The notes beneath the pieces are model-generated. The model was not told the origin of the DNA, did not search any database, and saw nothing but the letters and a program-made list of their open reading frames with translations. The position numbers and the translations under genes were made by a program. Shown here piece by piece: positions 1-64,000 of a stretch of DNA of 64,000 nucleotides. Source of the stretch: Escherichia coli (GTDB taxonomy: Bacteria; Pseudomonadota; Gammaproteobacteria; Enterobacterales; Enterobacteriaceae); the NCBI RefSeq assembly GCF_045037415.1, contig NZ_CP173438.1; one strand, given 5' to 3'. Every line of letters starts with the position of its first letter. The first letter of the stretch is position 1.

Positions 1-78
1 TAAACAAGCAGTATTTACTCACAGCGCCCCGCTTTCCGCAGGGCGCGTTACGCAAATACTGCTTTCTCTGGCTCAGGA

Positions 79-2511
79 TTACAACAACTGCGCCAGTCGG
101 TTAATATCCGACTGAATCGCCCCGGCGGTGACGTCGCGCCCTGCACCTGGCCCGCGGATCACCAGCGGGTTGTCGCGATACCAGCGGCTTTCGATGGCAA
201 AGACGTTATCGCATGGCAGTAGTGATGCCAGCGGATGGTCTTCACGCACCGCTTCCACGCCCACACGCGCTTTGCCATTGGCATCGAAACGCGCCACGTA
301 GCGCAGCACCAGCCCCATTTCGCGGGCCGCTTCCAGTCGTTGCACCATCTGCTCGTTAAGTTCATCGCCATTTTCAAAGAAATGGTCGATGCTGCCGCCT
401 TCGCAATGGGCAGGCACCAGTGATTCAACACGTACCTGGTCCGGTTCAATGTTGTAACCCGCTTCACGCGCCAGAATCACCAGCTTGCGCATTACGTCTT
501 TGCCGGAAAGGTCATCACGCGGGTCAGGTTCGGTTAAGCCTTGCTGCCACGCCTGATCCACCAGTTCGGTAAACGGCACGCTACCGTCGAATTGCAGGAA
601 CAGCCAGGAGAGCGTGCCGGAGAAGATCCCACTGATCGACAAAATGGTATCGCCGCTGTCGATCAGATCGCGCACGGTATGGTTGATCGGCAAACCCGCA
701 CCGACGGTGGCGTTGTACAGCCAGTGACGCCCGGTTTTTTCGAAGGCGTCGTGGATCTGGCGATATTTATTGCTGTCGCTTGCTCCTGCCAGTTTGTTGG
801 CACTGATGACGTGGAAACCGTGGCTGGCGAAATCAAGATACTGGTCAGCGAGCTGCTGGCTGGCGGTAACGTCCAGCACCACTAAATCATCATACGGATG
901 GGCGCGCATCCACAGGAACAGCGACTCTTCATCCTGCTCGACCGCTTCATCGTTGAAGAAGGCTAACGCGCGGCTGGCGTCCAGACCGTCATAGCTCAAC
1001 AGGCTACGGCGGCTGTCCACCACGCCTGCCAGCACAAATTCAAAGCCGGTACGTGCCGAAAGCGTACTCTGCTCACGGGCGAACAGTTCCAGCCAGCGGG
1101 AACCGATATTGCCCTTGCCGAACAATACCAGGCCGATGCGTTTTTCCGCGCGGAAGACGGACTGATGCAGCCCCTGAATCAGGCTTTCGGTCGGGCCGGT
1201 GCGCAGTACTGCCACCAGGCTGATGCCGTCATCGGACTGCCAGGTAAATTCGACCGGCTGGCCTTTCAGTTGCTGCCAGAAGCGGTGGCAATGCAGCGGG
1301 TTACGGGTGACGCCCGCCCCAACCATCGCCACCAGCGCCAGCCCCTGACGCAGGCGCAGTTCGCCAGGTAATCCCGCTTCGTCGAGGATTTTCAGCGCAC
1401 TGTCGGCCACTTCTGAGGTGTAGCAAAATTGCAGCAACTGGCGATCGTTATGCACGCCAACCGCCAGTGGACGTACCTGAGCACGTTTCAGGATCTGGTC
1501 GATCTCTTTATGCGCCAGTTTGAAATCCTGGCTGGCGGGCACCTGAAACTCAATCAAGCAGACATCATCATGGCTGGTGACAATACGCGCACCAGTACCG
1601 GAGGCCAGCACGCGTTCAATGCGCGTGGAACCTTGATCCGGCGTGTAGCTACAGCGCAGTTGCAGGTCGATTTCGCTGCCAGAAACGGGCTGTAAAGTAC
1701 GGGCATGAAGAACGGGAGCCGCCAGACGCGCCAGTTCGCTGGCTTCATCCAGACGCAGCAACGGCAGCAGGCAGGCATCTTTCACTTTACGCGGGTCGGC
1801 GCTATATACCCCGGCGACGTCGCTCCAGATGGTTACGCGAGAAACACCCGCCAGCGCACCGATTTGTGTCGCGGAATAGTCGGAACCGTTACGCCCCAGC
1901 AGCACCGTTTCACCGGCGTTGTTACGGCTGATAAACCCGGTCACCACCAGACGTTTGCCCGGATGTTGTACCAGTAGCTGTTGCAGCAACGGGTAAGAAA
2001 GCCCTTCATCAACCTGCGGTTGCGCAGCGCGTTCAGCGCGTAAAAACTCGCGGGCATCAAGCCAGGCCGATGGCAGCCCTTGTTGATTAAGCACCGCAGA
2101 CATCAGGCGCGCCGACCACACTTCACCGTGGCCCACCACTTCCGCATACACCGCATCGTTAATACCGCTGTCGAGCAACGCCGCCAGGCGCTCAAGATCG
2201 CTGACAAAAGCGCTAATGAGGTTATCGGCTTCTTCGGCGGGTAGCAGGCCGCTAATCAGATCGCACTGATAACGACGTAATGTTTGTTGAACCTGATGCG
2301 CAGAGAGACGATCGGTCTGGCTTAGTTTCAACCAGTTAATCAACTGGTTAGTGGTGCTACCGGCGGCGGAAACCACCATCATATCGTCAGGCTGAGAGTA
2401 CTCCGCCATAATGCCCGCGACACGCAAATAACACTTCACATCAGCCAGACTACTGCCACCAAATTTATGCAGTTGACGACCTTTCGCCCCTGCCTGCGCA
2501 ATCACACTCAT
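79..2511 (-). CDS. metL: bifunctional aspartokinase II / homoserine dehydrogenase II
   Basis: 810-aa ORF with N-terminal aspartokinase and C-terminal homoserine dehydrogenase regions; starts 2 nt after the metB stop, as in the metBL operon. Confidence 0.93.
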   Translation of the reverse strand: MSVIAQAGAKGRQLHKFGGSSLADVKCYLRVAGIMAEYSQPDDMMVVSAAGSTTNQLINWLKLSQTDRLSAHQVQQTLRRYQCDLISGLLPAEEADNLISAFVSDLERLAALLDSGINDAVYAEVVGHGEVWSARLMSAVLNQQGLPSAWLDAREFLRAERAAQPQVDEGLSYPLLQQLLVQHPGKRLVVTGFISRNNAGETVLLGRNGSDYSATQIGALAGVSRVTIWSDVAGVYSADPRKVKDACLLPLLRLDEASELARLAAPVLHARTLQPVSGSEIDLQLRCSYTPDQGSTRIERVLASGTGARIVTSHDDVCLIEFQVPASQDFKLAHKEIDQILKRAQVRPLAVGVHNDRQLLQFCYTSEVADSALKILDEAGLPGELRLRQGLALVAMVGAGVTRNPLHCHRFWQQLKGQPVEFTWQSDDGISLVAVLRTGPTESLIQGLHQSVFRAEKRIGLVLFGKGNIGSRWLELFAREQSTLSARTGFEFVLAGVVDSRRSLLSYDGLDASRALAFFNDEAVEQDEESLFLWMRAHPYDDLVVLDVTASQQLADQYLDFASHGFHVISANKLAGASDSNKYRQIHDAFEKTGRHWLYNATVGAGLPINHTVRDLIDSGDTILSISGIFSGTLSWLFLQFDGSVPFTELVDQAWQQGLTEPDPRDDLSGKDVMRKLVILAREAGYNIEPDQVRVESLVPAHCEGGSIDHFFENGDELNEQMVQRLEAAREMGLVLRYVARFDANGKARVGVEAVREDHPLASLLPCDNVFAIESRWYRDNPLVIRGPGAGRDVTAGAIQSDINRLAQLL

Positions 2512-2513
2512 TT

Positions 2514-3674
2514 TTACCCCTTGTTTGCAGCCCGGAAGCCATTTTCCAGGTCGGCAATTAAATCTTCGCCATCTTCAATACCGGTGGAGATACGCAGCAG
2601 CGTCTCGGAGATCCCGGCGGCAGCACGCGCTTCTGGTGCCATGCCTGCATGTGTCATGGTTGCGGCGTGAGAGATTAAACTTTCCACTCCCCCTAATGAT
2701 TCCGCCAGCGTAAACAACGACAGCCCGCCCAGGAAACGACGCAGCGTCTGCTCATCGCCATCCAGTTCAAAACTCAACATTGCGCCAAAGCCTTTTTGCT
2801 GGCGCGCGGCAATTTCATGCCCCTGATTTTCCGGCAGCGACGGGTGATACAGTTTCTTCACCAACGGCTGGGTTTGCAGATATTTCACAATCGCCTGCGC
2901 GTTGCGCTGCGCCAGCTCCATACGCGGCACCAGCGTTCGCAACCCGCGCAGCAGCAGATAGCTGTCAAACGCGCCGCCCGTCACGCCAATATTGTTTGCC
3001 CACCAGGCAAGTTCAGTGACAACGTCCGGGTCTTTAGCAATCACTACGCCTGCCACCACGTCAGAGTGACCGTTCAGATATTTCGTGCATGAATGCAACA
3101 CCAGATCGGCACCTAATGCCAGTGGATTTTGTAATGCCGGGCTTAAGAAGGTGTTATCCACCACGCTCACCGCCCCGACTTCCCTTGCCAGATGGCAAAT
3201 TTTCGCAATATCCACGACGCGTAACAATGGATTACTTGGGCTTTCTACCAGTACCAGTTTGGGTTTTTCTGCCAGCGCTGCCCGTAATGCCTGTTCATCG
3301 CTTTGATCAACAAACAACACGCGATAGCAACCGCGTTTCGCCAGGCTGTCGAACAGGCGATAGCTACCGCCGTAGCAGTCGTGCGGCGCAACCAGCAGAT
3401 CGCCAGGTTTCAAAAAGACGGTCGTTACCAGGTGAATCGCGGACATGCCGGTATTAGTAAGTACGGCACCGGCACCGCCTTCCAGTTCTGCCAGCGCACG
3501 CTGAACCACATCGCGCGTTGGGTTGCCGCGACGCGAGTAATCATGCGCACGTGGTTCATTAAATCCGGTAAAGTTATAGGTACTGGAAAGATGGATGGGA
3601 GGGACAACGCAACCATACTGTTCGTCGTCATTTAACCCGCTACGCACTGCGATGGTGGCCTGTTTACGCGTCAT
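2514..3674 (-). CDS. metB: cystathionine gamma-synthase (PLP-dependent)
   Basis: ORF track gives 445 aa from 3851; the internal start MTRKQATIAVRSG at 3674 gives the expected 386 aa and leaves the operator region free. Confidence 0.92.
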   Translation of the reverse strand: MTRKQATIAVRSGLNDDEQYGCVVPPIHLSSTYNFTGFNEPRAHDYSRRGNPTRDVVQRALAELEGGAGAVLTNTGMSAIHLVTTVFLKPGDLLVAPHDCYGGSYRLFDSLAKRGCYRVLFVDQSDEQALRAALAEKPKLVLVESPSNPLLRVVDIAKICHLAREVGAVSVVDNTFLSPALQNPLALGADLVLHSCTKYLNGHSDVVAGVVIAKDPDVVTELAWWANNIGVTGGAFDSYLLLRGLRTLVPRMELAQRNAQAIVKYLQTQPLVKKLYHPSLPENQGHEIAARQQKGFGAMLSFELDGDEQTLRRFLGGLSLFTLAESLGGVESLISHAATMTHAGMAPEARAAAGISETLLRISTGIEDGEDLIADLENGFRAANKG

Positions 3675-3737
3675 GTGATGAAGTTCCCTGGGCTTTGTCG
3701 GTGAAATGTCAGGCACCAGAGTAAACATTGTGTTAAT

Positions 3738-3769
3738 GGACGTCAATACATCTGGACATCTAAACTTCT
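3738..3769. promoter_or_regulatory. four tandem 8-bp Met-box-like repeats (MetJ operator) in the metB-metJ divergent promoter region
   Basis: GGACGTCA ATACATCT GGACATCT AAACTTCT, each 6/8 to the AGACGTCT Met-box consensus, about 65-95 bp upstream of the metB start. Confidence 0.5.
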
Positions 3770-3950
3770 TTGCGTATAGATTGAGCAAATCCCAAATAGC
3801 CGTTAAAATTATATGCATTATCACGCCGACAGGTGCATTACACGATGTCACGGTAACGCCTGTACGGTAAACTATGCGGGTTTACGGTCAGTACCCACAT
3901 TAACTGTGTGGTCTGGTCTCAATTTATTGACGAAGAGGATTAAGTATCTC

Positions 3951-4268
3951 ATGGCTGAATGGAGCGGCGAATATATCAGCCCATACGCTGAGCACGGCAA
4001 GAAGAGTGAACAAGTCAAAAAGATTACGGTTTCCATTCCTCTTAAGGTGTTAAAAATCCTCACCGATGAACGCACGCGTCGTCAGGTGAACAACCTGCGT
4101 CACGCTACCAACAGCGAGCTGCTGTGCGAAGCGTTTCTGCATGCCTTTACCGGGCAACCTTTGCCGGATGATGCCGATCTGCGTAAAGAGCGCAGCGACG
4201 AAATTCCGGAGGCGGCAAAAGAGATCATGCGTGAGATGGGGATTAACCCGGAGACGTGGGAATACTAA
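3951..4268 (+). CDS. metJ: methionine repressor MetJ
   Basis: ORF track starts at 3813; the internal ATG at 3951 ([18 protein letters not shown]) gives the 105-aa MetJ. Confidence 0.93.
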
Positions 4269-4279
4269 AGCGGAAAAGA

Positions 4280-4308
4280 GCGGCGCGGAGTTAACCAGCC
4301 GCTTTTTT
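4280..4308 (+). terminator. rho-independent terminator downstream of metJ
   Basis: GCGGC / GCCGC stem followed by TTTTTT. Confidence 0.5.
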
Positions 4309-4327
4309 CATACATGGACGTTTAACG

Positions 4328-4936
4328 ATGAAAATCAGGCTACTGATCCCCGGCCTGCTGGTTTCTGTGCCTGCATTTGCCTGGCAACCACAAACCGGCG
4401 ACATCATCTTTCAGATCTCTCGCTCATCGCAAAGTAAAGCGATCCAACTGGCGACCCATTCCGATTACAGCCACACCGGTATGCTGGTGATACGCAACAA
4501 AAAGCCCTACGTCTTTGAAGCCGTCGGCCCGGTAAAATATACCCCGCTGAAACAGTGGATCGCCCACGGTGAAGATAGCAAGTACATCGTGCGTCGCGTT
4601 AAAGGCGAGCTAAATGCCGAACAACAGCAAAAACTGGCGCAAACGGCAAAACGTTATCTCGGTAAACCGTATGACTCCAGCTTCTCGTGGAGCGACGATC
4701 GCCAGTACTGTTCGGAAGTGGTGTGGAAGGTCTACCAGAATGCGCTGGGAATGCGTGTGGGCGAGCAGCAGAAGCTGAAAGAGTTCGATCTTAGTAACCC
4801 GCTAGTTCAGGCAAAGCTCAAAGAACGCTACGGCAAAAATATTCCGCTTGAGGAAACGGTAGTTTCACCACAAGCCGTTTTCGACGCGCCACAACTCACC
4901 ACGGTCGCCAAAGAATGGCCGCTGTTTTCCTGGTAA
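4328..4936 (+). CDS. yiiX: YiiX-like putative secreted hydrolase
   Basis: 202-aa ORF with N-terminal signal peptide (MKIRLLIPGLLVSVPAFA); sits between metJ and rpmE as yiiX does in K-12. Confidence 0.8.
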   Translation: MKIRLLIPGLLVSVPAFAWQPQTGDIIFQISRSSQSKAIQLATHSDYSHTGMLVIRNKKPYVFEAVGPVKYTPLKQWIAHGEDSKYIVRRVKGELNAEQQQKLAQTAKRYLGKPYDSSFSWSDDRQYCSEVVWKVYQNALGMRVGEQQKLKEFDLSNPLVQAKLKERYGKNIPLEETVVSPQAVFDAPQLTTVAKEWPLFSW

Positions 4937-4955
4937 TACGACCAAAATTCAGGCA

Positions 4956-4985
4956 CAAAAAAAGCGCCGTGCGGCGCTTTTTTCG
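4956..4985. terminator. bidirectional terminator between convergent yiiX and rpmE
   Basis: AGCGCCG / CGGCGCT inverted repeat flanked by an A-tract on one side and a T-tract on the other. Confidence 0.55.
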
Positions 4986-4996
4986 GAAATCCGGTC

Positions 4997-5248
<252 letters not shown>

Positions 5249-5252
5249 CTAA

Positions 5253-7610
<2,358 letters not shown>

Positions 7611-7765
7611 ACCGCTCACGATGCGAGGCGGATCGAAAAATTCAATATTCATCACACTTTTCATGAAAATTCTGTAACCGTTTTCACGCGCTATCTGCTA
7701 AAAATGTTGCCGATGTGAAGTAAACATGGATGTAGTACGCCTGACGTGCCAGGCGAGGAGTGAGT

Positions 7766-8791
7766 GTGAAAGCGAAGAAGCAGGAAACTGCCGCGACCAT
7801 GAAAGACGTTGCCCTCAAGGCAAAAGTCTCTACAGCGACTGTCTCCCGAGCATTAATGAATCCCGATAAAGTCTCCCAGGCCACCCGTAATCGGGTTGAA
7901 AAAGCGGCCCGGGAAGTGGGTTATTTACCGCAGCCTATGGGGCGCAACGTCAAGCGTAATGAATCCCGCACCATTCTGGTGATTGTCCCGGATATCTGCG
8001 ACCCTTTCTTTAGCGAAATTATTCGCGGTATCGAAGTTACGGCGGCAAATCACGGATATCTGGTGCTGATTGGCGACTGTGCGCATCAAAATCAGCAGGA
8101 AAAAACCTTTATCGATTTGATCATCACCAAGCAAATTGATGGCATGTTGTTGCTGGGTTCAAGGCTGCCGTTTGATGCCAGCATTGAGGAACAGCGTAAT
8201 CTGCCGCCGATGGTGATGGCGAACGAATTTGCACCGGAACTGGAGCTGCCTACCGTTCATATCGACAATCTGACCGCCGCATTTGATGCAGTAAATTATT
8301 TATATGAGCAAGGGCATAAACGGATTGGCTGTATAGCCGGTCCCGAAGAGATGCCGCTGTGTCACTACCGCCTGCAAGGCTATGTTCAGGCGCTGCGTCG
8401 CTGCGGCATTATGGTTGATCCGCAATACATCGCCCGTGGCGACTTCACCTTCGAAGCCGGAAGCAGAGCAATGCAACAGCTGCTTGATCTTCCACAACCG
8501 CCTACTGCTGTCTTCTGCCATAGCGATGTGATGGCGCTCGGCGCACTTTCTCAGGCAAAACGTCAGGGGCTGAAAGTCCCGGAAGACCTTTCCATAATCG
8601 GTTTTGATAACATCGACCTGACGCAATTTTGTGATCCGCCGCTGACAACCATCGCGCAGCCGCGTTACGAAATCGGTCGGGAAGCTATGCTGTTATTGCT
8701 TGATCAAATGCAGGGGCAACACGTTGGCAGTGGCTCTCGTTTAATGGACTGCGAACTTATCATCCGGGGATCAACACGCGCGTTACCTTAA
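7766..8791 (+). CDS. cytR: LacI-family transcriptional repressor CytR
   Basis: N-terminal HTH (ATMKDVALKAKVSTATVSRAL) plus periplasmic-binding-protein-like effector domain; GTG start at 7766 gives 341 aa. Confidence 0.9.
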   Translation: MKAKKQETAATMKDVALKAKVSTATVSRALMNPDKVSQATRNRVEKAAREVGYLPQPMGRNVKRNESRTILVIVPDICDPFFSEIIRGIEVTAANHGYLVLIGDCAHQNQQEKTFIDLIITKQIDGMLLLGSRLPFDASIEEQRNLPPMVMANEFAPELELPTVHIDNLTAAFDAVNYLYEQGHKRIGCIAGPEEMPLCHYRLQGYVQALRRCGIMVDPQYIARGDFTFEAGSRAMQQLLDLPQPPTAVFCHSDVMALGALSQAKRQGLKVPEDLSIIGFDNIDLTQFCDPPLTTIAQPRYEIGREAMLLLLDQMQGQHVGSGSRLMDCELIIRGSTRALP

Positions 8792-8882
8792 AGTAAACCT
8801 TTAAGACTGCCGTGACTGGTCAAAGGCCCGCCGCTTAAGTAACATGGCGGGCTGACGAACGAATAAATACAGCGAAACGATA

Positions 8883-9842
8883 GTGGCACAACGAGATTAT
8901 GTACGCCGCAGCCAACCGGCACCTTCGCGGCGAAAAAAGAGCACCTCACGGAAAAAGCAACGAAATCTGCCTGCGGTTTCTCCCGCTATGGTCGCTATTG
9001 CTGCCGCCGTTCTTGTGACCTTTATCGGTGGTCTGTACTTCATTACGCATCACAAGAAAGAAGAGTCCGAGACGCTGCAAAGCCAGAAAGTGACCGGAAA
9101 CGGACTACCACCAAAACCAGAAGAACGCTGGCGCTACATTAAAGAGCTGGAAAGTCGCCAGCCGGGTGTGCGTGCGCCCACAGAACCTTCTGCCGGTGGT
9201 GAAGTGAAAACGCCGGAGCAACTGACACCAGAACAACGCCAGCTTCTTGAACAAATGCAGGCCGATATGCGCCAGCAGCCAACGCAGCTGGTTGAAGTTC
9301 CGTGGAATGAGCAGACGCCGGAACAGCGTCAGCAAACGCTACAGCGCCAGCGTCAGGCGCAGCAATTAGCGGAGCAGCAACGCCTGGCTCAGCAGTCGCG
9401 TACGACTGAACAAAGCTGGCAGCAGCAGACGCGTACGTCGCAAGCCGCGCCGGTACAGGCGCAACCGCGCCAGTCTAAACCGGCTTCTACTCAGCAGCCG
9501 TACCAGGATCTGCTGCAAACCCCTGCGCACACGACCGCGCAGTCGAAGCCGCAGCAAGCTGCGCCGGTTGCTCGTGCCGCTGACGCGCCAAAACCGACGG
9601 CGGAGAAAAAAGACGAACGCCGCTGGATGGTGCAGTGCGGTTCGTTCAGAGGCGCGGAACAGGCAGAGACGGTACGTGCTCAGCTGGCGTTCGAAGGCTT
9701 TGACTCAAAAATTACCACCAACAATGGCTGGAATCGTGTGGTGATTGGCCCGGTGAAAGGCAAAGAGAACGCAGACAGCACCCTCAATCGCTTGAAGATG
9801 GCGGGTCATACAAACTGCATTCGGCTCGCCGCCGGGGGTTGA
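8883..9842 (+). CDS. ftsN: cell division protein FtsN
   Basis: 319 aa, GTG start; short cytoplasmic tail, one TM helix, Gln/Pro-rich linker, C-terminal SPOR domain. Confidence 0.9.
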   Translation: MAQRDYVRRSQPAPSRRKKSTSRKKQRNLPAVSPAMVAIAAAVLVTFIGGLYFITHHKKEESETLQSQKVTGNGLPPKPEERWRYIKELESRQPGVRAPTEPSAGGEVKTPEQLTPEQRQLLEQMQADMRQQPTQLVEVPWNEQTPEQRQQTLQRQRQAQQLAEQQRLAQQSRTTEQSWQQQTRTSQAAPVQAQPRQSKPASTQQPYQDLLQTPAHTTAQSKPQQAAPVARAADAPKPTAEKKDERRWMVQCGSFRGAEQAETVRAQLAFEGFDSKITTNNGWNRVVIGPVKGKENADSTLNRLKMAGHTNCIRLAAGG

Positions 9843-9866
9843 AACCCTCAAAATCCCCCCCATCTA
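9839..9866 (+). promoter_or_regulatory. sigma-32 heat-shock promoter of hslVU
   Basis: TTGAAA (9839-9844) then 12-13 nt spacer then CCCCATCTA, matching the sigma-32 consensus; the -35 overlaps the ftsN stop codon. Confidence 0.6.
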
Positions 9867-9879
9867 TAATTGCATTATG

Positions 9880-9899
9880 CCCCGTACTTTTGTACGGGG
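9880..9899 (+). other. perfect 8-bp stem-loop in the hslVU 5' leader
   Basis: CCCCGTAC-TTTT-GTACGGGG, 35 nt upstream of the hslV ATG. Confidence 0.45.
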
Positions 9900-9934
9900 T
9901 TTGTACTCTGTATTCGTAACCAAGGGGTCAGCTC

Positions 9935-10465
9935 GTGACAACTATAGTAAGCGTACGCCGTAACGGCCATGTGGTCATCGCTGGTGATGGTCAGGCCACG
10001 TTGGGCAATACCGTAATGAAAGGCAACGTGAAAAAGGTCCGCCGTCTGTACAACGACAAAGTCATCGCGGGCTTTGCGGGCGGTACTGCGGATGCTTTTA
10101 CGCTGTTCGAACTGTTTGAACGTAAACTGGAAATGCATCAGGGCCATCTGGTCAAAGCCGCCGTTGAGCTGGCGAAAGACTGGCGTACCGATCGCATGCT
10201 GCGCAAACTTGAAGCACTGCTGGCAGTCGCGGATGAAACTGCATCGCTTATCATCACCGGTAACGGTGACGTGGTGCAGCCAGAAAACGATCTTATTGCT
10301 ATCGGCTCCGGCGGCCCTTACGCCCAGGCTGCGGCGCGCGCGCTGTTAGAAAACACTGAACTTAGCGCCCGTGAAATTGCTGAAAAGGCGTTGGATATTG
10401 CAGGCGACATTTGCATCTATACCAACCATTTCCACACCATCGAAGAATTAAGCTACAAAGCGTAA
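9935..10465 (+). CDS. hslV: ATP-dependent protease subunit HslV
   Basis: 176 aa; N-terminal Thr ([20 protein letters not shown]) typical of proteasome-like HslV. Confidence 0.95.
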
Positions 10466-10474
10466 GGATCTCCC

Positions 10475-11806
10475 ATGTCTGAAATGACCCCACGCGAAAT
10501 CGTCAGCGAACTGGATAAGCACATCATCGGCCAGGACAACGCCAAGCGTTCCGTGGCGATTGCTCTGCGTAACCGCTGGCGTCGCATGCAGCTCAACGAA
10601 GAGCTGCGCCATGAAGTGACCCCGAAAAATATCCTGATGATCGGCCCGACCGGTGTCGGTAAAACTGAAATCGCCCGTCGTCTGGCTAAGCTGGCGAATG
10701 CGCCGTTCATCAAAGTTGAAGCGACCAAATTCACCGAAGTGGGCTATGTCGGTAAGGAAGTGGATTCTATTATTCGCGATCTGACCGATGCCGCCGTGAA
10801 AATGGTACGCGTCCAGGCTATCGAGAAAAACCGTTATCGCGCTGAAGAACTGGCAGAAGAACGTATTCTCGACGTACTGATCCCACCGGCTAAAAATAAC
10901 TGGGGACAGACCGAACAGCAGCAGGAGCCGTCCGCTGCTCGTCAGGCATTCCGCAAAAAACTGCGTGAAGGCCAGCTTGATGACAAAGAAATTGAGATCG
11001 ATCTTGCCGCAGCACCGATGGGCGTTGAAATTATGGCTCCTCCGGGCATGGAAGAGATGACCAGCCAGCTGCAGTCCATGTTCCAGAACCTGGGCGGTCA
11101 GAAGCAAAAGGCGCGTAAGCTGAAAATCAAAGACGCCATGAAGCTGCTGATTGAAGAAGAAGCGGCGAAACTGGTGAACCCGGAAGAGCTGAAGCAAGAT
11201 GCTATCGACGCTGTTGAGCAGCACGGGATCGTGTTTATCGACGAAATCGACAAAATCTGTAAGCGCGGCGAGTCTTCCGGTCCGGATGTTTCTCGTGAAG
11301 GCGTTCAGCGTGACCTGCTGCCGCTGGTAGAAGGTTGCACTGTTTCCACCAAACACGGGATGGTCAAAACTGACCACATTCTGTTTATCGCTTCTGGCGC
11401 GTTCCAGATTGCGAAACCGTCTGACCTGATCCCGGAACTGCAAGGTCGTCTGCCAATCCGCGTTGAGCTGCAGGCACTGACCACCAGCGACTTTGAGCGT
11501 ATTTTGACCGAGCCGAATGCCTCTATCACCGTGCAGTACAAAGCACTGATGGCAACTGAGGGCGTAAATATCGAGTTTACCGACTCCGGTATTAAGCGCA
11601 TCGCGGAAGCGGCATGGCAGGTGAACGAATCTACCGAAAACATCGGTGCTCGTCGTTTACATACCGTTCTGGAGCGTTTAATGGAAGAGATTTCCTACGA
11701 CGCCAGCGATTTAAGCGGTCAAACTATCACTATTGACGCAGATTATGTGAGCAAACATCTGGATGCGTTGGTGGCAGATGAAGATCTGAGCCGTTTTATC
11801 CTATAA
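10475..11806 (+). CDS. hslU: ATP-dependent protease ATPase subunit HslU
   Basis: 443 aa AAA+ ATPase; Walker A GPTGVGKT; 9 nt after hslV. Confidence 0.95.
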
Positions 11807-11835
11807 TCGCGTTCAATCATTTTCATCATTGTTTG

Positions 11836-11860
11836 ATGGGGCTGAAAGGCCCCATTTTTA
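11836..11860 (+). terminator. rho-independent terminator after hslU
   Basis: ATGGGGC / GCCCCAT stem followed by TTTTTATT. Confidence 0.55.
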
Positions 11861-11872
11861 TTGGCGCGTATT

Positions 11873-12799
11873 ATGACTGAACAACAAATTAGCCGAACTC
11901 AGGCGTGGCTGGAAAGTTTACGACCTAAAACCCTCCCCCTCGCCTTTGCTGCAATTATCGTCGGGACGGCGCTGGCATGGTGGCAAGGTCACTTCGATCC
12001 ACTGGTCGCCCTGCTGGCATTGATTACCGCCGGGCTATTACAGATCCTTTCTAACCTCGCCAATGATTACGGCGATGCGGTAAAAGGCAGCGATAAACCT
12101 GACCGCATTGGGCCGCTACGCGGCATGCAAAAAGGGGTCATTACCCAGCAAGAGATGAAACGGGCGCTCATTATTACCGTCGTGCTCATCTGTCTCTCCG
12201 GGCTGGCACTGGTTGCAGTGGCGTGCCATACGCTGGCCGATTTTGTCGGTTTCCTGATTCTTGGCGGGTTGTCGATCATTGCCGCTATCACCTACACCGT
12301 GGGCAATCGTCCTTATGGTTATATCGGTTTGGGTGATATTTCCGTACTGGTTTTCTTTGGCTGGTTGAGCGTCATGGGGAGCTGGTATTTACAGGCTCAT
12401 ACATTGATTCCGGCACTGATCCTTCCGGCAACCGCATGCGGCCTGCTGGCAACGGCAGTACTGAACATTAATAACCTGCGTGATATCAATAGCGACCGCG
12501 AAAACGGCAAAAACACGCTGGTGGTGCGCTTAGGTGCAGTAAACGCGCGTCGTTATCATGCCTGCCTGCTGATGGGCTCACTGGTGTGTCTAGCGCTGTT
12601 TAATCTCTTTTCGCTGCATAGCCTGTGGGGCTGGCTGTTCCTGCTGGCGGCACCGTTGCTGGTGAAGCAAGCTCGTTATGTGATGCGCGAAATGGACCCG
12701 GTGGCGATGCGACCAATGCTGGAACGCACTGTCAAAGGAGCGTTACTGACTAACCTGCTGTTTGTTTTAGGGATATTCCTAAGCCAGTGGGCAGCATAA
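11873..12799 (+). CDS. menA: 1,4-dihydroxy-2-naphthoate octaprenyltransferase
   Basis: polytopic UbiA-family membrane protein; ORF track begins at a TTG at 11861, I prefer the ATG at 11873 (MTEQQISRTQAWLESL). Confidence 0.88.
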   Translation: MTEQQISRTQAWLESLRPKTLPLAFAAIIVGTALAWWQGHFDPLVALLALITAGLLQILSNLANDYGDAVKGSDKPDRIGPLRGMQKGVITQQEMKRALIITVVLICLSGLALVAVACHTLADFVGFLILGGLSIIAAITYTVGNRPYGYIGLGDISVLVFFGWLSVMGSWYLQAHTLIPALILPATACGLLATAVLNINNLRDINSDRENGKNTLVVRLGAVNARRYHACLLMGSLVCLALFNLFSLHSLWGWLFLLAAPLLVKQARYVMREMDPVAMRPMLERTVKGALLTNLLFVLGIFLSQWAA

Positions 12800-12891
12800 C
12801 TGACAAATATCAATTAACAATTGATGATTTTGCCAACAGCCCACATAGCGCGATATACTGAAAATTCTCGCAGCAACTGAATGTTAAGCCT

Positions 12892-13377
12892 ATGAAATAC
12901 GATACTTCCGAGCTTTGTGACATCTATCAAGAAGATGTTAACGTCGTGGAACCGCTGTTCTCCAACTTTGGCGGACGGGCGTCGTTTGGCGGACAAATAA
13001 TCACGGTAAAATGTTTCGAGGACAACGGGTTGCTGTACGATCTGCTCGAACAGAATGGCCGTGGTCGTGTTCTTGTCGTCGATGGCGGAGGTTCTGTTCG
13101 CCGCGCACTGGTCGATGCTGAACTGGCGCGTCTGGCAGTACAAAATGAATGGGAAGGCCTGGTCATTTACGGCGCGGTGCGTCAGGTAGATGACCTGGAA
13201 GAGTTGGATATCGGCATCCAGGCGATGGCGGCAATTCCGGTTGGTGCCGCTGGCGAAGGCATTGGCGAAAGCGATGTCCGCGTCAATTTTGGCGGTGTCA
13301 CCTTCTTCTCCGGCGACCATCTTTATGCCGACAATACCGGGATTATTCTTTCAGAAGATCCGCTGGATATTGAATGA
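12892..13377 (+). CDS. rraA: RNase E regulator RraA (MenG-like)
   Basis: 161-aa [32 protein letters not shown]... Confidence 0.92.
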
Positions 13378-13378
13378 T

Positions 13379-13407
13379 AAAAAAGGCACCGCAAGGTGCC
13401 TTTTTTC
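13379..13407. terminator. bidirectional terminator between convergent rraA and zapB
   Basis: GGCACC-GCAA-GGTGCC hairpin flanked by A6 and T6. Confidence 0.6.
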
Positions 13408-13461
13408 TGCGTTACCTGTTGGCCTACACAGTAAAGAAATTACGCGAAAGATGAAGTGTAA

Positions 13462-13755
<294 letters not shown>

Positions 13756-13999
13756 TTACCGGTGACGCCTTAATAAATACGAGCGCACTTTAGTTAGCTC
13801 CGATTGTATGAAGCCGCGCCATCGCTGTCCAGCGGCACGCCTTGCAGATTACGGTTTGCCACACTTTTCATCCTTCTCCTGGTGACATAATCCACATCAA
13901 TCGAAAATGTTAATAAATTTGTTGCGCGAATGATCTAACAAACATGCATCATGTACAATCAGATGGAATAAATGGCGCGATAACGCTCATTTTATGACG

Positions 14000-14060
14000 G
14001 AGCACACACATTTTAAGTTCGATATTTCTCGTTTTTGCTCGTTAACGATAAGTTTACAGC
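14000..14060 (+). promoter_or_regulatory. glpFKX promoter region with GlpR-operator-like half-sites
   Basis: AAGTTCGATA and CGTTAACGATAAG elements resembling GlpR operator half-sites, 70-130 bp upstream of glpF. Confidence 0.4.
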
Positions 14061-14131
14061 ATGCCTACAAGCATCGTGGAGGTCCGTGACTTTCACGCAT
14101 ACAACAAACATTAACTCTTCAGGATCCGATT

Positions 14132-16508
<2,377 letters not shown>

Positions 16509-16516
16509 TAATGATT

Positions 16517-16612
16517 GCCTGATGCGACGCTTGCGCGTCTTATCAGGCCTACGAGTCGGATACACATCCGGCATCACGCAGACTCTGAAACCGTGCGGGG
16601 GCAACCCCGCAC
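16517..16612. repeat. REP element plus GCAA-tetraloop hairpin in the glpK-glpX intergenic region
   Basis: GCCTGATGCGACGCTTGCGCGTCTTATCAGGCCTAC (16517-16552) and GTGCGGGG-GCAA-CCCCGCAC (16593-16612). Confidence 0.6.
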
Positions 16613-16678
16613 ACATCAATAATCCCGCCCTTCCCCTGTGCTACACTTCGCGCCATTCCTTACTGCTTAGAGTTTGCT

Positions 16679-17689
16679 ATGAGACGAGAACTTGCCATCG
16701 AATTTTCCCGCGTCACCGAATCAGCGGCGCTGGCTGGCTACAAATGGTTAGGACGCGGCGATAAAAACACCGCGGACGGCGCGGCGGTAAACGCCATGCG
16801 TATTATGCTCAACCAGGTCAACATTGACGGCACCATCGTCATTGGTGAAGGTGAAATCGACGAAGCACCGATGCTCTACATTGGTGAAAAAGTCGGTACT
16901 GGTCGCGGCGACGCGGTAGATATTGCTGTTGATCCGATTGAAGGCACGCGCATGACGGCGATGGGCCAGGCTAACGCGCTGGCGGTGCTGGCAGTAGGCG
17001 ATAAAGGCTGTTTCCTCAACGCGCCAGATATGTATATGGAGAAGCTGATCGTCGGACCGGGAGCCAAAGGCACCATTGATCTGAACCTGCCGCTGGCGGA
17101 TAACCTGCGCAATGTTGCGGCGGCGCTCGGCAAACCGTTGAGCGAACTGACGGTAACGATTCTGGCAAAACCGCGCCACGATGCCGTTATCGCTGAAATG
17201 CAACAACTCGGCGTACGCGTATTTGCTATTCCGGACGGCGACGTTGCAGCCTCAATTCTCACCTGTATGCCGGACAGTGAAGTCGATGTGCTGTACGGCA
17301 TTGGCGGCGCGCCGGAAGGCGTGGTTTCTGCGGCGGTGATCCGCGCATTAGATGGCGACATGAATGGTCGTCTGCTGGCACGTCATGACGTCAAAGGCGA
17401 CAACGAAGAGAATCGTCGCATTGGCGAGCAGGAGCTGGCACGCTGCAAAGCGATGGGCATCGAAGCCGGTAAAGTATTGCGTTTGGGCGATATGGCGCGC
17501 AGCGACAACGTCATCTTCTCTGCCACCGGTATTACCAAAGGCGATCTGCTGGAAGGCATTAGCCGCAAAGGCAATATCGCCACCACCGAAACGCTGCTGA
17601 TCCGTGGTAAATCACGCACCATTCGTCGCATTCAGTCCATCCACTATCTGGATCGTAAAGACCCGGAAATGCAGGTGCACATTCTCTGA
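16679..17689 (+). CDS. glpX: fructose-1,6-bisphosphatase class II
   Basis: 336-aa ORF, third gene of the glpFKX operon. Confidence 0.93.
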   Translation: MRRELAIEFSRVTESAALAGYKWLGRGDKNTADGAAVNAMRIMLNQVNIDGTIVIGEGEIDEAPMLYIGEKVGTGRGDAVDIAVDPIEGTRMTAMGQANALAVLAVGDKGCFLNAPDMYMEKLIVGPGAKGTIDLNLPLADNLRNVAAALGKPLSELTVTILAKPRHDAVIAEMQQLGVRVFAIPDGDVAASILTCMPDSEVDVLYGIGGAPEGVVSAAVIRALDGDMNGRLLARHDVKGDNEENRRIGEQELARCKAMGIEAGKVLRLGDMARSDNVIFSATGITKGDLLEGISRKGNIATTETLLIRGKSRTIRRIQSIHYLDRKDPEMQVHIL

Positions 17690-17711
17690 GTGATTTGATC
17701 GATTGAGCCTT

Positions 17712-17738
17712 CCAGTCCTTCGGGACTGGAATTTTTTT
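17712..17738 (+). terminator. rho-independent terminator after glpX
   Basis: CCAGTCC-TTCG-GGACTGG followed by a T7 tract. Confidence 0.65.
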
Positions 17739-17785
17739 GTTCGGAGAACGAAGATAAGGCAAGTCAATCAAAACAGGAGAAAAAC

Positions 17786-18532
17786 ATGGCTGATTGGGTA
17801 ACAGGCAAAGTCACTAAAGTGCAGAACTGGACCGACGCCCTGTTTAGTCTCACCGTTCACGCTCCCGTGCTTCCGTTTACCGCCGGGCAATTCACCAAAC
17901 TTGGCCTTGAAATTGAAGGCGAACGCGTTCAGCGTGCCTACTCTTACGTTAACTCGCCCGACAATCCCGATCTGGAGTTTTACCTGGTCACCGTCCCCGA
18001 TGGCAAATTAAGCCCGCGACTGGCGGCGCTAAAACCGGGTGATGAAGTGCAAGTGGTTAGTGAGGCGGCAGGCTTCTTTGTGCTGGATGAAGTCCCTGAC
18101 TGCGAAACACTGTGGATGCTGGCGACTGGTACGGCGATTGGCCCTTATTTATCGATTCTGCAATTGGGCAAAGATTTAGAACGCTTCAAAAACATGGTGC
18201 TGGTTCACGCCGCACGATATGCCGCCGACTTAAGCTATCTACCTCTGATGCAGGAACTGGAAAAACGCTACGAGGGGAAACTGCGCATTCAGACGGTGGT
18301 CAGTCGGGAAACGGCTGCGGGTTCGCTCACTGGGCGGATACCGGCGTTAATTGAAAGTGGTGAACTGGAAAGCGCGGTTGGCCTGCCGATGAATAAAGAA
18401 ACCAGCCATGTGATGCTGTGCGGCAATCCACAGATGGTGCGCGATACACAACAGTTGCTGAAAGAGACCCGGCAGATGACGAAACATTTACGTCGCCGAC
18501 CGGGCCATATGACAGCGGAGCATTACTGGTAA
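17786..18532 (+). CDS. fpr: ferredoxin/flavodoxin-NADP+ reductase
   Basis: 248 aa; FAD-binding RAYSY motif. Confidence 0.92.
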   Translation: MADWVTGKVTKVQNWTDALFSLTVHAPVLPFTAGQFTKLGLEIEGERVQRAYSYVNSPDNPDLEFYLVTVPDGKLSPRLAALKPGDEVQVVSEAAGFFVLDEVPDCETLWMLATGTAIGPYLSILQLGKDLERFKNMVLVHAARYAADLSYLPLMQELEKRYEGKLRIQTVVSRETAAGSLTGRIPALIESGELESAVGLPMNKETSHVMLCGNPQMVRDTQQLLKETRQMTKHLRRRPGHMTAEHYW

Positions 18533-18536
18533 GCGG

Positions 18537-18965
18537 TTACTTGTCGATAAACGGCACGATCAAGAGATCCGCACTCAACTTATTGATCATCCCGCGATAT
18601 GCCGGCATCAAACGGTTGATAAATGAGTGGTGATGACCACAGACAAGGAGGTCGCACTGCTCTTTTTGCATAATTTCCAGCAGTGTTTCCGGCATTTCTC
18701 CGCGTTCAATACGCAGTTTTGTCTTCGGCCATTGAATATTTTTCGTCAGTTTATACAGCTTGTTATCCGACTTATTCTTCAACAATTGAAGAATATCTTC
18801 TGTTGCAGGGAAGTAGATACCCGGATACAACTCGCTTAAGCCATCATCAATATGAATTAACGTCAGGTGAGCGTCATTATGTCTGGCGAGCTCCAGGGCT
18901 TTATTCACCAGTAAGGCATCTTCTTCATTCCCGGAAATTGCCACGCCAATGTGTTTATAAGCCAT
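18537..18965 (-). CDS. uspD: universal stress protein D
   Basis: 142-aa UspA-fold ORF; convergent with fpr with only 4 bp between stops. Confidence 0.88.
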
Positions 18966-18991
18966 GTTTAACTCCTTCTAAAGCAACTCCA

Positions 18992-19291
18992 TCAAGCTAA
19001 CGAACGCAGTGATAACTCAAAAATAATCATCTCGGCCTGGCATGAGAAGGTGAAGGCCGCATCAAGCTCAACTTGCCCTTCCAGATCTTTAATCTTATAG
19101 GCCACGCTGGCCCCTTCATCTGCAGAGGATGCAGCGGCGGCAAGCTCTTTCAGTTTGGTCATAAAGGACTCTGCTTCTTCGCGGGTGGCAAAAAAGCGCG
19201 AAAACTTACTGGTACAGTTGTCGTTATCAATCACCGTACCGATATCAATCGCACATCCTTTAGTACTGCATTTATCTACGACATCTTTCAT
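18992..19291 (-). CDS. yiiS: YiiS-like small conserved protein
   Basis: 99-aa ORF in the K-12 yiiS position. Confidence 0.8.
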
Positions 19292-19502
19292 AGGGCACCT
19301 CTGTATATTCGCCTCTCTGTCGATTACGACTTAAGAATAATGCGCCGTTAAAGGAAGAACAAACAAGTAATGATCTTATGGATTACCATTTTTTTTGATA
19401 TTGCTTAAGGTGAAGAGTTCAGAAGGATTTTCCGGGCATTGTCACTTGCATCGTGGAAATAACAATCCCGGAAAAAAATAGCGATAAGAGATATATTAAA
19501 GG

Positions 19503-19943
19503 TTAATTACTTGATTTATTGTCGGCTTTATACTTCACATCCTGGGTATCTTTACCATATTTATTTTCGCCTTGTGTGCCAACAAACGCACCAAGATCGA
19601 TAAGCATCATCACCAGAATCAGTGTTGGGATAAAACGCCCCACCGCCCATTGCCATACCCCCGGCAAAATTGCCCAGTTACCCGCCAGCAGCATCCACGC
19701 CACAATCATCAGAAATGCCCATGCGCCGGAACGCCCGCGATCATGCAAGCGCTTAACGGTTACTGCCGCTGTTGGCCAAAGCAAGCACACAAGGCAAAAC
19801 GCCGCGGTCTGAATATCGAGTAAATTTTTACCCGCCAGTGAGAAAAGCACCAGCATGCCTGCGAACCACAGGCCTATCCAAATCCAGAAATCACGGCGTC
19901 CAATACGCCCTTTAAATGAGAATAACCATTGCTGTATGGTCAT
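19503..19943 (-). CDS. yiiR: YiiR-like inner membrane protein
   Basis: 146 aa with about four hydrophobic helices. Confidence 0.8.
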   Translation of the reverse strand: MTIQQWLFSFKGRIGRRDFWIWIGLWFAGMLVLFSLAGKNLLDIQTAAFCLVCLLWPTAAVTVKRLHDRGRSGAWAFLMIVAWMLLAGNWAILPGVWQWAVGRFIPTLILVMMLIDLGAFVGTQGENKYGKDTQDVKYKADNKSSN

Positions 19944-20043
19944 GTAAGTTCCTTGATGGTTGTCTTTTCCAGGATTCTACCCTTTTGACAAGGGCGACAG
20001 ATATCGTTTTAATCGGAGCCAGTCATAACAAAAGGTACTGTCA

Positions 20044-20643
20044 ATGAAGCCAGGGTGTACGCTGTTTATTCTCTTATGTTCTGCATTAACCGTTACAACA
20101 ACGGCGCATGCACAAACACCAGATACGGCAACGACCGCGCCTTATCTGCTGGCTGGAGCCCCTACTTTCGATCTCTCCATCAGCCAGTTTCGAGAAGACT
20201 TTAACAGCCAGAATCCCAGCCTGCCACTGAACGAATTTCGTGCCATCGACAGCAGTCCCGACAAAGCCAATCTCACTCGTGCAGCAAGTAAAATTAACGA
20301 GAACTTGTATGCTTCTACTGCGCTGGAGCGCGGTACCTTAAAAATCAAAAGCATTCAAATAACCTGGCTACCCATCCAGGGGCCAGAGCAAAAAGCCGCG
20401 AAAGCGAAAGCTCAGGCATACATGGCAGCGGTGATCCGCACACTCACCCCATTAATGACCAAAACTCAAAGCCAGAAAAAACTGCAGTCGCTACTAACGG
20501 CGGGGAAAAACAAACGTTATTACACCGAGACAGAAGGTGCACTGCGTTATGTTGTCGCGGACAACGGCGAAAAGGGGCTGACCTTCGCTGTTGAACCGAT
20601 TAAGCTGGCGCTATCTGAATCGCTTGAAGGTTTGAATAAATGA
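20044..20643 (+). CDS. yiiQ: YiiQ-like periplasmic protein
   Basis: 199 aa with signal peptide (MKPGCTLFILLCSALTVTTTAHA). Confidence 0.8.
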   Translation: MKPGCTLFILLCSALTVTTTAHAQTPDTATTAPYLLAGAPTFDLSISQFREDFNSQNPSLPLNEFRAIDSSPDKANLTRAASKINENLYASTALERGTLKIKSIQITWLPIQGPEQKAAKAKAQAYMAAVIRTLTPLMTKTQSQKKLQSLLTAGKNKRYYTETEGALRYVVADNGEKGLTFAVEPIKLALSESLEGLNK

Positions 20644-20750
20644 CAAAAAGCAAAGCCTTTGTGCCGATGAATCTCTATACTGTTTCACAGACCTGCTGCC
20701 CTGCGGGGCGGCCATCTTCCTTTATTCGCTTATAAGCGTGGAGAATTAAA

Positions 20751-21518
20751 ATGCGACATCCTTTAGTGATGGGTAACTGGAAACTGAACGGCAGCCGCCA
20801 CATGGTTCACGAGCTGGTTTCTAACCTGCGTAAAGAGCTGGCAGGTGTTGCTGGCTGTGCGGTTGCAATCGCACCACCGGAAATGTACATCGATATGGCG
20901 AAGCGTGAAGCTGAAGGCAGCCACATCATGCTGGGTGCGCAAAACGTGGACCTGAACCTGTCCGGCGCATTCACCGGTGAAACCTCTGCTGCTATGCTGA
21001 AAGACATCGGCGCACAGTACATCATCATCGGCCACTCTGAACGTCGTACTTACCACAAAGAATCTGACGAACTGATCGCGAAAAAATTCGCGGTGCTGAA
21101 AGAGCAGGGTCTAACTCCGGTTCTGTGCATCGGTGAAACCGAAGCGGAAAACGAAGCGGGCAAAACTGAAGAAGTTTGTGCACGTCAGATCGACGCGGTA
21201 CTGAAAACCCAGGGTGCTGCGGCATTCGAAGGTGCGGTTATCGCTTACGAACCTGTATGGGCAATCGGTACTGGCAAATCTGCAACTCCGGCTCAGGCAC
21301 AGGCTGTTCACAAATTCATCCGTGACCACATTGCTAAAGTTGACGCTAACATCGCTGAACAAGTGATCATTCAGTACGGCGGCTCTGTAAACGCGTCTAA
21401 CGCTGCAGAACTGTTTGCTCAGCCAGACATCGACGGCGCGCTGGTTGGCGGTGCTTCTCTGAAAGCTGACGCTTTCGCCGTGATCGTTAAAGCTGCAGAA
21501 GCGGCTAAACAGGCTTAA
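20751..21518 (+). CDS. tpiA: triosephosphate isomerase
   Basis: 255 aa; catalytic IGHSERR and [11 protein letters not shown] motifs. Confidence 0.96.
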
Positions 21519-21527
21519 GTCTGACAG

Positions 21528-21550
21528 GTGCCGGATTTCATATCCGGCAC
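21528..21550. terminator. hairpin between convergent tpiA and cdh
   Basis: GTGCCGGAT / ATCCGGCAC 9-bp inverted repeat. Confidence 0.5.
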
Positions 21551-21572
21551 TTACTTTCCTAAACTCCTCGCC

Positions 21573-22328
21573 TTAACGCAAAATCTCACACTGATGATCC
21601 TGGATTTCTTCGGCTGAAGCACGGTTCAGCGTCAGTAGATTTCGTTGTGTCGCCAGCAATACAAATGAGTTATCACTCTGCCGTACCATCGCCAGCCCGT
21701 AGCTTCCCATATGTTCCCGCGCCTCAGGCACTTCTTCCGCCAGCATCATAAATGGGCTGCGTTGTACCAGTTCGCTTTCCGTTACCCGACGCGCCAGGTA
21801 CTCATGCCCACGCAAACCACCTGGCAGTGGCAACCAGCGGCTACTGATGTTCGCCAGATTGTTATCCAGCTGTTCGCGCACATCAGGACGAATACAAGAA
21901 ATATGAATATGAAAATGGTTTTGCGTACGCCCGGTGCGGGAGTTGATCGCCAGAGATACCGCGCGATCGGGAACAGGCTGGCCGTATTTTTGGCTCATAA
22001 AATCACGCGCCTGCCAGGCTAACCAGAAAAAATTAGGCGTTGACGGATCGGTCAACAATGGGCTTTCAGTACCGTTAATACGGTACGTTGGCATTAACAG
22101 ATATTGCAGTGGGCCATGACGATCTTTTAAAACCACGTATCCGGCGTTGGGTTTGACTTCCGCACATGGCGACGGGTTTTGGTTTTCCTGCTGGTTGGGC
22201 AAACATTGCTCAAGAACTATCTTACGTAACGTGTCTGACTCTTCACCGGTTAATTTCCAGTAACCAATACCGGCAGTCACAACGGCGATAACTATCATCA
22301 CCAAAAAAAGAAGACCCGCTTTTTTCAT
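21573..22328 (-). CDS. cdh: CDP-diacylglycerol pyrophosphatase
   Basis: ORF track starts at 22520 inside sbp; internal start [17 protein letters not shown] at 22328 gives 251 aa with an N-terminal membrane anchor. Confidence 0.9.
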
Positions 22329-22434
22329 CTTTTTTTCCCTGTACCTCAAAGAGATGCAAGGGTAACGCAAAATCGTGACAAATAAAAAACCCAGTGGCGA
22401 GAAACCACCGGGCTTGATAATTATCCTGGGGAAA

Positions 22435-23424
22435 TCAGCGTTTGCTGATCTGATCGAACGTACCGCCGTTAGCAAAATGCTCTTTTTGCGCTTTCGTCCA
22501 GCCGCCGAACTCTTCATCAATGGTGAATAACTTCAATTTTGGAAACGCATTTTCGTACTTTTTCGCTACCTCAGCGTCGCGCGGACGGTAGTAGTTTTTC
22601 GCTGCAATTTCCTGACCTTCTGGCGAGTAGAGATATTTCAGGTAGGCTTCCGCCACCTCTTTGGTGCCTTTTTTCTCGACCACTTTATCGACCACCGACA
22701 CGGTTGGCTCTGCGAGGATAGACTCACTCGGCGTGACGATTTCGAATTTATCTTTCCCCAGTTCATTCGCTGCCAGCAGAGCTTCGTTTTCCCAGGCAAT
22801 CAGTACATCGCCAATTCCGCGCTCGACAAAAGTGTTAGTGGATCCACGCGCGCCAGAATCCAGAACTTCGACGTTTTTATACAGTGCCCGAACAAAATCC
22901 TGTGCTTTTGCCTGATCGTTGTTGTTGTGATGAAGCGCGTAGCCCCAGGCTGCCAGGTAATTCCAGCGCGCGCCACCAGAGCTTTTCGGATTAGGCGTGA
23001 TCACCGAAACACCCGGTTTAATCAGATCGTTCCAGTCATGGATCTGCTTCGGATTACCCTTACGTACCAGGAAAACAATGGTGGAAGTGTACGGTGCGGA
23101 GTTATCCGGCAGACGTTTGATCCACTCTTTATCAATCCGCCCGCGTTCCGCAATTGCGTCCACGTCATAGGCCAGAGCCAGCGTGACAACATCAGCTTCA
23201 ATACCGTTGATTACCGACGTCGCTTGTTTGCCTGAACCACCGTGTGACTGACGAATCACCACGTTATCGCCAGTTTGCTGTTTCCAGTGGGCGCTGAATG
23301 CCTTGTTGTACTGTTCGTACAATTCGCGCGTTGGATCATATGAAACGTTAAGAAGCTGAATATCCTTTGCCATAACGCTGGTTGCCACCAGCAAAAATGT
23401 TAACCCTACGCCCCACTTTTTCAT
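22435..23424 (-). CDS. sbp: sulfate/thiosulfate-binding periplasmic protein
   Basis: 329 aa with signal peptide; periplasmic binding protein fold. Confidence 0.92.
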
Positions 23425-23532
23425 CGCCCGACTCTCTTATGTTGTGTTGTGATGAGCAAAGCGTGCCAGAAGGTTGACCAAACATTAAAGAATAAAAAAA
23501 GATTGGCTATAACTTGCGAGTATATGTTGGGG

Positions 23533-23559
23533 GATTAAAAAGGCGGAAGAAATCCGCCT
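23533..23559 (-). terminator. rho-independent terminator after pfkA
   Basis: AGGCGGA-AGAAA-TCCGCCT hairpin followed on the minus strand by TTTTAAT. Confidence 0.5.
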
Positions 23560-23589
23560 CATATTGCTGACAAAGTGCGCTTTGTCCAT

Positions 23590-23686
23590 GCCGGATGCGG
23601 CACAAACGCCTTATCCGGCCTACAAAAGTTTGCAAATTCAATAGATTACAGAATTCATGTAGGCCTGATAAGCGAAGCGCATCAGG
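23590..23686. repeat. REP pair (BIME) between pfkA and sbp
   Basis: GCCGGATGCGGCACAAACGCCTTATCCGGCCTAC and inverted GTAGGCCTGATAAGCGAAGCGCATCAGGC. Confidence 0.65.
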
Positions 23687-23743
23687 CCTTTTTGCTTCTG
23701 TCATCGGTTTCAGGCTAAAGGAATCTGCCTTTTTCCGAAATCA

Positions 23744-24706
23744 TTAATACAGTTTTTTCGCGCAGTCCAGCCAGTCGCCTTTGAACGGACGCTTCATGTT
23801 TTCGATAGCGTCGATGATGTCGTGGTGAACCAGCTGTTCGTTCTGGATACCTACGCAACGACCACCGTAACCTGCCAGCAGCAGATCGATAGCGTAAGCG
23901 CCCATACGGGAAGCCAGAATACGGTCGTAAGGCACCGGAGAACCACCGCGCTGGATGTGGCCCAGCACAGTTGCGCGGGTTTCACGACCGGTTTCTTTCT
24001 CGATGAAATGCGCCAGTTCGTCAACATCACACATATGTTCGGTAATCGCCACGATCGCGTGTTTTTTACCTTTCGCGATACCCGCTTTGATTTCGTTTAC
24101 CAGGTCTTCACGGCTGAATTCAACTTCCGGAACCACAACGAATTCACAGCCACCGGCAATGGCCGCAGCCAACGTCAGATCGCCACAATAACGGCCCATC
24201 ACTTCCACCACGGAAATACGCTGGTGAGAAGAAGAGGTGTCACGCAGACGGTCGATCGCTTCTACAACGGTGCTCAGCGCAGTGAAGAAACCGATAGTGT
24301 AGTCAGTGCCTTTGATGTCGTTGTCGATAGTGCCCGGCAGGCCGATGCACGGGAAGCCCATTTCGGTCAGACGCATTGCACCCATGTAGGAACCGTCACC
24401 GCCGATAACCACCAGCGCGTCGATCCCACGTTTTTTCAGGTTTTCGATAGCCACGGCGCGGATGTTCTCGTCGCGGAATTCCGGGAAACGCGCAGAACCG
24501 AGGAACGTACCGCCACGGTTGATCATGTCAGAAACGCTGTAACGGTCTAGCTGTACCATACGGTCTTCATACAGACCCAGATAGCCGTCATAAATGCCCA
24601 TTACTTCCAGACCTTCTGTCAGCGCAGAACGAACAACCCCGCGAATTGCGGCGTTCATGCCTGGCGCATCACCGCCGCTTGTCAACACACCGATTTTCTT
24701 AATCAT
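23744..24706 (-). CDS. pfkA: ATP-dependent 6-phosphofructokinase I
   Basis: ORF track starts at 24802; internal start [23 protein letters not shown] at 24706 gives 320 aa. Confidence 0.96.
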
Positions 24707-24886
24707 GACTACCTCTGAACTTTGGAATGCAAAATGAAATCTGTTGCCGGAAGTCTTCTTGCACATCGAAGTGATCCAACGAATGTGCAAATAGTATAAC
24801 AATCACTTCCTGCTGAATTGATTCAGGTCAGGCCAAATGGCGGTATTTTATACACAAAATGCGGGTCTGGCTCTCTTTTATACTGA

Positions 24887-25789
24887 TTATGAAAGCATAG
24901 ACCGTTTACCCTCCCTGGGTACGACGGAACAGGGGTCCTGATGGATAATCACATCCGATCCCGGAAAACGCCGTAAAATAGCCTGCTCTACCTGATCCGC
25001 CACCATATGTGCCTGAACCAAAGGCAGAGAGTCTTCCATTTCCAAATGAATCTGAATAAAGCGGGTCGGCCCTGACTGCCGCGTGCGAAGATCGTGAGCG
25101 CCGCTAACACCCGGCCAGGAAGTCACGATATCAATAATTTCTTGCCGTTCCTCATCAGGCAATGCGCGATCCAGTAATGACTGTACCGCCTCATATCCCA
25201 TGCGTAACGCGCTATATAAAATATAGATGCCGATCCCCAATGCAAACAGAGCATCGGCGCGATGCCAGCCGTACCAGGACAACCCCAGCGCCAGCAGAAT
25301 TGCGCCGTTCATCATAACATCAGACTGGTAATGTAGCATATCAGCCCGCACCGCCTGGCTTTGCGTCCGGCGCACCACCCAACGCTGAAACGAGACAAGG
25401 ATAATCGTACAAATTAGCGCCACAATTGTCACGATAACCCCGACGCCTGGATCTGTCATCGGTGTTGGAGATACCAGATGTTGAATACCCGTCAAAAACA
25501 GGAATAGTGCCGAACCGGAGATAAACATACTTTGCGCCAGCGCCGCGAGGGACTCAGCTTTACCGTGACCAAACGAGTGATTATCGTCGGCAGGTTGCAG
25601 GGAATATCGCACCACCAGTAAATTCGTCAACGACGCACCGATATCCACCAGCGAATCCACCAGCGCGGCGAGAATACTCACCGACCCGGTATACCACCAT
25701 GCAAAAATTTTAATCAGCAATAGCAGCGAAGCCATCGCCGTCGCAGCAATCGCCGCCCGACTGACCAGCCGTCCATAAGATTGATTCAT
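24887..25789 (-). CDS. fieF: cation-diffusion-facilitator Fe/Zn efflux pump
   Basis: CDF-family membrane protein; internal start [23 protein letters not shown] at 25789 gives 300 aa. Confidence 0.9.
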
Positions 25790-25870
25790 AAATACTCCCG
25801 CTATCAACTGACGGTAGTATAACGGAAGCAAATCATCTGCAATGCATTAAGCAGCAGGCAAATTGAGGAT

Positions 25871-25930
25871 AAAAAAAACCCCCACATCATGTGGGGGAAG
25901 ACAGGGATGGTGTCTATGGCAAGGAAAACA
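25871..25930 (-). ncRNA. cpxQ: CpxQ-like sRNA derived from the cpxP 3' UTR, including the cpxP terminator
   Basis: minus-strand sequence ...UUUCCUUGCCAUAGACACCAUCCCUGUCUUCCCCCACAUGAUGUGGGGG + U8 lies just 3' of the cpxP stop; hairpin CCCCCACAT-CATGTGGGGG at 25879-25897. Confidence 0.55.
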
Positions 25931-25937
25931 GGGTTTA

Positions 25938-26438
25938 CTACTGGGAACGTGAGTTGCTACTACTCAATAGCTTCAACGATGAACTTTTTTGCCATTGCGT
26001 CACGTCGCGCAACTGCTCCATTCGTTGTTGATGTTTCTCGTTTAAAACCGCTTGCTGCTCCGGCGTTAACAGGCGATACATTTGGTTGCGGACTTTTGCC
26101 ATCTCAACCTGACGAGCAATTTGCTCATTCGCCATTTTTTCTGCCTGTGCGCGCACAGCGTTTTCATCAAAATTTTCTGCGGTGACAAGGCGATGCATTG
26201 TCTCCAGTTCGCTAACATTAACAGGAGGCTGTTCGTGCCGGGCCTGTTGCATAAGATCTCGCATCTGCTGACGCTGATGTTCGGTTAAACTTATGCCGTC
26301 GAACATATGGCTCTGCGTACTGCGCTGCGTAAGTTCTTCACCCGGATGCCAGTTATCGCCTGAACCGACTTCAGCAGCGTGGCTTAATGAACTGACTGCC
26401 AGCGTTGAGGCCATGACGGCAGCGGTAACTATGCGCAT
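25938..26438 (-). CDS. cpxP: periplasmic envelope-stress adaptor CpxP
   Basis: 166 aa with signal peptide and two LTxxQ motifs. Confidence 0.93.
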
Positions 26439-26517
26439 CATTTGCTCCCAAAATCTTTCTGTCGCGATTCAACGATAGAGAGTTTACGATTCAGGCTGCA
26501 AACATGCGTCAGGGGGT

Positions 26518-26532
26518 GTAAAACAACGTAAA
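26518..26532. promoter_or_regulatory. CpxR box in the cpxP-cpxR divergent promoter region
   Basis: GTAAA-ACAAC-GTAAA, exact match to GTAAA(N5)GTAAA. Confidence 0.65.
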
Positions 26533-26587
26533 GTCATGGATTAGCGACGTCTGATGACGTAATTTCTGCCTCGGAGGTATTTAAACA

Positions 26588-27286
26588 ATGAATAAAATCC
26601 TGTTAGTTGATGATGACCGAGAGCTGACTTCCCTATTAAAGGAGCTGCTCGAGATGGAAGGCTTCAACGTGATTGTTGCCCACGATGGGGAACAGGCGCT
26701 TGATCTTCTGGACGACAGCATTGATTTACTTTTGCTTGATGTAATGATGCCGAAGAAAAATGGTATCGACACATTAAAAGCACTTCGCCAGACACACCAG
26801 ACGCCTGTCATTATGTTGACGGCGCGCGGCAGTGAACTTGATCGCGTTCTCGGCCTTGAGCTGGGCGCAGATGACTATCTCCCGAAACCGTTTAATGATC
26901 GTGAGCTGGTGGCACGTATTCGCGCGATCCTGCGCCGTTCGCACTGGAGCGAACAACAGCAAAACAACGACAACGGTTCACCGACACTGGAAGTTGATGC
27001 CTTAAGTCTCAATCCTGGTCGCCAGGAAGCCACCTTCGACGGGCAAACGCTGGAGTTAACCGGTACGGAGTTTACCCTGCTCTATTTGCTGGCACAGCAT
27101 CTGGGTCAGGTGGTTTCCCGTGAGCATTTAAGCCAGGAAGTGCTGGGCAAGCGCCTGACGCCTTTCGACCGCGCTATCGATATGCACATTTCCAACCTGC
27201 GTCGTAAACTGCCGGATCGTAAAGATGGTCACCCGTGGTTTAAAACCTTGCGTGGTCGCGGCTATCTGATGGTTTCTGCTTCATGA
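26588..27286 (+). CDS. cpxR: OmpR-family response regulator CpxR
   Basis: 232 aa; receiver domain plus winged-helix output domain. Confidence 0.95.
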   Translation: MNKILLVDDDRELTSLLKELLEMEGFNVIVAHDGEQALDLLDDSIDLLLLDVMMPKKNGIDTLKALRQTHQTPVIMLTARGSELDRVLGLELGADDYLPKPFNDRELVARIRAILRRSHWSEQQQNNDNGSPTLEVDALSLNPGRQEATFDGQTLELTGTEFTLLYLLAQHLGQVVSREHLSQEVLGKRLTPFDRAIDMHISNLRRKLPDRKDGHPWFKTLRGRGYLMVSAS

Positions 27287-28656
27287 TAGGCAGCTTAACC
27301 GCGCGCATCTTCGCCATCTTCTGGCTGACGCTGGCGCTGGTGTTGATGTTGGTTTTGATGTTACCCAAGCTCGATTCACGCCAGATGACCGAGCTTCTGG
27401 ATAGCGAACAGCGTCAGGGTCTGATGATTGAGCAGCATGTCGAAGCGGAGCTGGCGAACGATCCGCCCAACGATTTAATGTGGTGGCGGCGTCTGTTCCG
27501 GGCGATTGATAAGTGGGCACCGCCAGGACAGCGTTTGTTACTGGTGACCACCGAAGGCCGCGTGATCGGCGCTGAACGCAGCGAAATGCAGATCATTCGT
27601 AACTTTATTGGTCAGGCCGATAACGCCGATCATCCGCAGAAGAAAAAGTATGGCCGCGTGGAACTGGTCGGTCCGTTCTCCGTGCGTGATGGCGAAGATA
27701 ATTACCAACTTTATCTGATTCGTCCGGCCAGCAGTTCTCAATCCGATTTCATAAACTTACTGTTTGACCGCCCGCTATTACTGCTGATTGTCACCATGCT
27801 GGTCAGTACGCCGCTGCTGTTGTGGTTGGCCTGGAGTCTGGCAAAACCGGCGCGTAAGCTGAAAAACGCTGCCGATGAAGTTGCCCAGGGAAACTTACGC
27901 CAGCACCCGGAACTGGAAGCGGGGCCACAGGAATTCCTTGCCGCCGGTGCCAGTTTTAACCAGATGGTCACCGCGCTGGAGCGCATGATGACCTCTCAGC
28001 AGCGTCTACTTTCTGATATCTCTCACGAACTGCGCACCCCGCTGACGCGTCTGCAACTGGGTACGGCGTTACTGCGCCGTCGTAGCGGTGAAAGCAAGGA
28101 ACTGGAGCGTATTGAAACCGAAGCGCAACGTCTGGACAGCATGATCAACGATCTGTTGGTGATGTCACGTAATCAGCAGAAAAATGCGCTGGTTAGCGAG
28201 ACCATCAAAGCCAACCAGTTGTGGAGTGAAGTGCTGGATAACGCGGCGTTCGAAGCCGAGCAAATGGGCAAGTCGTTGACGGTTAACTTCCCACCTGGGC
28301 CGTGGCCGCTGTACGGCAACCCGAACGCCCTGGAAAGTGCGCTGGAAAACATTGTTCGTAATGCTCTGCGTTATTCCCATACGAAGATTGAAGTGGGCTT
28401 TGCGGTAGATAAAGACGGTATCACCATTACGGTGGACGACGATGGTCCTGGCGTTAGCCCGGAAGATCGCGAACAGATTTTCCGTCCGTTCTATCGGACC
28501 GATGAAGCACGCGATCGTGAATCTGGCGGTACAGGTTTGGGGCTGGCGATTGTTGAAACCGCCATTCAGCAGCATCGTGGCTGGGTGAAGGCAGAAGACA
28601 GCCCGCTGGGCGGTTTACGGCTGGTGATTTGGTTGCCGCTGTATAAGCGGTCATAA
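27283..28656 (+). CDS. cpxA: envelope-stress sensor histidine kinase CpxA
   Basis: 457 aa; two TM segments, H-box SHELRTPLT, ATPase G-boxes; 4-nt overlap with cpxR. Confidence 0.95.
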   Translation: MIGSLTARIFAIFWLTLALVLMLVLMLPKLDSRQMTELLDSEQRQGLMIEQHVEAELANDPPNDLMWWRRLFRAIDKWAPPGQRLLLVTTEGRVIGAERSEMQIIRNFIGQADNADHPQKKKYGRVELVGPFSVRDGEDNYQLYLIRPASSSQSDFINLLFDRPLLLLIVTMLVSTPLLLWLAWSLAKPARKLKNAADEVAQGNLRQHPELEAGPQEFLAAGASFNQMVTALERMMTSQQRLLSDISHELRTPLTRLQLGTALLRRRSGESKELERIETEAQRLDSMINDLLVMSRNQQKNALVSETIKANQLWSEVLDNAAFEAEQMGKSLTVNFPPGPWPLYGNPNALESALENIVRNALRYSHTKIEVGFAVDKDGITITVDDDGPGVSPEDREQIFRPFYRTDEARDRESGGTGLGLAIVETAIQQHRGWVKAEDSPLGGLRLVIWLPLYKRS

Positions 28657-28679
28657 CGTCAACCTTCAGGTAAAAAAAT

Positions 28680-28816
28680 GCCTGATGCACTACGCTTATC
28701 AGGCCTACAAAACCTGTTGAATTTATGGGTTTTGTAGGCTGGATAAGGCGTTTACGCCGCATCCGGCATTTGAGCAGGATGCCTGATGCGACGCTGATAG
28801 CGTCTTATCAGGCCTA
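28680..28816. repeat. cluster of three REP elements (BIME) downstream of cpxA
   Basis: GCCTGATGCACTACGCTTATCAGGCCTAC, GTAGGCTGGATAAGGCGTTTACGCCGCATCCGGC and GCCTGATGCGACGCTGATAGCGTCTTATCAGGCCTAC. Confidence 0.65.
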
Positions 28817-28826
28817 CACTCCGGGG

Positions 28827-29501
28827 TTATTTTCCCCACAAACGGCGGGAAAAATCTTCGATCTTGCCGCTCAGTCGGCGCTTTTGCATCGTTCGCGTCC
28901 AGCTTTTCGATAACCCTGCAACGGAGAGTAAACGGTGATACTGATCGTCATCAAACGGCATATGCCATGCGATGGCGGCAGCCTCCTGCACGGTCACATC
29001 GCTGACACGGGAAACCAACTCCAGTGGCGCATCAGCAGATACCAACCCTGGTGCAATTACGCTATACAACCACCCCACTTTACCCGTGTTTTGCATCAAC
29101 TGCGCTATATCGCTGATATCAAAATGGTAATTGAGTTTATAGCAAGGTGAGCGTGGCTGGCTGACCTGAATTAATGCCTCTCCCCAGCGGAAAATATCAC
29201 CAATATAAACATTACTTTCCGTCAGACCGTCGGTTGAGAGATTTTCGCCAAACGCAGGCGCAACAAACAGCTCCGCCTGTTCCGGAAATTCCCGCGCCCA
29301 GTAGAGATAATGCTCACGAGGATAATGACACAGCGCTCTGTCTGGCCCGCCGTGGATCTTTTTCTCCGCCTGTTCGTCACCTTCCAGCCCCAGGTCCGTC
29401 AGCATCAACTCACCATCAACCTGGATTTTGGCAATTGCGCTGGGTTTGCCTTCGGGATAAGCCTGAATCTTGCCTGTGTATACATCAACCGGATATCGCA
29501 T
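28827..29501 (-). CDS. yiiM: MOSC-domain protein YiiM
   Basis: internal start MRYPVDVYTGKIQAYPEG gives 224 aa; ORF track begins 10 codons earlier. Confidence 0.8.
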   Translation of the reverse strand: MRYPVDVYTGKIQAYPEGKPSAIAKIQVDGELMLTDLGLEGDEQAEKKIHGGPDRALCHYPREHYLYWAREFPEQAELFVAPAFGENLSTDGLTESNVYIGDIFRWGEALIQVSQPRSPCYKLNYHFDISDIAQLMQNTGKVGWLYSVIAPGLVSADAPLELVSRVSDVTVQEAAAIAWHMPFDDDQYHRLLSVAGLSKSWTRTMQKRRLSGKIEDFSRRLWGK

Positions 29502-29649
29502 CTGTTCCCTCTCCACGAGAAATTTCCCCATTAGACCATATTTATTTTATGTCAGGCGTGCTGTTTTCGCGGTAAGTATCCAGGCAGAAACGCAATTGAA
29601 AACCGGACGAACGTTAGTTCATCCGGCTGTGGGGATTAAGGAAGCTGGT

Positions 29650-30633
29650 TTATTTCACCGTACCTAAAATTTCGATTTTCGCCGCTCTGGCTTTGACTTT
29701 ACGTGACCAGATAGAGGTAAGAATTGGCACCAGAATCGAAGTCACAATGACCGCCGTCGCTACCAGCGAAGTTGCTGCCGGAGCCATAGGTTTAAACGCA
29801 GGCACCATTTCTGCAATCAGCACAGGTGTCGCTACCGCGGCCCCAGCGGAACTGGAAGCGGCAATTCCGGCAGTGCCATCGCCACCGCCAATCAATTTAT
29901 CGGCGATAATCAACGGAATACCGGTCACGATAATTACTGCCACACCCAACAGGATCCCCAGCAAACCTGTCTGGGCAATTACAGTCAAATCAATGGTATT
30001 GCCCAGTGCGAAGGCAAAGAATGGAATCAGCGTCTGCACCGCTTTGCTGAAAAATTCTCGTAACTCAGGGTCAAGGTTCCCCAGGGCAAAGCCCACCAGG
30101 AACGGCAATACTGCGCCGACGAAAACATGCGGTTCAAACGAGGCAATCCCGGCAGTGCCCAGAATAATCATCGTCATGAGCGGCCCGGACTCCAACGACA
30201 TCAACACAAATGCCCCAGCTTCTTCTTTTGTGCCGTACTGCTGCATGATGGAAGCGTAAAGTCCGCCGTTGGTCATATCCATCGCCGCCACCAGCGCCAA
30301 CGTTGAAAGTCCGGCAAAAAATCCAACTTCAACACCATGTTCCGGAATAATGCGCGAGGCAATTGCCGCAACCACCCACGCGACGGCAATTTTAGTTACC
30401 ACCAGCGTACCGGATTTACGCAGTACCGTTCCCGTCGCGCTTAATTTTATTGACGCCCCCATGCAAAAAAACCACACCGCCAGAATGGGCACCGTACCGG
30501 TAATCATCCCGTTGGTGAATGATCCAAAATATTTCCCCGCCCCCGGCGAGAAGGTGTGGCACAGTGCGCCAAGGAATAGCGGGACGAGCATCATCCCCCC
30601 CGGGATTTTCTCAATCGAGCGTTTTATCTGCAT
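29650..30633 (-). CDS. kdgT: 2-keto-3-deoxygluconate permease
   Basis: polytopic membrane protein; internal start [23 protein letters not shown] gives 327 aa. Confidence 0.85.
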
Positions 30634-30892
30634 TTCCATCACCTGTCGGCATATTTTTAAGGGCTGATGCGTCATTCCTCAACGGAGCATCAGTGTTGAT
30701 GGAAACGAAGATAAACATTCATTTGATCAATAAAAGTGATCAAAACCACATCAATTGAAACGATGTTTTATTTTTATCGGATCGTTGTTTTTATTTTGAA
30801 AGTGATCACAAAAAAACCACCGCCGTTGGCGATGGTTCATTTTTTAAGCTGCAATGCGGCGTAAACGCCTCATTGCAGCAGGCGTCAAATGA

Positions 30893-31513
30893 TTATTTTT
30901 TCGCCGCGAAACGTGCCGCTGCTTCGTCCCAGTTCACCACGTTCCAGAACTCTTTAATGTAGTCCGGACGGCGGTTCTGGAATTTCAGGTAGTAAGCATG
31001 TTCCCACACATCCAGGCCCACAATCGGGAAGCCGGAAGCGCCAGAAATGGCTTCGCCCATCAGCGGAGAGTCCTGGTTAGCAGTAGAAACCACCGCCAGT
31101 TTATCGCCTTTTTGCACCAGCCATGCCCAGCCGGAACCAAAGCGGGAAGCTGCCGCTTTTTCAAATTCTGCTTTGAAATTATCAACGGAACCGAAATCAC
31201 GTTCGATAGCCGCTTTCAGGTCGCCCTGCAGGGTGGTGCCTTTTTTCAGACCTTTCCAGAACAGACTGTGGTTAGCGTGACCGCCAGCGTTATTGCGCAG
31301 TACGGTTTTCTTGTCTGCTGGCAGCTGGTCCAGTTTGGTGATCAGCTCTTCAACCGGCAGGTTAGCGAATTCTGGCAGGCTTTCCAGCGCCGCATTGGCG
31401 TTGTTAACGTAGGCCTGATGGTGTTTGGTGTGGTGGATTTCCATGGTCTGCTTATCGAAGTGCGGTTCCAGGGCATCGTAAGCATACGGCAGGGATGGCA
31501 GGGTATAACTCAT
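30893..31513 (-). CDS. sodA: manganese superoxide dismutase
   Basis: 206 aa from [33 protein letters not shown]; Mn/Fe SOD signature. Confidence 0.96.
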
Positions 31514-31570
31514 ATTCATCTCCAGTGTGGTCGGGCGGCCGATTGTTAATGCCGCGTAAGCAGTTGGTTC

Positions 31571-31606
31571 ATTATAGTTAATTAAATGATATTGAAAATG
31601 ATTATC
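31571..31606 (-). promoter_or_regulatory. sodA promoter with Fur box
   Basis: minus strand reads GATAATCATTTTCAATATCATTTAATTAACTATAAT: Fur-box-like AT-rich palindrome overlapping a TATAAT -10. Confidence 0.6.
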
Positions 31607-31797
31607 AATGCCGTACTTTTCATAAGGGTATGGTTTTGCAGGAAAATGCCCAAGATGTGAAGCAAATCACCCACTTAATGCCGTGATTGCCAGTAAATCG
31701 GCAGCGGCGGCAACAGGCGAAAGGTTAATCGACAGCTCAATTTTTACACTCATCTCGTCGGAGATGTGACGCGACGAAAAATGATGAGGATAAGAAG

Positions 31798-32832
31798 ATG
31801 AGTAACGCGATTACGATGGGGATATTTTGGCATTTGATCGGCGCGGCCAGTGCAGCCTGTTTTTACGCGCCGTTCAAAAAAGTAAAAAAGTGGTCATGGG
31901 AAACCATGTGGTCAGTCGGTGGGATTGTTTCGTGGATTATCCTGCCGTGGGCCATCAGCGCCCTGTTACTACCGAATTTCTGGGCGTATTACAGCTCATT
32001 TAGTCTCTCTACGCTGCTGCCTGTTTTTCTGTTCGGCGCTATGTGGGGGATCGGTAATATCAACTACGGCCTGACCATGCGTTATCTCGGCATGTCGATG
32101 GGAATTGGCATCGCCATTGGCATTACGTTGATTGTCGGTACGCTGATGACGCCAATTATCAACGGCAATTTCGATGTGCTGATTAATACCGAAGGCGGAC
32201 GCATGACGTTGCTCGGCGTTCTGGTGGCGCTGATTGGCGTAGGGATTGTAACTCGCGCCGGGCAGTTGAAAGAGCGCAAGATGGGCATTAAAGCCGAAGA
32301 GTTCAATCTGAAAAAAGGGCTGGTGCTGGCGGTGATGTGCGGCATTTTCTCTGCCGGGATGTCCTTTGCGATGAACGCCGCAAAACCGATGCATGAAGCC
32401 GCTGCCGCGCTGGGCGTCGATCCCCTGTATGTCGCTTTGCCAAGCTATGTTGTCATCATGGGCGGCGGCGCAATCATCAACCTCGGCTTCTGCTTCATTC
32501 GTCTGGCCAAAGTGAAAGATTTGTCGCTAAAAGCCGACTTCTCGCTGGCAAAACCGCTGATCATTCACAATGTGTTACTCTCAGCACTGGGCGGGTTGAT
32601 GTGGTATCTGCAATTCTTTTTCTATGCCTGGGGCCACGCCCGCATTCCGGCGCAGTATGACTACATCAGCTGGATGCTGCATATGAGCTTCTATGTATTG
32701 TGCGGCGGTATCGTCGGGCTGGTGCTGAAAGAGTGGAACAATGCAGGACGCCGTCCGGTAACGGTGTTGAGCCTCGGTTGTGTGGTGATTATTGTCGCCG
32801 CTAACATCGTCGGCATCGGCATGGCGAATTAA
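31798..32832 (+). CDS. rhaT: L-rhamnose:H+ symporter
   Basis: 344-aa 10-TM membrane protein next to rhaRS. Confidence 0.92.
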
Positions 32833-33677
32833 TCTTTCTGCGAATTGAGATGACGCCACTGGCTGGGCGTCATCCCGGTTTCCCGGGTAAACACCACCGA
32901 AAAATAGTTACTATCTTCAAAGCCACATTCGGTCGAAATATCACTGATTAACAGGCGGCTATGCTGGAGAAGATATTGCGCATGACACACTCTGACCTGC
33001 CGCAGATATTGATTGATGGTCATTCCAGTCTGCTGGCGAAATTGCTGACGCAAAACACGCTCACTGCATGATGCCTCATCACAAAATTTATCCAGCGCAA
33101 AGGGACTTTTCAGGCTAGCCGCCAGCCGGGTAATCAGCTTATCCAGCAATGTTTCGCTGGATGTTGGCGGCAACGAATCACTGGTGTAACGATGGCGATT
33201 CAGCAACATCACCAACTGCCCGAACAGCAACTCAGCCATTTCGTTAGCAAACGACACATGCTGACTACTTTCATGCTCAAGCTGACCGATAACCTGCCGC
33301 GCCTGCGCCATCCCCACGCTACCTAAGCGCCAGTGTGGTTGCCCTGCGCTGGCGCTAAATCCCGGAATCGCGCCCTGCCAGTCAAGATTCAGCTTCAGCC
33401 GCTCCGGGCAATAAATAATATTCTGCAAAACCAGATCGTTAACGGAAGCGTAGGAGTGTTTATCGTCAGCATGAATATAAAAGAGATCGCCACGGGTAAT
33501 GCGATAAGGGCGATCGTTGAGTACATGCAGACCATTACCGCGCCAGACAATCACCAGCTCACAAAAATCATGTGTATGTTCGGCAAAGACATCTTGCGGA
33601 TAACGGTCAGCCACAGCGACTGCCTGCTGGTCGCTGGCAAAAAAATCATCTTTGAGAAGTTTTAACTGATGCGCCAC
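32829..33677 (-). CDS. rhaR: AraC-family activator RhaR
   Basis: ORF track gives 319 aa from 33788; the GTG at 33677 ([13 protein letters not shown]) gives 282 aa; C-terminal AraC HTH. Confidence 0.85.
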
Positions 33678-33750
33678 CGTGGCTACCTCGGCCAGAGAAC
33701 GAAGTTGATTATTCGCAATATGGCGTACAAATACGTTGAGAAGATTCGCG

Positions 33751-34587
33751 TTATTGCAGAAAACCATCCCGTCCCTGACGAATATCACGCGGTGACCAGT
33801 TAAACTCTCGGCGAAAAAGCGTCGAAAAGTGGTTACTGTCGCTGAATCCGCAGCGATAGGCGATGTCAGTAACGCTGGCCTCGCTGTGGCGTAGCAGATG
33901 TCGGGCTTTCATCAGTCGCAGGCGGTTCAGGTAACGCTGAGGCGTCAGTCCCGTTTGCTGCTTAAGCTGCCGATGTAGCGTACGCAATGAAAGAGAAAAT
34001 TGAGCCGCCACTGCATCCCAATTCACCTCATCGGCAAAATGGTCCTCCAGCCAGGCCAGAAGCAAGTTGAGACGTGATGCGCTGTTTTCCACGCTCTCCT
34101 GCAAACTGCTTTTACGCAGTAAGAGCAGTAATTGCATAAACAGAATTTCACGACTGGCGGTCGAGGGTAAATCATTTCCCTCTTCTTGTTGTTCCAACTG
34201 TGCAACCAGTTGGCGCACCTGCTGTAATACGCAATGGTTAACGCGCCAGTGAGACGGATACTGCCCATCCTGCTCTTGTGGCAGCAACTGATTCAGCCCG
34301 GCGAGAAACTGAAATCGATCCGGCGAGCGATACAGCACATTGGTCAGACACAGATTATCGGTATGTTCATACAGATGCCGATCATGATCGCGTACGAAAC
34401 AAACCGTCCCACCGGTGATGGTATAGGGCTGCCCATTAAATACATGAATACCCGTGCCATGTTCGACAATCACAATTTCATGAAAATCATGATGATGTTC
34501 AGGAAAATCCGCCTGCGGGAGCCGGGGTTCTATCGCCACGGACGCGTTACCAGACGGAAAAAAATCCACACTATGTAATACGGTCAT
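33751..34587 (-). CDS. rhaS: AraC-family activator RhaS
   Basis: 278 aa; cupin sensing domain plus AraC-type HTH. Confidence 0.93.
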
Positions 34588-34750
34588 ACTGGCCTCCTGA
34601 TGTCGTCAACACGGCGAAATAGTAATCACGAGGTCAGGTTCTTACCTTAAATTTTCGACGGAAAACCACGTAAAAAACGTCGATTTTTCAAGATACAGCG
34701 TGAATTTTCAGGAAATGCGGTGAGCATCACATCACCACAATGAAGCAAAT

Positions 34751-37600
<2,850 letters not shown>

Positions 37601-37605
37601 ACACT

Positions 37606-37823
37606 GCCGGATGCGGCACAAGTGCCTTATCCGGCCTACGGGTCGGCAATAGTTGTAGGCCTGATAAGACGCGACAGCGTCGCATCAGGCATTGATTGCC
37701 GGATGCGGCACGAGTGCCTTATCCGGCCTACGGGTCAGCAACAGTTGTAGGCCTGATAAGACGCGACAGCGTCGCATCAGGCATTGATTGCCGGATGTGG
37801 CGCGAGTGCCTTATCCGGCCTAC
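37606..37823. repeat. tandem BIME array (five REP elements, 92-bp period) between rhaA and rhaD
   Basis: alternating GCCGGATGCGGCAC(A/G)AGTGCCTTATCCGGCCTAC and GTAGGCCTGATAAGACGCGACAGCGTCGCATCAGGC units at 37606, 37655, 37698, 37747 and 37790. Confidence 0.75.
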
Positions 37824-37866
37824 AGGTCGTGCATCCGACAACACCGAATTAACAGGAACACAGAAC

Positions 37867-38691
37867 ATGCAAAACATAACCCAGTCCTGGTTTGTCCAGG
37901 GAATGATCAAAGCCACCACCGATGCCTGGCTGAAAGGCTGGGACGAGCGCAACGGCGGCAACCTGACGCTGCGCCTGGATGACGCCGATATCGCACCATA
38001 TCACGACAATTTTCACCAACAACCGCGCTATATCCCGCTCAGCCAGCCCATGCCTTTACTGGCAAATACACCGTTTATTGTCACCGGCTCCGGCAAATTC
38101 TTCCGTAACGTCCAGCTTGATCCTGCGGCTAACTTAGGCATCGTAAAAGTCGACAGCGACGGCGCGGGCTACCACATTCTTTGGGGGTTAACCAACGAAG
38201 CCGTTCCCACTTCTGAACTTCCGGCTCACTTTCTCTCCCACTGCGAGCGCATTAAAGCCACCAACGGTAAAGATCGGGTGATCATGCACTGCCACGCCAC
38301 CAACCTGATCGCCCTCACCTATGTACTTGAAAACGACACCGCGGTCTTCACTCGCCAACTGTGGGAAGGCAGCACCGAGTGTCTGGTGGTATTCCCGGAT
38401 GGCGTTGGCATTCTGCCGTGGATGGTGCCCGGCACGGACGAAATCGGCCAGGCAACTGCACAAGAGATGCAAAAACATTCGCTGGTGTTGTGGCCCTTCC
38501 ACGGTGTGTTCGGCAGCGGGCCGACGCTGGATGAAACCTTCGGTTTAATCGACACCGCAGAAAAATCAGCACAAGTATTAGTGAAGGTTTATTCGATGGG
38601 CGGCATGAAACAGACCATCAGCCGTGAAGAGTTGATAGCGCTCGGCCAGCGTTTCGGCGTTACACCACTCGCCAGTGCGCTGGCGCTGTAA
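37867..38691 (+). CDS. rhaD: rhamnulose-1-phosphate aldolase
   Basis: ORF track start at 37696 runs through the REP array; the ATG at 37867 ([21 protein letters not shown]) gives 274 aa. Confidence 0.93.
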
Positions 38692-38700
38692 GGAGCAAAC

Positions 38701-39015
38701 ATGATCCGCAAAGCCTTTGTCATGCAGGTAAACCCCGACGCCCACGAAGAGTATCAGCGTCGGCATAATCCCATCTGGCCGGAACTGGAAGCAGTGCTGA
38801 AATCTCACGGTGCGCATAACTACGCCATCTATCTCGACAAAGCGCGTAATCTGCTATTTGCCACGATAGAGATTGAATCTGAAGAGCGGTGGAATGCGGT
38901 TGCCAGTACAGATGTTTGCCAACGTTGGTGGAAATATATGACCGACGTTATGCCCGCTAATGCGGATAACAGCCCAGTCAGTAGCGAACTGCAAGAAGTG
39001 TTTTACCTGCCTTAA
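38701..39015 (+). CDS. rhaM: L-rhamnose mutarotase
   Basis: 104-aa [49 protein letters not shown]. Confidence 0.9.
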
Positions 39016-39055
39016 TGAGTTGCGGTGCCGGAAAATATCCAGCACCGCCCTTTCA

Positions 39056-40450
39056 TCAGAAGAAGTATTTAAAGCGAACGCGTGCGCCGTAACGGTCATC
39101 ACTATCGTCGCCGTGTATCTTATCGCCGTCGCTATCCAGAATGGAGTAATACGTGCCGAGGTAAATATTAAAGTTCTCCATATCCATCACATTAGCGAAC
39201 TGATAAGACGCATGAATGGTGTGAATGTTGTATGTTCCTTCATCATCAATCCAGCAATCGTTATCACAAACCACGCCACTAAATTCATCAATCTTATTAT
39301 GTGCGTAGATATAACCCAGCTCGAAACGTTTCCACAGCGCGTTAATCCCAGCGGTGAAATCTTTCTCATTATTAGCATCTAAATAGGCGGTATTAAGATT
39401 AACCACGATGCCATTTTCCGGATCGGTTTTCAGGCCATTCCAGGTCATGCTCATGCCATAACCGGTACGATCGGACTGATCGACAAAATTACCCTTGCTA
39501 TCGGTATAACCATAAGCATTATTTACCACGTTCGCTTCCATCGCTGCGGAAACGGTGAATTCTTCCGTCGGCGACCAGGCAATTACCGGACGCAGATAAG
39601 CAACATTTTTCTGCTGTTCCATATCGCGTCCATGATAATTACCGTCGTTATATAAAGATGTTCCGTCTTCCAGTAACGTGTTTAATTCAAAATACCAGTT
39701 ATCGAGTTGTTTGCTGACGAGGAAATTACCGCCAGCGTTAGAACGCCCGCGGCCCTCTTTCATCATATAGATATAACCGCTGCCATCGTCATAAAGATCG
39801 TTCGCAGTATTACCGGAATGTTCAACAAAGGTATCCTGATTCAGCGGGAACATATCGTAGGCTTCAAAACGGCCTACTTTGACCTTCCAGTCGTTTTCTT
39901 TGCCAAAGAAGAAAACCGCATCATCGATATTTACTGAACCGTGCATATCCCCCAGCGGTTGTGCGGAGAACCCAGCGAAATAGCCATTATCCAGTTTTCG
40001 CATACCATCAAAACCTAACAGAATACGACCATTGAGATTCCACTGTTCATTAGTGGGATCGCTATTCACATCAGCGTTGGTCATTGCCAGCAGGCCATGA
40101 TTACTTTCCGCATCCATATTAAATTCTACGTCACCGTAGATTTTTAAATCGCCATACCCTGAAAGCAGGAGATTAGGCGGGGTGGCGTTTTTCTTCTCTG
40201 ACTCCGTCGTTGATTGACCGTTTACCGGCGTGTTGCCCTGTGCGGTTTTAATTTCGCGGATCTCGGCGGCTTGTTGTGTCTGAAGCTGTTTAACCTGCCC
40301 CTCTGCTTTTGCTGCCCGCATTTCTGCCGCTTCCAGGCGTTCTTCCAGCAATGCCATGCGTTGTTCCAGCGTTAAATGCTGTGTTTTTGCCATACCGGTA
40401 CTACATGCCAATAATAAACCGATGGCTAAAGATAATGTCGATTTTTTCAT
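39056..40450 (-). CDS. putative outer-membrane sugar-porin-like protein with N-terminal coiled-coil
   Basis: 464 aa; signal peptide MKKSTLSLAIGLLLACSTGMA, about 50 aa of heptad-like Ala/Glu/Gln-rich sequence, then an aromatic-rich region ending in the C-terminal FKYFF typical of beta-barrel OMPs; AGGGAA Shine-Dalgarno 8 nt upstream; family assignment is from memory of ScrY/RafY-type glycoporins and is uncertain. Confidence 0.65.
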   Translation of the reverse strand: MKKSTLSLAIGLLLACSTGMAKTQHLTLEQRMALLEERLEAAEMRAAKAEGQVKQLQTQQAAEIREIKTAQGNTPVNGQSTTESEKKNATPPNLLLSGYGDLKIYGDVEFNMDAESNHGLLAMTNADVNSDPTNEQWNLNGRILLGFDGMRKLDNGYFAGFSAQPLGDMHGSVNIDDAVFFFGKENDWKVKVGRFEAYDMFPLNQDTFVEHSGNTANDLYDDGSGYIYMMKEGRGRSNAGGNFLVSKQLDNWYFELNTLLEDGTSLYNDGNYHGRDMEQQKNVAYLRPVIAWSPTEEFTVSAAMEANVVNNAYGYTDSKGNFVDQSDRTGYGMSMTWNGLKTDPENGIVVNLNTAYLDANNEKDFTAGINALWKRFELGYIYAHNKIDEFSGVVCDNDCWIDDEGTYNIHTIHASYQFANVMDMENFNIYLGTYYSILDSDGDKIHGDDSDDRYGARVRFKYFF

Positions 40451-40803
40451 TATTTACGTTCCCTGAAATAAAGGAGACCCTACGCTTTCCAAAAGGAATA
40501 CGTATATAGAGAAATATAAGGTGTGCACTTTCGAATTTTTAATCCAACTTCAGCAGGCCGATGGATAGTATCCCGCCATATAATATGAGTAAATCCGCTG
40601 ATTTCCTGGAACGTGAGGAATATAACAATAGTGCCGTTTTTAACTAAATATCGTAAAAAATATTAGATATGATTCACGCTGACTCATAAGCCACAAATAT
40701 AAATAACGCTTAAACAAATTATCTGAGATATTTTAACATTCACAAAATCATTAAATAATGATACTTTATTCACAAAATTTATCCTTCACTCTGCTTTATA
40801 TTG

Positions 40804-41349
40804 TTACGACTTCGTGACATATCCGTGCTCATCACAAACCCGCCCCGCGATTACAATTAACTGAAATATTTCATCGACCATTTCGTTGTAATCGCATAAC
40901 GCTCGTGGAAATGAGTCTTCGGCCATCCAGCTTGAGTTTGCGTCCTGAAGTTGCTCTTTATCCCAGTCAGAGTACGGGACTTTATCTCTGATGCGGCGAA
41001 CGTATTTTTTAGCCTCGAGTTGATACTGGCCTGCCGAATTAATAAACGAGAAATTCATGCCGCTTTTATCCGCTTCTTTGGCTTGCGCCACCAGCGTTTC
41101 CAGTTCAGACACTTTCTTCATTGCCGCTTCTGCATCAAACTTATCTTGCGATATCAGGTTATTAATTTGTTTCGCTGAAATCATGACTGCCAGAGAGTAG
41201 TAGTGGAATGTTTTCCCTTTCGCAAACGCATCGTCTTTATAATTTTCCTGGGTGTAATATTTATCCATTTCGTTAATGGTATTACCCAACGCTACGGCAG
41301 CATCAATATAACTCACCGCCACGCCATCAATAGGTTGCAGCGCAGGCAT
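40804..41349 (-). CDS. hypothetical helical protein (K-12 yiiG position; homology unverified)
   Basis: 184-aa ORF from a GTG at 41358, or 181 aa from the ATG at 41349; no signal peptide; begins just after a hairpin downstream of fdhD. Confidence 0.45.
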   Translation of the reverse strand: MPALQPIDGVAVSYIDAAVALGNTINEMDKYYTQENYKDDAFAKGKTFHYYSLAVMISAKQINNLISQDKFDAEAAMKKVSELETLVAQAKEADKSGMNFSFINSAGQYQLEAKKYVRRIRDKVPYSDWDKEQLQDANSSWMAEDSFPRALCDYNEMVDEIFQLIVIAGRVCDEHGYVTKS

Positions 41350-41402
41350 TAACGCCACTACACGCGTTTTGTTTATAAAAAAATAACAAAATTCACGAAA
41401 TG

Positions 41403-41441
41403 AATAAGTCCTGTAATTTAATATATATCGCAGGACTTATT
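41403..41441 (-). terminator. long inverted repeat downstream of fdhD
   Basis: AATAAGTCCTG - 17 nt - CAGGACTTATT, followed on the minus strand by a T-rich stretch. Confidence 0.45.
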
Positions 41442-41445
41442 TTAA

Positions 41446-42279
41446 TTAATTGCTCAAACGCTGCGGATGGGTATAAACCGTCGCCCGACCCGGTTTACAA
41501 AAGCCCACCAGCGTCAGATTACAGCGCTCAGCCACTTCTACAGCAAGTGTGGTCGCGGCAGACACCGCAAACAAAATCTCTACGCCGCACATCGCCGACT
41601 TTTGCACCATTTCATAACTGGCACGGCTGGAAACCAGCACCGCACCTTGCTGCCAGCTTTCCCCTTCTTGTGATCGGCGGCCTAACAGTTTGTCCAGCGC
41701 CACATGGCGACCCACGTCTTCATGCCCGCCGACCAGTTCGCCAGATGGCAACATCCATGCAGCGGCGTGAGTACAACCAGTCAGTTGCCCCACTGGCTGG
41801 AAATCATTGAGATGACGTAATGCATCATCCAGTTTGTTGAGATCAAACGTCTGGGTGAACGGCAGCGGCTGCACCGGTTTACCGATATCGTTAAGCTGTT
41901 CTACACCGCATACGCCACAGCCCGTACGTCCCGCCAGCGCCCGGCGACGTTCCTTCAACCCCATAAAGCGGCGGCTGGAAAGCTCAATTTGTACTTCCAG
42001 GCCATTACAGGAAGGAACGACATCCATGCCGAAGATATCGCGCGGGCTTTCGATAATTCCTTCGGAAAGCGAAAAACCGAGCGCAAAGTACTCAAGGTCT
42101 TTGGGCGACGCCATCATCACCACGTGCGAAATGCCGTTGTAGACCAGCGCAACGGGAACTTCTTCCGCCACCTCATCTAACCGTGGGTGTTGTAAATCAT
42201 CACGCCGCCATAACTCAATTTGACGAACACCTGTGATATTTGTCACATTCTCGATTTCTTTTTGCTGTGTTTTTTTCAC
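41446..42279 (-). CDS. fdhD: formate dehydrogenase sulfurtransferase/accessory protein FdhD
   Basis: 277-aa ORF divergent from fdoG. Confidence 0.92.
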
Positions 42280-42472
42280 TTTCTATTAACCAGATAAGAA
42301 CACACACACCAACATTATGGTATTCTGTTACAAACCCTTCCTGGATGGAGGGAAATTGAGCCAATTCTGGACCTTTGCGGCCCCTTCCGCAAAGAAAAAT
42401 AACTCCCACTCCCTGCACACGCAGCAAGCGAATGTAAATGGGACGTGACAATGTCGAAACAAGGAGCAATCC

Positions 42473-45400
42473 ATGCAGGTCAGCAGAAGGCAGTTCTTTA
42501 AGATCTGCGCTGGCGGTATGGCAGGCACCACGGCAGCGGCACTGGGTTTTGCACCCAGCGTAGCACTCGCGGAAACCCGGCAGTATAAACTGCTGCGCAC
42601 CCGCGAAACCCGTAATACCTGCACCTATTGTTCCGTAGGCTGTGGGCTGTTGATGTACAGCCTCGGTGACGGAGCAAAAAACGCCAAAGCATCTATCTTC
42701 CATATCGAAGGTGACCCGGATCACCCGGTCAACCGCGGAGCACTTTGTCCGAAAGGCGCTGGCCTGGTGGATTTCATCCACTCCGAAAGCCGTCTGAAGT
42801 TTCCGGAATACCGTGCGCCAGGTTCTGATAAATGGCAGCAAATCAGTTGGGAAGAGGCGTTTGATCGCATCGCCAAACTGATGAAAGAAGACCGCGATGC
42901 AAACTACATTGCGCAAAACGCCGAAGGCGTGACTGTTAACCGCTGGCTCTCCACCGGGATGCTGTGTGCTTCCGCGTCGAGCAACGAAACCGGCTATTTA
43001 ACGCAAAAATTCTCCCGCGCGCTGGGTATGCTCGCGGTCGACAACCAGGCGCGTGTCTGACACGGACCAACGGTAGCAAGTCTTGCTCCAACATTTGGTC
43101 GCGGTGCGATGACCAACCACTGGGTCGACATCAAGAATGCCAACCTCGTCGTGGTGATGGGCGGTAACGCCGCTGAAGCTCACCCGGTCGGGTTCCGCTG
43201 GGCGATGGAAGCCAAAATTCACAACGGCGCGAAGCTGATTGTGATCGATCCTCGCTTTACGCGTACAGCGGCGGTGGCTGACTACTATGCCCCTATCCGT
43301 TCCGGTACTGACATTGCTTTCCTGTCAGGCGTATTGCTGTACCTGCTGAACAATGAAAAATTCAACCGCGAATACACCGAAGCCTATACCAACGCTAGCC
43401 TGATCGTGCGTGAGGATTACGGCTTTGAAGATGGCCTGTTCACCGGCTACGACGCGGAAAAACGCAAGTACGATAAGTCCACCTGGACTTACGAACTGGA
43501 CGAAAACGGCTTCGCCAAACGCGATACTACCCTGCAACATCCACGTTGCGTGTGGAACTTGCTGAAACAGCACGTTTCCCGCTACACGCCAGATGTGGTT
43601 GAAAACATCTGCGGTACGCCAAAAGACGCATTCCTGAAAGTCTGCGAATACATCGCAGAGACCAGTGCTCACGATAAAACTGCCTCGTTCCTTTACGCCC
43701 TCGGCTGGACGCAACACTCCATCGGTGCGCAGAACATCCGTACGATGGCGATGATCCAGTTGCTGCTCGGCAATATGGGGATGGCTGGCGGCGGCGTTAA
43801 CGCCCTGCGCGGTCACTCCAATATTCAGGGGCTGACGGACCTGGGGCTGCTGTCGCAGAGTCTGCCAGGTTACATGACGCTGCCAAGCGAGAAGCAGACC
43901 GATCTGCAAACTTACCTTACCGCCAACACGCCGAAACCACTGCTGGAAGGCCAGGTTAACTACTGGGGCAACTACCCGAAATTCTTCGTCTCTATGATGA
44001 AGGCCTTCTTTGGTGATAAAGCGACGGCGGAAAATAGCTGGGGCTTTGACTGGTTGCCGAAGTGGGATAAAGGCTACGACGTCCTGCAATACTTCGAGAT
44101 GATGAAAGAGGGCAAGGTCAATGGCTATATCTGCCAGGGCTTTAACCCTGTTGCCTCATTCCCGAACAAAAACAAAGTGATCGGCTGTCTGTCGAAGCTG
44201 AAATTCCTCGTGACTATCGACCCGCTGAACACTGAAACCTCTAACTTCTGGCAGAACCACGGTGAACTGAACGAAGTTGACTCGTCGAAGATCCAGACCG
44301 AAGTGTTCCGTCTGCCATCGACCTGCTTCGCGGAAGAGAACGGTTCAATCGTTAACTCTGGTCGCTGGTTGCAGTGGCACTGGAAAGGTGCGGACGCCCC
44401 GGGGATTGCGCTGACTGATGGCGAGATCCTCTCCGGTATCTTCCTGCGCTTGCGCAAGATGTATGCCGAACAGGGTGGCGCGAACCCGGACCAGGTGCTG
44501 AACATGACCTGGAACTACGCCATCCCGCATGAGCCGAAGTCGGAAGAAGTGGCGATGGAGAGCAACGGTAAGGCGCTGGCCGATATTACCGATCCGGCAA
44601 CCGGTGCGGTTATTGTCAAGAAAGGCCAACAACTTAGCTCGTTCGCTCAACTGCGCGATGACGGTACAACCTCCTGTGGCTGCTGGATTTTCGCCGGTAG
44701 CTGGACGCCAGAAGGCAACCAGATGGCGCGTCGTGATAACGCCGATCCGTCTGGCCTCGGTAACACGCTGGGCTGGGCATGGGCATGGCCGCTTAACCGC
44801 CGCATTCTGTATAACCGCGCCTCCGCAGATCCGCAGGGTAACCCGTGGGATCCGAAGCGTCAGTTGCTGAAATGGGACGGCACTAAGTGGACCGGCTGGG
44901 ATATTCCGGACTACAGCGCAGCGCCTCCGGGCAGTGGCGTCGGGCCGTTTATCATGCAGCAGGAAGGCATGGGGCGTCTGTTTGCCCTCGATAAGATGGC
45001 GGAAGGTCCGTTCCCGGAACACTACGAGCCGTTTGAAACGCCGCTGGGAACTAACCCGCTGCATCCAAACGTTATCTCGAATCCGGCGGCGCGTATCTTT
45101 AAAGACGATGCCGAAGCATTGGGGAAAGCCGATAAGTTCCCGTATGTCGGAACCACCTATCGTCTGACCGAGCACTTCCACTACTGGACCAAACACGCGC
45201 TGTTGAACGCGATTTTGCAACCAGAGCAGTTTGTGGAAATCGGGGAGTCGCTGGCGAATAAACTTGGCATTGCCCAGGGCGATACTGTGAAAGTCTCCTC
45301 CAACCGTGGCTATATCAAAGCCAAAGCGGTAGTGACCAAACGTATTCGCACGCTGAAAGCAAACGGCAAAGATATCGATACCATCGGTATTCCGATTCAC

Positions 45401-45523
45401 TGGGGCTATGAAGGTGTTGCGAAAAAAGGCTTTATTGCCAATACGTTGACGCCATTCGTCGGTGATGCGAACACGCAGACGCCGGAGTTTAAGTCCTTCC
45501 TTGTGAATGTGGAAAAGGTGTAA
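42473..45523 (+). CDS. fdoG: formate dehydrogenase-O major subunit (selenocysteine-containing)
   Basis: ORFs 42473-43060 and 43109-45523 are in the same frame, separated only by TGA at 43058-43060, read as Sec; combined 1016 aa; Tat motif RRQFFK; N-terminal 4Fe-4S Cys cluster. Confidence 0.92.
43061..43110 (+). other. putative SECIS stem-loop directing Sec insertion at the fdoG UGA
   Basis: immediately 3' of the in-frame TGA; contains AGCAAG-T-CTTGCT inverted repeat. Confidence 0.5.
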
Positions 45524-45535
45524 CGGAGACGACAT

Positions 45536-46438
45536 ATGGCTTATCAATCGCAAGATATCATTCGTCGTTCCGCGACTAACGGTCTGACCCCCGCGCCTCA
45601 GGCGCGGGACTTCCAGGAAGAAGTGGCGAAACTCATCGACGTTACCACCTGTATCGGCTGTAAAGCCTGTCAGGTGGCGTGTTCAGAGTGGAACGACATT
45701 CGCGATACCGTCGGCAATAACATTGGGGTGTATGACAACCCCAATGATTTAAGTGCCAAATCGTGGACGGTGATGCGATTCTCGGAAGTGGAGCAGAACG
45801 ACAAACTGGAATGGCTGATCCGCAAAGACGGCTGTATGCACTGTTCCGATCCAGGCTGCCTGAAAGCATGCCCGGCGGAAGGGGCAATTATTCAGTATGC
45901 CAATGGTATCGTCGACTTCCAGTCCGAGCAGTGCATCGGCTGCGGTTATTGCATCGCAGGGTGCCCGTTCAACGTGCCACGCCTCAACCCGGAAGACAAC
46001 CGCGTCTACAAATGTACGTTGTGCGTTGACCGCGTGGTGGTTGGGCAAGAACCGGCCTGCGTGAAGACCTGCCCAACGGGCGCGATTCACTTCGGTACGA
46101 AAGAGTCGATGAAAACGCTGGCGAGCGAGCGCGTGGCGGAGCTGAAAACCCGCGGTTACGACAATGCGGGTCTGTACGATCCGGCAGGCGTCGGTGGTAC
46201 ACACGTTATGTACGTACTGCACCATGCTGACAAGCCAAATCTGTATCATGGCTTGCCGGAGAACCCGGAAATCAGCGAAACCGTGAAATTCTGGAAAGGC
46301 ATCTGGAAACCACTCGCAGCTGTTGGCTTTGCGGCTACCTTCGCAGCCAGTATCTTCCACTACGTGGGTGTCGGTCCGAACCGTGCGGATGAGGAAGAGA
46401 ATAATCTGCACGAAGAGAAAGACGAGGAGCGCAAATGA
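45536..46438 (+). CDS. fdoH: formate dehydrogenase-O iron-sulfur subunit
   Basis: 300 aa; four CxxCxxCxxxCP ferredoxin motifs; C-terminal TM anchor. Confidence 0.95.
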
Positions 46439-47070
46439 AACGACGTGACACCATCGTGCGCTACACCGCGCCGGAACGTATCAACCACTGGATCACCGCC
46501 TTCTGCTTCATCCTGGCGGCGGTGAGCGGGCTGGGCTTTTTGTTCCCGTCCTTCAACTGGTTGATGCAAATCATGGGCACACCGCAGCTGGCGCGAATTC
46601 TGCATCCGTTTGTCGGCGTGGTTATGTTTGCCTCGTTCATCATCATGTTTTTCCGTTACTGGCATCACAACCTAATCAATCGGGATGATATCTTTTGGGC
46701 GAAGAATATTCGTAAGATCGTCGTCAACGAGGAAGTAGGTGACACCGGGCGTTATAACTTCGGTCAGAAATGCGTTTTCTGGGCGGCGATTATTTTCCTG
46801 GTCCTGTTGCTGGTGAGCGGCGTGATTATCTGGCGTCCTTATTTTGCGCCTGCTTTCTCAATCCCGGTGATCCGATTCGCGTTAATGCTGCATTCATTTG
46901 CCGCAGTGGCGTTAATTGTGGTTATCATGGTGCATATCTACGCCGCCCTTTGGGTGAAAGGCACGATTACCGCCATGGTGGAAGGATGGGTGACCAGCGC
47001 ATGGGCAAAGAAACATCACCCGCGCTGGTACCGTGAGGTCCGCAAGACAACGGAAAAGAAAGCTGAATGA
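46435..47070 (+). CDS. fdoI: formate dehydrogenase-O cytochrome b556 subunit
   Basis: 211-aa four-helix membrane protein with conserved His; 4-nt overlap with fdoH. Confidence 0.95.
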
Positions 47071-47996
47071 GTATTCGCATAATCCCGCAAGATGAGCTGG
47101 GTTCGAGCGAGAAACGTACGGCGGATATGATTCCGCCGTTATTGTTCCCTCGGCTCAAGAATTTATACAACCGCCGCGCCGAGCGTCTGCGCGAGCTGGC
47201 AGAACATAATCCGCTGGGTGATTACCTGCGCTTTGCTGCGCTTATCGCCCACGCCCAGGAAGTGGTGCTGTACGACCATCCGCTGGAGATGGATCTGACC
47301 ACGCGCATTAAAGAAGCCAGCGCACAAGGCAAGCCCCCGCTGGATATTCACGTTCTGCCGCGTGATAAGCACTGGCAAAAGCTGCTGATGGCGCTGATTG
47401 CTGAGCTGAAACCTGAAATGAGCGGCCCGGCGCTGGCAGTGATTGAGAATCTGGAGAAGGCATCGACTCAGGAGCTGGAAGATATGGCCAGCGCACTGTT
47501 TGCCTCTGATTTCTCGTCCGTCAGCAGCGATAAAGCGCCGTTTATCTGGGCTGCGCTGTCGCTCTACTGGGCGCAGATGGCTAATCTGATCCCCGGCAAA
47601 GCCCGCGCTGAATACGGCGAACAACGTCAATATTGCCCGGTATGTGGCTCTATGCCGGTGTCCAGCATGGTGCAAATTGGCACCACTCAGGGTCTGCGTT
47701 ACCTGCACTGCAACCTGTGTGAAACTGAATGGCACGTAGTGCGCGTAAAATGCAGCAACTGTGAACAGAGCGGCAAACTGCATTACTGGTCGCTGGATGA
47801 CGAACAGGCCGCGATTAAAGCCGAAAGCTGCGATGACTGCGGCACTTACCTGAAGATTCTTTATCAGGAAAAAGAACCGAAAGTTGAAGCCGTGGCAGAT
47901 GACCTCGCCTCTCTGGTACTGGACGCGCGAATGGAGCAAGAAGGCTATGCCCGTAGTTCCATCAACCCGTTCCTGTTTCCGGGTGAAGGGGAGTAA
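47067..47996 (+). CDS. fdhE: formate dehydrogenase maturation protein FdhE
   Basis: 309 aa; CPVCG...CNLCETEWH...CSNCEQ...CDDCGTYLK cysteine pairs. Confidence 0.93.
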
Positions 47997-48177
47997 TCTC
48001 TGACGTTTTCCGGGTGGCGCAGGTCGCCCGGATTACAGTTCATAGGGTGTGACGACACTATCTCTCGTATTCCGCGTTACCTCCTCAAGCTATGCCGCCA
48101 GTGCCTGTTTGGCCTCAATTTTCACGCTGAGAAAATCGATAAGGATATCGATATCAAATAGCCAAATCTTTTTGCCA

Positions 48178-48396
48178 TTACCATTTCTCGCGCAGCTTAC
48201 GCAGGTATTCGACACCATCTTCCTCACACCCTTGCCAGATGCCAGGAACACTGGTTCTTGCTGTTTGCGATTGATTTACCAGGTATTGATCTACCGCTTC
48301 CCGTAATAGGTCTGCACGCGGAAGATTACGCTGCACCTCAAGATCATCAAGTTGCTTAATCACCTCATTCGATAAATCGAGTAAAATTCTGCTCAT
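48178..48396 (-). CDS. ribbon-helix-helix (CopG-like) DNA-binding protein, yiiF-like
   Basis: [39 protein letters not shown] has the RHH beta-strand/helix pattern; 72 aa from the ATG at 48396 (alternative starts 48402, 48420); paralogous to the ORF at 50508-50726. Confidence 0.75.
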
Positions 48397-48510
48397 ATCC
48401 ATACCTGCCAGAGGGTTCATAAATATCTCGCCAATATCATTTTGAATCTATGGAGAGAAAAGTACCCTTGTCGAATCTTTAAAGAAAGCGCATTTACGCA
48501 TCACTTTTTA

Positions 48511-48556
48511 TTTTTGCGAGGCGTTTTCCAGATACGATGTAACAGTTGCAGTTATT
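48511..48556. promoter_or_regulatory. conserved promoter/operator-like motif, copy A
   Basis: TTTTTGCGAGGCGTTTTCCAGATACGATGTAACAGTTGCAGTTATT, recurring at 50820-50866 and in part at 52483-52504. Confidence 0.4.
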
Positions 48557-48709
48557 ACGAAAACCAGTAAAAAATGGAAGTGAAAACAGTCGTGTGAAAA
48601 TTTCTACTCTTTCTGAATTTACTCTATAAAGTTGCCTTTCTCACATCCAATAGCTTAATGTCATCTACCAAGAAAAAACGATAAGTCGTCAGGGAACGGA
48701 ACAGATATA

Positions 48710-49558
48710 ATGAATAAAAACGAATCAATTTCTTACACCGAAATGCAAAAATTTTTTGCCAGAGAAATTAAGGAAGTAGGCGGTAGGCCCATCACTTCTA
48801 AGAATTTAGAGTTAAGTCTGCTACCCATTCACGCCAGGGAAAACCTTTCTGCGCCAGAAATGCCGTGGTATACCGAAGTTAATGATATCTATATGGAGTT
48901 CAGACGCTCACCATTCTGGATGGTTGCCGGTTATGTATTCCTGGGATTTATGCTTTCACTACTTTCCATCTCGATATTATCTATTGTTGCATTCTCATTT
49001 TATGAGATGGGCTTTAATAGTGACTTGTTATTTCTGTATCTACTTGCATTTGTGCTTGGCTGTTTTATATTACCTGGCGCTGCAAAAATTGCTTTTTTCA
49101 CGCCACATTATCTTCCTATAAGATTTAACAGAAAAACACAAAAAATTTATGTTTCAGATTTAATTATTGAAGGCAATATCTTCTTTGGAAAAATAAAACT
49201 CACTTTTCATGAATATGACTGGAAAGATGTTGAAGGTTGGGAGGTGAGTAGACATTTCAGTAAAAGTATGCCTTACAATGGATTACATCTGGTAGTTAAT
49301 AGAGAAAATGATATAAATGCACTGCGACAGACACGCGTTTATACAACCCGTGCACCGTGGAGTGCACAAGAAATGGCAAGACAAAAGAACTATATCCCCC
49401 AAATATGGCTTTATTGCCATAATTATATGGCTTATAAAACTGTGTCTGGTGCAAAGAACAAACCACAACCATTTATTTTTTTAAGAAACAATTGGCTATT
49501 TAAATGGCCAAAAGAAATGGATAAACGTTCCAGAAGCTCAAAGATACTGTCTGAATAA
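48710..49558 (+). CDS. hypothetical membrane protein (two adjacent TM helices), unknown family
   Basis: 282-aa ORF in low-GC DNA (first 200 nt of the ORF about 38% GC by hand count); TM hairpin FWMVAGYVFLGFMLSLLSISILSIVAFSF / LLFLYLLAFVLGCFILPGAAKIAFF; purine-rich SD-like stretch upstream; no family recognised. Confidence 0.6.
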   Translation: MNKNESISYTEMQKFFAREIKEVGGRPITSKNLELSLLPIHARENLSAPEMPWYTEVNDIYMEFRRSPFWMVAGYVFLGFMLSLLSISILSIVAFSFYEMGFNSDLLFLYLLAFVLGCFILPGAAKIAFFTPHYLPIRFNRKTQKIYVSDLIIEGNIFFGKIKLTFHEYDWKDVEGWEVSRHFSKSMPYNGLHLVVNRENDINALRQTRVYTTRAPWSAQEMARQKNYIPQIWLYCHNYMAYKTVSGAKNKPQPFIFLRNNWLFKWPKEMDKRSRSSKILSE

Positions 49559-49582
49559 GCATAATAATGAAGGATTTCGACT

Positions 49583-50323
49583 ATGATTAACAAACTTACT
49601 CTTCCTTGGCCGGTATTATTTTTAGAATTTTTTGTGCGAGAAGTTGCCTTTAAGGGTAAGGGAATTGTTCGTTCTACATTACCAGCAGATGCCCATTTTT
49701 ATACCGGTGGGTCAAAAGCCCTGCGTTATCACCTACAACCAGGAAACCAATGGCCAAACTATATATGGCATGATGATATAGGTGATATTGTACCGTTTCC
49801 TCTACCCTCACTTCCGCTTACATTTACCGCTAACCGACCCACATTTAATTCCAGAGAATTAGCGGATAAATGGATGAAGGATAATATTCATACCGCTGTC
49901 ATCATGGCGGGGGAATTTCTGTCTGCTAATGAATGGATTCGCCGCAAAAACCAGCTTAAAACTAGTGTACACCCTGCGTCAGTTGCTTCTTTCGCACCCT
50001 ATGGCTTTAACATTAACCAGTGTGATGACGATGGCAATCTTTGGACTAATTTCCCACGTCCCCACATCAAATTAAAAATCGCACCAGGAAAAACAGCTTG
50101 TTTTCTCTGCCGCCGGGAAGAGCTTTTATTTGGTTATGATGAAGCACATAATCACTACCAGCCGAATCTTAATCTGGTTTTATTTGTGAAAAATCATGGG
50201 TTGCATAAGGATGTTTACCTAAAATCTCATGACGATAAAAGTGAATACGATAGCAGAATATTATGTAACGAAAAATTTACCACTTATGATTTCCGTAAAA
50301 ACCGGTCCAGATACAGCTTTTGA
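49583..50323 (+). CDS. hypothetical soluble protein, unknown family
   Basis: 246-aa ORF starting 24 nt after the upstream gene with a GAAGGA Shine-Dalgarno; AT-rich codon usage; no motif recognised. Confidence 0.6.
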   Translation: MINKLTLPWPVLFLEFFVREVAFKGKGIVRSTLPADAHFYTGGSKALRYHLQPGNQWPNYIWHDDIGDIVPFPLPSLPLTFTANRPTFNSRELADKWMKDNIHTAVIMAGEFLSANEWIRRKNQLKTSVHPASVASFAPYGFNINQCDDDGNLWTNFPRPHIKLKIAPGKTACFLCRREELLFGYDEAHNHYQPNLNLVLFVKNHGLHKDVYLKSHDDKSEYDSRILCNEKFTTYDFRKNRSRYSF

Positions 50324-50507
50324 TAGTTTATTATCCTGGATGATATCAGGAGCGATATCTATAAAGTTTATGCATTCCCTGTGATCAATTTTTCCTGTTA
50401 GTGAGCACAAATTCAATCTGATTGATGCCAGAATAAAGGCATCTGGCATGTTGATTTTATGTTCCAGAATGACAAAACATTGCTGTTAATAAGCACGACT
50501 CTTTTTG

Positions 50508-50726
50508 TCATTCCTCATGCCACTTACCCTGTTCTTCAACACCAACTACCTCACCCCTTTGCCTGTCACTTTTTGCCTTACGCACCGGAAATTGCTGACG
50601 CTCCAGATATTGCTCTACCGCTTCGCGTAAAATTGCAGAGCGCGAAACCTTACGCCAGCCCCGAAGCTTGTTCAGCCGTTTAATTGCCTCTTCTGATAAA
50701 TGAAGAAAAACCGTATTCATCGCCAT
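50508..50726 (-). CDS. ribbon-helix-helix (CopG-like) DNA-binding protein, yiiE-like
   Basis: MAMNTVFLHLSEEAIKRLNKLRGWRKVSRSAILREAVEQYL; 72 aa from the ATG at 50726 (alternatives 50720, 50753). Confidence 0.75.
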   Translation of the reverse strand: MAMNTVFLHLSEEAIKRLNKLRGWRKVSRSAILREAVEQYLERQQFPVRKAKSDRQRGEVVGVEEQGKWHEE

Positions 50727-50819
50727 TGCCACCACCTTACATATATTACTCATTAATGTATGTGCGAAAATTACGCCGAAAAATCATTTAAAAAAAGCGG
50801 ATTTTTGCATGTCGTTTTG

Positions 50820-50866
50820 TTTTTGCGAGACTGCATCCAAAGATAATGTAACAGTTGCAGTTATTT
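50820..50866. promoter_or_regulatory. conserved promoter/operator-like motif, copy B
   Basis: TTTTTGCGAGACTGCATCCAAAGATAATGTAACAGTTGCAGTTATTT; shares TTTTTGCGAG and ATGTAACAGTTGCAGTTATT with copy A. Confidence 0.4.
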
Positions 50867-51122
50867 CAATTGTTACTCAAAAATGGTTTATTACTTTTAA
50901 TTAAGCGGGGGCACATCTACAGAAAAGAAACAACAAATAATAAGGATGAATTATGGATGCTATAAATATTTTATATTCAAGAATATTTTTTTGATTGGGT
51001 CTTCATTTGCTTCATCAGGATGGTGTACCCGAAAAAGTCAGCAGCTTTACCGCACCAGGGGTTAAGGTGAAATCTACCATTCATAACGACCGGTCAGTGC
51101 CGCACCAACCGGTCTTTAATTG

Positions 51123-51401
51123 TTAGTAGTAGTAAATTTGTGGATAACAGTCCGGGAACCAGACGATTCCTTCCGGATCATCCCCCTGCATTACCCGATG
51201 ACATTGGCGTCGATCATCTGCGCGACGGCGAAGCGTAGTATAGAGCCGCTTCCATTCATGATCGCCCGGTGTACTGTAGTTTACCCAACAATCCATTGAA
51301 GGGTGACGCCATTTACCTGTAAGTGTTGGGATCCCTGAATGCTTATGCGGCTTCGCTTTACCATTACGATCCCTATCTTTACGCGTATTAAACGTGGACA
51401 T
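51123..51401 (-). CDS. hypothetical small basic Cys/His-rich protein
   Basis: 92-aa ORF; no recognisable family; may be a fragment. Confidence 0.3.
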   Translation of the reverse strand: MSTFNTRKDRDRNGKAKPHKHSGIPTLTGKWRHPSMDCWVNYSTPGDHEWKRLYTTLRRRADDRRQCHRVMQGDDPEGIVWFPDCYPQIYYY

Positions 51402-51462
51402 TTTTAGTCTCCTGTTAAGAGTTCTAAAAATGTGCTTCCTTAAAATAGTTCATCATTTTCCC

Positions 51463-51675
51463 TTAATTCGCATAGCGTGCTTTTGCACGAATTTCCGATA
51501 CGCGGGGACCATTATGATAGCGTCGATGCCCACACATCCAACAAGAACAAATACAGGGAGTACGAAAGCAAATACCTGATGCTTTTTTGCTTCCATCGCC
51601 TGCAGTGCGATAACGACAGCGGATTTTTTTTAATCGCACCATATGATGGCGACGTTCAGCACGATTACGGGTCAT
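51463..51675 (-). CDS. hypothetical small basic Cys-rich protein (possible zinc ribbon)
   Basis: 70-aa ORF with CxC...CxxC spacing (CICSCWMCGH); no recognisable family. Confidence 0.3.
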   Translation of the reverse strand: MTRNRAERRHHMVRLKKIRCRYRTAGDGSKKASGICFRTPCICSCWMCGHRRYHNGPRVSEIRAKARYAN

Positions 51676-51759
51676 AGCAAAACTCCTGAACAGGCGGCAC
51701 TATGCCGCTTTCATAGGAGTTCTGAATGCTGGTGCTTTCTGTATGGCATAACCATGCCT

Positions 51760-52050
51760 CTAACGGTTAAGTGCTTGCAGCACATGTTGCGGATCATTGG
51801 CAATCGCTCGCAGCAAAGCCTTTGCAGGCCCGGTCGGTGAACGTCGCCCCTGCTCCCAGTTACGCAACGTGTCTACGCTTACGGAAATAAGATCGGCAAA
51901 TTTAGATTGTGACAACCCTGAAGCGCGGCGTATTTCTTTGATTTTCATAGCATCAACTTCAAAAGTCCGTGAAGGCTGTCGCGTTCCTTCAATAATTTCA
52001 TTCATCTGGGCCATGCTGTGAGTCAACCGCTCAAAAAGTGCCTTATCCAT
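51760..52050 (-). CDS. HTH (XRE-type) antitoxin, HigA-like
   Basis: 96 aa; helix-turn-helix IRRASGLSQSKFADLISVSVDTLRNWEQGRR; ATG directly abuts the upstream toxin stop (TAA-ATG). Confidence 0.75.
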   Translation of the reverse strand: MDKALFERLTHSMAQMNEIIEGTRQPSRTFEVDAMKIKEIRRASGLSQSKFADLISVSVDTLRNWEQGRRSPTGPAKALLRAIANDPQHVLQALNR

Positions 52051-52362
52051 TTACCACCTCGTATTTAACAACCGGAGCATTGCTTTTTCCTGGGGAGACA
52101 GATCATCTTTAATACCCTTACGATAAATAAGCAGTAATCTGATCTCATAATGTTTAACCTGATGAAAGTAAATAACCCTGACACCAGCACGTTTCCCCTT
52201 TCCTCCTGAGACCCATCGAACCTTTCTTAACCCACCAGTTTCAGGTATTACCTCACCATAGTCAGGATTCAAGGCCAGGAAAAACTGAAAACGACTGAAT
52301 TCATCGTCGTTCAGCAGTTTTTGAACATCTTCAGTAAAAATTTCCGTTTCGATGAAGAGCAT
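52051..52362 (-). CDS. RelE/ParE-superfamily toxin, HigB-like (toxin-first arrangement)
   Basis: 103 aa, MLFIETEIFTEDVQKLLNDDEF...GGLRKVRW...GVRVIYFH...IRLLLIYRKG; size, basic patches and coupling to a downstream HTH partner. Confidence 0.7.
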   Translation of the reverse strand: MLFIETEIFTEDVQKLLNDDEFSRFQFFLALNPDYGEVIPETGGLRKVRWVSGGKGKRAGVRVIYFHQVKHYEIRLLLIYRKGIKDDLSPQEKAMLRLLNTRW

Positions 52363-52482
52363 AATTATACGCCATTGGCTTAGAGCAACAATCCTTTTTG
52401 TACGTCATTGACGTACCATTGAAACCACTAGCTTACTGATAGTGCTCCAGCAAAACCACGTCTCTGCCGGGTTTGTCTTTAC

Positions 52483-52504
52483 ATTTGCGAGGCGCTTTCC
52501 AGAT
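52483..52504. promoter_or_regulatory. conserved promoter/operator-like motif, partial copy C
   Basis: ATTTGCGAGGCGCTTTCCAGAT, one mismatch to the first half of copy A. Confidence 0.35.
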
Positions 52505-52578
52505 TTTTCACGCCCGTGAATTTCCCTGTATCCATCCAGCAAAAACGGGTGTATAAAACTGTACATTCATACAGCAAA

Positions 52579-53499
52579 ATGAGTTCTACTATGGCACTGG
52601 AAAAAGGAATTGCAGAGTTAGTCGAAGAGTTTATCGCTGCGGGTCGCCCCTCATCGCGCCAACAAAGTATTACGCAGCGCAGAGAGGGCTATATCGCCAG
52701 CGCTGTCCTTGCGGGTGAGACAGAAACGCGGGTAGATATTCAGACTATCGAACTTGAAGGGATGACCTTACGAATAGTGTCACCGCTGAATGCCCCGACA
52801 TTACTCCCGACGATAATTTATTACTACGGTGGCTGTTTTGTTAGCGGCGGGTTCGCAACTCACGACAACCAGCTGCGCCAGTTAGCCTATTACGGGCAAT
52901 GTCGGGTTATTGCCGTCCAGTATCGGCTGGCACCGGAACATACTTTCCCCGCCGCCCATGATGATGCACAACGAGGTGCAGAATTAGTCCGGCAACACGC
53001 CGAACGACTCGGCGTTGATAAACAACGAATAACTCTTGCCGGTGACAGTGCGGGAGGGCATCTGGCGCTGGTAACTGCTTTGCGATTGAAGCGTGCTGGC
53101 GAGTGGCAACCAGCACAACTCATCTTAATTTATCCTATGCTTGATGCGACTGCGCATTTCGAAAGCTACATACGCAATGGTCACGATTACATCATCACAC
53201 GCGACACTTTACTGAGCGGCTTTGAGATGTACCTGCCAGGCATTGAACGCAGGCATCCTGAAGCCAGCCCTATTTGGCGCAATGATTTCAATGGCTTGCC
53301 ACCTGTACATATCATTACCGCTGAATACGACCCACTTTGCGATGAAGGTGAAGCGTTGTATCACCGCATGACAGGGCAAGGAGTGCAATGCACCTGCCAA
53401 CGCTACCTTGGCGTTATCCACGGATTTTTTCAGTTAGGTGGTATCAGTGAGGCTGCGCGATCGGCGTTACGGGATGTTGCCTGGAGAGCGGGAAGGTAA
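52579..53499 (+). CDS. alpha/beta-hydrolase-fold esterase/lipase
   Basis: oxyanion-hole region YYYGGCF and nucleophile elbow GDSAGG; ORF track starts at a GTG (52516) inside the conserved motif, ATG at 52579 or 52591 preferred. Confidence 0.7.
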   Translation: MSSTMALEKGIAELVEEFIAAGRPSSRQQSITQRREGYIASAVLAGETETRVDIQTIELEGMTLRIVSPLNAPTLLPTIIYYYGGCFVSGGFATHDNQLRQLAYYGQCRVIAVQYRLAPEHTFPAAHDDAQRGAELVRQHAERLGVDKQRITLAGDSAGGHLALVTALRLKRAGEWQPAQLILIYPMLDATAHFESYIRNGHDYIITRDTLLSGFEMYLPGIERRHPEASPIWRNDFNGLPPVHIITAEYDPLCDEGEALYHRMTGQGVQCTCQRYLGVIHGFFQLGGISEAARSALRDVAWRAGR

Positions 53500-53562
53500 C
53501 TCCGGACCAGGGCCCAGAAAAGGTTTTCAGATTGAAAACCTTTTCAGTCAAGTAAAACGCCC

Positions 53563-54552
53563 CTACTCTTCTTCGTTCCCGCCCTCTTCATACGGGCCAA
53601 ATGGCTTCGCGGGCAGAACGATATACGTGCCTTCAAACACTGCACCCGGCGTCTCGTCGCCAAAGATTTCTACTTGCATCTGCACCCGTGCTTTTCGTCC
53701 GCGCGCCAGACGGTCGAGATCGCCACTTAAGGCACCAAGGTCGGCTACCGCATGGGGTTTTCCGCTAATCGGCTTGCTGTAGCGGATATGCGCATCCGCC
53801 AGAATAATCGTTCCGCCGAGGTGGCGTTCGCGCAGCATCAGCCAGATAAGCCCCCAACCGGTGAGCGTAGCCAGCGAGAATAAACTCCCGGCAAACAGCG
53901 TGTGATGCGGATTCTGATTGCCGGTTTCCGGCATGGTGGTGATAAATTTTTGCCCGGTATATTGCTGAATGCGCACACCCATTTTTTCGCTTAACGGGAT
54001 ATGTTCATACCACGCTTGCTGGAGCTGGGCGCACCAGTCGCCGCGATGAAGAATATCATCCAGAGTGGCGACGGGTTTAATCATCAGAAAATGGCGAATC
54101 GGCGTGGTGGTTGGCGTGGTGATTTCACCCTGATTAACAAACCCCAGCTTGGCGAAAAACTCCACCGCGTCTTCACGGGCGCTACAGGTCACGCGCTTAA
54201 CGCCTTCCTGACGTGCCACCGACTCCAGGGTCATCGCCATCAGCGTGCCTAACCCTTTGTCCTGCACGTCGGGATGAACGGCCATAAAGCGAATGGACGC
54301 TTCATTGTCGGCATTAATATACAGTCGGCCTACCGCTACCAGATTACCCTGCTCGTCGACGACCATCTGGTGATGCGCCATCGCATCCCACGCGTCGCGT
54401 TCCGAACCTTTTGGTTGATGCAGGGGCTTACGCAACATTTCCCAGCGAAACTGATAGTAACGCTCTAATTCTTCTTCTGTTTGTGGAACCCGAAGGTGAT
54501 ACATAGCGATACTCTCTCTTGTTTCCCGTGACAACCCTGGAAGCTGGCTCAT
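53563..54552 (-). CDS. yiiD: GNAT acetyltransferase / hotdog-fold fusion protein YiiD (FabY)
   Basis: 329 aa; N-terminal GNAT region and C-terminal thioesterase-like region. Confidence 0.88.
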
Positions 54553-54986
54553 ACCTGCAACCAGAATGTCACGGGGCCATCATTGACCAGCGATACCTGC
54601 ATATCCGCAGCGAAGCGTCCTGTTTGCGTGTTCATATCTTGCTGACGGCAGCGTTCGACGAAATAGTCATATAACGCCTCTGCGCGATCCGGTGATGCGC
54701 CTTTGGAGAAACTTGGGCGCATCCCCCGTTCGGTATCTGCGGCAAGGGTAAACTGGGAAACCACCAGTACACTGCCGCCCGCCTGTTGCACGTTGAGATT
54801 CATCTTGCCTTCGGCATCGCTAAAGATGCGGTAGCCGAGTACACGCTCGCACAGACGGTTTGCTTTCTGTTCGTCGTCATCCTTTTCGACACCCAATAAC
54901 ACCAAAAGTCCCGCGCCAATTTCACCCGTCACTTCTCCCTCCACGGTGACGCTGGCACGGGTTACGCGTTGAATTAATGCAATCAT
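54549..54986 (-). CDS. dtd: D-aminoacyl-tRNA deacylase
   Basis: 145 aa [17 protein letters not shown]...; SQFTL motif; 4-nt overlaps with both neighbours. Confidence 0.93.
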
Positions 54987-55855
54987 GGTTCGTCGTCTTC
55001 TTCTTGTTCAGCAGCTTGTTTTAATTTGCGGTATTCCCCGAGAGTGACAGTAATTTCCGCGCCAAGCAAGACGATACACCATGTCCAGTAGACCCAAACA
55101 AAGAGAATGGGGATCACCGCCAGCACGCCGTAAATGAGCTGATATGACGGGAACATGGTGATATAAAGCGCGAAACCTTTCTTTCCTGCTTCGAACAGGA
55201 GCGCGGCGACAAACGCGCCGACAATCGCGTCGCGGTTAGGTACGCGAATGGTAGGAACGATGCTGTACAGCAACCAAAAGGAGATCCACGATAACAGCAG
55301 CGGAAAAATACGCAGCACGTTGTCGATGACAGTATTGAGATCGCTCGCCCAGCGCAGGGAAAGCAGATAGGAGCTGATCGCCAGACTGGCCCCTGCCAGC
55401 AGCGGCCCCAGCGTTAAAATCATCCAGTACACGGCAAACGAGTAAATTTTGGGTCGCGCTCGTTTACTGCGCCAGATGGTATTCAACGCGCTATCGATGG
55501 AGTACATCAACAATAACGCCGTGACGATCAGCCCGCACGCCCCGACGGCGGTCATTTTGTTGGAATTGGCGACAAACTGTTCGATATATCGCTGGATAAC
55601 ATCGCCAGTAGCAGGCAGAAAGTTGGCAAAAATAAAGTGACGCAACTGAATGCTGACGTCGGAAAACATGGGAAAAGCGGCGAAAAGCGCAAAAACAACG
55701 GCAACCAGCGGCACTAATGAGAGCAACGACACATAGGCAAGGTTACCTGCCAGGGTTGTCATGTTGTCCTCATCAATGCGTTGCCAGAGTAGTTTTAGCC
55801 AGGCCCATAGTGGACGGGTACGATGCCTGGCTTTGTCCTGAATGGTTTTTAGCAT
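54983..55855 (-). CDS. yihY: YihY/BrkB-family inner membrane protein
   Basis: 290-aa polytopic membrane protein. Confidence 0.88.
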
Positions 55856-56448
55856 AACACCTTCGCGAAATAGTCCGGGATGGTGGTTTTATCTTTCACC
55901 AGAATACTAGTAATGCCTAGCCGATTAGCTCCTTCTATATTATCGGCGTTATCGTCGAAAAAGACCGTATCGTCTGGTGAAAAACCTTCTGCCCGCAAAA
56001 CATGCTGATAAATTCGTGCTTCAGGTTTGCGCATACCCAAGTCTTGCGACAGATAGATATGGTCAGCAGCATCACGGATTTCCGGGTATTCCTCCGGCCA
56101 GAAGGTAGTATGCAGGCGGTTAGTATTGGAAAGCACCACCACGCGATGCCCCTGCTCACGCAGTTTATGCATGATGGCGATCACTTCCGGTCGTAGCGCA
56201 ACAAATACCGCCTGCCAACCGTGGGAGAACTGCTCATAGCTTAGCGGCAGGGCCATCTCATGACACAGTGCCTCTGCGAACGCTTCGTCGCTAATTTCCC
56301 CACGCTCATGCTGATGAAACGCCTCGCCCATGTGGAAACTCTTCTTAAGCGTAGCCAGTGGAACACGCGTTAAATCGCTCCAGGCCCCCAGCACACGGTT
56401 AAAGTCGATATCGACAATCACATTACCTAAATCAAAGATATAGAGCAT
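55849..56448 (-). CDS. yihX: HAD-family sugar phosphatase YihX
   Basis: internal start [15 protein letters not shown] gives 199 aa with the HAD motif I DxG. Confidence 0.88.
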
Positions 56449-56588
56449 TTTTGCCTCCTTTCGCGCCACAAGAAATTAACTGTAGCGGGAAAGGATGGGT
56501 TTGGCTATGTGGCAATAAGGGTAATCTTGTGATGCTGATTGCGAAAAAGCAGAGTAATTTCACTGGCTTTTTCGCAATAGATGAATGG

Positions 56589-57521
56589 TTAAGATTCAGG
56601 TGTAAATTGCCAACGAGTTTCGATGACCAGCGGCTTATCTGGTGTCACAAATTCCGGCGTTAGATTTATTGCGTTAGGTGCCTGAGTCAGCGGGTTAATA
56701 CAGGTGGCATCGGGCTGTTTATCAAATACCACCAGACTGTTTGCAGAAGAGGTCATGGTCATCGCGAGTTTACCAGGCCACAGTAACTTAACCTTCACCC
56801 CGTCATAAAAACCAAAACAGTCATCCCAGGGACCAACTTGAGGAGAGATACGATTTCCAGTTGGCAGTTCATCACTACCCGCTTCTTCTTGCCAGTCCGC
56901 ATCAAAAAGCACCTGCAACGATTCTGTATTTTGCGGAGTCAGCTTTTTCGCAAACCACGGATGCCAGCCTGCGGAGGCCGGGAATGTATCGGCATATGAA
57001 TGGACTTCCAGTTGCAAAACCAGCGCATCGTTCTCCAGCAAAAAAGTCTGAATCACTTCCCCTTGCCAGGGCCACGGTGAAGTCAGGGGCATACGTAAAG
57101 TCAGGGAATCTGCTGTTTTGTCGATGATTTCCCACGTTGAGTAACAAGCCATACCATGCAACGCATGTGGTGGTTTATTGGCGGGTAAAGAATAACATTG
57201 CCCACCAGCATTCAGCGTCGCATTCCCCAGTCGCCCTGCCCACGGCACCATTGGGAAACAGCCATACTGAAAAGCTCTGCGCTGCGGCTGCCATTGGCGT
57301 AATACTTCAGAACCAAATGCCTTTAACGAGGTTATCCTGGCACCATCATGCGGATAAATCTGCAGGTGAATATTGCCTTTTTCCAGCGTCACTAACTCTC
57401 CTACAGGCCCAGGCCATGGCGCGTCAAACGCCTGTTGTAGCGCCAGGTAATGCTCGTTTTTTCGTTCAGTTTTCATGAGATTGTTCCCTGATGTAGCGGT
57501 AAGAAGCGGTTTCTTGTTCAT
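56589..57521 (-). CDS. aldose 1-epimerase-family protein, YihR-like
   Basis: GWHPWF and CFPMVPWAGR motifs resemble mutarotase-family YihR; start ambiguous (57521 gives 310 aa, 57476 has the better SD); either start overlaps the stop of the upstream MFS gene. Confidence 0.7.
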   Translation of the reverse strand: MNKKPLLTATSGNNLMKTERKNEHYLALQQAFDAPWPGPVGELVTLEKGNIHLQIYPHDGARITSLKAFGSEVLRQWQPQRRAFQYGCFPMVPWAGRLGNATLNAGGQCYSLPANKPPHALHGMACYSTWEIIDKTADSLTLRMPLTSPWPWQGEVIQTFLLENDALVLQLEVHSYADTFPASAGWHPWFAKKLTPQNTESLQVLFDADWQEEAGSDELPTGNRISPQVGPWDDCFGFYDGVKVKLLWPGKLAMTMTSSANSLVVFDKQPDATCINPLTQAPNAINLTPEFVTPDKPLVIETRWQFTPES

Positions 57522-58815
57522 CGGTTGGCTCAATCAGCCAGACGCAAACAAAGGAAAGAACTGAGACAGCAAATAAAAACAGAGCGACATACCACGGTTT
57601 TCCTCCCCCTAGCGCCAGCAAACTTGAGGCGATAAGGGGGCTTAGTCCGCCAAGAATCGCGGAAAATTGATAAGCAAAAGAAAGGCCGGTATATCGTACT
57701 TTGGTACCGAACATGCGGGTGAAAAGTGTTGGCTGCACGGCAAACATCATCGTCGGACCTAAGTTGTAGCCAAGGATCATACTGCACCAGATGATGAGCG
57801 TACTTTTGCTATCCAGTAATAAGAAGAAAGGAAACGCGAACAGGACACAAAACCCTGCTCCCGACAAATACAGACTTTTTTGACCTATACGATCTGATAA
57901 CCATCCAACCAATGGACAACTGAAAATACCGATCGCCGAGGCAATCAACATACCCGTCAGGGGAATATCTCGCGACAATGCTAATTGGCTGGAAATATAG
58001 ACAATACCAAAGGCGTTAATAATATTAGAGGAGACACTTTCCGCCAGCCTCGCACCCAGTGCCAATAAAATATTTCGTGGATGTTTTTTGAATAATTCAA
58101 TCAACGGAGGAACGGACTTTTCTTTATTATTCGTCGTTTTTTGCTTTTGAAAATCCAGCGTTTCTTCGGTATGCAGGCGGATAAACAGCCCAACGATCAA
58201 CATCACCGCAGAAAGCCAAAACGGAATGCGCCATCCCCAGGAGAGAAACTGCTCCGAAGTAAGAAAATGGTTACAGAGAGCAAAAATACCGGTTGCCAGC
58301 ATAATACCCACAGACGCAGCCGTTTGCGGGAGTGAACCTAAAAATCCGCGTCGGGATTCGGGCGCTGATTCTATGGTCATCAATGCCGCTCCGCCGTACT
58401 CGCCACCAAGACCAAAGCCCTGAATTAAACGTAGCACCATTAATATGAGCGGTGCCCAGATCCCAATTTCCTGATACGTCGGAATAAAACCAATCAAAAA
58501 TGTGGAGCAACCGACAATAGCCAACGTCCAGATAAGCGTTATTTTTCGCCCTATTTTATCGCCAAAATGACCAAAGACGATGCCACCTAAAGGACGAGTC
58601 AGAAAACCGACACCAAAGGTCGCAAAGGAAGCTATAAGACCTATAAAAGGATCGCTGTCTGGATAAAACAGCGGTGCAAATACCAGTCCTGCTGCCGTGC
58701 CAAAAATAAAGAAGTCATACCATTCCATTAACGCGCCTGCGAAACTGCCCATAACGACACGTCTCATGGCTTTACCGGAAAGCCCTTCACGCGGTGCGGG
58801 TAACTTTTCAGACAT
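57466..58815 (-). CDS. MFS transporter, metabolite:H+ symporter (MHS) type
   Basis: 449 aa, about 12 TM; EWYDFF motif and GDKIGRK loop typical of ProP/KgtP/ShiA-type carriers. Confidence 0.8.
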   Translation of the reverse strand: MSEKLPAPREGLSGKAMRRVVMGSFAGALMEWYDFFIFGTAAGLVFAPLFYPDSDPFIGLIASFATFGVGFLTRPLGGIVFGHFGDKIGRKITLIWTLAIVGCSTFLIGFIPTYQEIGIWAPLILMVLRLIQGFGLGGEYGGAALMTIESAPESRRGFLGSLPQTAASVGIMLATGIFALCNHFLTSEQFLSWGWRIPFWLSAVMLIVGLFIRLHTEETLDFQKQKTTNNKEKSVPPLIELFKKHPRNILLALGARLAESVSSNIINAFGIVYISSQLALSRDIPLTGMLIASAIGIFSCPLVGWLSDRIGQKSLYLSGAGFCVLFAFPFFLLLDSKSTLIIWCSMILGYNLGPTMMFAVQPTLFTRMFGTKVRYTGLSFAYQFSAILGGLSPLIASSLLALGGGKPWYVALFLFAVSVLSFVCVWLIEPTDEQETASYRYIREQSHEN

Positions 58816-58913
58816 AATTTTCCTCTCCTGGTAGGCGAGAAATCTGGGATACGAACCACTAAACGTGGGCAGTTTGAATTAATGCGCATCGGCTTAAACC
58901 GATGCGCATTAAA

Positions 58914-60347
58914 TTATTTCTTCAATTCAGCCAGAACCTCTGCGTCCTCAGCATCAACATTTGCACCCAGTGGTTCCCAATTAATCAATACACAGGTCAG
59001 GAATCCCAGGAATGGCACGATTGCCAACCAGTAAAACGCTTCGGTTTTCAACGCACCCCACAGCATCGGCCAGAAAATGAGTCCTGCAATTGCCCCTGTG
59101 CGCATAATAGCGCGGGCAAATCCGACCCCAGTAGGGCGAATAGCGGGAGGATAAGAGAGTGTGGCAATGGTCATGCCCAGCCCACCAGGACCCGCTGAAT
59201 GGAAGAAAATAATTGATCCCAATAACCCTAAAGACAGCCAGGGATTAGTCGTTGCCAGTGCGCCTAACGACAGCAATGCTAAGGTCACAACAGCAAATCC
59301 ATACATCGACTGTCGGCGAGTACCCAGTCGTTGGAGAATAAACGAGCCGATCATCCCGCCTGTCACCCCACAAAGGGCATTCACGACGGCAGAACCGGTC
59401 AACGCGCCAGTAAGCCCGCCACTTATTATTCCCGCCAACGTAAGAGGAAGATAAACACCTACGGCGTTATATTGCCACGCCTGCATGGTTGCCACGACAC
59501 AGCCAAGAATGGTGCGTTTGCGGTAACGATCATTAAATAAGATGCCATATCCACCACTGTATTTATTCTCTGCTTTTTCCGAGAATTTCGCTTCTGTTGT
59601 ACCCGATGCCGCAACGCGAGCCTGAACACCATAACGTTTTCCCAGAATGTCGCACGCTTCCTGGTAACGCCCGACGCGTGCGGCCCACATTGCGGATTCA
59701 CCAATAAAGAAGTAACGCAAAATCATGAAGATGACTGCAAAAATAGCTCCGATGAATATTCCGTAACGCCACAATTGTTCTTCAGCGATACCCGACAGAA
59801 GCAGCGGCAAAAGCACCAAATAAACAACGGTTGTCGAAACATACCAGGCCATTTGCCAGAGGTTGACCGACGTTCCGGTTTTCTTCGACGTTGAACCACG
59901 AAGCTCTGCCACGGCATTGGTTGCCAAAGGGAAGTCGATGCCTAAACCAAAGCCCATGATGACGCGGCACACCAGCACCCACCAGATACTGGGAGCAATA
60001 GCTACCGCTGCAGCACCGATGGTGCACAGCCCCATGCCAATAATAAATGCCCGCTTTTGCCCAAAGCGGTTTATTACTCGGTTCGCTAATAAACCGCCAA
60101 TTAACGCGGCGATTAATACTGATGCATTGACGGTTGCAGCAAGACCCGGCGAAATGCCGAATTGAGCGGCAATGTATTTATTACCAAACCCCACCATCGC
60201 CGCCTGGTAGGCATCAATCAATATGCCGCCCAAAGCAATAAAAATAACGCCGATACTGGTGTTGATTGCAGAGTTCTTATTAACAATATCAATTACGTCC
60301 TGTGGCCGACTAATTGAATAAGTTGCAGGACTGGTGATTTGACTCAT
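58914..60347 (-). CDS. MFS transporter, sugar-porter type
   Basis: 477 aa, about 12 TM; NRFGQKR loop. Confidence 0.8.
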   Translation of the reverse strand: MSQITSPATYSISRPQDVIDIVNKNSAINTSIGVIFIALGGILIDAYQAAMVGFGNKYIAAQFGISPGLAATVNASVLIAALIGGLLANRVINRFGQKRAFIIGMGLCTIGAAAVAIAPSIWWVLVCRVIMGFGLGIDFPLATNAVAELRGSTSKKTGTSVNLWQMAWYVSTTVVYLVLLPLLLSGIAEEQLWRYGIFIGAIFAVIFMILRYFFIGESAMWAARVGRYQEACDILGKRYGVQARVAASGTTEAKFSEKAENKYSGGYGILFNDRYRKRTILGCVVATMQAWQYNAVGVYLPLTLAGIISGGLTGALTGSAVVNALCGVTGGMIGSFILQRLGTRRQSMYGFAVVTLALLSLGALATTNPWLSLGLLGSIIFFHSAGPGGLGMTIATLSYPPAIRPTGVGFARAIMRTGAIAGLIFWPMLWGALKTEAFYWLAIVPFLGFLTCVLINWEPLGANVDAEDAEVLAELKK

Positions 60348-60416
60348 CGCAGTGTCCTTTTTAATTGTTGTAGGGTGGCGCTGACGTGACGCAGCGCCAG
60401 ACAGAGATTTAGAAAA

Positions 60417-61427
60417 TCATTCCGGCGCAAATTGCAGCATGACCTTTATGGAGTCATTTTGCTGCGCGCGTTCGAATGCCGCCGCTGCATCCTCAATGGC
60501 AAATAAATCGGTAACCAGTTCACTGGTATCAAACCGCCCATCCGCCAGCCATTCGATAACAGCATCGAAATCTTCAGGGATGTACATGCCAGAGTTGAGC
60601 AAGTCACGCTCGAAACGTTGCATCATCGGTAATGGTATTTCACGCGGCCCACTTGGTACGCCCATGCACACGACGGTGCCTCCGGCATATACACGGGTAC
60701 ATGCATCGTTAAGCGTGGCCTGCGCTGCAACGACATCAATCGCCCCCGTAAATCGCACATCTGCGGCCAGCTCACCTGGTGCCCAAACTTCTGCTGCGCC
60801 CAGTTTTAACGCCAGCGCGCGTTTGGCAGCGTCAGGTTCAATCACGGTAATCTTACCTGCCCCCATAATGCGCAGTGCCTGCACGATGGATAAGCCTATC
60901 GTTCCGGCACCAATCACCAGTACGCTTTCCAGAGAAGCTTTCGGCATTCGGTTAACGCAGTGACGAGCACAAGCCGCCGGTTCGGCAAAGGCCAACACTT
61001 TTAGCGGTAAAGAGGCTGGTGCGACATGGCAATTACGCGCAGGAACAATGTGTTGTGAGCGAGCAAAGCCCGGTGCGCGAAAACCAGCAACCTGCGGTGG
61101 TTCACAAAGATTAAAACGTCCTGCTTTGCAGGCTCGGCATTCCATGCAAGCCATGATGGGATCGACCACAACATGATCGCCCGGCTGTACATTTTTAACG
61201 TCGCTGCCCACTTCCGTAACGCGCGCTGCAATTTCATGACCGGGGACGACAGGCGGTTTGGCAAACGGATGACCGCCTTTCAGAACATGCAGATCCGAAC
61301 CGCATATCCCGTAGAACACGGGCGCAATCCGTACTTCGTGCGGTTTAAGTTGCTGGTGTGGTACTTCAACATATTGAGTGGTGACTTTCCCAATATCTGA
61401 AAATAAAACCTGGGTAATTTTATCCAT
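60417..61427 (-). CDS. zinc-dependent medium-chain alcohol/polyol dehydrogenase
   Basis: GICGSDLH and PGHE zinc-ligand motifs; structural-zinc CxxC pair; VIGAGTIG NAD fold. Confidence 0.85.
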   Translation of the reverse strand: MDKITQVLFSDIGKVTTQYVEVPHQQLKPHEVRIAPVFYGICGSDLHVLKGGHPFAKPPVVPGHEIAARVTEVGSDVKNVQPGDHVVVDPIMACMECRACKAGRFNLCEPPQVAGFRAPGFARSQHIVPARNCHVAPASLPLKVLAFAEPAACARHCVNRMPKASLESVLVIGAGTIGLSIVQALRIMGAGKITVIEPDAAKRALALKLGAAEVWAPGELAADVRFTGAIDVVAAQATLNDACTRVYAGGTVVCMGVPSGPREIPLPMMQRFERDLLNSGMYIPEDFDAVIEWLADGRFDTSELVTDLFAIEDAAAAFERAQQNDSIKVMLQFAPE

Positions 61428-61459
61428 TGTTATTCTCCAGAATCGATATCCATAGGGGA

Positions 61460-62347
61460 TTAGCGTTGCGCGATACCTTCATCGACAATTTCAGCCAGCC
61501 GTTGCAAGCGTGGAACGGAGACATCGCGCAGCATGGTTTGTGGATCTTGTGCACCAACAACCGACGCCCAAACCGCTCGTCCAGCCAGGAAGCCCGACGC
61601 ACCACCTTTCATGGCAATACTTACTGCACGGCCAAAAATATCGGCATCAACGCCAGAAGAAAGAATTACCCACGGCATCTTCATCTGATCGTTAAGTTGC
61701 TGACAGGCAGCAAGTAAGGTTTTTTCATCGCCTTTGCCCCCTAATGGCATCTCGGCTTTGTAAAGATCAGCCTCTGTTCCACCAAGCTCTGCGGCGGCGG
61801 CAACAATGGCGCTTTCACGATCAAAGTCCCAACCGCGACGAGGTGGACGCACCACAGGTTCAATAATGCTAACCAGCCCGGCACTACGGCAGCGACGAAC
61901 AAATTTATCAACCATTGCCAGACGTTCCTCTGCGGGTTCATCTTCACGCCAGAGTACAAGTAATTTCATTGCCTTAGCCCCCATTTCACGGGCTTTATGC
62001 GGGTCGACGGACATATCTATTTCAACGCTATCAACCGGGATGCCATTACCTGGGATAAAAAGATCGGCAGCGACAATCAGGCCGCAAGAATTAGCCACAG
62101 CGCCCTGCTCGACTATTTGTTCAAGACAAAATTGTTTATCCGCCAGAACGGCAGAAGCATAAGGAGAAAGGATTCGGGTCGCGGCAACTTTAAAATCGGT
62201 GAGTACACTGTCGGCGATGGGTTTTGGCTGCCCTGCTGCCGCAAACATCAGGCGCATGGCCTCACGCTGATCGACAGCTAACATGGCGAATCCACCACCT
62301 GGGCGGGAGATATCTTTCAGCGTAAATGGGGTGAAGTGGGATGACAT
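61460..62347 (-). CDS. class I aldolase, YihT-like (sulfofructosephosphate / tagatose-bisphosphate aldolase family)
   Basis: 295 aa; [15 protein letters not shown] and [10 protein letters not shown] blocks recalled from YihT/LacD-family aldolases. Confidence 0.78.
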
Positions 62348-62371
62348 AGAAACTCCTGTTAATAGATAAAA

Positions 62372-63250
62372 TTAAAGACCAGCCTGCTGGCGAACCTGAT
62401 TTAGCAGGGCGCTCCAGTCCTGCCGCCCTTTGCCGTCTTGACTTGCTGCGGCGTAATAACTTTCTGCTGCAATCCCCATATTGAGCGGCGCCCCCGTTTT
62501 CCGAGCGACGTCAACTGCAATACGCAGATCTTTCAATGCCAGGTCCACCATGAAGGCGGGAGAAAGATCGCCTTTCAGCACTTTGCCAGGCCAGGTGGTC
62601 GTAAAATGTCCTTTCCCTGCTGCCGTACCACTCATCACCTTAATTGCGACATCAAGATTTAATCCCAGTGACTCACATAACACAGCGGCTTCGGAGGACA
62701 GCGCATTAAGCGCAATGCTCATATAGTTGTTAATTAGCTTCACGCGGATCCCCATTCCTGGGCCACCAGCCTCGACCAGCTCATTACCCATGCACATGAG
62801 AATCGGGCGTGCACGCGCAATCTGCTCATCAGTGCCGCCCGCTAAAATCAGCAATGTGCCATCAATCGCATTCACTGACGTTCTGCCCACGGGGGCGTCC
62901 ATCATATTGATGCCTTTTTCTTGTAATTCCCGTATTAATGCATCGGTCTGTAAGGGATGAATAGTCGACATATCAATCACTAACGCGTCAGATGAAACAG
63001 TTTCACAGACGCCTTTTTCCCCCAACAGCACCTGTCGAACAATGTCCCCATTGGGAAGCATAGTGATGATAAATTCAGCGCTTGCTGCCGCTTCCGCTGG
63101 GGTTTGTGCCGCAGTGGCCCCCTGCGTAACTAGCGCATCGACGGCCTGTGTATTGACATCAAATACCTGTAATGAATGCCCTTTTTGCAATAGATTGTTA
63201 GCCATTGGGCTACCCATCTGCCCCAGCCCGAGAAATGCAATGGTTGCCAT
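62372..63250 (-). CDS. NAD(P)-dependent 3-hydroxyacid/aldehyde reductase, YihU-like (HIBADH family)
   Basis: ORF track starts at 63451; internal start [21 protein letters not shown] at 63250 gives 292 aa with a Rossmann GLGQMG. Confidence 0.8.
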
Positions 63251-63422
63251 GAATACTCTCCTGTCTGACATTGACAAAATAATGACAATTGAAAATTCGT
63301 TTTCGTCTGTTTTTGAGCATATTTGTAATTTATGTTCAAAAACACGACACGCATCACTAATTTGATCATTTGTGTCATTTAAATTGACCAAAGACGACAA
63401 AATTAAACAGGACAAGACAAAT

Positions 63423-64000
63423 ATGACCAGAATTGCATGCGTGGGTATCACAGTTCAGGACAGAATTTATTCTTTGCCCACTCTGCCGGAGGGTGGCGGG
63501 AAATATCAGGCAAATCATTATCTTGAGATTGGTGGCGGCCCGGCAGCAACAGCCGCTGTTGCAATCGCAAAGCTTGGCGTGGAGGTTGATTTCATCGGTC
63601 GCGTCGGCGATGACAGTTGTGGAAATACCTTACTTGCAGAACTTGAGGGTTGGGGCGTCAATACCGCATTTTGCCGCCGATATCCTAACGCCCGTTCGTC
63701 GCAATCAGCGATCCTCGTTGATCAGCATGGCGAACGGATTATCGTTAATTATCCAAGTCCTGATCTCGGTACTGATGCCGAATGGTTAGAAGCGATCGAT
63801 TTCTCTCGTTATGATCTGATTCTGGCCGATGTTCGCTGGCATAGCGGTACTGAAAAAGCATTCTCGCTAGCGCGCCTTGCGGGTGTGACAACGCTTTTAG
63901 ACGCCGATATGACACCGCAGGATATTTCTCCACTTGTCGCGCTTGCCGATCACGCCGTGTTCTCAACACCAGGGCTGAAACGCATGACTGGCCTGCAGTC
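63423..64000 (+). CDS. PfkB-family sugar kinase, YihV-like (3' end beyond the window)
   Basis: my translation from the ATG at 63423: [52 protein letters not shown]...; ribokinase-type GG motif; divergent from the reductase gene; runs off the window. Confidence 0.75.

Follow-up and report, generated by a model that had tools for sequence, protein, structure and literature searches.

In a window of 64,000 nucleotides of Escherichia coli DNA, two small genes for ribbon-helix-helix (RHH) regulators, resembling yiiF and yiiE, are separated by AT-rich DNA that encodes a membrane protein (ORF1) and a soluble protein (ORF2). The original prediction saw in this arrangement a horizontally acquired module in which the two proteins work as a pair, in effector/immunity, abortive infection or another kind of defence. 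The locus thus raises two questions: whether the two genes belong together, and what each of them may be. The features concerned are collected in Table 1.

Table 1. Positions in the window of the insert, its two genes and the flanking features.
Feature	Position	Strand	Description	Basis
yiiF-like gene	48178..48420	-	RHH (CopG family); conserved flank outside the insert, divergent from ORF1	
Direct repeat, left copy	48478..48577	.	100 nt, 74% identity between copies; upstream of the yiiF-like gene	repeat search
Low-GC inserted DNA	48558..50420	.	about 1.86 kb	comparison with E. coli genomes in which yiiF and yiiE are adjacent
ORF1	48710..49558	+	282 aa; DUF6708; predicted inner-membrane protein	
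ORF2	49583..50323	+	246 aa; soluble; family in Enterobacterales and Bacteroidota	
yiiE-like gene	50508..50753	-	RHH (CopG family); conserved flank	
Direct repeat, right copy	50787..50886	.	100 nt; upstream of the yiiE-like gene	repeat search and reciprocal blastn matches

Boundaries, composition and distribution of the insert

Both open reading frames were found as predicted, tightly spaced and in the same orientation, with a gap of 24 bp between them. In blastn comparisons, homology with K-12 and E09 ended at 48557 and started again at 50502; in local alignments the right flank common to both genomes reached back to 50421 (blastn boundary, 50501). The insert is placed between the upstream region of the yiiF-like gene and a hairpin downstream of the yiiE-like gene, and it lies within the segment first proposed (48397-50507), although the inserted DNA proper is slightly narrower. 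In K-12 MG1655, yiiE directly neighbours yiiF, as the original prediction had it, and the insert is absent.

The GC content of the insert is 37.3%, compared with 51.0% for the window and 54.7% for fdoGHI-fdhE. Windowed GC profiles gave values of 0.35-0.43 over positions 48400-50400 against 0.50-0.60 in the fdo operon, and GC3 was 0.32 for ORF1 and 0.34 for ORF2 against 0.62-0.68 in the fdo genes. The insert, markedly AT-rich as originally described, thus has the compositional signature of foreign DNA. The case in which both genes would be present with normal GC in K-12 and most E. coli does not apply: the GC is low, and the insert is missing from K-12 and from about 90% of the complete genomes. 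No integrase or transposase ORF was detected within 48000-51000 and no target duplication was found flanking the insert, the sole long repeat being the paralogous upstream region of the RHH genes. No Rfam RNA family was found in 47000-54000.

RefSeq labels both flanking genes as CopG-family regulators, with a shorter coding sequence for the yiiE-like gene (219 nt, 50508-50726). Their products are paralogous (38% identity, E 1e-12), in agreement with the original prediction. The left copy of the repeat contains ATGTAACAGTTGCAGTTATT and the insert starts directly past this motif, so that the ORF1-ORF2 unit is divergent from the yiiF-like gene across a shared region of 290 bp. Searches of the literature for yiiE/yiiF and for the RefSeq accessions of both insert proteins returned nothing relevant.

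The fdhE to fabY/yiiD interval is a recombination hotspot, its content (fdhE-fabY) differing between K-12, E09, M16807, E. albertii and two other Escherichia-like genomes. A count over 5426 complete E. coli genomes gave 564 carriers of the full insert. The ORF1 copies of these carriers are at least 99% identical and occupy one place per genome, indicating a clonal distribution, and a blastn search (word size 11) revealed no further ORF1 paralog in E. coli. Several of the carrier strains are presumably ST131. IS1 is inserted within ORF1 in several genomes, and truncated forms have been recorded from E. coli and E. fergusonii (49-182 aa for ORF1, 105-150 aa for ORF2). In E. albertii, ORF2 is reduced to a fragment of 147 bp, and in Escherichia sp. 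MOD1-EC7003 just its first 45 codons or so are left.

The truncated and IS1-interrupted copies are compatible with relaxed selection. Together with the ORF2 remnants and the clonal distribution, they raise the possibility that the insert is a functionless, decaying relic which hitch-hiked in one successful clone and was kept by clonal descent alone. However, the window and most carriers have intact copies of both ORFs. In both families, motifs have also stayed strongly conserved between very distant members, indicating purifying selection on both genes at the family level, and patchy gain and loss is likewise expected of orphan immunity genes. We therefore consider a relic unlikely.

ORF1 and the DUF6708 genes of T6SS loci

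Kyte-Doolittle analysis of ORF1 revealed one hydrophobic block (residues 67-132), in which the AlphaFold2 (AF2) model places two helices (75-100 and 104-129). The two-helix transmembrane hairpin of the original prediction was thereby recovered; in the model the hairpin (residues 75-129 approximately) splits a PH-like beta domain. The net charge is +4 after the second helix and -2 in the inter-helix loop. ORF1 is predicted to be an inner-membrane protein of N-in/C-in topology, with both soluble parts in the cytoplasm.

The original prediction recognised no family for either protein, which turned out to be right for ORF2 and wrong for ORF1. Residues 124-247 of ORF1 matched Pfam DUF6708 (PF20455; E 2.6e-14, 53.9 bits), and its RefSeq product name likewise refers to the DUF6708 domain. 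Other genes with this domain lie in arrays behind type VI secretion system (T6SS) effectors. In Orbus and Gilliamella, 5 and 11 tandem DUF6708 genes, respectively, directly follow genes for VgrG, an adaptor of about 300 aa and a VasX_N effector. On an Enterobacteriaceae megaplasmid, nine tandem copies come after tssH-vgrG-adaptor-effector within a complete T6SS cluster. The three array-linked effectors scored 372.6, 163.6 and 128.7 bits against NCBIfam NF041559 (BTH_I2691 family), the third falling below the cut-off of 150 bits. DUF6708 was matched by 16 of the 17 array genes.

ORF1 shares the motifs NDxYxE, LPIRFNRKTQKxY, DWxDV and WPxxM with the array genes. A profile of the ORF1 subfamily was compared by hhalign with one built from the 17 array genes of the three effector loci, the two having no sequences in common. 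They aligned over their full length (224 columns; probability 99.3%, E 3.3e-20). ORF1 itself is only about 22% identical to the effector-linked proteins of the family. Within the close subfamily of ORF1, every context seen is an orphan one.

The designation of DUF6708 as an immunity family is a prediction from gene position. In Stenotrophomonas rhizophila, immunity to the MIX/BTH_I2691 effector Tse3 is ascribed by annotation to Tsi3a, a DUF6708 protein; 12 homologous genes (tsi3b-j) come after its gene (PMC13340143; bioRxiv 10.1101/2023.07.21.549874). The immunity activity of DUF6708 proteins is there a predicted one (PMC13340143). The BTH_I2691 toxins VasX, Tke5, Ptx2 and Bte2 form pores, and immunity proteins of the membrane neutralise them; Tki5 co-purifies from the membrane with Tke5 (PMC13133200).

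Since DUF6708 genes occupy the immunity position of BTH_I2691/VasX-type T6SS effectors, ORF1 belongs to a family of a conflict system, and to this extent the effector/immunity proposal was justified. The insert itself holds no effector gene, so it is not an effector/immunity module and contains just a stray immunity-type gene. Within 50 kb, only housekeeping genes and no T6SS gene were annotated, and no VgrG-adaptor-effector cassette lies upstream; ORF1 is therefore an orphan. The Kacie_13 BTH_I2691 effector had no nucleotide relative in complete E. coli genomes, in a test that reaches identities of about 65-70% or higher. The full-length homology of the ORF1 subfamily to the effector-linked arrays, together with the lack of T6SS genes around ORF1, makes an orphan immunity gene of the inner membrane the best reading of ORF1.

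By analogy with Tki5 and Tke5, a mode of action can be proposed. Effectors of the BTH_I2691/VasX type are delivered by a T6SS, enter the inner membrane of the target and form ion-conducting pores that depolarise the cell. ORF1, presumably held in the inner membrane by its helical hairpin, with its split PH-like domain facing the cytoplasm, may bind the transmembrane region of the incoming toxin inside the bilayer and so block pore formation. A carrier of ORF1 that makes no toxin would thereby be protected from attack by its neighbours.

ORF2 and the question of a pair

A different reading of the insert is that ORF1 and ORF2 form an anti-phage or abortive-infection pair, in which ORF2 would sense, ORF1 would execute and the RHH regulator would possibly exert control. 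Their short gap and common orientation, with no terminator-like site between them, would suit such a pair, as would the low-GC DNA, the variable locus, the antitoxin-like NadS gene that adjoins it and the divergence from an RHH gene over a shared repeat-bearing region. In addition, an integrase island that holds SIR2- and WYL-domain genes also contains one ORF1 homolog. However, beyond this Escherichia locus each gene occurred without the other in all contexts examined: ORF1 homologs without ORF2 were found in E. albertii, in Buttiauxella and in the integrase island, and about 17 other loci have an ORF2 homolog but no DUF6708 gene. A paired module is therefore not supported. Horizontal acquisition, as originally proposed, fits a low-GC accessory insert of this distribution, but the idea that the membrane and soluble proteins function as a pair finds no support and, judged from these gene contexts, the insert is not a two-component system.

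The defence databases pointed the same way. No match to PADLOC-DB v2 or NCBIfam was obtained with ORF1, ORF2 or ten diverse ORF2 homologs, and the single PHROG match of the two insert proteins was not significant. No relative of ORF2 was found on viral contigs, and the family context of ORF1 is linked to T6SS effectors instead. The earlier suggestion of abortive infection or phage defence thus finds no backing from either protein, and we regard a two-gene defence system as very unlikely.

ORF2 has no hydrophobic segment (Kyte-Doolittle), as expected of the soluble protein first described. Its family is rare, a survey of about 100,000 species representatives yielding 12 loci, and it was rare also in a search of 5.8 billion proteins. 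At about 32% identity, 31 columns are invariant across Enterobacterales and Bacteroidota. The conserved motifs are PVLFLEFFVRE, FYTGxSKA, FLCRxEE, PNxNLVLFVKNHG and DFRKSR, and the clustered invariant polar residues include R19, E20, S44, E111, R177, E179, N197, K203, N204, D236, R238 and K239. The AF2 model shows a confident globular fold for which no fold match was obtained. Likewise, Pfam, Imm-type families included, gave no match with any of the 29 family members, and the ORF2 profile none with PDB sequences.

The ORF2 homologs are always solitary or, in Bacteroidota, lie within co-oriented runs of small genes. Solitary homologs are found among housekeeping genes (suhB-GDPD, tyrB-uvrA, tsaD-M48 and beside rpoS). 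In Bacteroidota the neighbours include two families of immunity type, DUF4279-like at three loci and DUF1963 at one, most others being without family. DUF4279 has been described as the FdL-Imm5 immunity family (PMC9424270) and as the partner of Rhs-Ntox33 (PMC13304343). No toxin-like neighbour was seen in about 17 contexts. An ORF of 421 aa in Escherichia sp. MOD1-EC7003, which shares the N-terminus of ORF2, was considered as a polymorphic toxin and rejected because its remainder is a translated tandem REP-like repeat.

Our leading, though weak, guess is that ORF2 is an orphan immunity-type protein directed against a toxin that acts in the cytoplasm. Its invariant polar residues would nevertheless suit an enzyme or ligand-binding site better than a typical immunity protein. 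ORF2 might accordingly be an accessory enzyme or small-molecule binder outside interbacterial conflict that came to lie beside ORF1 by chance. The invariant columns shared by two phyla, the confident globular model and the occurrence of homologs as single genes among housekeeping genes would agree with this. By contrast, neither an enzyme family nor a solved fold was found to resemble ORF2, its family is extremely rare, patchy, low in GC and located at hotspots, and immunity-type families recur beside it in Bacteroidota. On balance we find an enzyme or binder rather improbable.

Two further possibilities, which we hold to be doubtful even when taken together, are that ORF2 is the founder of an undescribed family giving stand-alone protection, or that ORF1 and ORF2 were co-opted as a new unit in one clonal lineage. 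In the first, the protein would either counter a widespread toxin of the cytoplasm or defend against phage as a single gene; its fold would be absent from the PDB, and its family would have spread horizontally between Enterobacterales and Bacteroidota. In the second, the YiiF-like RHH protein could act as a divergent control of both genes.

The insert as accessory cargo and its relation to known systems

We favour, with a probability of roughly 60%, the reading that the insert consists of two independent accessory pieces in a hotspot: ORF1, an orphan DUF6708 immunity gene, and ORF2, which would be an unrelated, solitary and horizontally moving gene of a rare family. The insert is fairly ordinary accessory cargo and not a new two-gene system. 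Current concepts are left unchanged by it, orphan immunity genes and hotspot cargo being already well known. If ORF1 does protect, a lineage that accounts for about 10% of the complete genomes of E. coli would resist VasX/BTH_I2691-type pore-forming T6SS toxins that it does not make, and this resistance could alter competition against T6SS-armed gut bacteria. ORF1 also offers a convenient single-gene test case for DUF6708 immunity, which is so far position-based. ORF2 is an uncommon E. coli protein in having no family in the libraries searched and a confident model without known fold.

ORF1 resembles the DUF6708 genes in immunity position, such as that of Tsi3a, in its length (about 275-285 aa) and in having a transmembrane hairpin followed by a beta domain. 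It differs from the array genes in being a single copy without tandem paralogs, and from the effector-linked genes in its surroundings: VgrG, adaptor and effector are missing nearby, and its neighbours in a housekeeping region are the yiiF-like gene, ORF2 and the yiiE-like gene. TsiV2 (V. cholerae), Tki5 (P. putida) and Pti2 (P. aeruginosa), for which immunity to BTH_I2691 toxins has been validated, are likened to ORF1 by expected mode of action alone, in which an inner-membrane protein would bind a pore-forming, depolarising T6SS toxin within the membrane (PMC13133200). An interruption of a PH domain by two transmembrane helices is also seen in EROS/CYBC1, a eukaryotic membrane chaperone (PDB 8kei_D). 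The chaperone-effector-immunity system of UMN026, also considered, is a different system whose immunity protein is a lipoprotein.

In Vibrio cholerae and Bacteroidales, orphan immunity genes are known, as are acquired interbacterial defence clusters. The insert differs from these in containing only one recognisable immunity-family gene and neither a recombinase nor an array. Like the orphan immunity genes and such clusters, it carries an immunity-type gene without its effector, and it is horizontally acquired, patchy in distribution and located at a variable locus.

Composition and boundaries of the insert

Sliding GC content was 0.35-0.43 over ORF1 and ORF2, versus 0.50-0.60 in the upstream fdoGHI-fdhE operon. 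The inserted DNA has 37.3% GC, as compared with 51.0% for the whole window, and the GC3 values of the two ORFs (0.32 and 0.34) contrast with those of the fdo genes (0.62-0.68). A single long hydrophobic block was found in ORF1 (residues 67-132), and none in ORF2 by the same scan. The original prediction of two co-oriented ORFs, one for a membrane and one for a soluble protein, lying in AT-rich DNA between RHH genes is thus in agreement with coordinates, hydrophobicity, windowed GC and GC3. The flanking RHH genes are paralogous, as had been proposed, their products sharing 38% identity (E 1e-12).

Features of the insert and its flanks
Feature	Position	Strand	Description
yiiF-like flank gene	48178-48420	-	CopG/RHH regulator annotation
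Direct repeat, two copies	48478-48577 and 50787-50886		100 nt, 74% identity
ORF1	48710-49558	+	282 aa
ORF2	49583-50323	+	246 aa
yiiE-like flank gene	50508-50753	-	CopG/RHH regulator annotation

Homology to K-12 and strain E09 breaks off at 48557, immediately past the motif ATGTAACAGTTGCAGTTATT; by 50421-50502 it is restored, where a hairpin lies downstream of the yiiE-like gene. The 100-nt repeat, present upstream of both RHH genes, contains this motif, and the insert starts exactly where the left copy ends. The repeat is a candidate for a shared operator or promoter dating from the yiiF/yiiE duplication. No integrase, transposase or target duplication associated with the insert was found among the ORFs of 48000-51000 or by repeat search.

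Distribution and turnover at the fdhE-fabY locus

The whole segment was detected in 564 of 5426 complete E. coli genomes, and all 564 carriers have one copy of ORF1, at least 99% identical. Among the carriers listed, 81009, H105 and SaT040 are, we presume, ST131. In K-12 MG1655, yiiF is directly next to yiiE, as originally stated; other E. coli variants have yiiF-like and yiiE genes without the insert, or just yiiE. The segment is a genuine insert gained by horizontal transfer, as proposed.

E. coli and E. fergusonii also have copies of ORF1 and ORF2 that are truncated or interrupted by IS1. IS1 lies inside the insert in several carriers (H1-H7, H66; e.g. NZ_OZ369365.1, NZ_CM190134.1), and in strain Esc30 it cuts ORF1 in two. 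In E. albertii (loci L011/L012), the yiiF-like gene (86% nucleotide identity) is followed by an ORF2 fragment, then by a DUF6708 gene. The fragment (9613-9759) is a 147-bp internal piece of ORF2 matching window 49725-49871 with 90% identity. The DUF6708 protein, encoded on the far side of this remnant, is 60% identical to ORF1, and the order of the two genes is inverted with respect to E. coli. This arrangement suggests cassette replacement at this hotspot, and the history of the locus looks like cassette turnover.

In Escherichia sp. MOD1-EC7003 (L027, 7968-9233), a 421-aa ORF opens with the first ~45 residues of ORF2, the remainder being the translation (...CGVHALSGLQNS...) of a tandem array of REP-like repeats, six or seven in number. 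A genuine long protein was therefore ruled out; this ORF is a disrupted ORF2 followed by translated repeats. A conserved small-gene pair precedes the ORF2 homolog at the same hotspot in two Escherichia-like genomes (L005 5141-6259; L027 6849-7966), encoding a 178-aa protein that is hydrophobic at both termini and a 151-175-aa soluble protein; no Pfam family was identifiable for this pair, the Pfam result being family counts over the pooled neighbour set.

Just downstream of the insert, window 51123-53499 is a second variable segment. It contains a 92-aa hypothetical gene, an alpha/beta hydrolase gene of the hormone-sensitive-lipase type, and a 103-aa gene without family preceding a NadS-family HTH gene (60.7 bits for a cut-off of 60), the latter two forming a toxin-antitoxin-like pair. 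K-12 has only a pseudogene remnant at this place, and the entire fdhE-fabY interval is therefore mosaic.

ORF2 and its relation to ORF1

ORF2 is an uncharacterised solitary gene. Only 29 ORF2-like protein clusters were found among 5.8 billion proteins, on the enterobacterial side in Escherichia, Leminorella, Limnobaculum, Providencia and Proteus, and in Bacteroidota including Chitinophaga, Saprospiraceae, Haliscomenobacter, Dysgonomonas and Prevotella. Homologs were present at 12 loci among ~100,000 species representatives; in that scan Leminorella grimontii had two paralogs (L017, L021). A 2.7-kb contig (L016, UQCR01000230.1) assigned to the MAG of an 'uncultured Robinsoniella sp.' encodes a protein with 100% identity to ORF2 of E. 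coli; the contig is probably E. coli DNA that was binned there as a contaminant. No family member matched Pfam, ORF2 matched no NCBIfam, PADLOC or PHROG model and no PDB sequence, and no viral contig with a homolog was found.

In Leminorella and Limnobaculum, a lone homolog is flanked by suhB and a GDPD gene; that of Providencia lies between tyrB and uvrA, and that of one Bacteroidota genome has tsaD on one side and an M48 peptidase gene on the other. In 2/5426 E. coli genomes (L031, NZ_CP134663.1 7001-7732; H98, NZ_CP062824.1), a 36%-identical paralog, inserted as a single gene, separates rpoS from a MarR-family regulator gene; NZ_CP134663.1, a 4.9-Mb 'plasmid' in PLSDB, is evidently a chromosome. 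Another enterobacterium has its homolog at the fdhE hotspot, behind two different small genes. In Chitinophagales and Saprospiraceae, homologs are found within co-oriented runs of small unknown genes, in which DUF4279-like proteins recur, with DUF1963 in Chitinophaga. DUF4279 has been described as the FdL-Imm5 immunity family and as partner of an Rhs-Ntox33 toxin (PMC9424270, PMC13304343). No toxin gene adjoined an ORF2 homolog in the contexts examined. An immunity-type role is weakly indicated, and is the best hint to hand; 31 columns of the family alignment are invariant and several motifs strict, and the role may instead be enzymatic or ligand-binding.

A 384-aa protein of a Chitinophagales MAG (L023, 7616-8770) fuses two domain families that other Bacteroidota encode as individual genes beside their ORF2 homologs. 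The first occurs as a separate gene at L023 9070-9795 and L025 8814-9518; the second, DUF4279-like, at L023 9848-10618 and L024 8756-9490. This arrangement is reminiscent of poly-immunity loci.

ORF1 and ORF2 are probably co-transcribed in the window, since the gap between them is short (24 bp) and showed no terminator-like site, and AAGGA lies 8 nt ahead of the start codon of ORF2; this implies no joint function. They were never neighbours outside this Escherichia locus in the contexts examined, no DUF6708 gene adjoining ORF2 homologs elsewhere. In L. grimontii, which has an orphan DUF6708 protein (P0043, 38% identical to ORF1), the gene was next to neither ORF2 paralog in the loci seen. In one carrier genome, no T6SS gene was found up to 50 kb away from the insert, and ORF1 is therefore an orphan. 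The evidence speaks against a functional unit, and the two-component defence or effector-immunity module originally envisaged is not supported.

ORF1 and putative immunity genes of T6SS effectors

ORF1 matches Pfam DUF6708 (E 2.6e-14). Its close relatives are likewise orphan: that of E. albertii occupies the same fdhE-fabY locus, that of Buttiauxella is flanked by housekeeping genes, and another belongs to an island with an integrase. A profile search recovered many DUF6708 proteins from Orbaceae. In Orbus wheelerorum, vgrG, a 306-aa gene and the gene for a 1407-aa VasX_N protein precede five DUF6708 genes; in Gilliamella, a 309-aa gene and that of a 1318-aa VasX_N protein precede eleven. On an Enterobacteriaceae megaplasmid, tssH, vgrG, a 290-aa gene and the gene of a 1020-aa protein are followed by nine tandem genes, with tssM downstream. 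At each of these three loci, the large protein is matched by the NCBIfam model NF041559 (T6SS effector BTH_I2691 family), with two scores above the curated cut-off, and 16/17 aligned array genes match DUF6708. A profile of ORF1 and its close orphan relatives only, compared with an array-gene profile having no sequence in common with it, aligned over 224 columns (probability 99.3%, E 3.3e-20). Judged by sequence, ORF1 is an orphan relative of known immunity-position genes of VasX/BTH_I2691 T6SS effectors.

The DUF6708 gene of Stenotrophomonas rhizophila is the putative immunity gene Tsi3a, downstream of the MIX/BTH_I2691 effector Tse3 (PMC13340143; bioRxiv 10.1101/2023.07.21.549874), and is followed by a run of homologous genes, given as 12 (PMC13340143) or as 8 duplications (bioRxiv 10.1101/2023.07.21.549874). 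VasX, Tke5, Ptx2 and Bte2, all toxins of the BTH_I2691 type, form pores and thereby depolarise the inner membrane. The immunity proteins against them reside in the inner membrane as well, and Tki5 was co-purified with Tke5 from membranes (PMC13133200). A corresponding mode of action for ORF1 would be to bind, inside the bilayer, the part of a BTH_I2691-type toxin that inserts into the membrane.

Follow-up and report, generated by a model that had tools for sequence, protein, structure and literature searches.

Genes and regulatory features of the locus

The window (the whole 64,000-nucleotide stretch of Escherichia coli DNA that was analysed; assembly GCF_045037415.1, contig NZ_CP173438.1) carries two ribbon-helix-helix (RHH) genes separated by an inserted module and followed by a toxin-antitoxin (TA) pair and an esterase gene. 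The first RHH gene (48178-48420, minus strand; CopG family in RefSeq) encodes an orphan VapB-type antitoxin, which is 94% identical to K-12 YiiF and 69% identical to the VapB protein of an intact vapBC pair occurring at the same locus in Enterobacter. A tblastn comparison with Enterobacter VapC uncovered remnants of the vapC gene (PIN toxin) at 48036-48161 on the minus strand, namely residues 9-31 at 48093-48161 and residues 104-126 at 48036-48089. Judging by these comparisons, yiiF is the surviving antitoxin gene of a decayed vapBC pair. The second RHH gene, yiiE (50508-50726, minus strand), specifies a YiiF paralog (40-42% identity) that is 89% identical to K-12 YiiE. To our knowledge, YiiE and YiiF are predicted E. 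coli regulators with no assigned function.

Between the two RHH genes lies a two-gene module (48710-50323, plus strand) annotated as coding for a DUF6708 protein (48710-49558) and a 246-amino-acid protein (49583-50323). In comparison with K-12, the segment 48558-50501 replaces about 73 nt. Searches of the NCBIfam, PADLOC, PHROG and Pfam collections gave no match for the module and nothing useful for the neighbouring uncharacterised proteins.

Further along, a toxin-first TA pair (51760-52362, minus strand) consists of a RelE/HigB-like toxin (52051-52362), with a weak match to Pfam RelE PF06296 (E = 0.006) and a match to phrog_5869, and of a NadS/HigA-like HTH antitoxin (51760-52050) matching the NadS NCBIfam profile at 60.7 bits for a cutoff of 60. 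A perfect TATAAT (minus strand, 52369-52364) abuts the toxin ATG, and beside it is a 17-bp palindrome, GTACGTCATTGACGTAC (52400-52416), which is likely the operator of the antitoxin. On the opposite side, a gene annotated as an alpha/beta hydrolase of the hormone-sensitive-lipase type (esterase, 52591-53499, plus strand) is preceded by a LexA-box-like element, CTGTACATTCATACAG (52559-52574), situated just 3' of a TATAAA (52552-52557) and retained in the related loci L024, L025 and L046.

Two separate elements in the repeated sequence

The first-pass annotation had described a single motif of about 45 bp upstream of three neighbouring units, and all three copies are indeed present where it placed them (48511-48556, 50820-50866 and 52483-52504). 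The repeat exists, but it is made of two separate elements, a left one (motif A) and a right one (motif B). Motif A reads TTTGCGAGGCGYTTTCCAGAT and has exact copies at 48513-48533 and 52484-52504, far beyond chance since none of 100 shuffled sequences yielded a match with up to three mismatches. Motif B reads ATGTAACAGTTGCAGTTATT; its exact copies span 48537-48556 and 50846-50865 (0 of 100 shuffles with a match), and the inserted segment begins exactly past the first of them. Copy 1 lies 91-136 nt from the yiiF start codon (ATG at 48420), and copy 2 lies 94-140 nt from the yiiE start codon (annotated ATG at 50726). Copy 2 is exact in motif B alone; its left half is degenerate, matching the box at 15 of 22 positions and departing from it at one core position (TGCGA-GACTGC-ATCCA). 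Copy 3 is a box of about 21-27 nt only, devoid of flanking homology to the other copies.

The likeness between copies 1 and 2 exceeds 45 bp; it covers at least 48478-48577 versus 50787-50886 (100 nt, 74% identity) and extends, at about 55-61% identity, into the coding regions of the paralogous RHH genes. The caveat that the motif might belong to a longer common repeat thus holds for copies 1 and 2, which represent an ancient duplication of a gene together with its leader, and does not hold for copy 3, with its unrelated flanks. One could go further and regard the whole similarity as a functionless remnant, left after an RHH gene and its leader were duplicated in tandem, as the homology spanning the coding region plus at least 100 nt of leader and the 40-42% identity of YiiE and YiiF would suggest. 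We consider this most improbable: besides the bare box of copy 3, motif A persists, despite diverging flanks, in orthologous spacers from Citrobacter, Enterobacter and Superficieibacter, and it recurs in more than 12 unrelated contexts. Motif A is not a mere duplication scar, because it is conserved across genera.

Motif A resembles Sxy-dependent CRP sites

We propose, with a probability that we put at about 0.78, that the motif A shared by the three units is a CRP-S site, i.e., an asymmetric 22-bp site at which cAMP-CRP binds productively only with the co-activator Sxy (TfoX). This proposal is based on the following sequence comparisons. First, the E. coli CRP-S motif is T4G5C6G7A8-N6-T15T16C17C18A19 (Sinha et al. 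2009, as quoted by Sondberg et al. 2019), and its asymmetry is found in both site 1, TTTTGCGAGGCGTTTTCCAGAT (TTT-TGCGA-GGCGTT-TTCCA-GAT; 48512-48533), located between the leftward yiiF-like gene and the rightward DUF6708 operon, and site 3, ATTTGCGAGGCGCTTTCCAGAT (ATT-TGCGA-GGCGCT-TTCCA-GAT; 52483-52504), located between the leftward toxin gene and the rightward esterase gene. Both have the exact cores TGCGA-N6-TTCCA (48515-48530 and 52486-52501), two 5-bp cores set 6 bp apart in a 22-bp site. Second, enterobacterial CRP-S half-sites have C6 or G6 and never T6, with C6 in at least one half and, in Enterobacteriaceae, G6 in its partner (Cameron & Redfield 2006), and the half-sites of sites 1 and 3 have C6 on the left (TGCGA) and G6 on the right, as read on the other strand (TGGAA). 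Third, site 3 is identical at 18 of 22 positions to the validated K-12 sxy CRP-S site, read from MG1655 as ATTTGCGAGGCTCTTTCCGAAA (one of 20 shuffles scored as high), while site 1 is identical to it at 16 of 22 positions and occurs in identical form upstream of K-12 yiiF. Site 2 (TTT-TGCGA-GACTGC-ATCCA-AAG; 50821-50842), upstream of yiiE, has one core mismatch and is at chance level by its sequence alone; it is the positional homologue of an exact box upstream of K-12 yiiE, and we regard it as a decayed CRP-S site.

[quoted passage not shown] 2019), has the 22-bp geometry and the strong half TGCGA; its spacer, like that of site 3, reads GGCnCT, and it is orientation-independent. Its weak half is TTCCG, versus the consensus form TTCCA in our predicted sites, which, unlike the sxy site, sit between divergent units. 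Other K-12 promoters with CRP-S-type sites are those of ppdD (ATTTGCGAGGCGTTACGAAGAA), chpS (TTTTGCGAGACGACTCGCATTC), yhgH (TGCGA-N6-TTCCT) and higB (TGGAA-N6-TTCCA), all reported to be Sxy-induced genes or homologues of competence genes, the kind of genes that CRP-S-like motifs mostly precede (Sondberg et al. 2019). Canonical CRP sites (CRP-N, TGTGA-N6-TCACA) share length, core spacing and protein with the sites reported here, but the latter pair a half carrying C6 with a half carrying G6/A7; weak binding in the absence of Sxy is therefore expected.

Occurrence of motif A in Enterobacteriaceae

The motif A box, found in many Enterobacteriaceae at about 49-177 nt from start codons, is sharply bounded to about 21 bp, with no conservation of the flanks across 14 unrelated contexts, and both orientations are seen relative to a sole adjacent unit. 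It precedes VapBC/YiiF, HigBA-like, RelBE and SymE-like units, rhuM, yhcG and C4-RNA modules, and it lies next to Kosakonia yfhM. The site 3 box also recurs in the orthologous stretch between RHH and esterase genes, unchanged in Enterobacter and Superficieibacter and with a single altered spacer position in Citrobacter. All variants of motif A that were found depart from the box in its spacer or flanks, or by one change in the weak core. A literature search for the box sequence itself gave no match. Several contexts are not obviously related to competence or TA functions, namely Kosakonia yfhM and the sites found downstream of convergent genes in loci L018 and L023.

This distribution bears on the RHH-operator suggestion that follows the first-pass annotation, in which dimers of YiiF, YiiE or both would occupy the 45-bp motif as a whole and jointly control the three units. 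RHH genes do adjoin copies 1 and 2, and motif B, with its direct repeat, its conservation, its placement in the yiiE leader and its restriction to this locus (see below), could be an RHH operator. However, copy 3 is without motif B, and motif A adjoins many units lacking an RHH gene, in genera and loci unrelated to yiiE and yiiF, as CRP-S identity would explain; motif A is thus not specific to a cognate RHH gene, whereas motif B is. We regard joint RHH control through the whole motif as unlikely. A shared trans-acting regulator for the three units, the other part of the suggestion, is still plausible.

The 19- to 21-mer is identical over many contexts, spacer included, and in sxy, ppdD and chpS, too, the spacer of the site opens with G and position 11 is mostly C; moreover, Sxy-DNA contact is stated as an open question in the literature. 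Hence, another DNA-binding protein might read all 21 bp of the box, spacer GGCGYT included, or Sxy itself might read the spacer or the weak half. We find this very unlikely for the following reasons. The related loci were collected with a 19-mer having a fixed spacer, so that the conservation of the spacer among them is by construction; the cores are kept in alleles with different spacers (AGAGCT at K-12 yhcG, GACTGC at site 2 of the window); and these cores equal the CRP-S consensus.

Other candidates were rejected. On the minus strand, TGGAAA-N5-TCGCA has the GG/GC (-24/-12) spacing of a sigma-54 promoter, and the decayed copy, too, has retained both elements, but we discarded this possibility because the K-12 ChIP-seq and SELEX tables for sigma-54, which list a site in fdoI, have no entry at yiiE/yiiF despite the two K-12 boxes. 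Two indel junctions at motif edges, a yiiF deletion in EC69 and the DUF6708 insertion, prompted the idea of a recombination or cassette-end (attC-like) site; against it, the box of the relBE cassette at cybC-nrdG is internal, about 100 nt into the insert, the EC69 junction looks like a microhomology deletion, no consistent hairpin was found, and viral contigs are all but free of the box. An RNA element or terminator was dismissed with a hairpin in one context only (L018) and no Rfam match, as was a phage-borne element with four IMG/VR matches, estimated to be about chance, and weak matches in the phage collection. As for SlyA/H-NS, yiiE is a reported SlyA target, and that report concerns A/T-rich DNA, not the box. 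None of the marbox, LacI-family, IclR/AllR, RcsB, FNR, Ada box and boxA consensus sequences known to us fits the box as well as CRP-S.

Motif B and the yiiF and yiiE leaders

Motif B, with its ACAGTT/GCAGTT direct repeat, accompanies the two RHH genes and is absent from the third unit. Between the leaders of the paralogs this segment is conserved to 91%, the background being 55-61%, and E. coli genomes have motif B in one or two places each, all at the yii locus. Copy 1 (48537-48556) includes TTGCAG (48546-48551), a candidate -35 element of a weak rightward promoter, and copy 2 (50846-50865) falls between the predicted -35 (TTGAAA) and -10 (TATCTT) of yiiE on the minus strand. Motif B is probably an autoregulatory RHH operator, a promoter element, or both. 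It is plausible, though we would put it below even odds, that motif B alone is a YiiF/YiiE operator acting on yiiF and yiiE only. Like the operators of the Arc, MetJ, CopG and VapB/FitA types, motif B, a candidate operator, contains short direct repeats with a spacing of about 6 bp beside RHH genes; motif A, the half shared with the other unit, has no association with RHH genes elsewhere. In addition, a conserved A/T-rich block (48478-48511; 76% identity to 50787-50820), lying between CRP-S site 1 and the yiiF -35 (TCGACA, 48474-48469) predicted by the promoter scan, could be a UP-like element or a region contacted by the alpha-CTD.

Proposed regulation of the three units

We propose as plausible that one regulator, CRP-Sxy, co-regulates the three units, as follows. 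Sugar starvation would raise cAMP while Sxy accumulates, and CRP-Sxy would then occupy site 1 (48512-48533), site 3 (52483-52504) and perhaps, though weakly, site 2 (50821-50842). Through contact of the class-I type with RNA polymerase, it would increase the transcription of one or both of the flanking units in vivo, the site acting in either orientation. The candidate targets would be yiiF (the orphan VapB antitoxin gene) and/or the DUF6708 operon for site 1, yiiE for site 2, and the HigBA-like pair and/or the esterase gene for site 3. Relative to weakly predicted promoters, the sites would be centred at about -60 and -84 (site 1) and about -70 (site 3), to be compared with the class-I positions of about -62, -72, -83 or -93 from the transcription start; the rightward promoter at site 1 scored below the threshold of the promoter scan. 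CRP-S sites are asymmetric, without orientation preference, and lie at class-I-like distances (Sondberg et al. 2019).

There are precedents for TA operons under CRP-S control: hicAB (promoter P1), higBA, chpSB, hokD and H. influenzae toxTA. Similarly to E. coli hicAB and H. influenzae toxTA, which combine a CRP-S/P1 promoter with an antitoxin-repressed P2 promoter, the TA pair of the window is a toxin-first operon with a proposed CRP-S site upstream, and by analogy its TATAAT and palindrome would correspond to P2. The families differ, however (RelE/HigB-like toxin and NadS-type HTH antitoxin here), P1 and P2 are predictions in our case, and, unlike in hicAB and toxTA, the CRP-S site also faces the LexA-box promoter of an esterase gene.

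Wider meaning

The accessory modules associated with the box comprise VapBC, several unrelated HigBA-like pairs, RelBE cassettes, SymE/RhuM, the YhcG nuclease and C4-antisense-RNA. From the near-identity of the CRP-S boxes and this pool of small modules across Enterobacteriaceae, we tentatively suggest, as a possibility we rather doubt, that Sxy, known for regulating competence, is a master switch for TA and defence-like modules and that the constant GGCGYT-TTCCAGAA reflects a direct reading of DNA by Sxy. The very constant spacer (fixed by the search) and weak half-site bear on whether Sxy contacts DNA. As for yiiE and yiiF, they gain a concrete candidate input, cAMP-CRP and Sxy. If true, the link between the competence regulon and TA operons (hicAB, higBA, chpSB and toxTA) would widen to take in several more units, TA-type and defence-like, from many genera.

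The fdhE-fabY locus

The locus is bounded on the E. coli chromosome by fdhE (47067-47996, +) and fabY/yiiD (53563-54552, −). In the RefSeq annotation of a strain identical to the window, it comprises a yiiF-like CopG/RHH (ribbon-helix-helix) gene (48178-48420, −), a DUF6708 gene (48710-49558, +) followed by a hypothetical gene (49583-50323, +), the CopG/RHH gene yiiE (50508-50726, −), a hypothetical gene of 92 aa (51123-51401, −), a nadS-type HTH antitoxin gene (51760-52050, −), a hypothetical toxin gene (52051-52362, −) and an alpha/beta hydrolase (esterase) gene (52591-53499, +). The gap from the 92-aa gene to the antitoxin gene also holds an unannotated 70-aa ORF (51463-51675, −), which matches phrog_4499, of unknown function (E=1.4e-13).

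E. coli strains differ greatly at this locus: at least 80% of the stretch is present in only 564 of 5426 complete genomes, K-12 carries fdhE-yiiF-yiiE-fabY alone, and other strains are without yiiF, without the two-gene module, or with different inserts. This module (DUF6708 and a 246-aa protein; 48558-50501) stands in place of about 73 nt of K-12 and begins exactly where the yiiF-proximal repeat ends. Neither of its proteins matched an NCBIfam, PADLOC or PHROG family, and the 246-aa protein matched none in Pfam. In O157 strains (Al Ain, locus L005, 2298-4112), two other hypothetical genes between yiiE and fabY replace the toxin-antitoxin (TA) and esterase unit, and this content is a further allele of a hypervariable spot.

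Two separable elements in the repeat

The first-pass annotation had described a single repeat upstream of three transcription units; its placement of both halves is exact, and neither half is expected by chance. The left half, motif A, is a box of about 21-22 bp found at 48512-48533 (site 1), 50821-50842 (site 2, decayed) and 52483-52504 (site 3), and the right half, motif B, which holds the ACAGTT/GCAGTT direct repeat, is found at 48537-48556 and 50846-50865. Judged by sequence distribution, these are two elements and not one. The yiiF-like and yiiE copies belong to a longer, old duplication (100 nt, 74%); the copy in the toxin/esterase spacer does not, and has the box only. A 30-mer centred on motif A occurs at a median of 4 and a maximum of 8 places per E. 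coli genome. The 1-2 places per genome that carry motif B are all at this locus. The K-12 yiiF leader carries both motifs; the K-12 yiiE leader has an exact motif A and a degenerate motif B, and the yiiE allele of the window, only about 80% identical in DNA to the allele of K-12, shows the converse.

When the two units are aligned with both of their K-12 counterparts, homology extends across the RHH coding regions. The identity between the yiiF and yiiE units is 61% in the coding region, 55% from the ATG to an A/T-rich block beside the predicted -35, 76% in this block, 68% in the 22-mer box, 91% in motif B and 57% in the 21 nt beyond it; the YiiE and YiiF proteins are 40-42% identical. Motif B is limited to these duplicated leaders; upstream of yiiE it occupies the gap between the -35 and the -10 of a predicted promoter, TTGAAA-18-TATCTT. 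Because of its direct repeat and this position, motif B may reasonably be regarded as a candidate RHH operator.

The stretch from fdhE to the yiiF-like gene retains two pieces of a vapC (PIN toxin) gene (48036-48161, −), which align with Enterobacter VapC residues 9-31 and 104-126. An intact vapBC pair is found at this fdhE-fabY position in Enterobacter sp. (L024) and C. freundii (L046), which makes E. coli yiiF an orphan VapB antitoxin gene. It is retained by nearly all E. coli and missing from some, such as EC69 (L004, 597-730, versus window 48058-48512), where the deletion ends within the box at its left edge (TCGCGAGG), its junction showing microhomology (TATT..CGCG), and the box and motif B are stranded downstream of yiiE.

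Motif A in other genomic contexts

A scan of one genome per species with the exact 19-mer TTGCGAGGCGYTTTCCAGA, which by design fixes the spacer in the cross-genus sample, returned 34 loci, about 24 of them in numerous genera of Enterobacteriaceae, with flanks unrelated up to the edges of the ~21-bp box. Leftward of the box are VapB/YiiF-type RHH genes (with intact vapC at fdhE-fabY in Enterobacter and Citrobacter), yiiE, three mutually unrelated HigB-like TA pairs, a SymE-like gene, rhuM, yhcG, and a C4 antisense RNA with a 151-aa ORF. Rightward are a C4 RNA with a 146-aa ORF (clpA-infA gap), a RelBE cassette (cybC-nrdG gap, 391 of 5426 E. coli genomes), a HigBA-like pair (ilvA-ilvY gap, Salmonella), the esterase, a PRK10515 small protein and Kosakonia yfhM. 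Since the sole adjoining unit lies rightward in four contexts and leftward in four, the box, if functional, acts in either orientation; it lies 49-177 nt from the start codon.

The C4 genes (Rfam RF01695, 52-59 bits; L007 863-949, L011 5250-5333, L027 1783-1867 and L029 7359-7444) precede an ORF of 146-151 aa whose family is unknown, and the box is found about 150 nt upstream of them in both orientations (Enterobacter, Lelliottia and related genera). The relBE cassette of about 700 bp (E. coli AST215, L040 793-1506, versus L041/L042) stands in place of the 38-nt cybC terminator hairpin; it brings a terminator hairpin of its own, and its box is 64 nt ahead of relB. A similar site lies about 105-117 nt upstream of yhcG (DUF1016/PD-(D/E)XK nuclease), as ATATGCGAAGAGCTTTCCTGAA in K-12 (L058 12700-12721) and ATGCGAGGCGCTTTCCAGAA in strain PN43 (L045 2502-2523).

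Motif A as a probable CRP-S site

The box reads TTT-TGCGA-GGCG(C/T)T-TTCCA-GAA. The E. coli motif for CRP-S sites, which need the co-activator Sxy (TfoX), is T4G5C6G7A8-6N-T15T16C17C18A19 (Sinha et al. 2009, as quoted in Sondberg et al. 2019). This motif is asymmetric, without orientation preference, requires both unlike halves and acts via CRP AR1 at class-I-like distances (Sondberg et al. [quoted passage not shown] The sites read from known MG1655 promoters are ATTTGCGAGGCTCTTTCCGAAA (sxy), ATTTGCGAGGCGTTACGAAGAA (ppdD), TTTTGCGAGACGACTCGCATTC (chpS), AAATGCGAGCTAAGTTCCTCGT (yhgH), TTATGGAAGCGCGATTCCAGAA (higB), TTTTGCGAGGCGTTTTCCAGAA (yiiE) and TTTTGCGAGGCGTTTTCCAGAT (yiiF). Site 3 is identical to the sxy site at 18 of 22 positions, an equally close match arising in one of 20 window shuffles. 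All natural variants met either affect the spacer or flanks or change one base of the weak core, for example G10 to A or C, C13 to T, TGCGA-AGAGCT-TTCCT (K-12 yhcG) and TGCGA-GACTGC-ATCCA (site 2). Other readings of the box were rejected: a sigma-54 promoter (no K-12 ChIP-seq or SELEX signal), a recombination site at cassette ends (in the relBE cassette the box is about 100 nt in from the edge), an RNA structure and a phage element.

Proposed promoter geometry and control of the TA units

Site 1 (centre 48522.5) would act on the start of a predicted leftward promoter, TCGACA-18-TAGATT (48474-48445), about 84 bp away, and/or on that of a weak rightward one, TTGCAG (48546-51)-18-AAAAAT (48570-75), about 60 bp away. 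Site 3 (centre 52493.5) would serve the esterase promoter, at about 70 bp from the start predicted after TATAAA (52552-57), and/or the toxin operon, where a -10-like TAAGCT (52433-52428, −) would set it near -72. Directly after this TATAAA, and overlapped by its start region, lies the LexA-box-like CTGTACATTCATACAG (52559-74). In the loci L024, L025 and L046 it is conserved ahead of the orthologous esterase gene, and the esterase may be SOS-regulated.

A perfect TATAAT (52369-52364, −) lies one base before the toxin ATG, beside the 17-bp palindrome GTACGTCATTGACGTAC (52400-52416). A transcript from it would begin within the toxin ORF, a predicted arrangement like that of the P2 promoters which serve only the antitoxin in hicAB and H. 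influenzae toxTA. Both of these TA operons, hicAB at its P1, are known to be under CRP-S control, and chpSB, higBA and hokD are induced by Sxy overexpression. Our literature search, whose reach did not include Sinha et al. 2009, found no paper linking yiiE or yiiF to Sxy as targets. Control by RHH proteins, suggested for the whole repeat, may hold for motif B only. On the basis of its sequence, the element common to the three units is most probably a CRP-S site, a kind already known, at promoters that are new or little studied.

Follow-up and report, generated by a model that had tools for sequence, protein, structure and literature searches.

A HigBA2-type toxin–antitoxin pair and an adjoining, probably independent cassette of two small genes in a chromosomal hotspot of Escherichia coli

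The HigB2/HigA2 module of Vibrio cholerae (5JA8, 5JAA, 8A0X, 9TV9; PMC5416850, PMC11006873) encodes the toxin first, followed by an antitoxin that combines an N-terminal extension with an XRE HTH domain. The catalytic residues of its toxin (R51, R64, Y82, and K84) have been validated by mutation (PMC5416850), and the operator of its antitoxin, TGTACGC-N5-GCGTACA, has been footprinted and crystallised (PMC11006873). A homolog on plasmid pAB120 of Acinetobacter baumannii is likewise a reverse-order operon; its toxin, a ribonuclease, is toxic and is neutralised by the antitoxin, which also represses the promoter of its own operon (PMC5906591). Both HigBA2 modules function as two-gene systems (PMC5416850, PMC5906591). 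For E. coli, a pair named TA27 (relE-1/yiaG-1) has been listed in AIEC NRG857c and UPEC CFT073, with a 312-nt toxin gene and a 291-nt antitoxin gene located between yiiD and fdhE, and strains K-12 and HS were found to lack the module (PMC7232551).

Here, we analysed a stretch of 64,000 nucleotides, hereafter called the window, from an E. coli genome (assembly GCF_045037415.1, contig NZ_CP173438.1). Four genes lie in a variable hotspot flanked by fabY (yiiD) and yiiE; their positions and location on the minus strand, as proposed in an initial annotation of the sequence, are borne out by the ORF coordinates. Most likely, these genes constitute two independent units lying side by side, namely, a HigBA2-type toxin–antitoxin operon (52416..51760) and a mobile-element-derived cassette of two small genes, ORF-A and ORF-B (51724..51123). 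The features of the locus are listed below.

52051..52362 (read 52362..52051), minus strand: higB2-like toxin gene, 312 nt, 103 aa, RelE superfamily
51760..52050, minus strand: higA2/nadS antitoxin gene, 291 nt, 96 aa, N-terminal extension and C-terminal XRE-type HTH
51463..51675, minus strand: ORF-A, 70 aa, pI 11.1, T5.055/phrog_4499 family
51123..51401, minus strand: ORF-B, 92 aa, pI 9.5, broad unannotated family
52400..52416, no strand: predicted HigA2 operator, perfect palindrome GTACGTCA-t-TGACGTAC, upstream of the toxin gene (38 bp before its ATG)
51678..51724, minus strand: structured 5' leader of ORF-A, seen as an inverted repeat and an RNA fold
51398..51433, minus strand: perfect 10-nt inverted repeat ACAUUUUUAG...CUAAAAAUGU, spanning the ORF-B start codon
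52591..53499, plus strand: divergent gene for an alpha/beta-hydrolase, a hormone-sensitive-lipase-like esterase; context, outside the toxin–antitoxin mechanism

The toxin–antitoxin pair

The initial annotation described a toxin-first module with a RelE/HigB-like toxin, and both the gene order and the similarity of the toxin to HigB-2 proteins of known structure support this description. In phmmer searches against the PDB, residues 2–99 of the toxin were aligned without gaps with V. cholerae HigB-2 (5ja8, 5ja9, 8a0x, 9tv9), the E-values ranging from 1e-19 to 1.6e-18 across five PDB HigB-2 sequences. In this alignment R49, R62, Y80, and K82 of the toxin correspond to R51, R64, Y82, and K84 of VcHigB2, i.e., all four catalytic residues are kept. 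Given this homology and the four residues, the toxin would be a RelE-fold endonuclease that cleaves mRNA in a ribosome-dependent manner. The HigBA-type label holds for the V. cholerae HigBA2 type and fails for the canonical one, as the profiles of the Proteus Rts1-type HigB and HigA (PF05015, TIGR02607) are absent from the Pfam and NCBIfam matches of the two proteins. Other profile searches gave mixed results. The toxin matched phrog_5869 (E 4e-27), had no match among NCBIfam toxin models, and gave a weak hit to Pfam RelE (PF06296; i-Evalue 0.0062, 17.2 bits, residues 43–101 only); its Klebsiella ortholog is similarly recorded as "RelE (weak)" in precomputed hits, and RefSeq mostly labels the toxin "hypothetical."

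The antitoxin, named nadS in RefSeq, matched the NCBIfam model NadS (NF041265) at 60.7 bits, just over the cutoff of 60, Pfam HTH_3 (E 3e-9), PDB HigA-2 (E 1.8e-8, residues 31–89, i.e., 59 residues comprising the HTH domain), and, at full length, phrog_2104 (E 8e-26). The C-terminal XRE HTH and the N-terminal extension expected from the initial annotation are thus in place. The extension comprises 30–35 residues, and both the phrog_2104 and the NadS profile extend over it. Through it, to judge from the related systems, the antitoxin would neutralise the toxin; since residues 1–30 have no pairwise similarity to residues 1–37 of VcHigA2, a disordered neutralising region is assumed here. Identity with MqsA was considered and rejected, as the TIGR03830 score (39.1 bits; cutoff 61.8) derives from the HTH part only and the antitoxin contains no Cys with which to build the N-terminal CxxC...CxxC zinc domain of MqsA.

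The toxin stop codon TAA (52053–52051) abuts the antitoxin ATG (52050–48), in accordance with the zero-spacer coupling reported initially. The antitoxin has a Shine-Dalgarno sequence (SD), GAGGTGG, 5 nt upstream of its ATG and within the 3' end of the toxin gene, and no SD is recognisable for the toxin gene. Such an arrangement, read directly off the sequence, with a first-placed toxin lacking an SD, a strong SD for the antitoxin, and abutting stop and start codons, would favour an excess of the antitoxin.

The palindrome at 52400–52416 reads GTACG-N7-CGTAC. Its core half-site and spacing are identical to those of the VcHigA2 operator, whereas the bases flanking the core differ. In the Klebsiella palindrome both half-sites are altered symmetrically, to ATACG...CGTAT. 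Conservation extends to two of the four residues that contact bases (N72/N64 and R77/R69 in the alignment); the other two differ (R68 aligns with D60, E71 with R63). By analogy with the VcHigA2 structures and footprint, an antitoxin dimer would bind GTACG-N7-CGTAC via the XRE HTH and repress the operon. A consensus scan for sigma-70 promoters upstream of the toxin gene yielded no convincing candidate; a TATAAT directly before the toxin ATG is too near to serve that start.

Taken together, homology and catalytic residues place the pair in the V. cholerae HigB2/HigA2 family. It shares with that module the gene order and the antitoxin architecture, and with pAB120 HigBA2 the toxin family and the reverse-order operon. 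Unlike the V. cholerae pair, a superintegron cassette, and the plasmid-borne, experimentally validated pAB120 pair, it forms a single-copy chromosomal islet beside fabY and is known from sequence alone. The proteins have also diverged from those of V. cholerae (toxin, E 1e-19 over 98 residues; antitoxin HTH, E 1.8e-8 over 59 residues).

Of 5426 complete E. coli genomes, 2635 (~49%) carry the pair, in single copy, and 2790 have no match. Absence of a module from this position in K-12, suggested in the initial annotation, agrees both with these counts and with the published survey (PMC7232551). Homologs were found on 881 plasmids, some of them annotated as HigB-2; 307 of the 881 matches come from Acinetobacter. 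The divergent esterase gene is co-inherited with higBA2, and Klebsiella has the same neighbour; the assignment of its product draws on the RefSeq annotation and on an NCBIfam match to LipP1-like (E 6e-71, under the curated cutoff). For the neighbouring genes of the hotspot, PADLOC and NCBIfam were uninformative.

TA27 relE-1/yiaG-1 is the same locus and hence an earlier description of this pair (PMC7232551). That paper, however, is a catalogue only: it reports a toxin without an identifiable domain, leaves the pair unassigned to HigBA2, and is silent on the operator, the catalytic residues, and the downstream small ORFs (PMC7232551). Literature searches by RefSeq protein accession or by NadS together with HigB returned no papers. 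The pair as such is ordinary, a member of a family with well-studied structures, and already catalogued for pathogenic E. coli; new are its assignment to HigBA2, the conservation of the catalytic residues, the operator prediction, and the population figures.

The ORF-A/ORF-B cassette

The two ORFs downstream of the pair had initially been described as basic and Cys/His-rich, either zinc-ribbon proteins or gene remnants. Both products are basic, ORF-A (pI 11.1) containing six Cys and four His in its 70 residues, and ORF-B (pI 9.5) containing three Cys and five His. The Cys residues of ORF-B are not conserved among its homologs, and hence ORF-B lacks the zinc-ligand feature; a conserved metal-binding-like motif (His10/His11 and Cys41/43/45/48, all invariant or nearly so) is found in ORF-A only. 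The second option, gene remnants, does not hold for either ORF. Each is a genuine gene maintained by purifying selection: pN (0.15–0.45) is far below the saturated pS (0.63–0.9), and each ORF has a ribosome-binding site, AGGAG, 7 nt before its ATG.

Some observations would nevertheless fit decaying remains of an old mobile element, functionless in E. coli today. About one-half of higBA2-positive E. coli retain no more than a remnant of the two ORFs after deletion, ORF-A is absent from the RefSeq annotation of SK1144, rare frameshift variants of ORF-A occur at the A8 and A6 homopolymer runs, and the flank toward yiiE is AT-rich (35.5% GC). We regard such decay as very improbable. It is at odds with dN/dS values of 0.1–0.25 (0.12–0.25 for ORF-A, 0.10–0.26 for ORF-B) with synonymous sites saturated between alleles and genera, with invariant motifs in families spanning other proteobacterial orders and T5-like phages, with the intact strong SDs, and with the occurrence of the small-ORF allele of the window, at a level of at least 95% identity, in 1269 complete genomes.

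The position of the small genes might suggest a link to the toxin–antitoxin pair. The four genes share one strand and leave only short gaps, Escherichia and Klebsiella both have the order higB2-higA2-A-B while Pseudocitrobacter has higB2-higA2-A, no strong terminator is predicted between higA2 and ORF-A, and in Xenorhabdus, by a by-eye reading, an ORF-A homolog is situated just 3' of a Doc-family toxin gene. The four genes could accordingly form one operon with the small proteins as accessories of the pair, e.g., regulators, a chaperone-like factor, or a second toxin. Genome comparisons make this highly unlikely. Three loci (L002, L004, and L019) carry ORF-A and ORF-B in the same chromosomal place but lack both higBA2 and the esterase gene, and the ORF-A/ORF-B pair is found in islands of Salmonella, Edwardsiella, Kosakonia, Citrobacter, and Mixta as well as in IMG/VR contigs, in all cases without higBA2. 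Conversely, higBA2 is found without the small genes in about one-half of its E. coli carriers and on hundreds of plasmids; for example, E. coli of the O111 type have kept higBA2, while a 394-bp deletion has taken most of ORF-A and ORF-B. Moreover, in one locus (L003) recombination has left a sharp boundary between higA2 and ORF-A: compared with the window, its toxin and antitoxin are 98 and 100% identical, but ORF-A and ORF-B only 74 and 66%. Finally, the HigBA2 modules of V. cholerae and A. baumannii work with two genes. As the cassette is found without the pair and recombines separately from it, these comparisons indicate that it is exchanged independently of the toxin–antitoxin module and is not part of it. 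The cassette would be of mobile-element origin.

ORF-A belongs to the family phrog_4499 (E 1.4e-13, residues 3–67). A profile search of a protein database yielded 283 homologs, and 442 phage records, mostly T5-like, match at ~50% identity. The conserved motifs are RRHH and CxCSCWMCG. Among 46 diverse members of the family, R9, R19, G34, C43, C45, and C48 are invariant, and H10, H11, and C41 are near-invariant. While the spacing CxCxCxxC differs from that of canonical zinc knuckles with two CxxC, this His/Cys motif is a probable metal-binding one. ORF-A had no match in Pfam, NCBIfam, or PADLOC; its AF2 model is helical and of moderate confidence (pLDDT 68), and Foldseek found nothing in the PDB below E 3.

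The relative of ORF-A in phage T5 is T5.055 (phrog_4499), with ~50% identity over 86% of the length and with both RRHH and CxCSCWMCG shared. It differs from ORF-A in an extra acidic C-terminal tail and in the absence of both an adjacent ORF-B homolog and a strong leader hairpin (z −1.2). In T5-like genomes, the ORF-A homolog resides among many small uncharacterised genes in a tRNA-rich part, which we take to be the early region. A literature search on T5.055 and T5.054 found no papers. As a separate observation, a Sulfuritalea MAG has, adjoining its ORF-A homolog, an ORF that resembles T5.054 (a single BLASTP comparison, E 5e-4).

ORF-B, a hypothetical protein in RefSeq (WP_001296612.1), represents a broad family with the C-terminal motif WW..TRPRR...G.DPDG..W...KP..YYW; a search of cluster representatives gave 112 clusters at E<=1e-3. 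ORF-B itself had no match in Pfam, NCBIfam, PHROG, or PADLOC, and neither did 96 members of its family in Pfam, NCBIfam, or PADLOC. Its AF2 model is likewise of moderate confidence (pLDDT 77), and no Foldseek match in the PDB lies below E 3. T5.054, which adjoins T5.055, was considered as an ORF-B homolog and dismissed (hhalign probability 4%, 1%). ORF-A and ORF-B are not paralogs or halves of a split gene either: hhalign detected nothing, and the two are in different frames, each with its own SD. The inverted repeat at the ORF-B start (51398..51433) is AU-rich and weak (fold z −2.06, with 11 of 200 shuffles folding at least as well), and its significance is uncertain.

The structured leader of ORF-A

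The 5' leader of ORF-A contains an inner GC hairpin, GCGGCA-UAG-UGCCGC, nested in an outer stem formed by AACUCCU and the SD of ORF-A, AGGAGUU. The fold of the window leader has an energy of −38.1 kcal/mol (z −3.7), and none of 200 shuffles was as good. The hairpin accompanies ORF-A at loci without higBA2, with compensatory changes in other genera, and 31 non-redundant ORF-A leaders have a mean z of −2.5 vs. −0.4 in 55 controls (Mann-Whitney p 3e-7). A covariance model was built from a leader class other than that of the window, which it did not match; all of its 19 matches in 453 kb fell at the leader position. In this model, 91% of cells are paired and nine pairs are compensatory, as counted in an alignment that was itself fitted to the model. 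For the class of the window, a single consensus structure was sought with MAFFT and RNAalifold, and only the inner hairpin was recovered, because the outer anti-SD:SD stems differ in register between genera. Comparison of the leader and of the whole locus with Rfam gave nothing.

According to the fold model, the leader would bury the ORF-A ribosome-binding site in this allele, so that translation of ORF-A is probably held low or conditional. In the ORF-A family as a whole, SD burial does not exceed background significantly (p 0.08).

The mRNAs of type I toxins such as hok, tisB, and zorO have leaders that sequester the SD. The ORF-A leader resembles them in being a stable 5' hairpin in which the ribosome-binding site is paired and in preceding a small ORF carried by mobile elements. 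The differences concern both the product and the regulator: type I toxins are hydrophobic membrane peptides, whereas ORF-A is basic, Cys/His-rich, and soluble-looking, and no antisense RNA has been identified for it.

Possible roles of the cassette

Our best guess is that ORF-A and ORF-B encode small proteins that bind nucleic acids and act on behalf of the mobile elements in which they reside. Another reading is that they form a new conflict module, be it toxin–antitoxin-like, abortive-infection, or anti-defence, in which ORF-A is a harmful, translation-controlled effector and ORF-B its partner. Several features point that way. The compact cassette moves among islands, P4/CP4-57-like elements, and sites beside dnd, type I restriction-modification, and toxin–antitoxin genes; an ORF-A homolog occurs in Vibrio short-ORF arrays that we read by eye as integron cassettes; another is embedded among the small genes of the tRNA-rich T5-like region; and the leader that buries the SD in this allele is reminiscent of type I toxin mRNAs. 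We nonetheless consider a conflict module rather unlikely. Both small proteins are basic, and hence there is no acidic antitoxin-like partner. ORF-A has no ORF-B beside it in 37 of 44 species-level loci, and genes of the ORF-B family also occur without ORF-A. In addition, PADLOC gives no match, and many E. coli lineages have lost the two genes by deletion, with nothing obvious in their place.

Overall, the two small genes offer a lead of modest weight. Annotation pipelines partly miss ORF-A and ORF-B, although both are under selection; they represent two unannotated families in enterobacterial islands, the first of which is also present in T5-like phages, and the leader of ORF-A is conserved and structured and has no Rfam entry. 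It is conceivable, though we would give it a small chance, that ORF-A, with or without ORF-B, is a small effector deployed where mobile elements, phages, and hosts come into conflict, its translation being gated by a covarying leader RNA, not described before, that hides the SD. If so, T5-like phages, P4/CP4-57-like islands, and apparent Vibrio integron cassettes would have this effector in common.

The higBA2 pair and its hotspot

The four minus-strand ORFs claimed by the initial annotation are present exactly as described, and the zero spacer holds, the toxin TAA directly abutting the antitoxin ATG. The antitoxin ribosome-binding site, GAGGTGG, is located within the 3' end of the toxin gene; no recognisable ribosome-binding site was seen upstream of the toxin start.

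Genes and flanks of the higBA2 locus (window coordinates)
52362..52051, minus strand: toxin (higB2-like), 103 aa
52050..51760, minus strand: antitoxin (higA2/nadS), 96 aa
51675..51463, minus strand: ORF-A, 70 aa
51401..51123, minus strand: ORF-B, 92 aa
53563-54552: fabY (yiiD), one flank of the locus
50508-50753, minus strand: yiiE-like ribbon-helix-helix (RHH) gene, the other flank

The match of the toxin to Pfam RelE is weak (E 0.006), no NCBIfam model matches it, and its RefSeq label is mostly "hypothetical". Where such generic profiles are weak, a search of solved structures settles the identity at the level of sequence: V. cholerae HigB-2 aligns with the toxin ungapped over residues 2–99 (E ~1e-19). 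Alanine substitution of R51, R64, Y82, or K84 in VcHigB2 cuts activity 170- to 3000-fold (PMC5416850), and the counterparts here are R49, R62, Y80, and K82. The antitoxin contains an HTH_3 domain, reaches the curated cutoff of the NadS model (60.7 bits against 60), and is matched by HigA-2 over its C-terminal 59 residues (E 1.8e-8); PHROGs 5869 and 2104 are strong matches to the toxin and the antitoxin, respectively.

Since HigB-2 and HigA-2 match, we assign the module to the HigBA2 type. Classical HigBA was rejected because the canonical Proteus HigB and HigA profiles match neither protein, and MqsRA because the MqsA model stays below its cutoff and the antitoxin lacks any Cys. The main interpretation proposed initially, a toxin-first HigB-like module with an XRE-HTH antitoxin, is thus correct; the toxin-family profiles it had called for gave only the weak RelE hit and none to HigB, the support coming from the solved HigB-2, the PHROG matches, and the antitoxin profiles.

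By these comparisons the pair appears to be an ordinary, already catalogued HigBA2 family member. It was described as TA27 relE-1/yiaG-1 (NRG857_19405/19410) in AIEC NRG857c and UPEC CFT073, between yiiD and fdhE, with no identifiable domain found in the toxin; its reported absence from K-12 and HS (PMC7232551) bears out the initial expectation of no module at this position in K-12. Experimental work on the TA27 pair was not found in the literature; an A. baumannii plasmid HigBA2 homolog has been experimentally validated (PMC5906591). Of 5426 complete E. coli genomes, 2635 carry the pair, each in one copy and at no less than 95% identity; Klebsiella and Pseudocitrobacter have orthologs at the corresponding site. 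Homologs of the toxin were seen in a few phage records and on 881 plasmids, where some bear a HigB-2 annotation.

The toxin ATG is preceded, at a distance of 38 bp, by a perfect palindrome, GTACGTCA-t-TGACGTAC (GTACG-N7-CGTAC, 52400-52416). Its core and spacing are identical to those of the VcHigA2 operator, TGTACGC-N5-GCGTACA, which has been footprinted and crystallised (PMC11006873), and the Klebsiella ortholog has symmetrical changes in its two half-sites (ATACG...CGTAT). Two of the four VcHigA2 base contacts are kept (N72 as N64, R77 as R69) and two are changed (R68 to D60, E71 to R63), a pattern that fits a predicted operator related, not identical, to that of VcHigA2. No convincing sigma-70 promoter was found for higBA2.

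The locus is 100% identical in strains such as SK1144. Some otherwise 100% identical strains (e.g., NZ_CP124405.1) have annotations for an ISEc53 transposase (ISL3 family) and a gene of the ClbS/DfsB family inside the matched span; these matches (H1–H9) come in two pieces, with a span ~1.9 kb longer than the query. The interval between the yiiE-like RHH gene and a second, yiiF-like RHH gene near fdhE holds an insertion (48710-50323, plus strand) that encodes a 282-aa DUF6708 protein and a hypothetical protein of 246 aa. Neither protein has a PADLOC or NCBIfam match, and the segment has the look of a further variable islet within this hotspot. At the same position, Klebsiella and Pseudocitrobacter carry an RHH+PIN (VapBC-like) pair (L005 6490-7106; L020 4397-5049). 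Because the motif LLREAVEQYLERQ is common to its RHH antitoxin and the yiiE-like protein, E. coli yiiE and yiiF may be orphan VapB-like antitoxins that lost the PIN toxin.

ORF-A and ORF-B as an independent cassette

The initial annotation had left open whether the small ORFs are real genes or remnants. Both have AGGAG 7 nt before the ATG. Among diverged copies (a second E. coli allele, Klebsiella, Salmonella, Edwardsiella, and an unassigned contig), pN is 0.15–0.46, far below the saturated pS of 0.63–0.93, and therefore the remnant reading is excluded for the window allele. Where measurable, dN/dS is 0.10–0.26 for pairs involving this allele and reaches 0.42 in more distant ORF-B pairs. ORF-A contains A8 and A6 runs (51608-51621 and 51583-51592; codons 16–18 and about 30–32), and in a few database variants (P0008, P0012-14, P0024, P0028-29) the frame shifts between or after them; these are rare against the 304-member intact cluster and may reflect sequencing error or slippage.

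ORF-A and ORF-B lie outside the toxin-antitoxin module and form an independent mobile two-gene cassette. A metagenomic E. coli contig is 98 and 100% identical to the window in toxin and antitoxin and 74 and 66% in ORF-A and ORF-B, with the recombination breakpoint between higA2 and ORF-A. Other Escherichia genomes retain both ORFs at the locus, the divergent esterase gene and higBA2 being replaced by three unrelated genes. These unannotated genes (421, 175, and 178 aa; L002 3281-5665, also L004 and L019) lie on the opposite strand between fabY and ORF-A; none has a PADLOC match, and the sole NCBIfam match, to the 421-aa protein, is partial and far under cutoff. Conversely, O111-type strains keep higBA2 and carry a 394-bp deletion (51228-51621), seen in many higBA2-positive E. 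coli, that joins ORF-A codons 1–18 to the ORF-B 3' end (L017 2036-2640, E. coli O111:NM). The window allele is present in 1269 complete genomes; about 1184 more match just the first ~50 nt of ORF-A.

ORF-A matches phrog_4499 (E 1.4e-13) and shares ~50% identity with T5.055 of T5-like phages; 442 phage records match it. A profile search found 283 homologs, and scanning a single genome for each species gave 44 loci, in Enterobacterales, Vibrionaceae, Chromatiales, Nitrosomonadales, Rhodocyclales, Burkholderiales, Desulfobacterales, and Acidobacteriota. Invariant (R9, R19, G34, C43, C45, C48) and nearly invariant (H10, H11, C41) residues suggest a His/Cys metal site in ORF-A, whose pI of 11.1 makes it very basic. 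For ORF-B, 112 representative clusters were matched; they share a C-terminal motif, P.WW...TRPRR...G.DPDG..W...KP..YYW, and have no match in Pfam, NCBIfam, PHROG, or PADLOC. AF2 models of moderate confidence (ORF-A, helical, pLDDT 68; ORF-B, one confident long helix, pLDDT 77) resemble nothing in PDB.

Pairing of the two genes is restricted to certain lineages: of the 44 species loci, just 7 have ORF-B behind ORF-A, and ORF-B-family genes are also found alone. All six IMG/VR contigs found carry both. Paired copies reside in islands with AlpA and YfjJ-type genes or adjoin P4-like primase, dnd, type I restriction-modification, or other toxin-antitoxin genes. In a Sulfuritalea MAG the ORF-A homolog is closely preceded by a 105-aa ORF that resembles T5.054, the neighbour of T5.055 in T5-like phages (L059 982-1299 and L010 3434-3781; BLASTP E 5e-4, single comparison); ORF-A may thus have another partner family, distinct from ORF-B. 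In two or more distinct chromosomal settings, a short (76-aa) ORF-B-family gene precedes an IS3-family transposase by 118 bp (L062-L064, 4001-5862), and it may travel with this insertion sequence.

The ORF-A leader RNA

A strong hairpin (-38 kcal/mol, z -3.7) is predicted in the mRNA between higA2 and ORF-A; in its outer stem, AACUCCU is base-paired to the ribosome-binding site of ORF-A. The hairpin accompanies ORF-A, not higBA2, and survives in the 394-bp deletion form. We read it as a putative translational control element for ORF-A; it might instead serve as the 3' end of the higBA2 transcript.

Other genera have the same architecture with a different sequence, a GC-rich inner hairpin within an anti-SD:SD outer stem (UCCUCA:UGAGGA in Edwardsiella, ACUCCC:GGGAGU in Pluralibacter). 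Mean z is -2.5 for 31 non-redundant ORF-A leaders versus -0.4 for 55 controls from the same loci (p 3e-7); SD pairing across the leaders, by a crude measure, is not significant (p 0.08). No Rfam family matches the leader.

A second, sequence-conserved leader class (inner hairpin GGCGGUC...CGAAGG...GRCYGCC) shows covariation, occurs only directly upstream of ORF-A homologs, and likewise matches no Rfam family. Its hosts are Pantoea, Erwinia, Rouxiella, Vibrio, Photobacterium, Xenorhabdus, Pectobacterium, Citrobacter, Klebsiella indica, and Chromatiales.

Second leader class in the compared loci
~3925-4000: L024, L025, L027, L028, L030, L033, L038, L040
5931-6006: L015
Also in: L047, L021, L037, L039, L026, L031, L032, L035, L041, L042

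A covariance model built from this class (Pantoea, Vibrio, Xenorhabdus, Chromatiales, and others) has 19 matches in 453 kb, all at the leader position. In the alignment, which is fitted to the model, 91% of cells are paired and nine pairs have compensatory changes, well above shuffled and slid controls.

The toxin-antitoxin pair itself is already known from its listing as TA27; the ORF-A/ORF-B cassette with its undescribed structured leader is the sole part of the locus with discovery potential, and that potential is modest.

Follow-up and report, generated by a model that had tools for sequence, protein, structure and literature searches.

The yihX-yihY-dtd-fabY operon of Escherichia coli: conserved start/stop overlaps at two junctions and a probable 44-nt gap before fabY

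The closest described system is the E. coli K-12 operon yihXY-dtd-fabY (b3885-b3888), which is contained, as yihXY-dtd-yiiD, in a RegulonDB-derived list of four-gene operons. Huber et al. 2023 (PMC10666635, Table S2) tabulated distances of -7, -4 and -4 for the K-12 yihX-yihY-dtd-fabY junctions. Termination-reinitiation (TeRe) coupling at ATGA/TGATG overlaps was described by Huber et al. (2019, PMC6728339; 2023), who observed in E. coli reporters that reinitiation was distance-dependent in all native overlapping pairs tested and that a gap of about 38 nt abolished 80-100% of it. Another comparable case is the dcw cluster, in which ftsI-murE-murF-mraY likewise show three consecutive negative distances in one operon (-13, -3 and -6); however, the dcw genes share a pathway, whereas the genes of the yihX operon have no known common one. 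The function of the last product, FabY/MadA (YiiD), has been reported (PMC8666670), and both experimental groups, as well as the curated K-12 record, number the protein by a 329-aa form.

The region analysed here, within a stretch of 64,000 nucleotides of E. coli DNA (the window), is this known housekeeping operon, whose overlaps are already found in databases and in a published table. It was verified that genes, order, strand relation and junction strings are the same as in K-12, and that the coding block is conserved, homology between both strains starting 68 nt before the yihX ATG and ending exactly at the fabY stop. The flanks differ, with an aldose-1-epimerase/MFS cluster upstream in this strain versus csqR in K-12, and an alpha/beta hydrolase plus a toxin-antitoxin pair downstream versus yiiE/yiiF. 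The fabY start is placed here 48 nt further downstream than in the K-12 model. The features are collected in Table 1.

Table 1. Features of the yihX-yihY-dtd-fabY region, with positions numbered along the window
Feature	Coordinates	Strand	Remarks
Candidate sigma-70-type promoter	56479..56507	minus	-35 TAGCCA (56507-56502), 17-nt spacer, -10 TACAGT (56484-56479)
yihX Shine-Dalgarno AAGGAGG	56454..56460	minus	strong; anti-SD duplex -11.6 kcal/mol
yihX	55849..56448	minus	NF006991 equivalog, 404.7 bits vs cut-off 295, aligned 1-199 of 199; Pfam HAD match
yihX stop / yihY start overlap ATGCTAA, 7 nt	55849..55855	minus	read from sequence
yihY, BrkB/YihY-family inner-membrane protein, 290 aa	54983..55855	minus	NF002457, 477.1 bits vs cut-off 307; PF03631, E 4e-60
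yihY stop / dtd start overlap ATGA, 4 nt	54983..54986	minus	read from sequence
dtd, D-aminoacyl-tRNA deacylase, 145 aa, without Shine-Dalgarno	54549..54986	minus	TIGR00256, 255.9 bits vs 101.5, aligned 1-145
dtd stop / in-frame fabY-ORF ATG overlap ATGA	54549..54552	minus	frame open to Met17
dtd-fabY spacer, 44 nt	54505..54548	minus	fabY codons 2-16 in the 329-aa K-12 model; most likely untranslated leader
Conserved purine block AAGAGAGAG	54512..54520	minus	putative ribosome-binding site for the conserved fabY start; -5.1 kcal/mol
fabY (yiiD, madA), 313-aa conserved-start form	53563..54504	minus	PGAP; K-12 model extends to 54552, 329 aa
Hairpin GAAAAGGTTTTCA-ATC-TGAAAACCTTTTC	53517..53545	unstranded	between convergent fabY and alpha/beta-hydrolase gene; looks like a bidirectional intrinsic terminator

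A first-pass annotation of this DNA had named the products as a HAD phosphatase, a membrane protein, a D-Tyr-tRNA deacylase and a GNAT/thioesterase fusion. The protein identities were borne out, since all four proteins score above the curated cut-offs of their families (NF006991 for YihX, NF002457 for YihY, TIGR00256 for Dtd and TIGR02447 for FabY/MadA). Together with Pfam matches, these profiles assign a HAD glucose-1-phosphatase, a BrkB/YihY membrane protein, a D-aminoacyl-tRNA deacylase and a protein combining a GNAT domain (PF00583) with a malonyl-ACP decarboxylase hot-dog domain (YiiD_C, PF09500; TIGR02447 164.3 bits, cut-off 97.1). A longer GTG-start yihX ORF, reaching 56469, was rejected because the Shine-Dalgarno (SD) sequence would fall inside it, and NF006991 aligns over the whole of the shorter form. 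A literature search for a link between yihX and RpoS found nothing useful, and an Rfam scan of 52500-57500 at E<=1 returned no match.

The reading that we favour, and consider likely, is that of a known operon in which the yihX/yihY and yihY/dtd overlaps are probably coupled while fabY is initiated independently, 44 nt after dtd. One mRNA of about 3 kb would be produced from a conserved sigma-70-like promoter lying some 30 nt ahead of the ribosome-binding site of yihX and would end at the hairpin just past fabY. Ribosomes would load at the strong yihX SD sequence, and yihY and dtd would most likely be translated by ribosomes that terminate and then reinitiate on the spot, since neither gene has a usable SD and their ATGs overlap the preceding stops, so that YihY and Dtd output would be tied to the translation of the preceding gene. 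In turn, fabY would remain outside the coupled chain and would start independently at Met17 of the 329-aa model, given the conserved AGAGAGA block of its own.

A comparison of 80 gammaproteobacterial species points to yihY-dtd as the oldest module of the operon, since this pair is found in Enterobacterales, Vibrionaceae, Aeromonas, Pasteurellaceae and Orbaceae, while fabY is joined downstream in Enterobacterales and Vibrionaceae and yihX is joined upstream only in Enterobacterales. Across Enterobacterales the arrangement is conserved, yihX and yihY being gained or lost as modules.

The spacing of the first two junctions follows the same families. The yihX/yihY distance is -7, -4 or -1 in most Enterobacteriaceae and several Erwiniaceae, whereas a gap of about +18 to +174 accompanied by a strong SD is found in most Yersiniaceae, Hafniaceae and Budvicia. 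The yihY/dtd distance is -4 in most Enterobacterales and also in Photobacterium and Vibrio, and the TGA of this overlap is embedded in the invariant Met-Ile codons of dtd (ATG-ATH). Both distances in the window lie inside the range of about -8 to +6 nt used for overlapping pairs and both start codons are secure, the -7 ATG being the sole start candidate of the yihY ORF. The likeness to TeRe pairs consists of co-directional overlaps of the -4 class with SD-less downstream genes, and the -7 of yihX/yihY belongs to the same phase class as the TeRe -4 and -1. On the other hand, the products of the yihX operon do not form part of a known complex, the Huber table marking the pairs as 'CMPLX not', and the parts of the Huber tables covered hold no COG1295-COG1490 pair.

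The SD energies vary with this spacing. In the window, yihY has -3.9 kcal/mol, versus the far stronger value of yihX, and dtd has -1.9 kcal/mol, where the background mean is -2.8. Across species, yihY scores about -1 at overlapping junctions; of the six separated loci scored, four lie at about -8 and the remaining two at -5.3 and -2.9. For dtd, the median is -4.3 when overlapped (n=48) versus -6.15 when gapped (n=30), a difference with a Mann-Whitney p=1e-5 that is uncorrected for phylogeny; orthologues of yihY/dtd parted by a gap carry strong SDs, and some overlapping Vibrionaceae and Erwiniaceae loci keep decent SDs. According to published ribosome profiling, dtd is nevertheless translated at ordinary efficiency (TE 0.80), despite its aSD value of -0.88. 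Taken from sequence comparison, coupling from yihX to yihY and from yihY to dtd is plausible, since the overlaps are conserved across families and the downstream genes are essentially devoid of SD sequences.

The overlaps could instead have arisen neutrally, through genome compaction and drifting stop codons, with every gene initiated de novo and independently of upstream translation. The Met-Ile codons of dtd always offer a TGA in the +1 frame, onto which the variable, low-complexity C-terminal tail of YihY could simply run, and related species shift freely among -7, -4, -1, +2 and larger gaps. In addition, Pectobacteriaceae and Morganellaceae have lost yihY entirely and yet retain dtd, and initiation at the correct site without SD pairing has been reported (PMC7043885). 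Proximity is also frequent, since 707/2,987 co-directional E. coli gene pairs (24%) lie within -8 to +6 nt; therefore, a chain of overlaps does not exceed chance, and dozens are expected per genome. However, loci that have lost the overlap show a strong SD before dtd or yihY, and loci that have it show none, an alternation that is expected if the overlap substitutes for the SD. This observation, together with the behaviour of the native pairs in the reporters of Huber et al., makes the neutral origin improbable in comparison with coupling.

Regarding transcription, the genes lie on one strand with gaps of -7, -4 and +44, without room for a terminator or promoter between them. The block CATAGYCAAA..CTTTCCCGCTACAGT is conserved across Enterobacterales at constant spacing from the ATG of yihX, with a predicted transcription start at about 56472 in the window. 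A degenerate promoter pattern 28-34 nt before the yihX ATG was found in 52/64 loci versus 1.3% of control windows, counts to be read in light of the fact that the pattern was derived post hoc, from the very alignment on which it was counted. At the other end, the hairpin forms a 13-bp stem in the minimum-free-energy fold, and on either strand UUUUCU follows the inner 8 bp of this stem; the hairpin was missed by the consensus terminator scan because the stem is A+T-rich. The -35/-10-like element before yihX and the hairpin after fabY are the predicted ends of the operon. These predicted elements and the RegulonDB operon speak for co-transcription of the four functionally unrelated genes, which the database assignments suggest. 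In a proteomics table, yihX, dtd and yiiD carry one common identifier, read here as an operon number (apparently DOOR-type), and its last, unlabelled abundance column gives about 247 for YihX and 216 for YiiD.

It could be argued that these genes are not one expression unit and that internal promoters in yihY or dtd drive dtd and/or fabY, so that their adjacency would say little on co-regulation. This would agree with a transcription start found by 454 sequencing (2 reads) inside yihY, 275 nt upstream of dtd and near window position 55261, which is listed in the Mendoza-Vargas transcription-start table, with the leader and ribosome-binding site that fabY would have of its own, and with Aeromonas, where fabY lies 700-1100 nt from dtd. 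Nevertheless, two reads represent weak support, both operon assignments place the four genes in a single unit, and the only promoter-like element conserved across families is the one upstream of yihX. The default consensus promoter scan reported no minus-strand sigma-70 match within the genes, nor any other minus-strand promoter, the candidate upstream of yihX included. Separate transcription of dtd or fabY is accordingly unlikely, and a single transcript remains the preferred reading.

The third junction differs from the other two. The first-pass annotation had described a chain of 7-, 4- and 4-nt overlaps, and the strings ATGCTAA, ATGA and ATGA are all present; however, the third overlap hinges on the upstream ATG of the fabY ORF. 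It was observed that every fabY in the comparison begins with ATG-TAT-CAY, corresponding to Met17 of the 329-aa K-12 model (window 54504). An AGAGAGA purine block precedes this ATG by 6-9 nt across the Enterobacterales loci, with an equivalent of the GGAGAAGGA type in Vibrionaceae, and the SD energy at Met17 in the window coincides with the median over 72 loci (-5.1 kcal/mol), whereas the sequence preceding the -4 ATG constitutes a poor, mis-spaced SD. In the RefSeq PGAP annotation of a strain that matches the queried 3.3 kb at 100% identity, fabY begins at Met17, giving 313 aa and a 44-nt gap, and fabY homologues in databases are mostly 313 aa long, covering 95% of the query.

The spacer itself evolves as non-coding sequence. 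It shows no codon periodicity, as its third-position share of diversity is 0.37 whereas 417 coding windows have a median of 0.81 and none falls below 0.59, and its amino-acid identity is 0.60 versus 0.89 and 0.92 in the flanking genes. Its length varies from 23 to 150 nt, and its sequences look unrelated between families. The long form is barred in many genera by an in-frame stop or a frameshift relative to the -4 ATG, only the Met17-equivalent start being possible in Cedecea, Dickeya, Photorhabdus, Brenneria, Photobacterium, Vibrio and others. The idea that an open long frame implies coding was rejected, since one non-coding (+2) frame of the spacer is equally stop-free (1/30 loci). No conserved RNA structure was found in the spacer, as the RNAalifold consensus reached -0.8 kcal/mol and a hand-picked 4-bp stem was paired in 79.5% of cells versus 74.7% after shuffling. 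Because the junction is nearly invariant among E. coli genomes (>=99% identical in 5,332/5,425), within-species polymorphism is powerless to judge the spacer. Direct evidence on where FabY begins was sought and not found: none of these genes is listed in the TRAINSPOTTER supplements, and a literature text search retrieved nothing relevant.

Considering the conserved Met17 start, its own ribosome-binding block, the non-coding spacer and the 313-aa PGAP model, the dtd/fabY overlap is probably a 44-nt gap with independent initiation, fabY being annotated too far upstream, and we infer that the true FabY N-terminus lies at Met17. The overlap would appear only because dtd ends in GTA-TGA before a G+C-rich, stop-poor spacer. 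With the conserved start, dtd/fabY falls outside the distance range of TeRe pairs, and the coupling from dtd to fabY that had been proposed earlier finds no support. That all three junctions are true overlaps, with a 329-aa FabY and ribosomes handed from yihX to yihY, dtd and fabY in turn, is very unlikely against this evidence, even though the ATGA exists with its frame open to Met17, K-12 annotation and Table S2 give -4, this ATG and its open frame are kept in 24/30 Enterobacteriaceae-type loci, and YihX and YiiD abundances are similar. A lesser possibility, still conceivable given that retention and the 329-aa numbering in use, is that Enterobacteriaceae make a minor 329-aa isoform only by reinitiation at the -4 ATG after dtd termination.

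The discovery value of the locus is small, since overlap chains of this kind are common and the operon, overlaps included, already figures in the standard databases for E. coli and in a genome-wide table in the literature; the addition to the known record is probably a small correction of the fabY start. The 329-aa FabY/YiiD/MadA model used for K-12, by UniProt and by two enzyme groups probably includes 16 untranslated residues, and the shorter FabY bears on how residues are numbered, on how constructs are designed and on any claim that dtd and fabY are coupled. Moreover, the operon represents a clean natural example, across related genera, of SD loss with overlap and SD presence with a gap. 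Finally, the conservation of the yihY-dtd pair offers one of the few hints at what YihY does. Since the SD-less start/stop overlap is kept from Vibrionaceae to Enterobacteriaceae, YihY and Dtd might be functional partners whose ratio is set by coupling, for instance in disposing of or exporting the D-amino acids that Dtd releases, although we regard this as a long shot.

Family scans above curated cut-offs bore out the identities of the four genes, namely a HAD glucose-1-phosphatase (yihX, NF006991), a YihY/BrkB membrane protein (yihY, NF002457), a D-aminoacyl-tRNA deacylase (dtd, TIGR00256) and a GNAT plus YiiD_C hot-dog fusion. The latter protein, YiiD, is now named FabY or MadA, and its C-terminal domain acts as a malonyl-ACP decarboxylase, through which fatty-acid synthesis can be initiated independently of FabH (PMC8666670). 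Additionally, FabY has been tied to cAMP levels during lag phase in Salmonella (PMC13353551). The yihXY-dtd-yiiD unit is among the 47 four-gene operons of a paper using RegulonDB transcription units, and yihX, dtd and yiiD carry a common identifier, read here as an operon number, in a proteomics table; the four genes thus likely form a single operon.

Features of the yihX-fabY region and its flanks. Energy, anti-Shine-Dalgarno (SD) duplex energy at the start codon (kcal/mol; background mean -2.8, sd 2.6, from all ATGs of the region)
Feature	Coordinates	Strand	Energy	Remarks
NadS/HigA-like antitoxin ORF	51760-52050			abuts toxin ORF
HigB-like toxin ORF	52051-52362			0-nt gap to antitoxin ORF
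13-bp hairpin	53517-53545			U-runs on both strands
fabY long ORF	53563-54552	minus	-3.4	329 aa; -4 ATG, mis-spaced
fabY Met17	54504	minus	-5.1	313 aa; PGAP start
dtd-fabY junction region	54470-54600			
dtd/fabY overlap	54549-54552			ATGA
dtd ORF	54549-54986	minus	-1.9	145 aa
yihY/dtd overlap	54983-54986			ATGA
yihY ORF	54983-55855	minus	-3.9	290 aa
yihX/yihY overlap	55849-55855			ATGCTAA
yihX ORF	55849-56448	minus	-11.6	199 aa, counted from ATG
CCTTTCC/GGAAAGG pairing	56454-56495	minus		predicted fold
Candidate -10	56484-56479	minus		TACAGT; ends 30 nt before yihX ATG
Candidate -35	56507-56502	minus		TAGCCA; 17-nt spacer follows
Conserved block	56479-56515	minus		CTTTCCCGCTACAGTTAA
12-bp inverted repeat	56538-56578			TTGCGAAAAAGC...GCTTTTTCGCAA
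Aldose 1-epimerase gene	56589-57476	as MFS gene		upstream of yihX
MFS transporter gene	57466-58815	as epimerase gene		11-nt overlap with epimerase gene

The first-pass annotation had described overlaps of 7, 4 and 4 nt and tight translational coupling of functionally disparate genes. The bases of all three overlaps are present, and those of yihX/yihY and yihY/dtd are true, but that of dtd/fabY rests on a doubtful start codon. Such a chain is ordinary, and this one is already on record: the K-12 distances were published as -7, -4 and -4 (Huber et al. 2023, Table S2; negative values are overlaps). In the same study, 707 of the 2,987 co-directional gene pairs of E. coli (24%) had distances of -8 to +6 nt. 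If independence is assumed, a genome with this base rate should hold about 40 runs of three junctions in that range, which is probably an underestimate given the clustering of overlaps in operons. Therefore, the chain is real but within expectation, and ftsI-murE-murF-mraY likewise shows consecutive overlaps (-13, -3, -6).

The doubtful start was approached by fetching the dtd neighbourhoods of 80 species representatives and mapping the four genes and their junctions in each. In RefSeq (PGAP) annotation, taken from a strain 100% identical across the 3.3 kb queried, Met17 of the long ORF is the fabY start codon, 44 nt past the dtd stop; the curated K-12 record gives 329 aa. Across the 72 fabY-bearing loci, the gene opens ATG-TAT-CAY-CTN (ATG-TTT in Vibrionaceae), with a purine block (AAGAGAGAG, GAGAGAA or AAAGGGG) 6-9 nt 5' of this ATG, and the distance from the dtd stop varies from 23 to 150 nt, with sequence apparently unrelated between families. 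Either a stop in frame or a length change that shifts the frame bars the long form in Cedecea, Dickeya, Photorhabdus, Brenneria, Tatumella ptyseos, Photobacterium, Vibrio and others. Where the long frame is open (19-21 Enterobacteriaceae species), the 45-nt segment showed no codon periodicity, third positions holding 0.37 of its diversity (random expectation 0.33), whereas none of 417 same-sized windows within dtd and fabY fell below 0.59 (median 0.81). Its translation averages 60% amino-acid identity, versus 89-92% in the flanking genes, and the other two frames reach 52-57%, little below it. The open long frame itself is uninformative as a sign of coding, as the +2 frame is equally stop-free (stops in 1 of 30 loci for either frame), and the -4 ATG is composed of the A of the last dtd codon, GTA, and the TG of the TGA stop. 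Taken together, these observations indicate that fabY most likely starts at 54504, 44 nt from dtd, and that the dtd/fabY overlap is probably an annotation artefact. A minor long isoform may exist, given that both laboratories studying FabY number it by the 329-aa form and that a literature search found no N-terminal or initiation-site data for this start. Identity across the junction region, which takes in the apparently non-coding spacer, is at least 99% for 5,332 of 5,425 E. coli genomes.

The two remaining overlaps are real and conserved, and look functional. The -7 ATG is the sole start codon of the yihY ORF, and the dtd family alignment begins at residue 1. Most Enterobacterales, as well as Photobacterium and Vibrio, have a yihY/dtd distance of -4, and this is therefore the oldest junction. 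For yihX/yihY, most Enterobacteriaceae and several Erwiniaceae have a distance of -7, -4 or -1, and most Yersiniaceae, Hafniaceae and Budvicia one of about +18 to +174. The yihY/dtd overlap could have arisen neutrally, since dtd always begins ATG-ATH (Met-Ile), which builds in a +1-frame TGA into which the variable acidic YihY tail may merely run. Across species, the dtd SD is weaker behind an overlapping or abutting gene (median -4.3, n=48) than behind a gap (-6.15, n=30; Mann-Whitney p=1e-5, phylogeny not corrected for). For yihY, the SD is about -1 with overlap and, when separated, about -8 in four of six scored loci (-5.3 and -2.9 in the remaining two). AGGAG or AAGGA precedes dtd in most of the lineages that lack yihY and have a gap between yihX and dtd. 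In published ribosome profiling, K-12 dtd is translated at an ordinary efficiency (0.80) although its SD score is -0.88. Together with the contrast between overlap and SD, this is the pattern predicted by termination-reinitiation. Thus, coupling is plausible at yihX/yihY and yihY/dtd. In E. coli, a 38-nt gap abolishes 80-100% of reinitiation (Huber et al.), which argues against coupling from dtd to fabY once the 44-nt gap is accepted, making it unlikely.

A default consensus scan found no minus-strand promoter. Alignment of yihX upstream regions revealed a conserved block, CATAGYCAAA-N-CTTTCCCGCTACAGT, containing candidate -35 and -10 hexamers, and a degenerate version of this pattern, derived post hoc, occurs 28-34 nt from the yihX ATG in 52 of 64 loci versus 1.3% of control windows. 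The conservation reaches beyond a plain -10, and, with a C directly in front of TACAGT and a TAA behind, the element resembles sigma-S-type -10 regions; a literature search for a yihX/RpoS link gave nothing useful. In the predicted fold, the yihX ribosome-binding site (GGAAAGG) can base-pair to CCTTTCC, located 5' of the -10; this would occlude the SD only in read-through transcripts from upstream genes, those from the predicted promoter being spared. A weak internal transcription start (two reads) has been reported 275 nt upstream of dtd, and internal promoters may exist within the operon. The 13-bp hairpin follows fabY, in the interval before a convergent hydrolase gene.

Homology of this strain to K-12 begins 68 nt upstream of the yihX ATG and ends exactly at the fabY stop codon; thus, the four-gene unit and its leader form a conserved block between two strain-variable regions, present in 5,421 of 5,426 complete E. 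coli genomes. K-12 has a csqR/yihV arrangement in place of the epimerase/MFS neighbourhood, and lacks the toxin-antitoxin pair and the alpha/beta-hydrolase gene ending at 53499. The perfect inverted repeat, just past the epimerase gene, falls where the sequence upstream of yihX is strain-specific and probably terminates the upstream operon; the 152-nt intergenic region as a whole has a folding z-score of -6.7. IS150 lies within yihX in 2 of 5,425 E. coli genomes, with yihY-dtd-fabY intact downstream (for example, L084, from E. coli DETEC-E480, 2750-4795, equivalent to yihX of the window), providing a natural polar-insertion test of the operon.

The cluster is modular. Among the representatives, Gilliamella and a Pasteurellaceae species have yihY-dtd only, Vibrionaceae have yihY-dtd-fabY, most Enterobacterales have all four genes, and Pectobacteriaceae and Morganellaceae, which lost yihY, have yihX-dtd-fabY; in Aeromonas, dtd and fabY lie 0.7-1.1 kb apart. 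What is added here is limited to a proposed corrected start for fabY and a comparison across species of overlap with SD. That the cluster has a mosaic history and that yihY is dispensable at this locus speak against the four products being obligate functional partners, and the operon looks like one among many mixed housekeeping operons.

Follow-up and report, generated by a model that had tools for sequence, protein, structure and literature searches.

A gene cassette between yihX and typA of Escherichia coli: a possible sulfo-EMP variant with a zinc-dependent dehydrogenase at its entry

Introduction

In Escherichia coli K-12 the chromosomal slot bordered by typA and yihX holds the sulfo-EMP cluster (ompL-yihOPQRSTU / yihV-csqR). 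In the strain analysed here the same slot is occupied by a cassette with kinase, aldolase and reductase genes of the yih type and with a zinc-dependent dehydrogenase (Zn-ADH) gene, raising the question of which compound the encoded enzymes would degrade. Kaznadzey et al. 2025 (PMC12608037) described this locus as a truncated, reversed 'short yih cassette (yihTUVW)', which has lost its function in sulfoquinovose catabolism and is found in Nissle 1917, B2 strains and many pathogens. Its YihW is 72% identical to CsqR, and no YihS was found elsewhere in genomes with the short cassette. In Nissle 1917 sulfoquinovose did not induce the cassette, and cells on sulfoquinovose had a gluconeogenic and starvation transcriptome, in a medium with 5% LB, which confounds the growth test (PMC12608037). 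In the main text and examined supplement of that study the locus is treated as a four-gene truncated form; the Zn-ADH gene, two genes of the major facilitator superfamily (MFS) and an epimerase-like gene are not mentioned there, nor is conservation across phyla.

Results

Boundaries and integrity of the cassette

The window, i.e. the whole stretch of 64,000 nucleotides that was analysed, contains six minus-strand genes and one divergent gene between positions 56589 and 64000. The conserved left flank outside the cassette is yihX (55849..56448, minus strand), annotated as glucose-1-phosphatase gene, with 97% protein identity to K-12 YihX. Nucleotide identity of the flanks to K-12 is 97-98% up to about position 56515, and this level returns immediately behind the typA stop codon; in the blastn comparison of L001 with L002 it ends at L001 12067 (window position 56515) and restarts at L001 20753. 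The replaced part starts at 56516, extends to 64000 and continues to about 65200 beyond the window, so that a cassette of 8.7 kb stands in place of 15.2 kb of K-12 sequence (yihL to csqR). Its yihT-W-like part is inverted relative to the flanks and shows 65-67% DNA identity to the K-12 yihT-W region (blastn), which argues for an old separate lineage and not for a recent deletion product.

Positions 56449-64000 are 100% identical in E. coli SK1144 and many ST131 genomes. In SK1144 the kinase gene is followed by a DeoR/GlpR regulator gene (about 64359-65147, outside the window; 72% identity to CsqR) and then by typA. A continuation with yihS and yihQ immediately beyond the window, which would have spoken against the preliminary description of this DNA, was thus not found in the identical genomes. 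The same description had noted that no DeoR regulator lies between yihX and the cluster; such a regulator is present on the typA side. Its gene order, strands and family assignments were borne out by coordinates, annotation and profile matches. Comparison with the K-12 proteins revealed no match to YihS, YihQ, YihO, YihP, OmpL or YihL/M/N among the cassette proteins, in agreement with the earlier statement on YihS, YihQ and the GPH-type transporters YihO/YihP. Accordingly, the cassette encodes no YihS homologue that could be assigned to the sulfoquinovose-to-sulfofructose isomerases (YihS, PF07221, or SqvD).

Of 5426 complete E. coli genomes, 1325 (about a quarter) carry the intact cassette, with no damage to any of its eight open reading frames. 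Intergenic gaps are operon-like (24-98 nt plus one overlap). Rather than a truncated yih operon, the locus represents a catabolic cassette that is complete in itself.

Kinase, aldolase, reductase and regulatory region

Comparison with the K-12 Yih proteins, as proposed earlier, identified close counterparts of three sulfo-EMP enzymes. The reductase (62372..63250, minus strand) has 72% identity to the sulfolactaldehyde reductase YihU and passes the NCBIfam equivalog NF012005 (583 bits, cut-off 348). Its sulfonate-pocket and catalytic residues R123, K171, N174 and S178 are conserved, including the three (N174, S178, R123) that define YihU membership. The YihT-like class I sulfofructose-1-phosphate (SFP) aldolase homologue (61460..62347, minus strand; 67% identity to YihT) retains the Schiff-base lysine K197 together with R257, S230/S231 and A30, corresponding to K193, R253, S226/S227 and A26 of YihT. 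It thereby possesses the Schiff-base Lys and the Arg253 of the sulfonate/phosphate pocket expected of an SFP aldolase, and matches the SFP aldolase structures 7AG1, 7AG7 and 1TO3 with E values of 1e-121 to 1e-124. In family searches YihT is a relative of LacD. The divergent PfkB kinase gene (63423..64000, plus strand) is cut at 64000, with the first 192 of 298 codons inside the window and the gene end at about 64319. The kinase shows 67% identity to the sulfofructose kinase YihV and retains D13, K27, S95, N109, R138, D162, G243 and D244, which include the K27-N109-R138 sulfonate triad and the catalytic D244 of sulfofructose kinases. Residues were assigned to sulfonate binding and catalysis according to Sharma et al. 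2021 (PMC8006165). The E. coli cassette enzymes retain the full published set of sulfonate-pocket and catalytic residues from YihV, YihT and YihU, which bears out the earlier view that the sulfo-EMP logic is maintained.

The divergent regulatory region (63251..63422) contains a palindrome at 63308-63321 / 63331-63344 (inverted repeat search, I15). The palindrome TGTTTTTGA..TCAAAAA is common to this region and the K-12 yihU/yihV spacer. Electrophoretic mobility shift assays (EMSA) demonstrated binding of YihW to a divergent spacer of the yihU/yihV type (Kaznadzey et al. 2025, PMC12608037), and the palindrome at 63308-63344 is likely the operator of the DeoR regulator. The cassette shares with the K-12 cluster the chromosomal slot, homologues of four proteins (kinase, aldolase, reductase and DeoR repressor, 67-72% identity), the sulfonate-pocket residues and the divergent promoter layout with a palindromic operator. 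In contrast, YihS, YihQ, YihO/YihP, OmpL and YihL/M/N belong to the K-12 locus and are missing from the cassette, and the inverted cassette adds the Zn-ADH, two unrelated MFS proteins and a distant epimerase-like protein.

Zinc-dependent dehydrogenase, transporters and epimerase-like protein

The Zn-ADH gene (60417..61427, minus strand) encodes a polyol-type medium-chain dehydrogenase, as judged by zinc ligands, GxGxxG motif and nearest structures. Across 34 orthologues the catalytic zinc ligands C42/H64/E65/E149, the structural-zinc cysteines Cys94/97/100/108 and G173/G175/G178 are invariant, and E197, the acidic residue at the NAD-specificity position, is nearly invariant. Catalytic ligands, Rossmann motif and acidic residue together place the protein in the polyol dehydrogenase branch. 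Among proteins of known structure the best matches are RspB (4ilk), ketose reductase, sorbitol dehydrogenase, GatD and IdnD, with RspB being the closest (identity roughly 35-40%, estimated by eye from the alignment), and the closest relatives overall are polyol and aldonate 2-/5-dehydrogenases. The protein stays below every NCBIfam equivalog cut-off (best 165 bits, cut-off 376), and some family members are annotated by JGI as 'L-gulonate 5-dehydrogenase'. Orthologues with 55-98% identity occur in several phyla.

The first transporter, MFS_A (57466..58815, minus strand), is probably of the MHS type (metabolite:H+ symporter) and scores below the cut-offs of both matching NCBIfam models (407 bits vs 443 for TIGR00883, 410 vs 538 for the shikimate transporter). 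It accompanies the Zn-ADH even in distant actinomycete clusters (56-58% identity), and we propose that it imports the anionic substrate. A palindrome with 17-nt arms (58879..58912) lies in the 98-nt spacer that separates the MFS genes. The second transporter, MFS_B (58914..60347, minus strand), resembles sugar porters and aromatic acid symporters, with weak family matches. MFS_B and the reductase occur together in every locus with a close Zn-ADH orthologue, while MFS_B is missing from the two clusters lacking a YihU-type reductase; a function as exporter of DHPS is proposed.

The sixth minus-strand gene (56589..57476) encodes a protein of 295 amino acids of the aldose-1-epimerase superfamily, and its start overlaps the stop of the upstream MFS_A gene by 11 nt. 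The family assignment of the preliminary description stands, but the likeness to YihR was overstated: identity is 27% over 164 amino acids, and the best PDB match is E. coli YphB (3nre, E 1e-11 to 7e-18). Fold membership is supported only over the N-terminal ~150 residues. In the alignment with YihR both His and the Asp are kept, whereas the position of the catalytic Glu ('VEP' motif) is occupied by Asn, so that by alignment the E. coli protein lacks the complete His-His-Asp-Glu tetrad of aldose 1-epimerases (PF01263). Asn is aligned at this position also in Citrobacter, Vibrio, Sutterella and Propionivibrio; the remaining members have Glu. The pathway scheme proposed below does not account for this protein.

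Occurrence of the module in other bacteria

The gene set is not confined to E. coli: Citrobacter, Vibrio, Rhodopseudomonas, Streptomyces and further genera carry it as well. Taxonomically the module spans Enterobacterales, Vibrio, Alphaproteobacteria and additional lineages, and variants of it occur in Streptomyces. We surveyed 28 species-level loci with close Zn-ADH orthologues (56-98% identity) for neighbours within 10 kb. MFS_B adjoins the Zn-ADH in all 28 loci, 27 contain MFS_A and the epimerase-like gene, and an SFP-type aldolase (class I or class II) lies beside the Zn-ADH core in every one. PfkB kinase, a reductase of the beta-hydroxyacid dehydrogenase type and DeoR regulator were detected wherever the contig reaches far enough, with the exception of Propionivibrio, whose locus yielded no kinase match at the thresholds applied. 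None of the 28 loci has YihS, YihQ, YihO or YihP within 10 kb of the Zn-ADH. This pattern is in line with the earlier suggestion of a dehydrogenase where an isomerase would be expected. Judged by these comparisons, the Zn-ADH, the two MFS and the epimerase-like genes are the constant core of a widespread module.

The class I YihT-like aldolase (20 loci) always carries K193 and R253. Five loci encode a class II aldolase instead, a relative of AgaY/KbaY that is orthologous to the characterised SFP aldolases HpSqiA/YaSqiA (365 bits vs 246 for AgaY). The presence of SFP aldolases of both classes in the same slot argues for SFP as intermediate. In a distant Streptomyces version a TauE-family sulfonate/sulfite exporter gene lies between the aldolase and Zn-ADH genes, and an aldehyde dehydrogenase takes the place of the reductase, which mirrors the known DHPS-versus-sulfolactate variants of sulfoglycolysis. 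The actinomycete versions do not contain the epimerase-like gene. Kinases and reductases from Alphaproteobacteria and Actinobacteria have only about 30% identity to YihV/YihU and lack the K-N-R and N-S residues, so that in these lineages sulfonate specificity would depend on the aldolase. The minimal set that persists in clusters with as little as 42-45% Zn-ADH identity consists of MFS_A, Zn-ADH, kinase and aldolase, which by elimination points to the Zn-ADH as entry enzyme.

Discussion

Proposed pathway

The retained kinase, aldolase and reductase together with a zinc dehydrogenase as putative entry enzyme suggest a sulfonated nutrient. We consider it about an even chance that the cassette encodes a sulfo-EMP variant with NAD-dependent oxidation as entry step, probably of a 6-sulfo-hexitol to sulfofructose. 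According to this scheme, an anionic sulfonated C6 compound would be imported by the MHS-type transporter and oxidised by the Zn-ADH to sulfofructose or a closely related sulfo-ketose. As substrate, a 6-deoxy-6-sulfo-hexitol, the reduced form of sulfoquinovose, is the most likely candidate; oxidation would take place at the carbon adjacent to its free CH2OH terminus. The kinase would then form sulfofructose-1-phosphate, which the aldolase would split into DHAP, entering glycolysis, and sulfolactaldehyde; the latter would be reduced to DHPS and exported by MFS_B. The role of the Zn-ADH as entry enzyme is a proposal from homology and gene context, as are its substrate and reaction direction. A point against this substrate is that full-text literature searches found no natural 6-sulfo-hexitol on record.

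The preliminary description had concluded from the retained sulfo-EMP logic and the exchange of isomerase for dehydrogenase that the entry substrate differs from sulfoquinovose. The kinship of the Zn-ADH to polyol and aldonate 2-/5-dehydrogenases supports this, as does the lack of induction by sulfoquinovose in Nissle 1917 (PMC12608037). Of the substrates suggested there, a sulfo-polyol is favoured, while a non-sulfonated deoxy-polyol or common sugar alcohol is least likely. The four genes overlooked in the earlier account of the short cassette form the constant core of the module.

Alternative explanations

The epimerase-like gene speaks for a different substrate. An acyclic alditol needs no mutarotase, and the conservation of this gene (27 of 28 close modules) and its translational coupling to the putative importer gene suggest a cyclic aldose and count against the alditol. 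The cassette could thus be an alternative route for sulfoquinovose itself or another 6-sulfo-aldose (sulforhamnose, sulfofucose), with the epimerase-like protein supplying the anomer or open chain and the Zn-ADH replacing YihS; reduction of C1 and oxidation of C2 with cycling NAD(H) would give a net aldose-to-ketose conversion. To our knowledge, however, no medium-chain dehydrogenase acts as aldose-ketose isomerase. Sulfoquinovose mutarotates very slowly (half-life 299 min), so that a mutarotase would be useful only for a sulfo-aldose, whereas sulfofructose anomerises fast unaided. Many bacteria carrying the module inhabit the gut or live in association with plants, habitats that offer free sulfoquinovose. 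In EMSA the Nissle regulator is released from its operator by sulfoquinovose, albeit weakly (PMC12608037). Against this stand the missing induction and the starvation- or gluconeogenesis-like transcriptome in Nissle, the Asn in place of the catalytic Glu in the E. coli protein and the absence of the gene from actinomycete versions, and we regard a sulfo-aldose as unlikely. A Zn-ADH acting downstream, on DHPS, sulfolactaldehyde or 2-oxo-3-hydroxypropanesulfonate, with sulfofructose or another ready-made sulfo-ketose being imported, appears quite improbable. Polyol 2-dehydrogenases carry out the diol chemistry that the oxidation of DHPS at C2 would require, and in one actinomycete operon the Zn-ADH is the sole candidate enzyme for sulfolactaldehyde. 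Nevertheless, the E. coli cassette is already equipped with a true YihU orthologue and the Streptomyces version with an aldehyde dehydrogenase, a Zn-ADH of a Paracoccus organosulfonate cluster, whose kinship to the cassette family is not established, did not oxidise sulfolactaldehyde, and we know of no report of free sulfofructose as a nutrient.

For a non-sulfonated substrate (ordinary hexitol, deoxy-hexitol or sugar acid) the YihTUV-like enzymes would need to have acquired new specificities by drift. Both transporters come from broad families, and the alphaproteobacterial and actinobacterial kinases and reductases without sulfonate-pocket residues would fit. Yet the E. coli enzymes retain every such residue, class II SFP aldolase orthologues occupy the same slot elsewhere, a related cluster carries a TauE exporter, and the putative importer is probably of the organic-anion MHS type, which makes this explanation very improbable. 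Hardly credible is a decaying remnant left by loss of yihOPQRS, with the Zn-ADH, MFS and epimerase genes as unrelated passengers. It would agree with the truncation, the missing induction by sulfoquinovose and the weak repressor binding described by Kaznadzey et al. 2025 (PMC12608037), but is already contradicted by the comparative data: the gene set recurs across genera (Zn-ADH identity 56-98%), nucleotide identity to K-12 yihT-W is low, and the eight reading frames are intact with operon-like spacing.

Comparison with known pathways

The proposed oxidation of a sulfo-hexitol has parallels in two established routes. HiGulD, an L-gulonate 5-dehydrogenase, oxidises L-gulonate at C5 to D-fructuronate (PMC5788505). 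As proposed for the cassette enzyme, this is an NAD-dependent oxidation beside a free CH2OH, converting a C6 polyol with an anionic far end to a 2-ketose; the L-gulonate route differs in that its substrate bears a carboxylate instead of a sulfonate, and in that the product enters a uronate/KDG route and not a sequence of kinase and DHAP aldolase. HiGulD presumably is of the RspB type and belongs to the same Zn-ADH family as the cassette enzyme.

Hybrid sulfo-EMP clusters with the class II aldolase SqiA (PMC10665668) are alike in that SqiA orthologues replace the class I aldolase in the modules of Vibrio, Leminorella, Budvicia and some Citrobacter. These clusters possess an isomerase, whereas the Zn-ADH modules have none. 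Sharma et al. 2023 (PMC10665668) defined the sulfo-EMP1 and sulfo-EMP2 gene sets with an isomerase (YihS or SqvD), and aldolases outside sulfo-EMP gene groupings were dropped from their survey.

The galactitol/tagatose-6-phosphate pathway shows the same order of reactions: an omega-anionic hexitol is oxidised by a Zn-ADH (GatD) to a 6-anionic ketose, which is phosphorylated at C1 by a PfkB-type or related kinase and cleaved by a LacD-type class I or GatY-type class II aldolase. The conversion of galactitol-1-phosphate to tagatose-6-phosphate by GatD is mirrored by the proposed Zn-ADH step. There the anionic group is a phosphate added by the PTS, whereas the cassette would make use of a pre-existing sulfonate and of uptake by an MFS transporter, and the C3 product enters glycolysis, whereas in the cassette pathway it would be reduced and exported.

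Gene organization of the cassette

The gene layout was taken from the ORF list of the window and from the RefSeq annotation of the E. coli genome SK1144, which is identical to the window over 56449-64000. Downstream of yihX (55849-56448) lie six minus-strand genes encoding an aldose-1-epimerase-superfamily protein (56589-57476), the MHS-type MFS transporter MFS_A (57466-58815; 11-nt overlap with the start of the epimerase-like gene), a second MFS transporter, MFS_B (58914-60347), a Zn-dependent medium-chain dehydrogenase (Zn-ADH, 60417-61427), an aldolase (61460-62347) and a beta-hydroxyacid-dehydrogenase-type reductase (62372-63250). A divergent PfkB kinase gene begins at 63423 and runs past the window end. 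Its SK1144 counterpart encodes 298 aa and is followed by a gene for a DeoR/GlpR regulator and, directly after this, by typA. The clustered gene content and orientation next to yihX, as given in the preliminary description, are thus confirmed. Its statement that no DeoR regulator lies between yihX and the cluster holds, but the locus does have one, since the DeoR/GlpR regulator gene is present on the typA side in SK1144. As only the kinase gene, the regulator gene and typA follow one another there, nothing similar to yihS, yihQ, yihO, yihP, ompL or yihLMN is annotated past the window end, which rules out that yihS and yihQ lie just outside the window.

The divergent spacer contains a palindrome (63308-63321 / 63331-63344), and a near-identical one occupies the same position in the yihU/yihV spacer of K-12. 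This fits the published cross-binding of the cassette regulator and CsqR (YihW of K-12). No sigma-70 promoter was found in the divergent spacer by a simple scan, which carries little weight, and Rfam gave no match inside the cassette. Two further inverted repeats were observed. A near-perfect palindrome with 17-nt arms (58879-58912; TTAATGCGCATCGGCTT / AAACCGATGCGCATTAA) occupies much of the 98-nt gap between the MFS_A and MFS_B genes; it may act as an internal attenuator, serve in RNA processing or stability, or represent a REP-like insert. A hairpin (56539-56582; TTGCGAAAAAGC ... GCTTTTTCGCAA) directly follows the stop codon of the epimerase-like gene and adjoins the left recombination breakpoint at about 56515; it is not a classic terminator, because it has no T-run.

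Comparison with K-12 and distribution in E. coli

BLASTP against the K-12 proteins revealed 67% identity of the aldolase to YihT, 72% of the reductase to YihU, 67% of the kinase to YihV and 72% of the regulator to CsqR. The epimerase-like protein matched YihR with 27% identity over 164 residues only, and Zn-ADH, MFS_A and MFS_B had no match among the K-12 proteins compared. These four extra proteins carry generic database names only. The flanking proteins are 97% (YihX) and 100% (TypA) identical to those of K-12. Likewise the flanking DNA shows 97-98% identity, which ends at about 56515 on the yihX side and resumes 54 bp past the typA stop codon, so that 15.2 kb of K-12 (yihL to csqR) are replaced by 8.7 kb between the flank breakpoints. 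The sole internal DNA similarity to K-12 is the yihT-W-like part, with 65-67% identity and inverted relative to the flanks. The cassette is thus an old, separate gene lineage installed at the same site and no recent deletion derivative of the K-12 locus, and its reading as a truncated remnant was rejected. A 7.5 kb query matched 1325 of 5426 complete E. coli genomes at ≥80% coverage, usually with ≥99% identity, and the database clusters of the cassette proteins also have members from Shigella and Atlantibacter.

Sulfonate-binding residues in kinase, aldolase and reductase

The sulfonate pockets of the K-12 enzymes consist of K27-N109-R138 in YihV (with D13 and S95 contacting sugar hydroxyls and D244 as catalytic base), R253 and Ala26(H2O) together with the Schiff-base K193 in YihT, and N174, S178 and R123 in YihU (Sharma et al. 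2021, PMC8006165). All of these residues are kept in the cassette proteins. Furthermore, the reductase scored 583 bits against a cut-off of 348 on the NCBI curated sulfolactaldehyde reductase equivalog, and the aldolase matched solved sulfofructose-1-phosphate (SFP) aldolases at about 1e-122. By these criteria the lower pathway of the cassette seems to be sulfonate-specific, and an ordinary hexitol operon was rejected on account of the complete conservation of the published pocket residues in all three enzymes.

Conservation of the module in other species

Zn-ADH belongs to a tight orthologue family (55-90% identity) with members in Edaphovirga, Leminorella, Buttiauxella, Jejubacter and Vibrio as well as in Telmatospirillum, Rhodopseudomonas, Rhodovastum, Pleomorphomonas, Streptomyces and a Propionibacteriaceae MAG. 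The same gene set surrounds it in Rhodopseudomonas palustris BisB18, Streptomyces marincola and Vibrio rhodolitus. A scan with one genome per species yielded 28 loci with Zn-ADH orthologues (56-98% identity), which were queried with all cassette proteins and all K-12 Yih proteins. Their hosts, many of them gut or plant/insect associates, comprise Escherichia, Citrobacter, Phytobacter, Mixta, Enterobacter, Erwinia, Trabulsiella, Edaphovirga, Leminorella, Budvicia, Tenebrionibacter, Pantoea, Sutterella, Succinivibrionaceae, Propionivibrio, Roseospira, Pleomorphomonas, Telmatospirillum, Vibrio and a Propionibacteriaceae MAG. MFS_B adjoins Zn-ADH in all 28 loci, an aldolase is likewise present in every one, and MFS_A and the epimerase-like gene are found in 27, the remaining locus being at a contig end. 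Kinase, reductase and DeoR regulator genes occur in all loci with a long enough contig, save for the Propionivibrio kinase, which was not detected at the thresholds used. Homologues of YihS, YihQ, YihO, YihP or OmpL were not found within 10 kb in any of the 28 loci. The four extra genes thus make up the constant core of a widespread module.

Several Citrobacter species and one Escherichia species also house the module at the typA-yihX site, some of them keeping yihLMN. Between the epimerase-like gene and yihX no extra pathway genes were found in Citrobacter, only an autotransporter-like gene of 912 aa (15360-18098 of locus L008 from Citrobacter sp. R56; similar gap in locus L009), which is unrelated to the pathway. 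The genome of Citrobacter sp. NCU1 harbours two different Zn-ADH modules (L020, L031). In one of them a SqiA-like aldolase of class II is paired with a YihV-like kinase; in the other the kinase has 45% identity and a distant class II aldolase follows the epimerase-like gene.

Within the module the lower-pathway enzymes are exchanged. A class I YihT-like aldolase is present in 20 loci (mutual identity 63-80%, 63-69% to K-12 YihT), each time with K193 and R253 kept. In five loci a class II aldolase fills the slot; that of Vibrio scored 365 bits with HpSqiA (8Q58) and 352 with YaSqiA (8Q57), both characterised class II SFP aldolases, compared to 246 with AgaY. Three loci have a more distant class II enzyme, placed after the kinase. 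The kinase is either YihV-like with the K-N-R triad (Enterobacterales, Vibrio, Telmatospirillum), about 44% identical to the cassette kinase, or about 30% identical and devoid of the triad (Alphaproteobacteria, Actinobacteria). The reductase of the alphaproteobacterial and actinobacterial versions is only about 30% identical to YihU. These non-orthologous DISPLACEMENTS point to sulfofructose-1-phosphate as the probable intermediate and to a sulfonate end product.

Even distant actinomycete Zn-ADH homologues (42-45% identity) are still encoded in operons with a PfkB kinase, a YihT-like aldolase and an MFS_A-like gene, which suggests that MFS_A, Zn-ADH, kinase and SFP-type aldolase form the minimal conserved set. 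Since MFS_A belongs to this set and MFS_B co-occurs with the reductase, MFS_A is the candidate importer and MFS_B the candidate exporter of DHPS, the product of the reductase. In known sulfoglycolysis variants sulfolactaldehyde is oxidised to sulfolactate, which is then exported. One Streptomyces cluster carries a gene for a TauE-family sulfonate/sulfite exporter between aldolase and Zn-ADH, and an aldehyde dehydrogenase replaces reductase and MFS_B; this pattern would be expected if sulfolactaldehyde were converted to sulfolactate and exported there.

The dehydrogenase and the proposed entry substrate

No zinc ligand, catalytic or structural, is missing from Zn-ADH; a GxGxxG motif is present as well, and the NAD-specificity position is acidic. 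Across 34 orthologues these features vary little or not at all. None of the curated equivalog models scores the protein above its cut-off. Closest to it are RspB (4ilk), whitefly ketose reductase, sorbitol dehydrogenases, GatD, L-arabinitol 4-dehydrogenase and L-idonate 5-dehydrogenase, and family members bear the name 'L-gulonate 5-dehydrogenase' in JGI pipelines. Such enzymes oxidise the secondary hydroxyl beside the terminal CH2OH of an acyclic polyol, and several of their substrates have an anionic far end, either a carboxylate (L-gulonate, L-idonate, L-galactonate) or a phosphate (galactitol-1-phosphate). In carbohydrate nomenclature L-gulonate corresponds to D-glucitol carrying a carboxylate at C6, and D-fructuronate to sulfofructose with a carboxylate in place of the sulfonate. 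HiGulD oxidises L-gulonate at C5 to D-fructuronate (PMC5788505).

By elimination, the kinase substrate would have to come from Zn-ADH, and by homology Zn-ADH should start from a polyol. Taken together, these two points make 6-deoxy-6-sulfo-D-glucitol or its mannitol epimer the simplest candidate for the entry substrate, which Zn-ADH would oxidise to sulfofructose. In this scheme the module as a whole would parallel, with a sulfonate, the route from galactitol-1-phosphate via tagatose-6-phosphate to tagatose-1,6-bisphosphate. Mapping of the substrate pocket onto sorbitol dehydrogenase or ketose reductase by alignment failed, and because the loops differ too much we make no claim on sulfonate binding for the family-specific residues R117 and R271.

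The epimerase-like gene does not fit this polyol-entry scheme. It is conserved and overlaps the importer gene, in R. palustris by 4 nt. Sulfofructose anomerises in seconds but sulfoquinovose (SQ) over hours, so that a true mutarotase would imply a sulfo-aldose substrate, with Zn-ADH catalysing a redox-neutral aldose-to-ketose conversion. However, although no member of the family (56589-57476 in the window; loci L003, L005, L008 and L016-L034) has lost either His or the Asp, the position of the mutarotase catalytic Glu is Asn ('CINP'/'CVNP') in E. coli, Citrobacter, Vibrio, Sutterella and Propionivibrio, and Glu ('CVEP') in alphaproteobacterial and some enterobacterial members. In addition, confident alignment to known mutarotases is confined to the N-terminal half, and the gene is absent from the actinomycete clusters examined. 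We therefore consider a sulfo-aldose substrate unlikely. Weaker still are the readings that Zn-ADH acts downstream, that the cassette is a remnant, or that the substrate is non-sulfonated.

Pocket residues, module conservation and the relatives of Zn-ADH support, in its main thrust, the earlier proposal of a sulfo-EMP core with a dehydrogenase at the entry. Only tentatively, and with more doubt than confidence, we suggest that reduced SQ (6-deoxy-6-sulfo-D-glucitol or a stereoisomer) is an unrecognised natural organosulfonate in gut, soil and marine habitats and feeds a dedicated 'dehydrogenase-entry' sulfoglycolysis module carried by about a quarter of complete E. coli genomes (including ST131 strains and Nissle 1917), by Shigella and by members of at least three phyla. 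A test would cost little, as the candidate substrate can be made from commercial SQ by reduction with borohydride. Sulfoglycolysis is usually taken to comprise routes for a single sugar, SQ; here the sulfofructose kinase/aldolase/reductase core is coupled to a different entry chemistry, and this combination is widespread, old and mobile. Should a sulfo-polyol be the entry substrate, there would be an unmeasured metabolite and flux in the organosulfur cycle. DHPS, from which Bilophila and other sulfite-reducers of the gut form H2S, would also be a product of the module.

Relation to published work on the locus

Two forms of the yih locus were already described by Kaznadzey et al. 2025 (PMC12608037). 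Their 'short cassette (yihTUVW)', which is reversed, enriched among pathogens, present in Nissle 1917 and encodes a YihW 72% identical to CsqR, is the cassette in the window. SQ did not induce it, the Nissle regulator bound its operator weakly at 37 °C and was released by SQ more poorly than CsqR, and the authors concluded that the short cassette probably no longer takes part in SQ degradation, its function there being judged lost (PMC12608037). The 'comparable growth on SQ' refers to M9 with 5% LB and an OD of 0.2-0.3, and glyoxylate shunt, pckA, fbp and ppsA were up-regulated in Nissle on SQ (PMC12608037); we read these growth and expression data as showing no real use of SQ by Nissle. Zn-ADH, both MFS genes and the epimerase-like gene are unmentioned in main text and supplement, and the supplement, giving differentially expressed genes only, contains no expression levels for them.

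A 2026 review of SQ catabolism does not mention such a module. The searchable full-text literature yielded no papers on sulfo-alditol names, 'sulfoquinovose reductase' or 'sulfofructose reductase', nor on sulfofructose combined with zinc-dependent alcohol dehydrogenase, and AIEC, iModulon and ClbR papers mentioning SQ had nothing on cassette function. The locus itself is known, described as a 'truncated' form of four genes. The searchable literature has no description of the eight-gene dehydrogenase-entry module, of its conservation across phyla or of the new substrate that it implies; papers elsewhere are possible. For E. coli, the module redefines the locus dividing K-12-like strains from many short-cassette strains. 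Another orphan Zn-ADH in sulfosugar metabolism is MDP0926266 (PF08240-PF00107, organosulfonate cluster) of Paracoccus wurundjeri, which was more abundant on sulfofucose and did not oxidise sulfolactaldehyde (bioRxiv 10.1101/2023.08.01.551581).

Further features of the window

Two other insertions relative to K-12 were observed. The one at about 51159-53562, between a yiiE-like gene and fabY, contains a small hypothetical gene, a gene for a NadS-family HTH protein (51760-52050) with a 103-aa partner immediately after it (52051-52362), the two resembling a toxin-antitoxin pair, and a gene for an alpha/beta hydrolase (about 52591-53499). The other (about 48710-50323) is absent from K-12, has a low GC content (0.37 at its 3′ end, window 50000-50999) and encodes a DUF6708 protein and a hypothetical protein between yiiF-like and yiiE-like ribbon-helix-helix genes. 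Rfam matches outside the cassette (43055-43113, 28737-28814, 37658-37820, 9880-9937, 5216-5268) are three naRNA4 (REP-type) elements, a ClpQY promoter element, an L31 leader and, within the formate dehydrogenase gene, a SECIS element; none is unusual for this region of E. coli.
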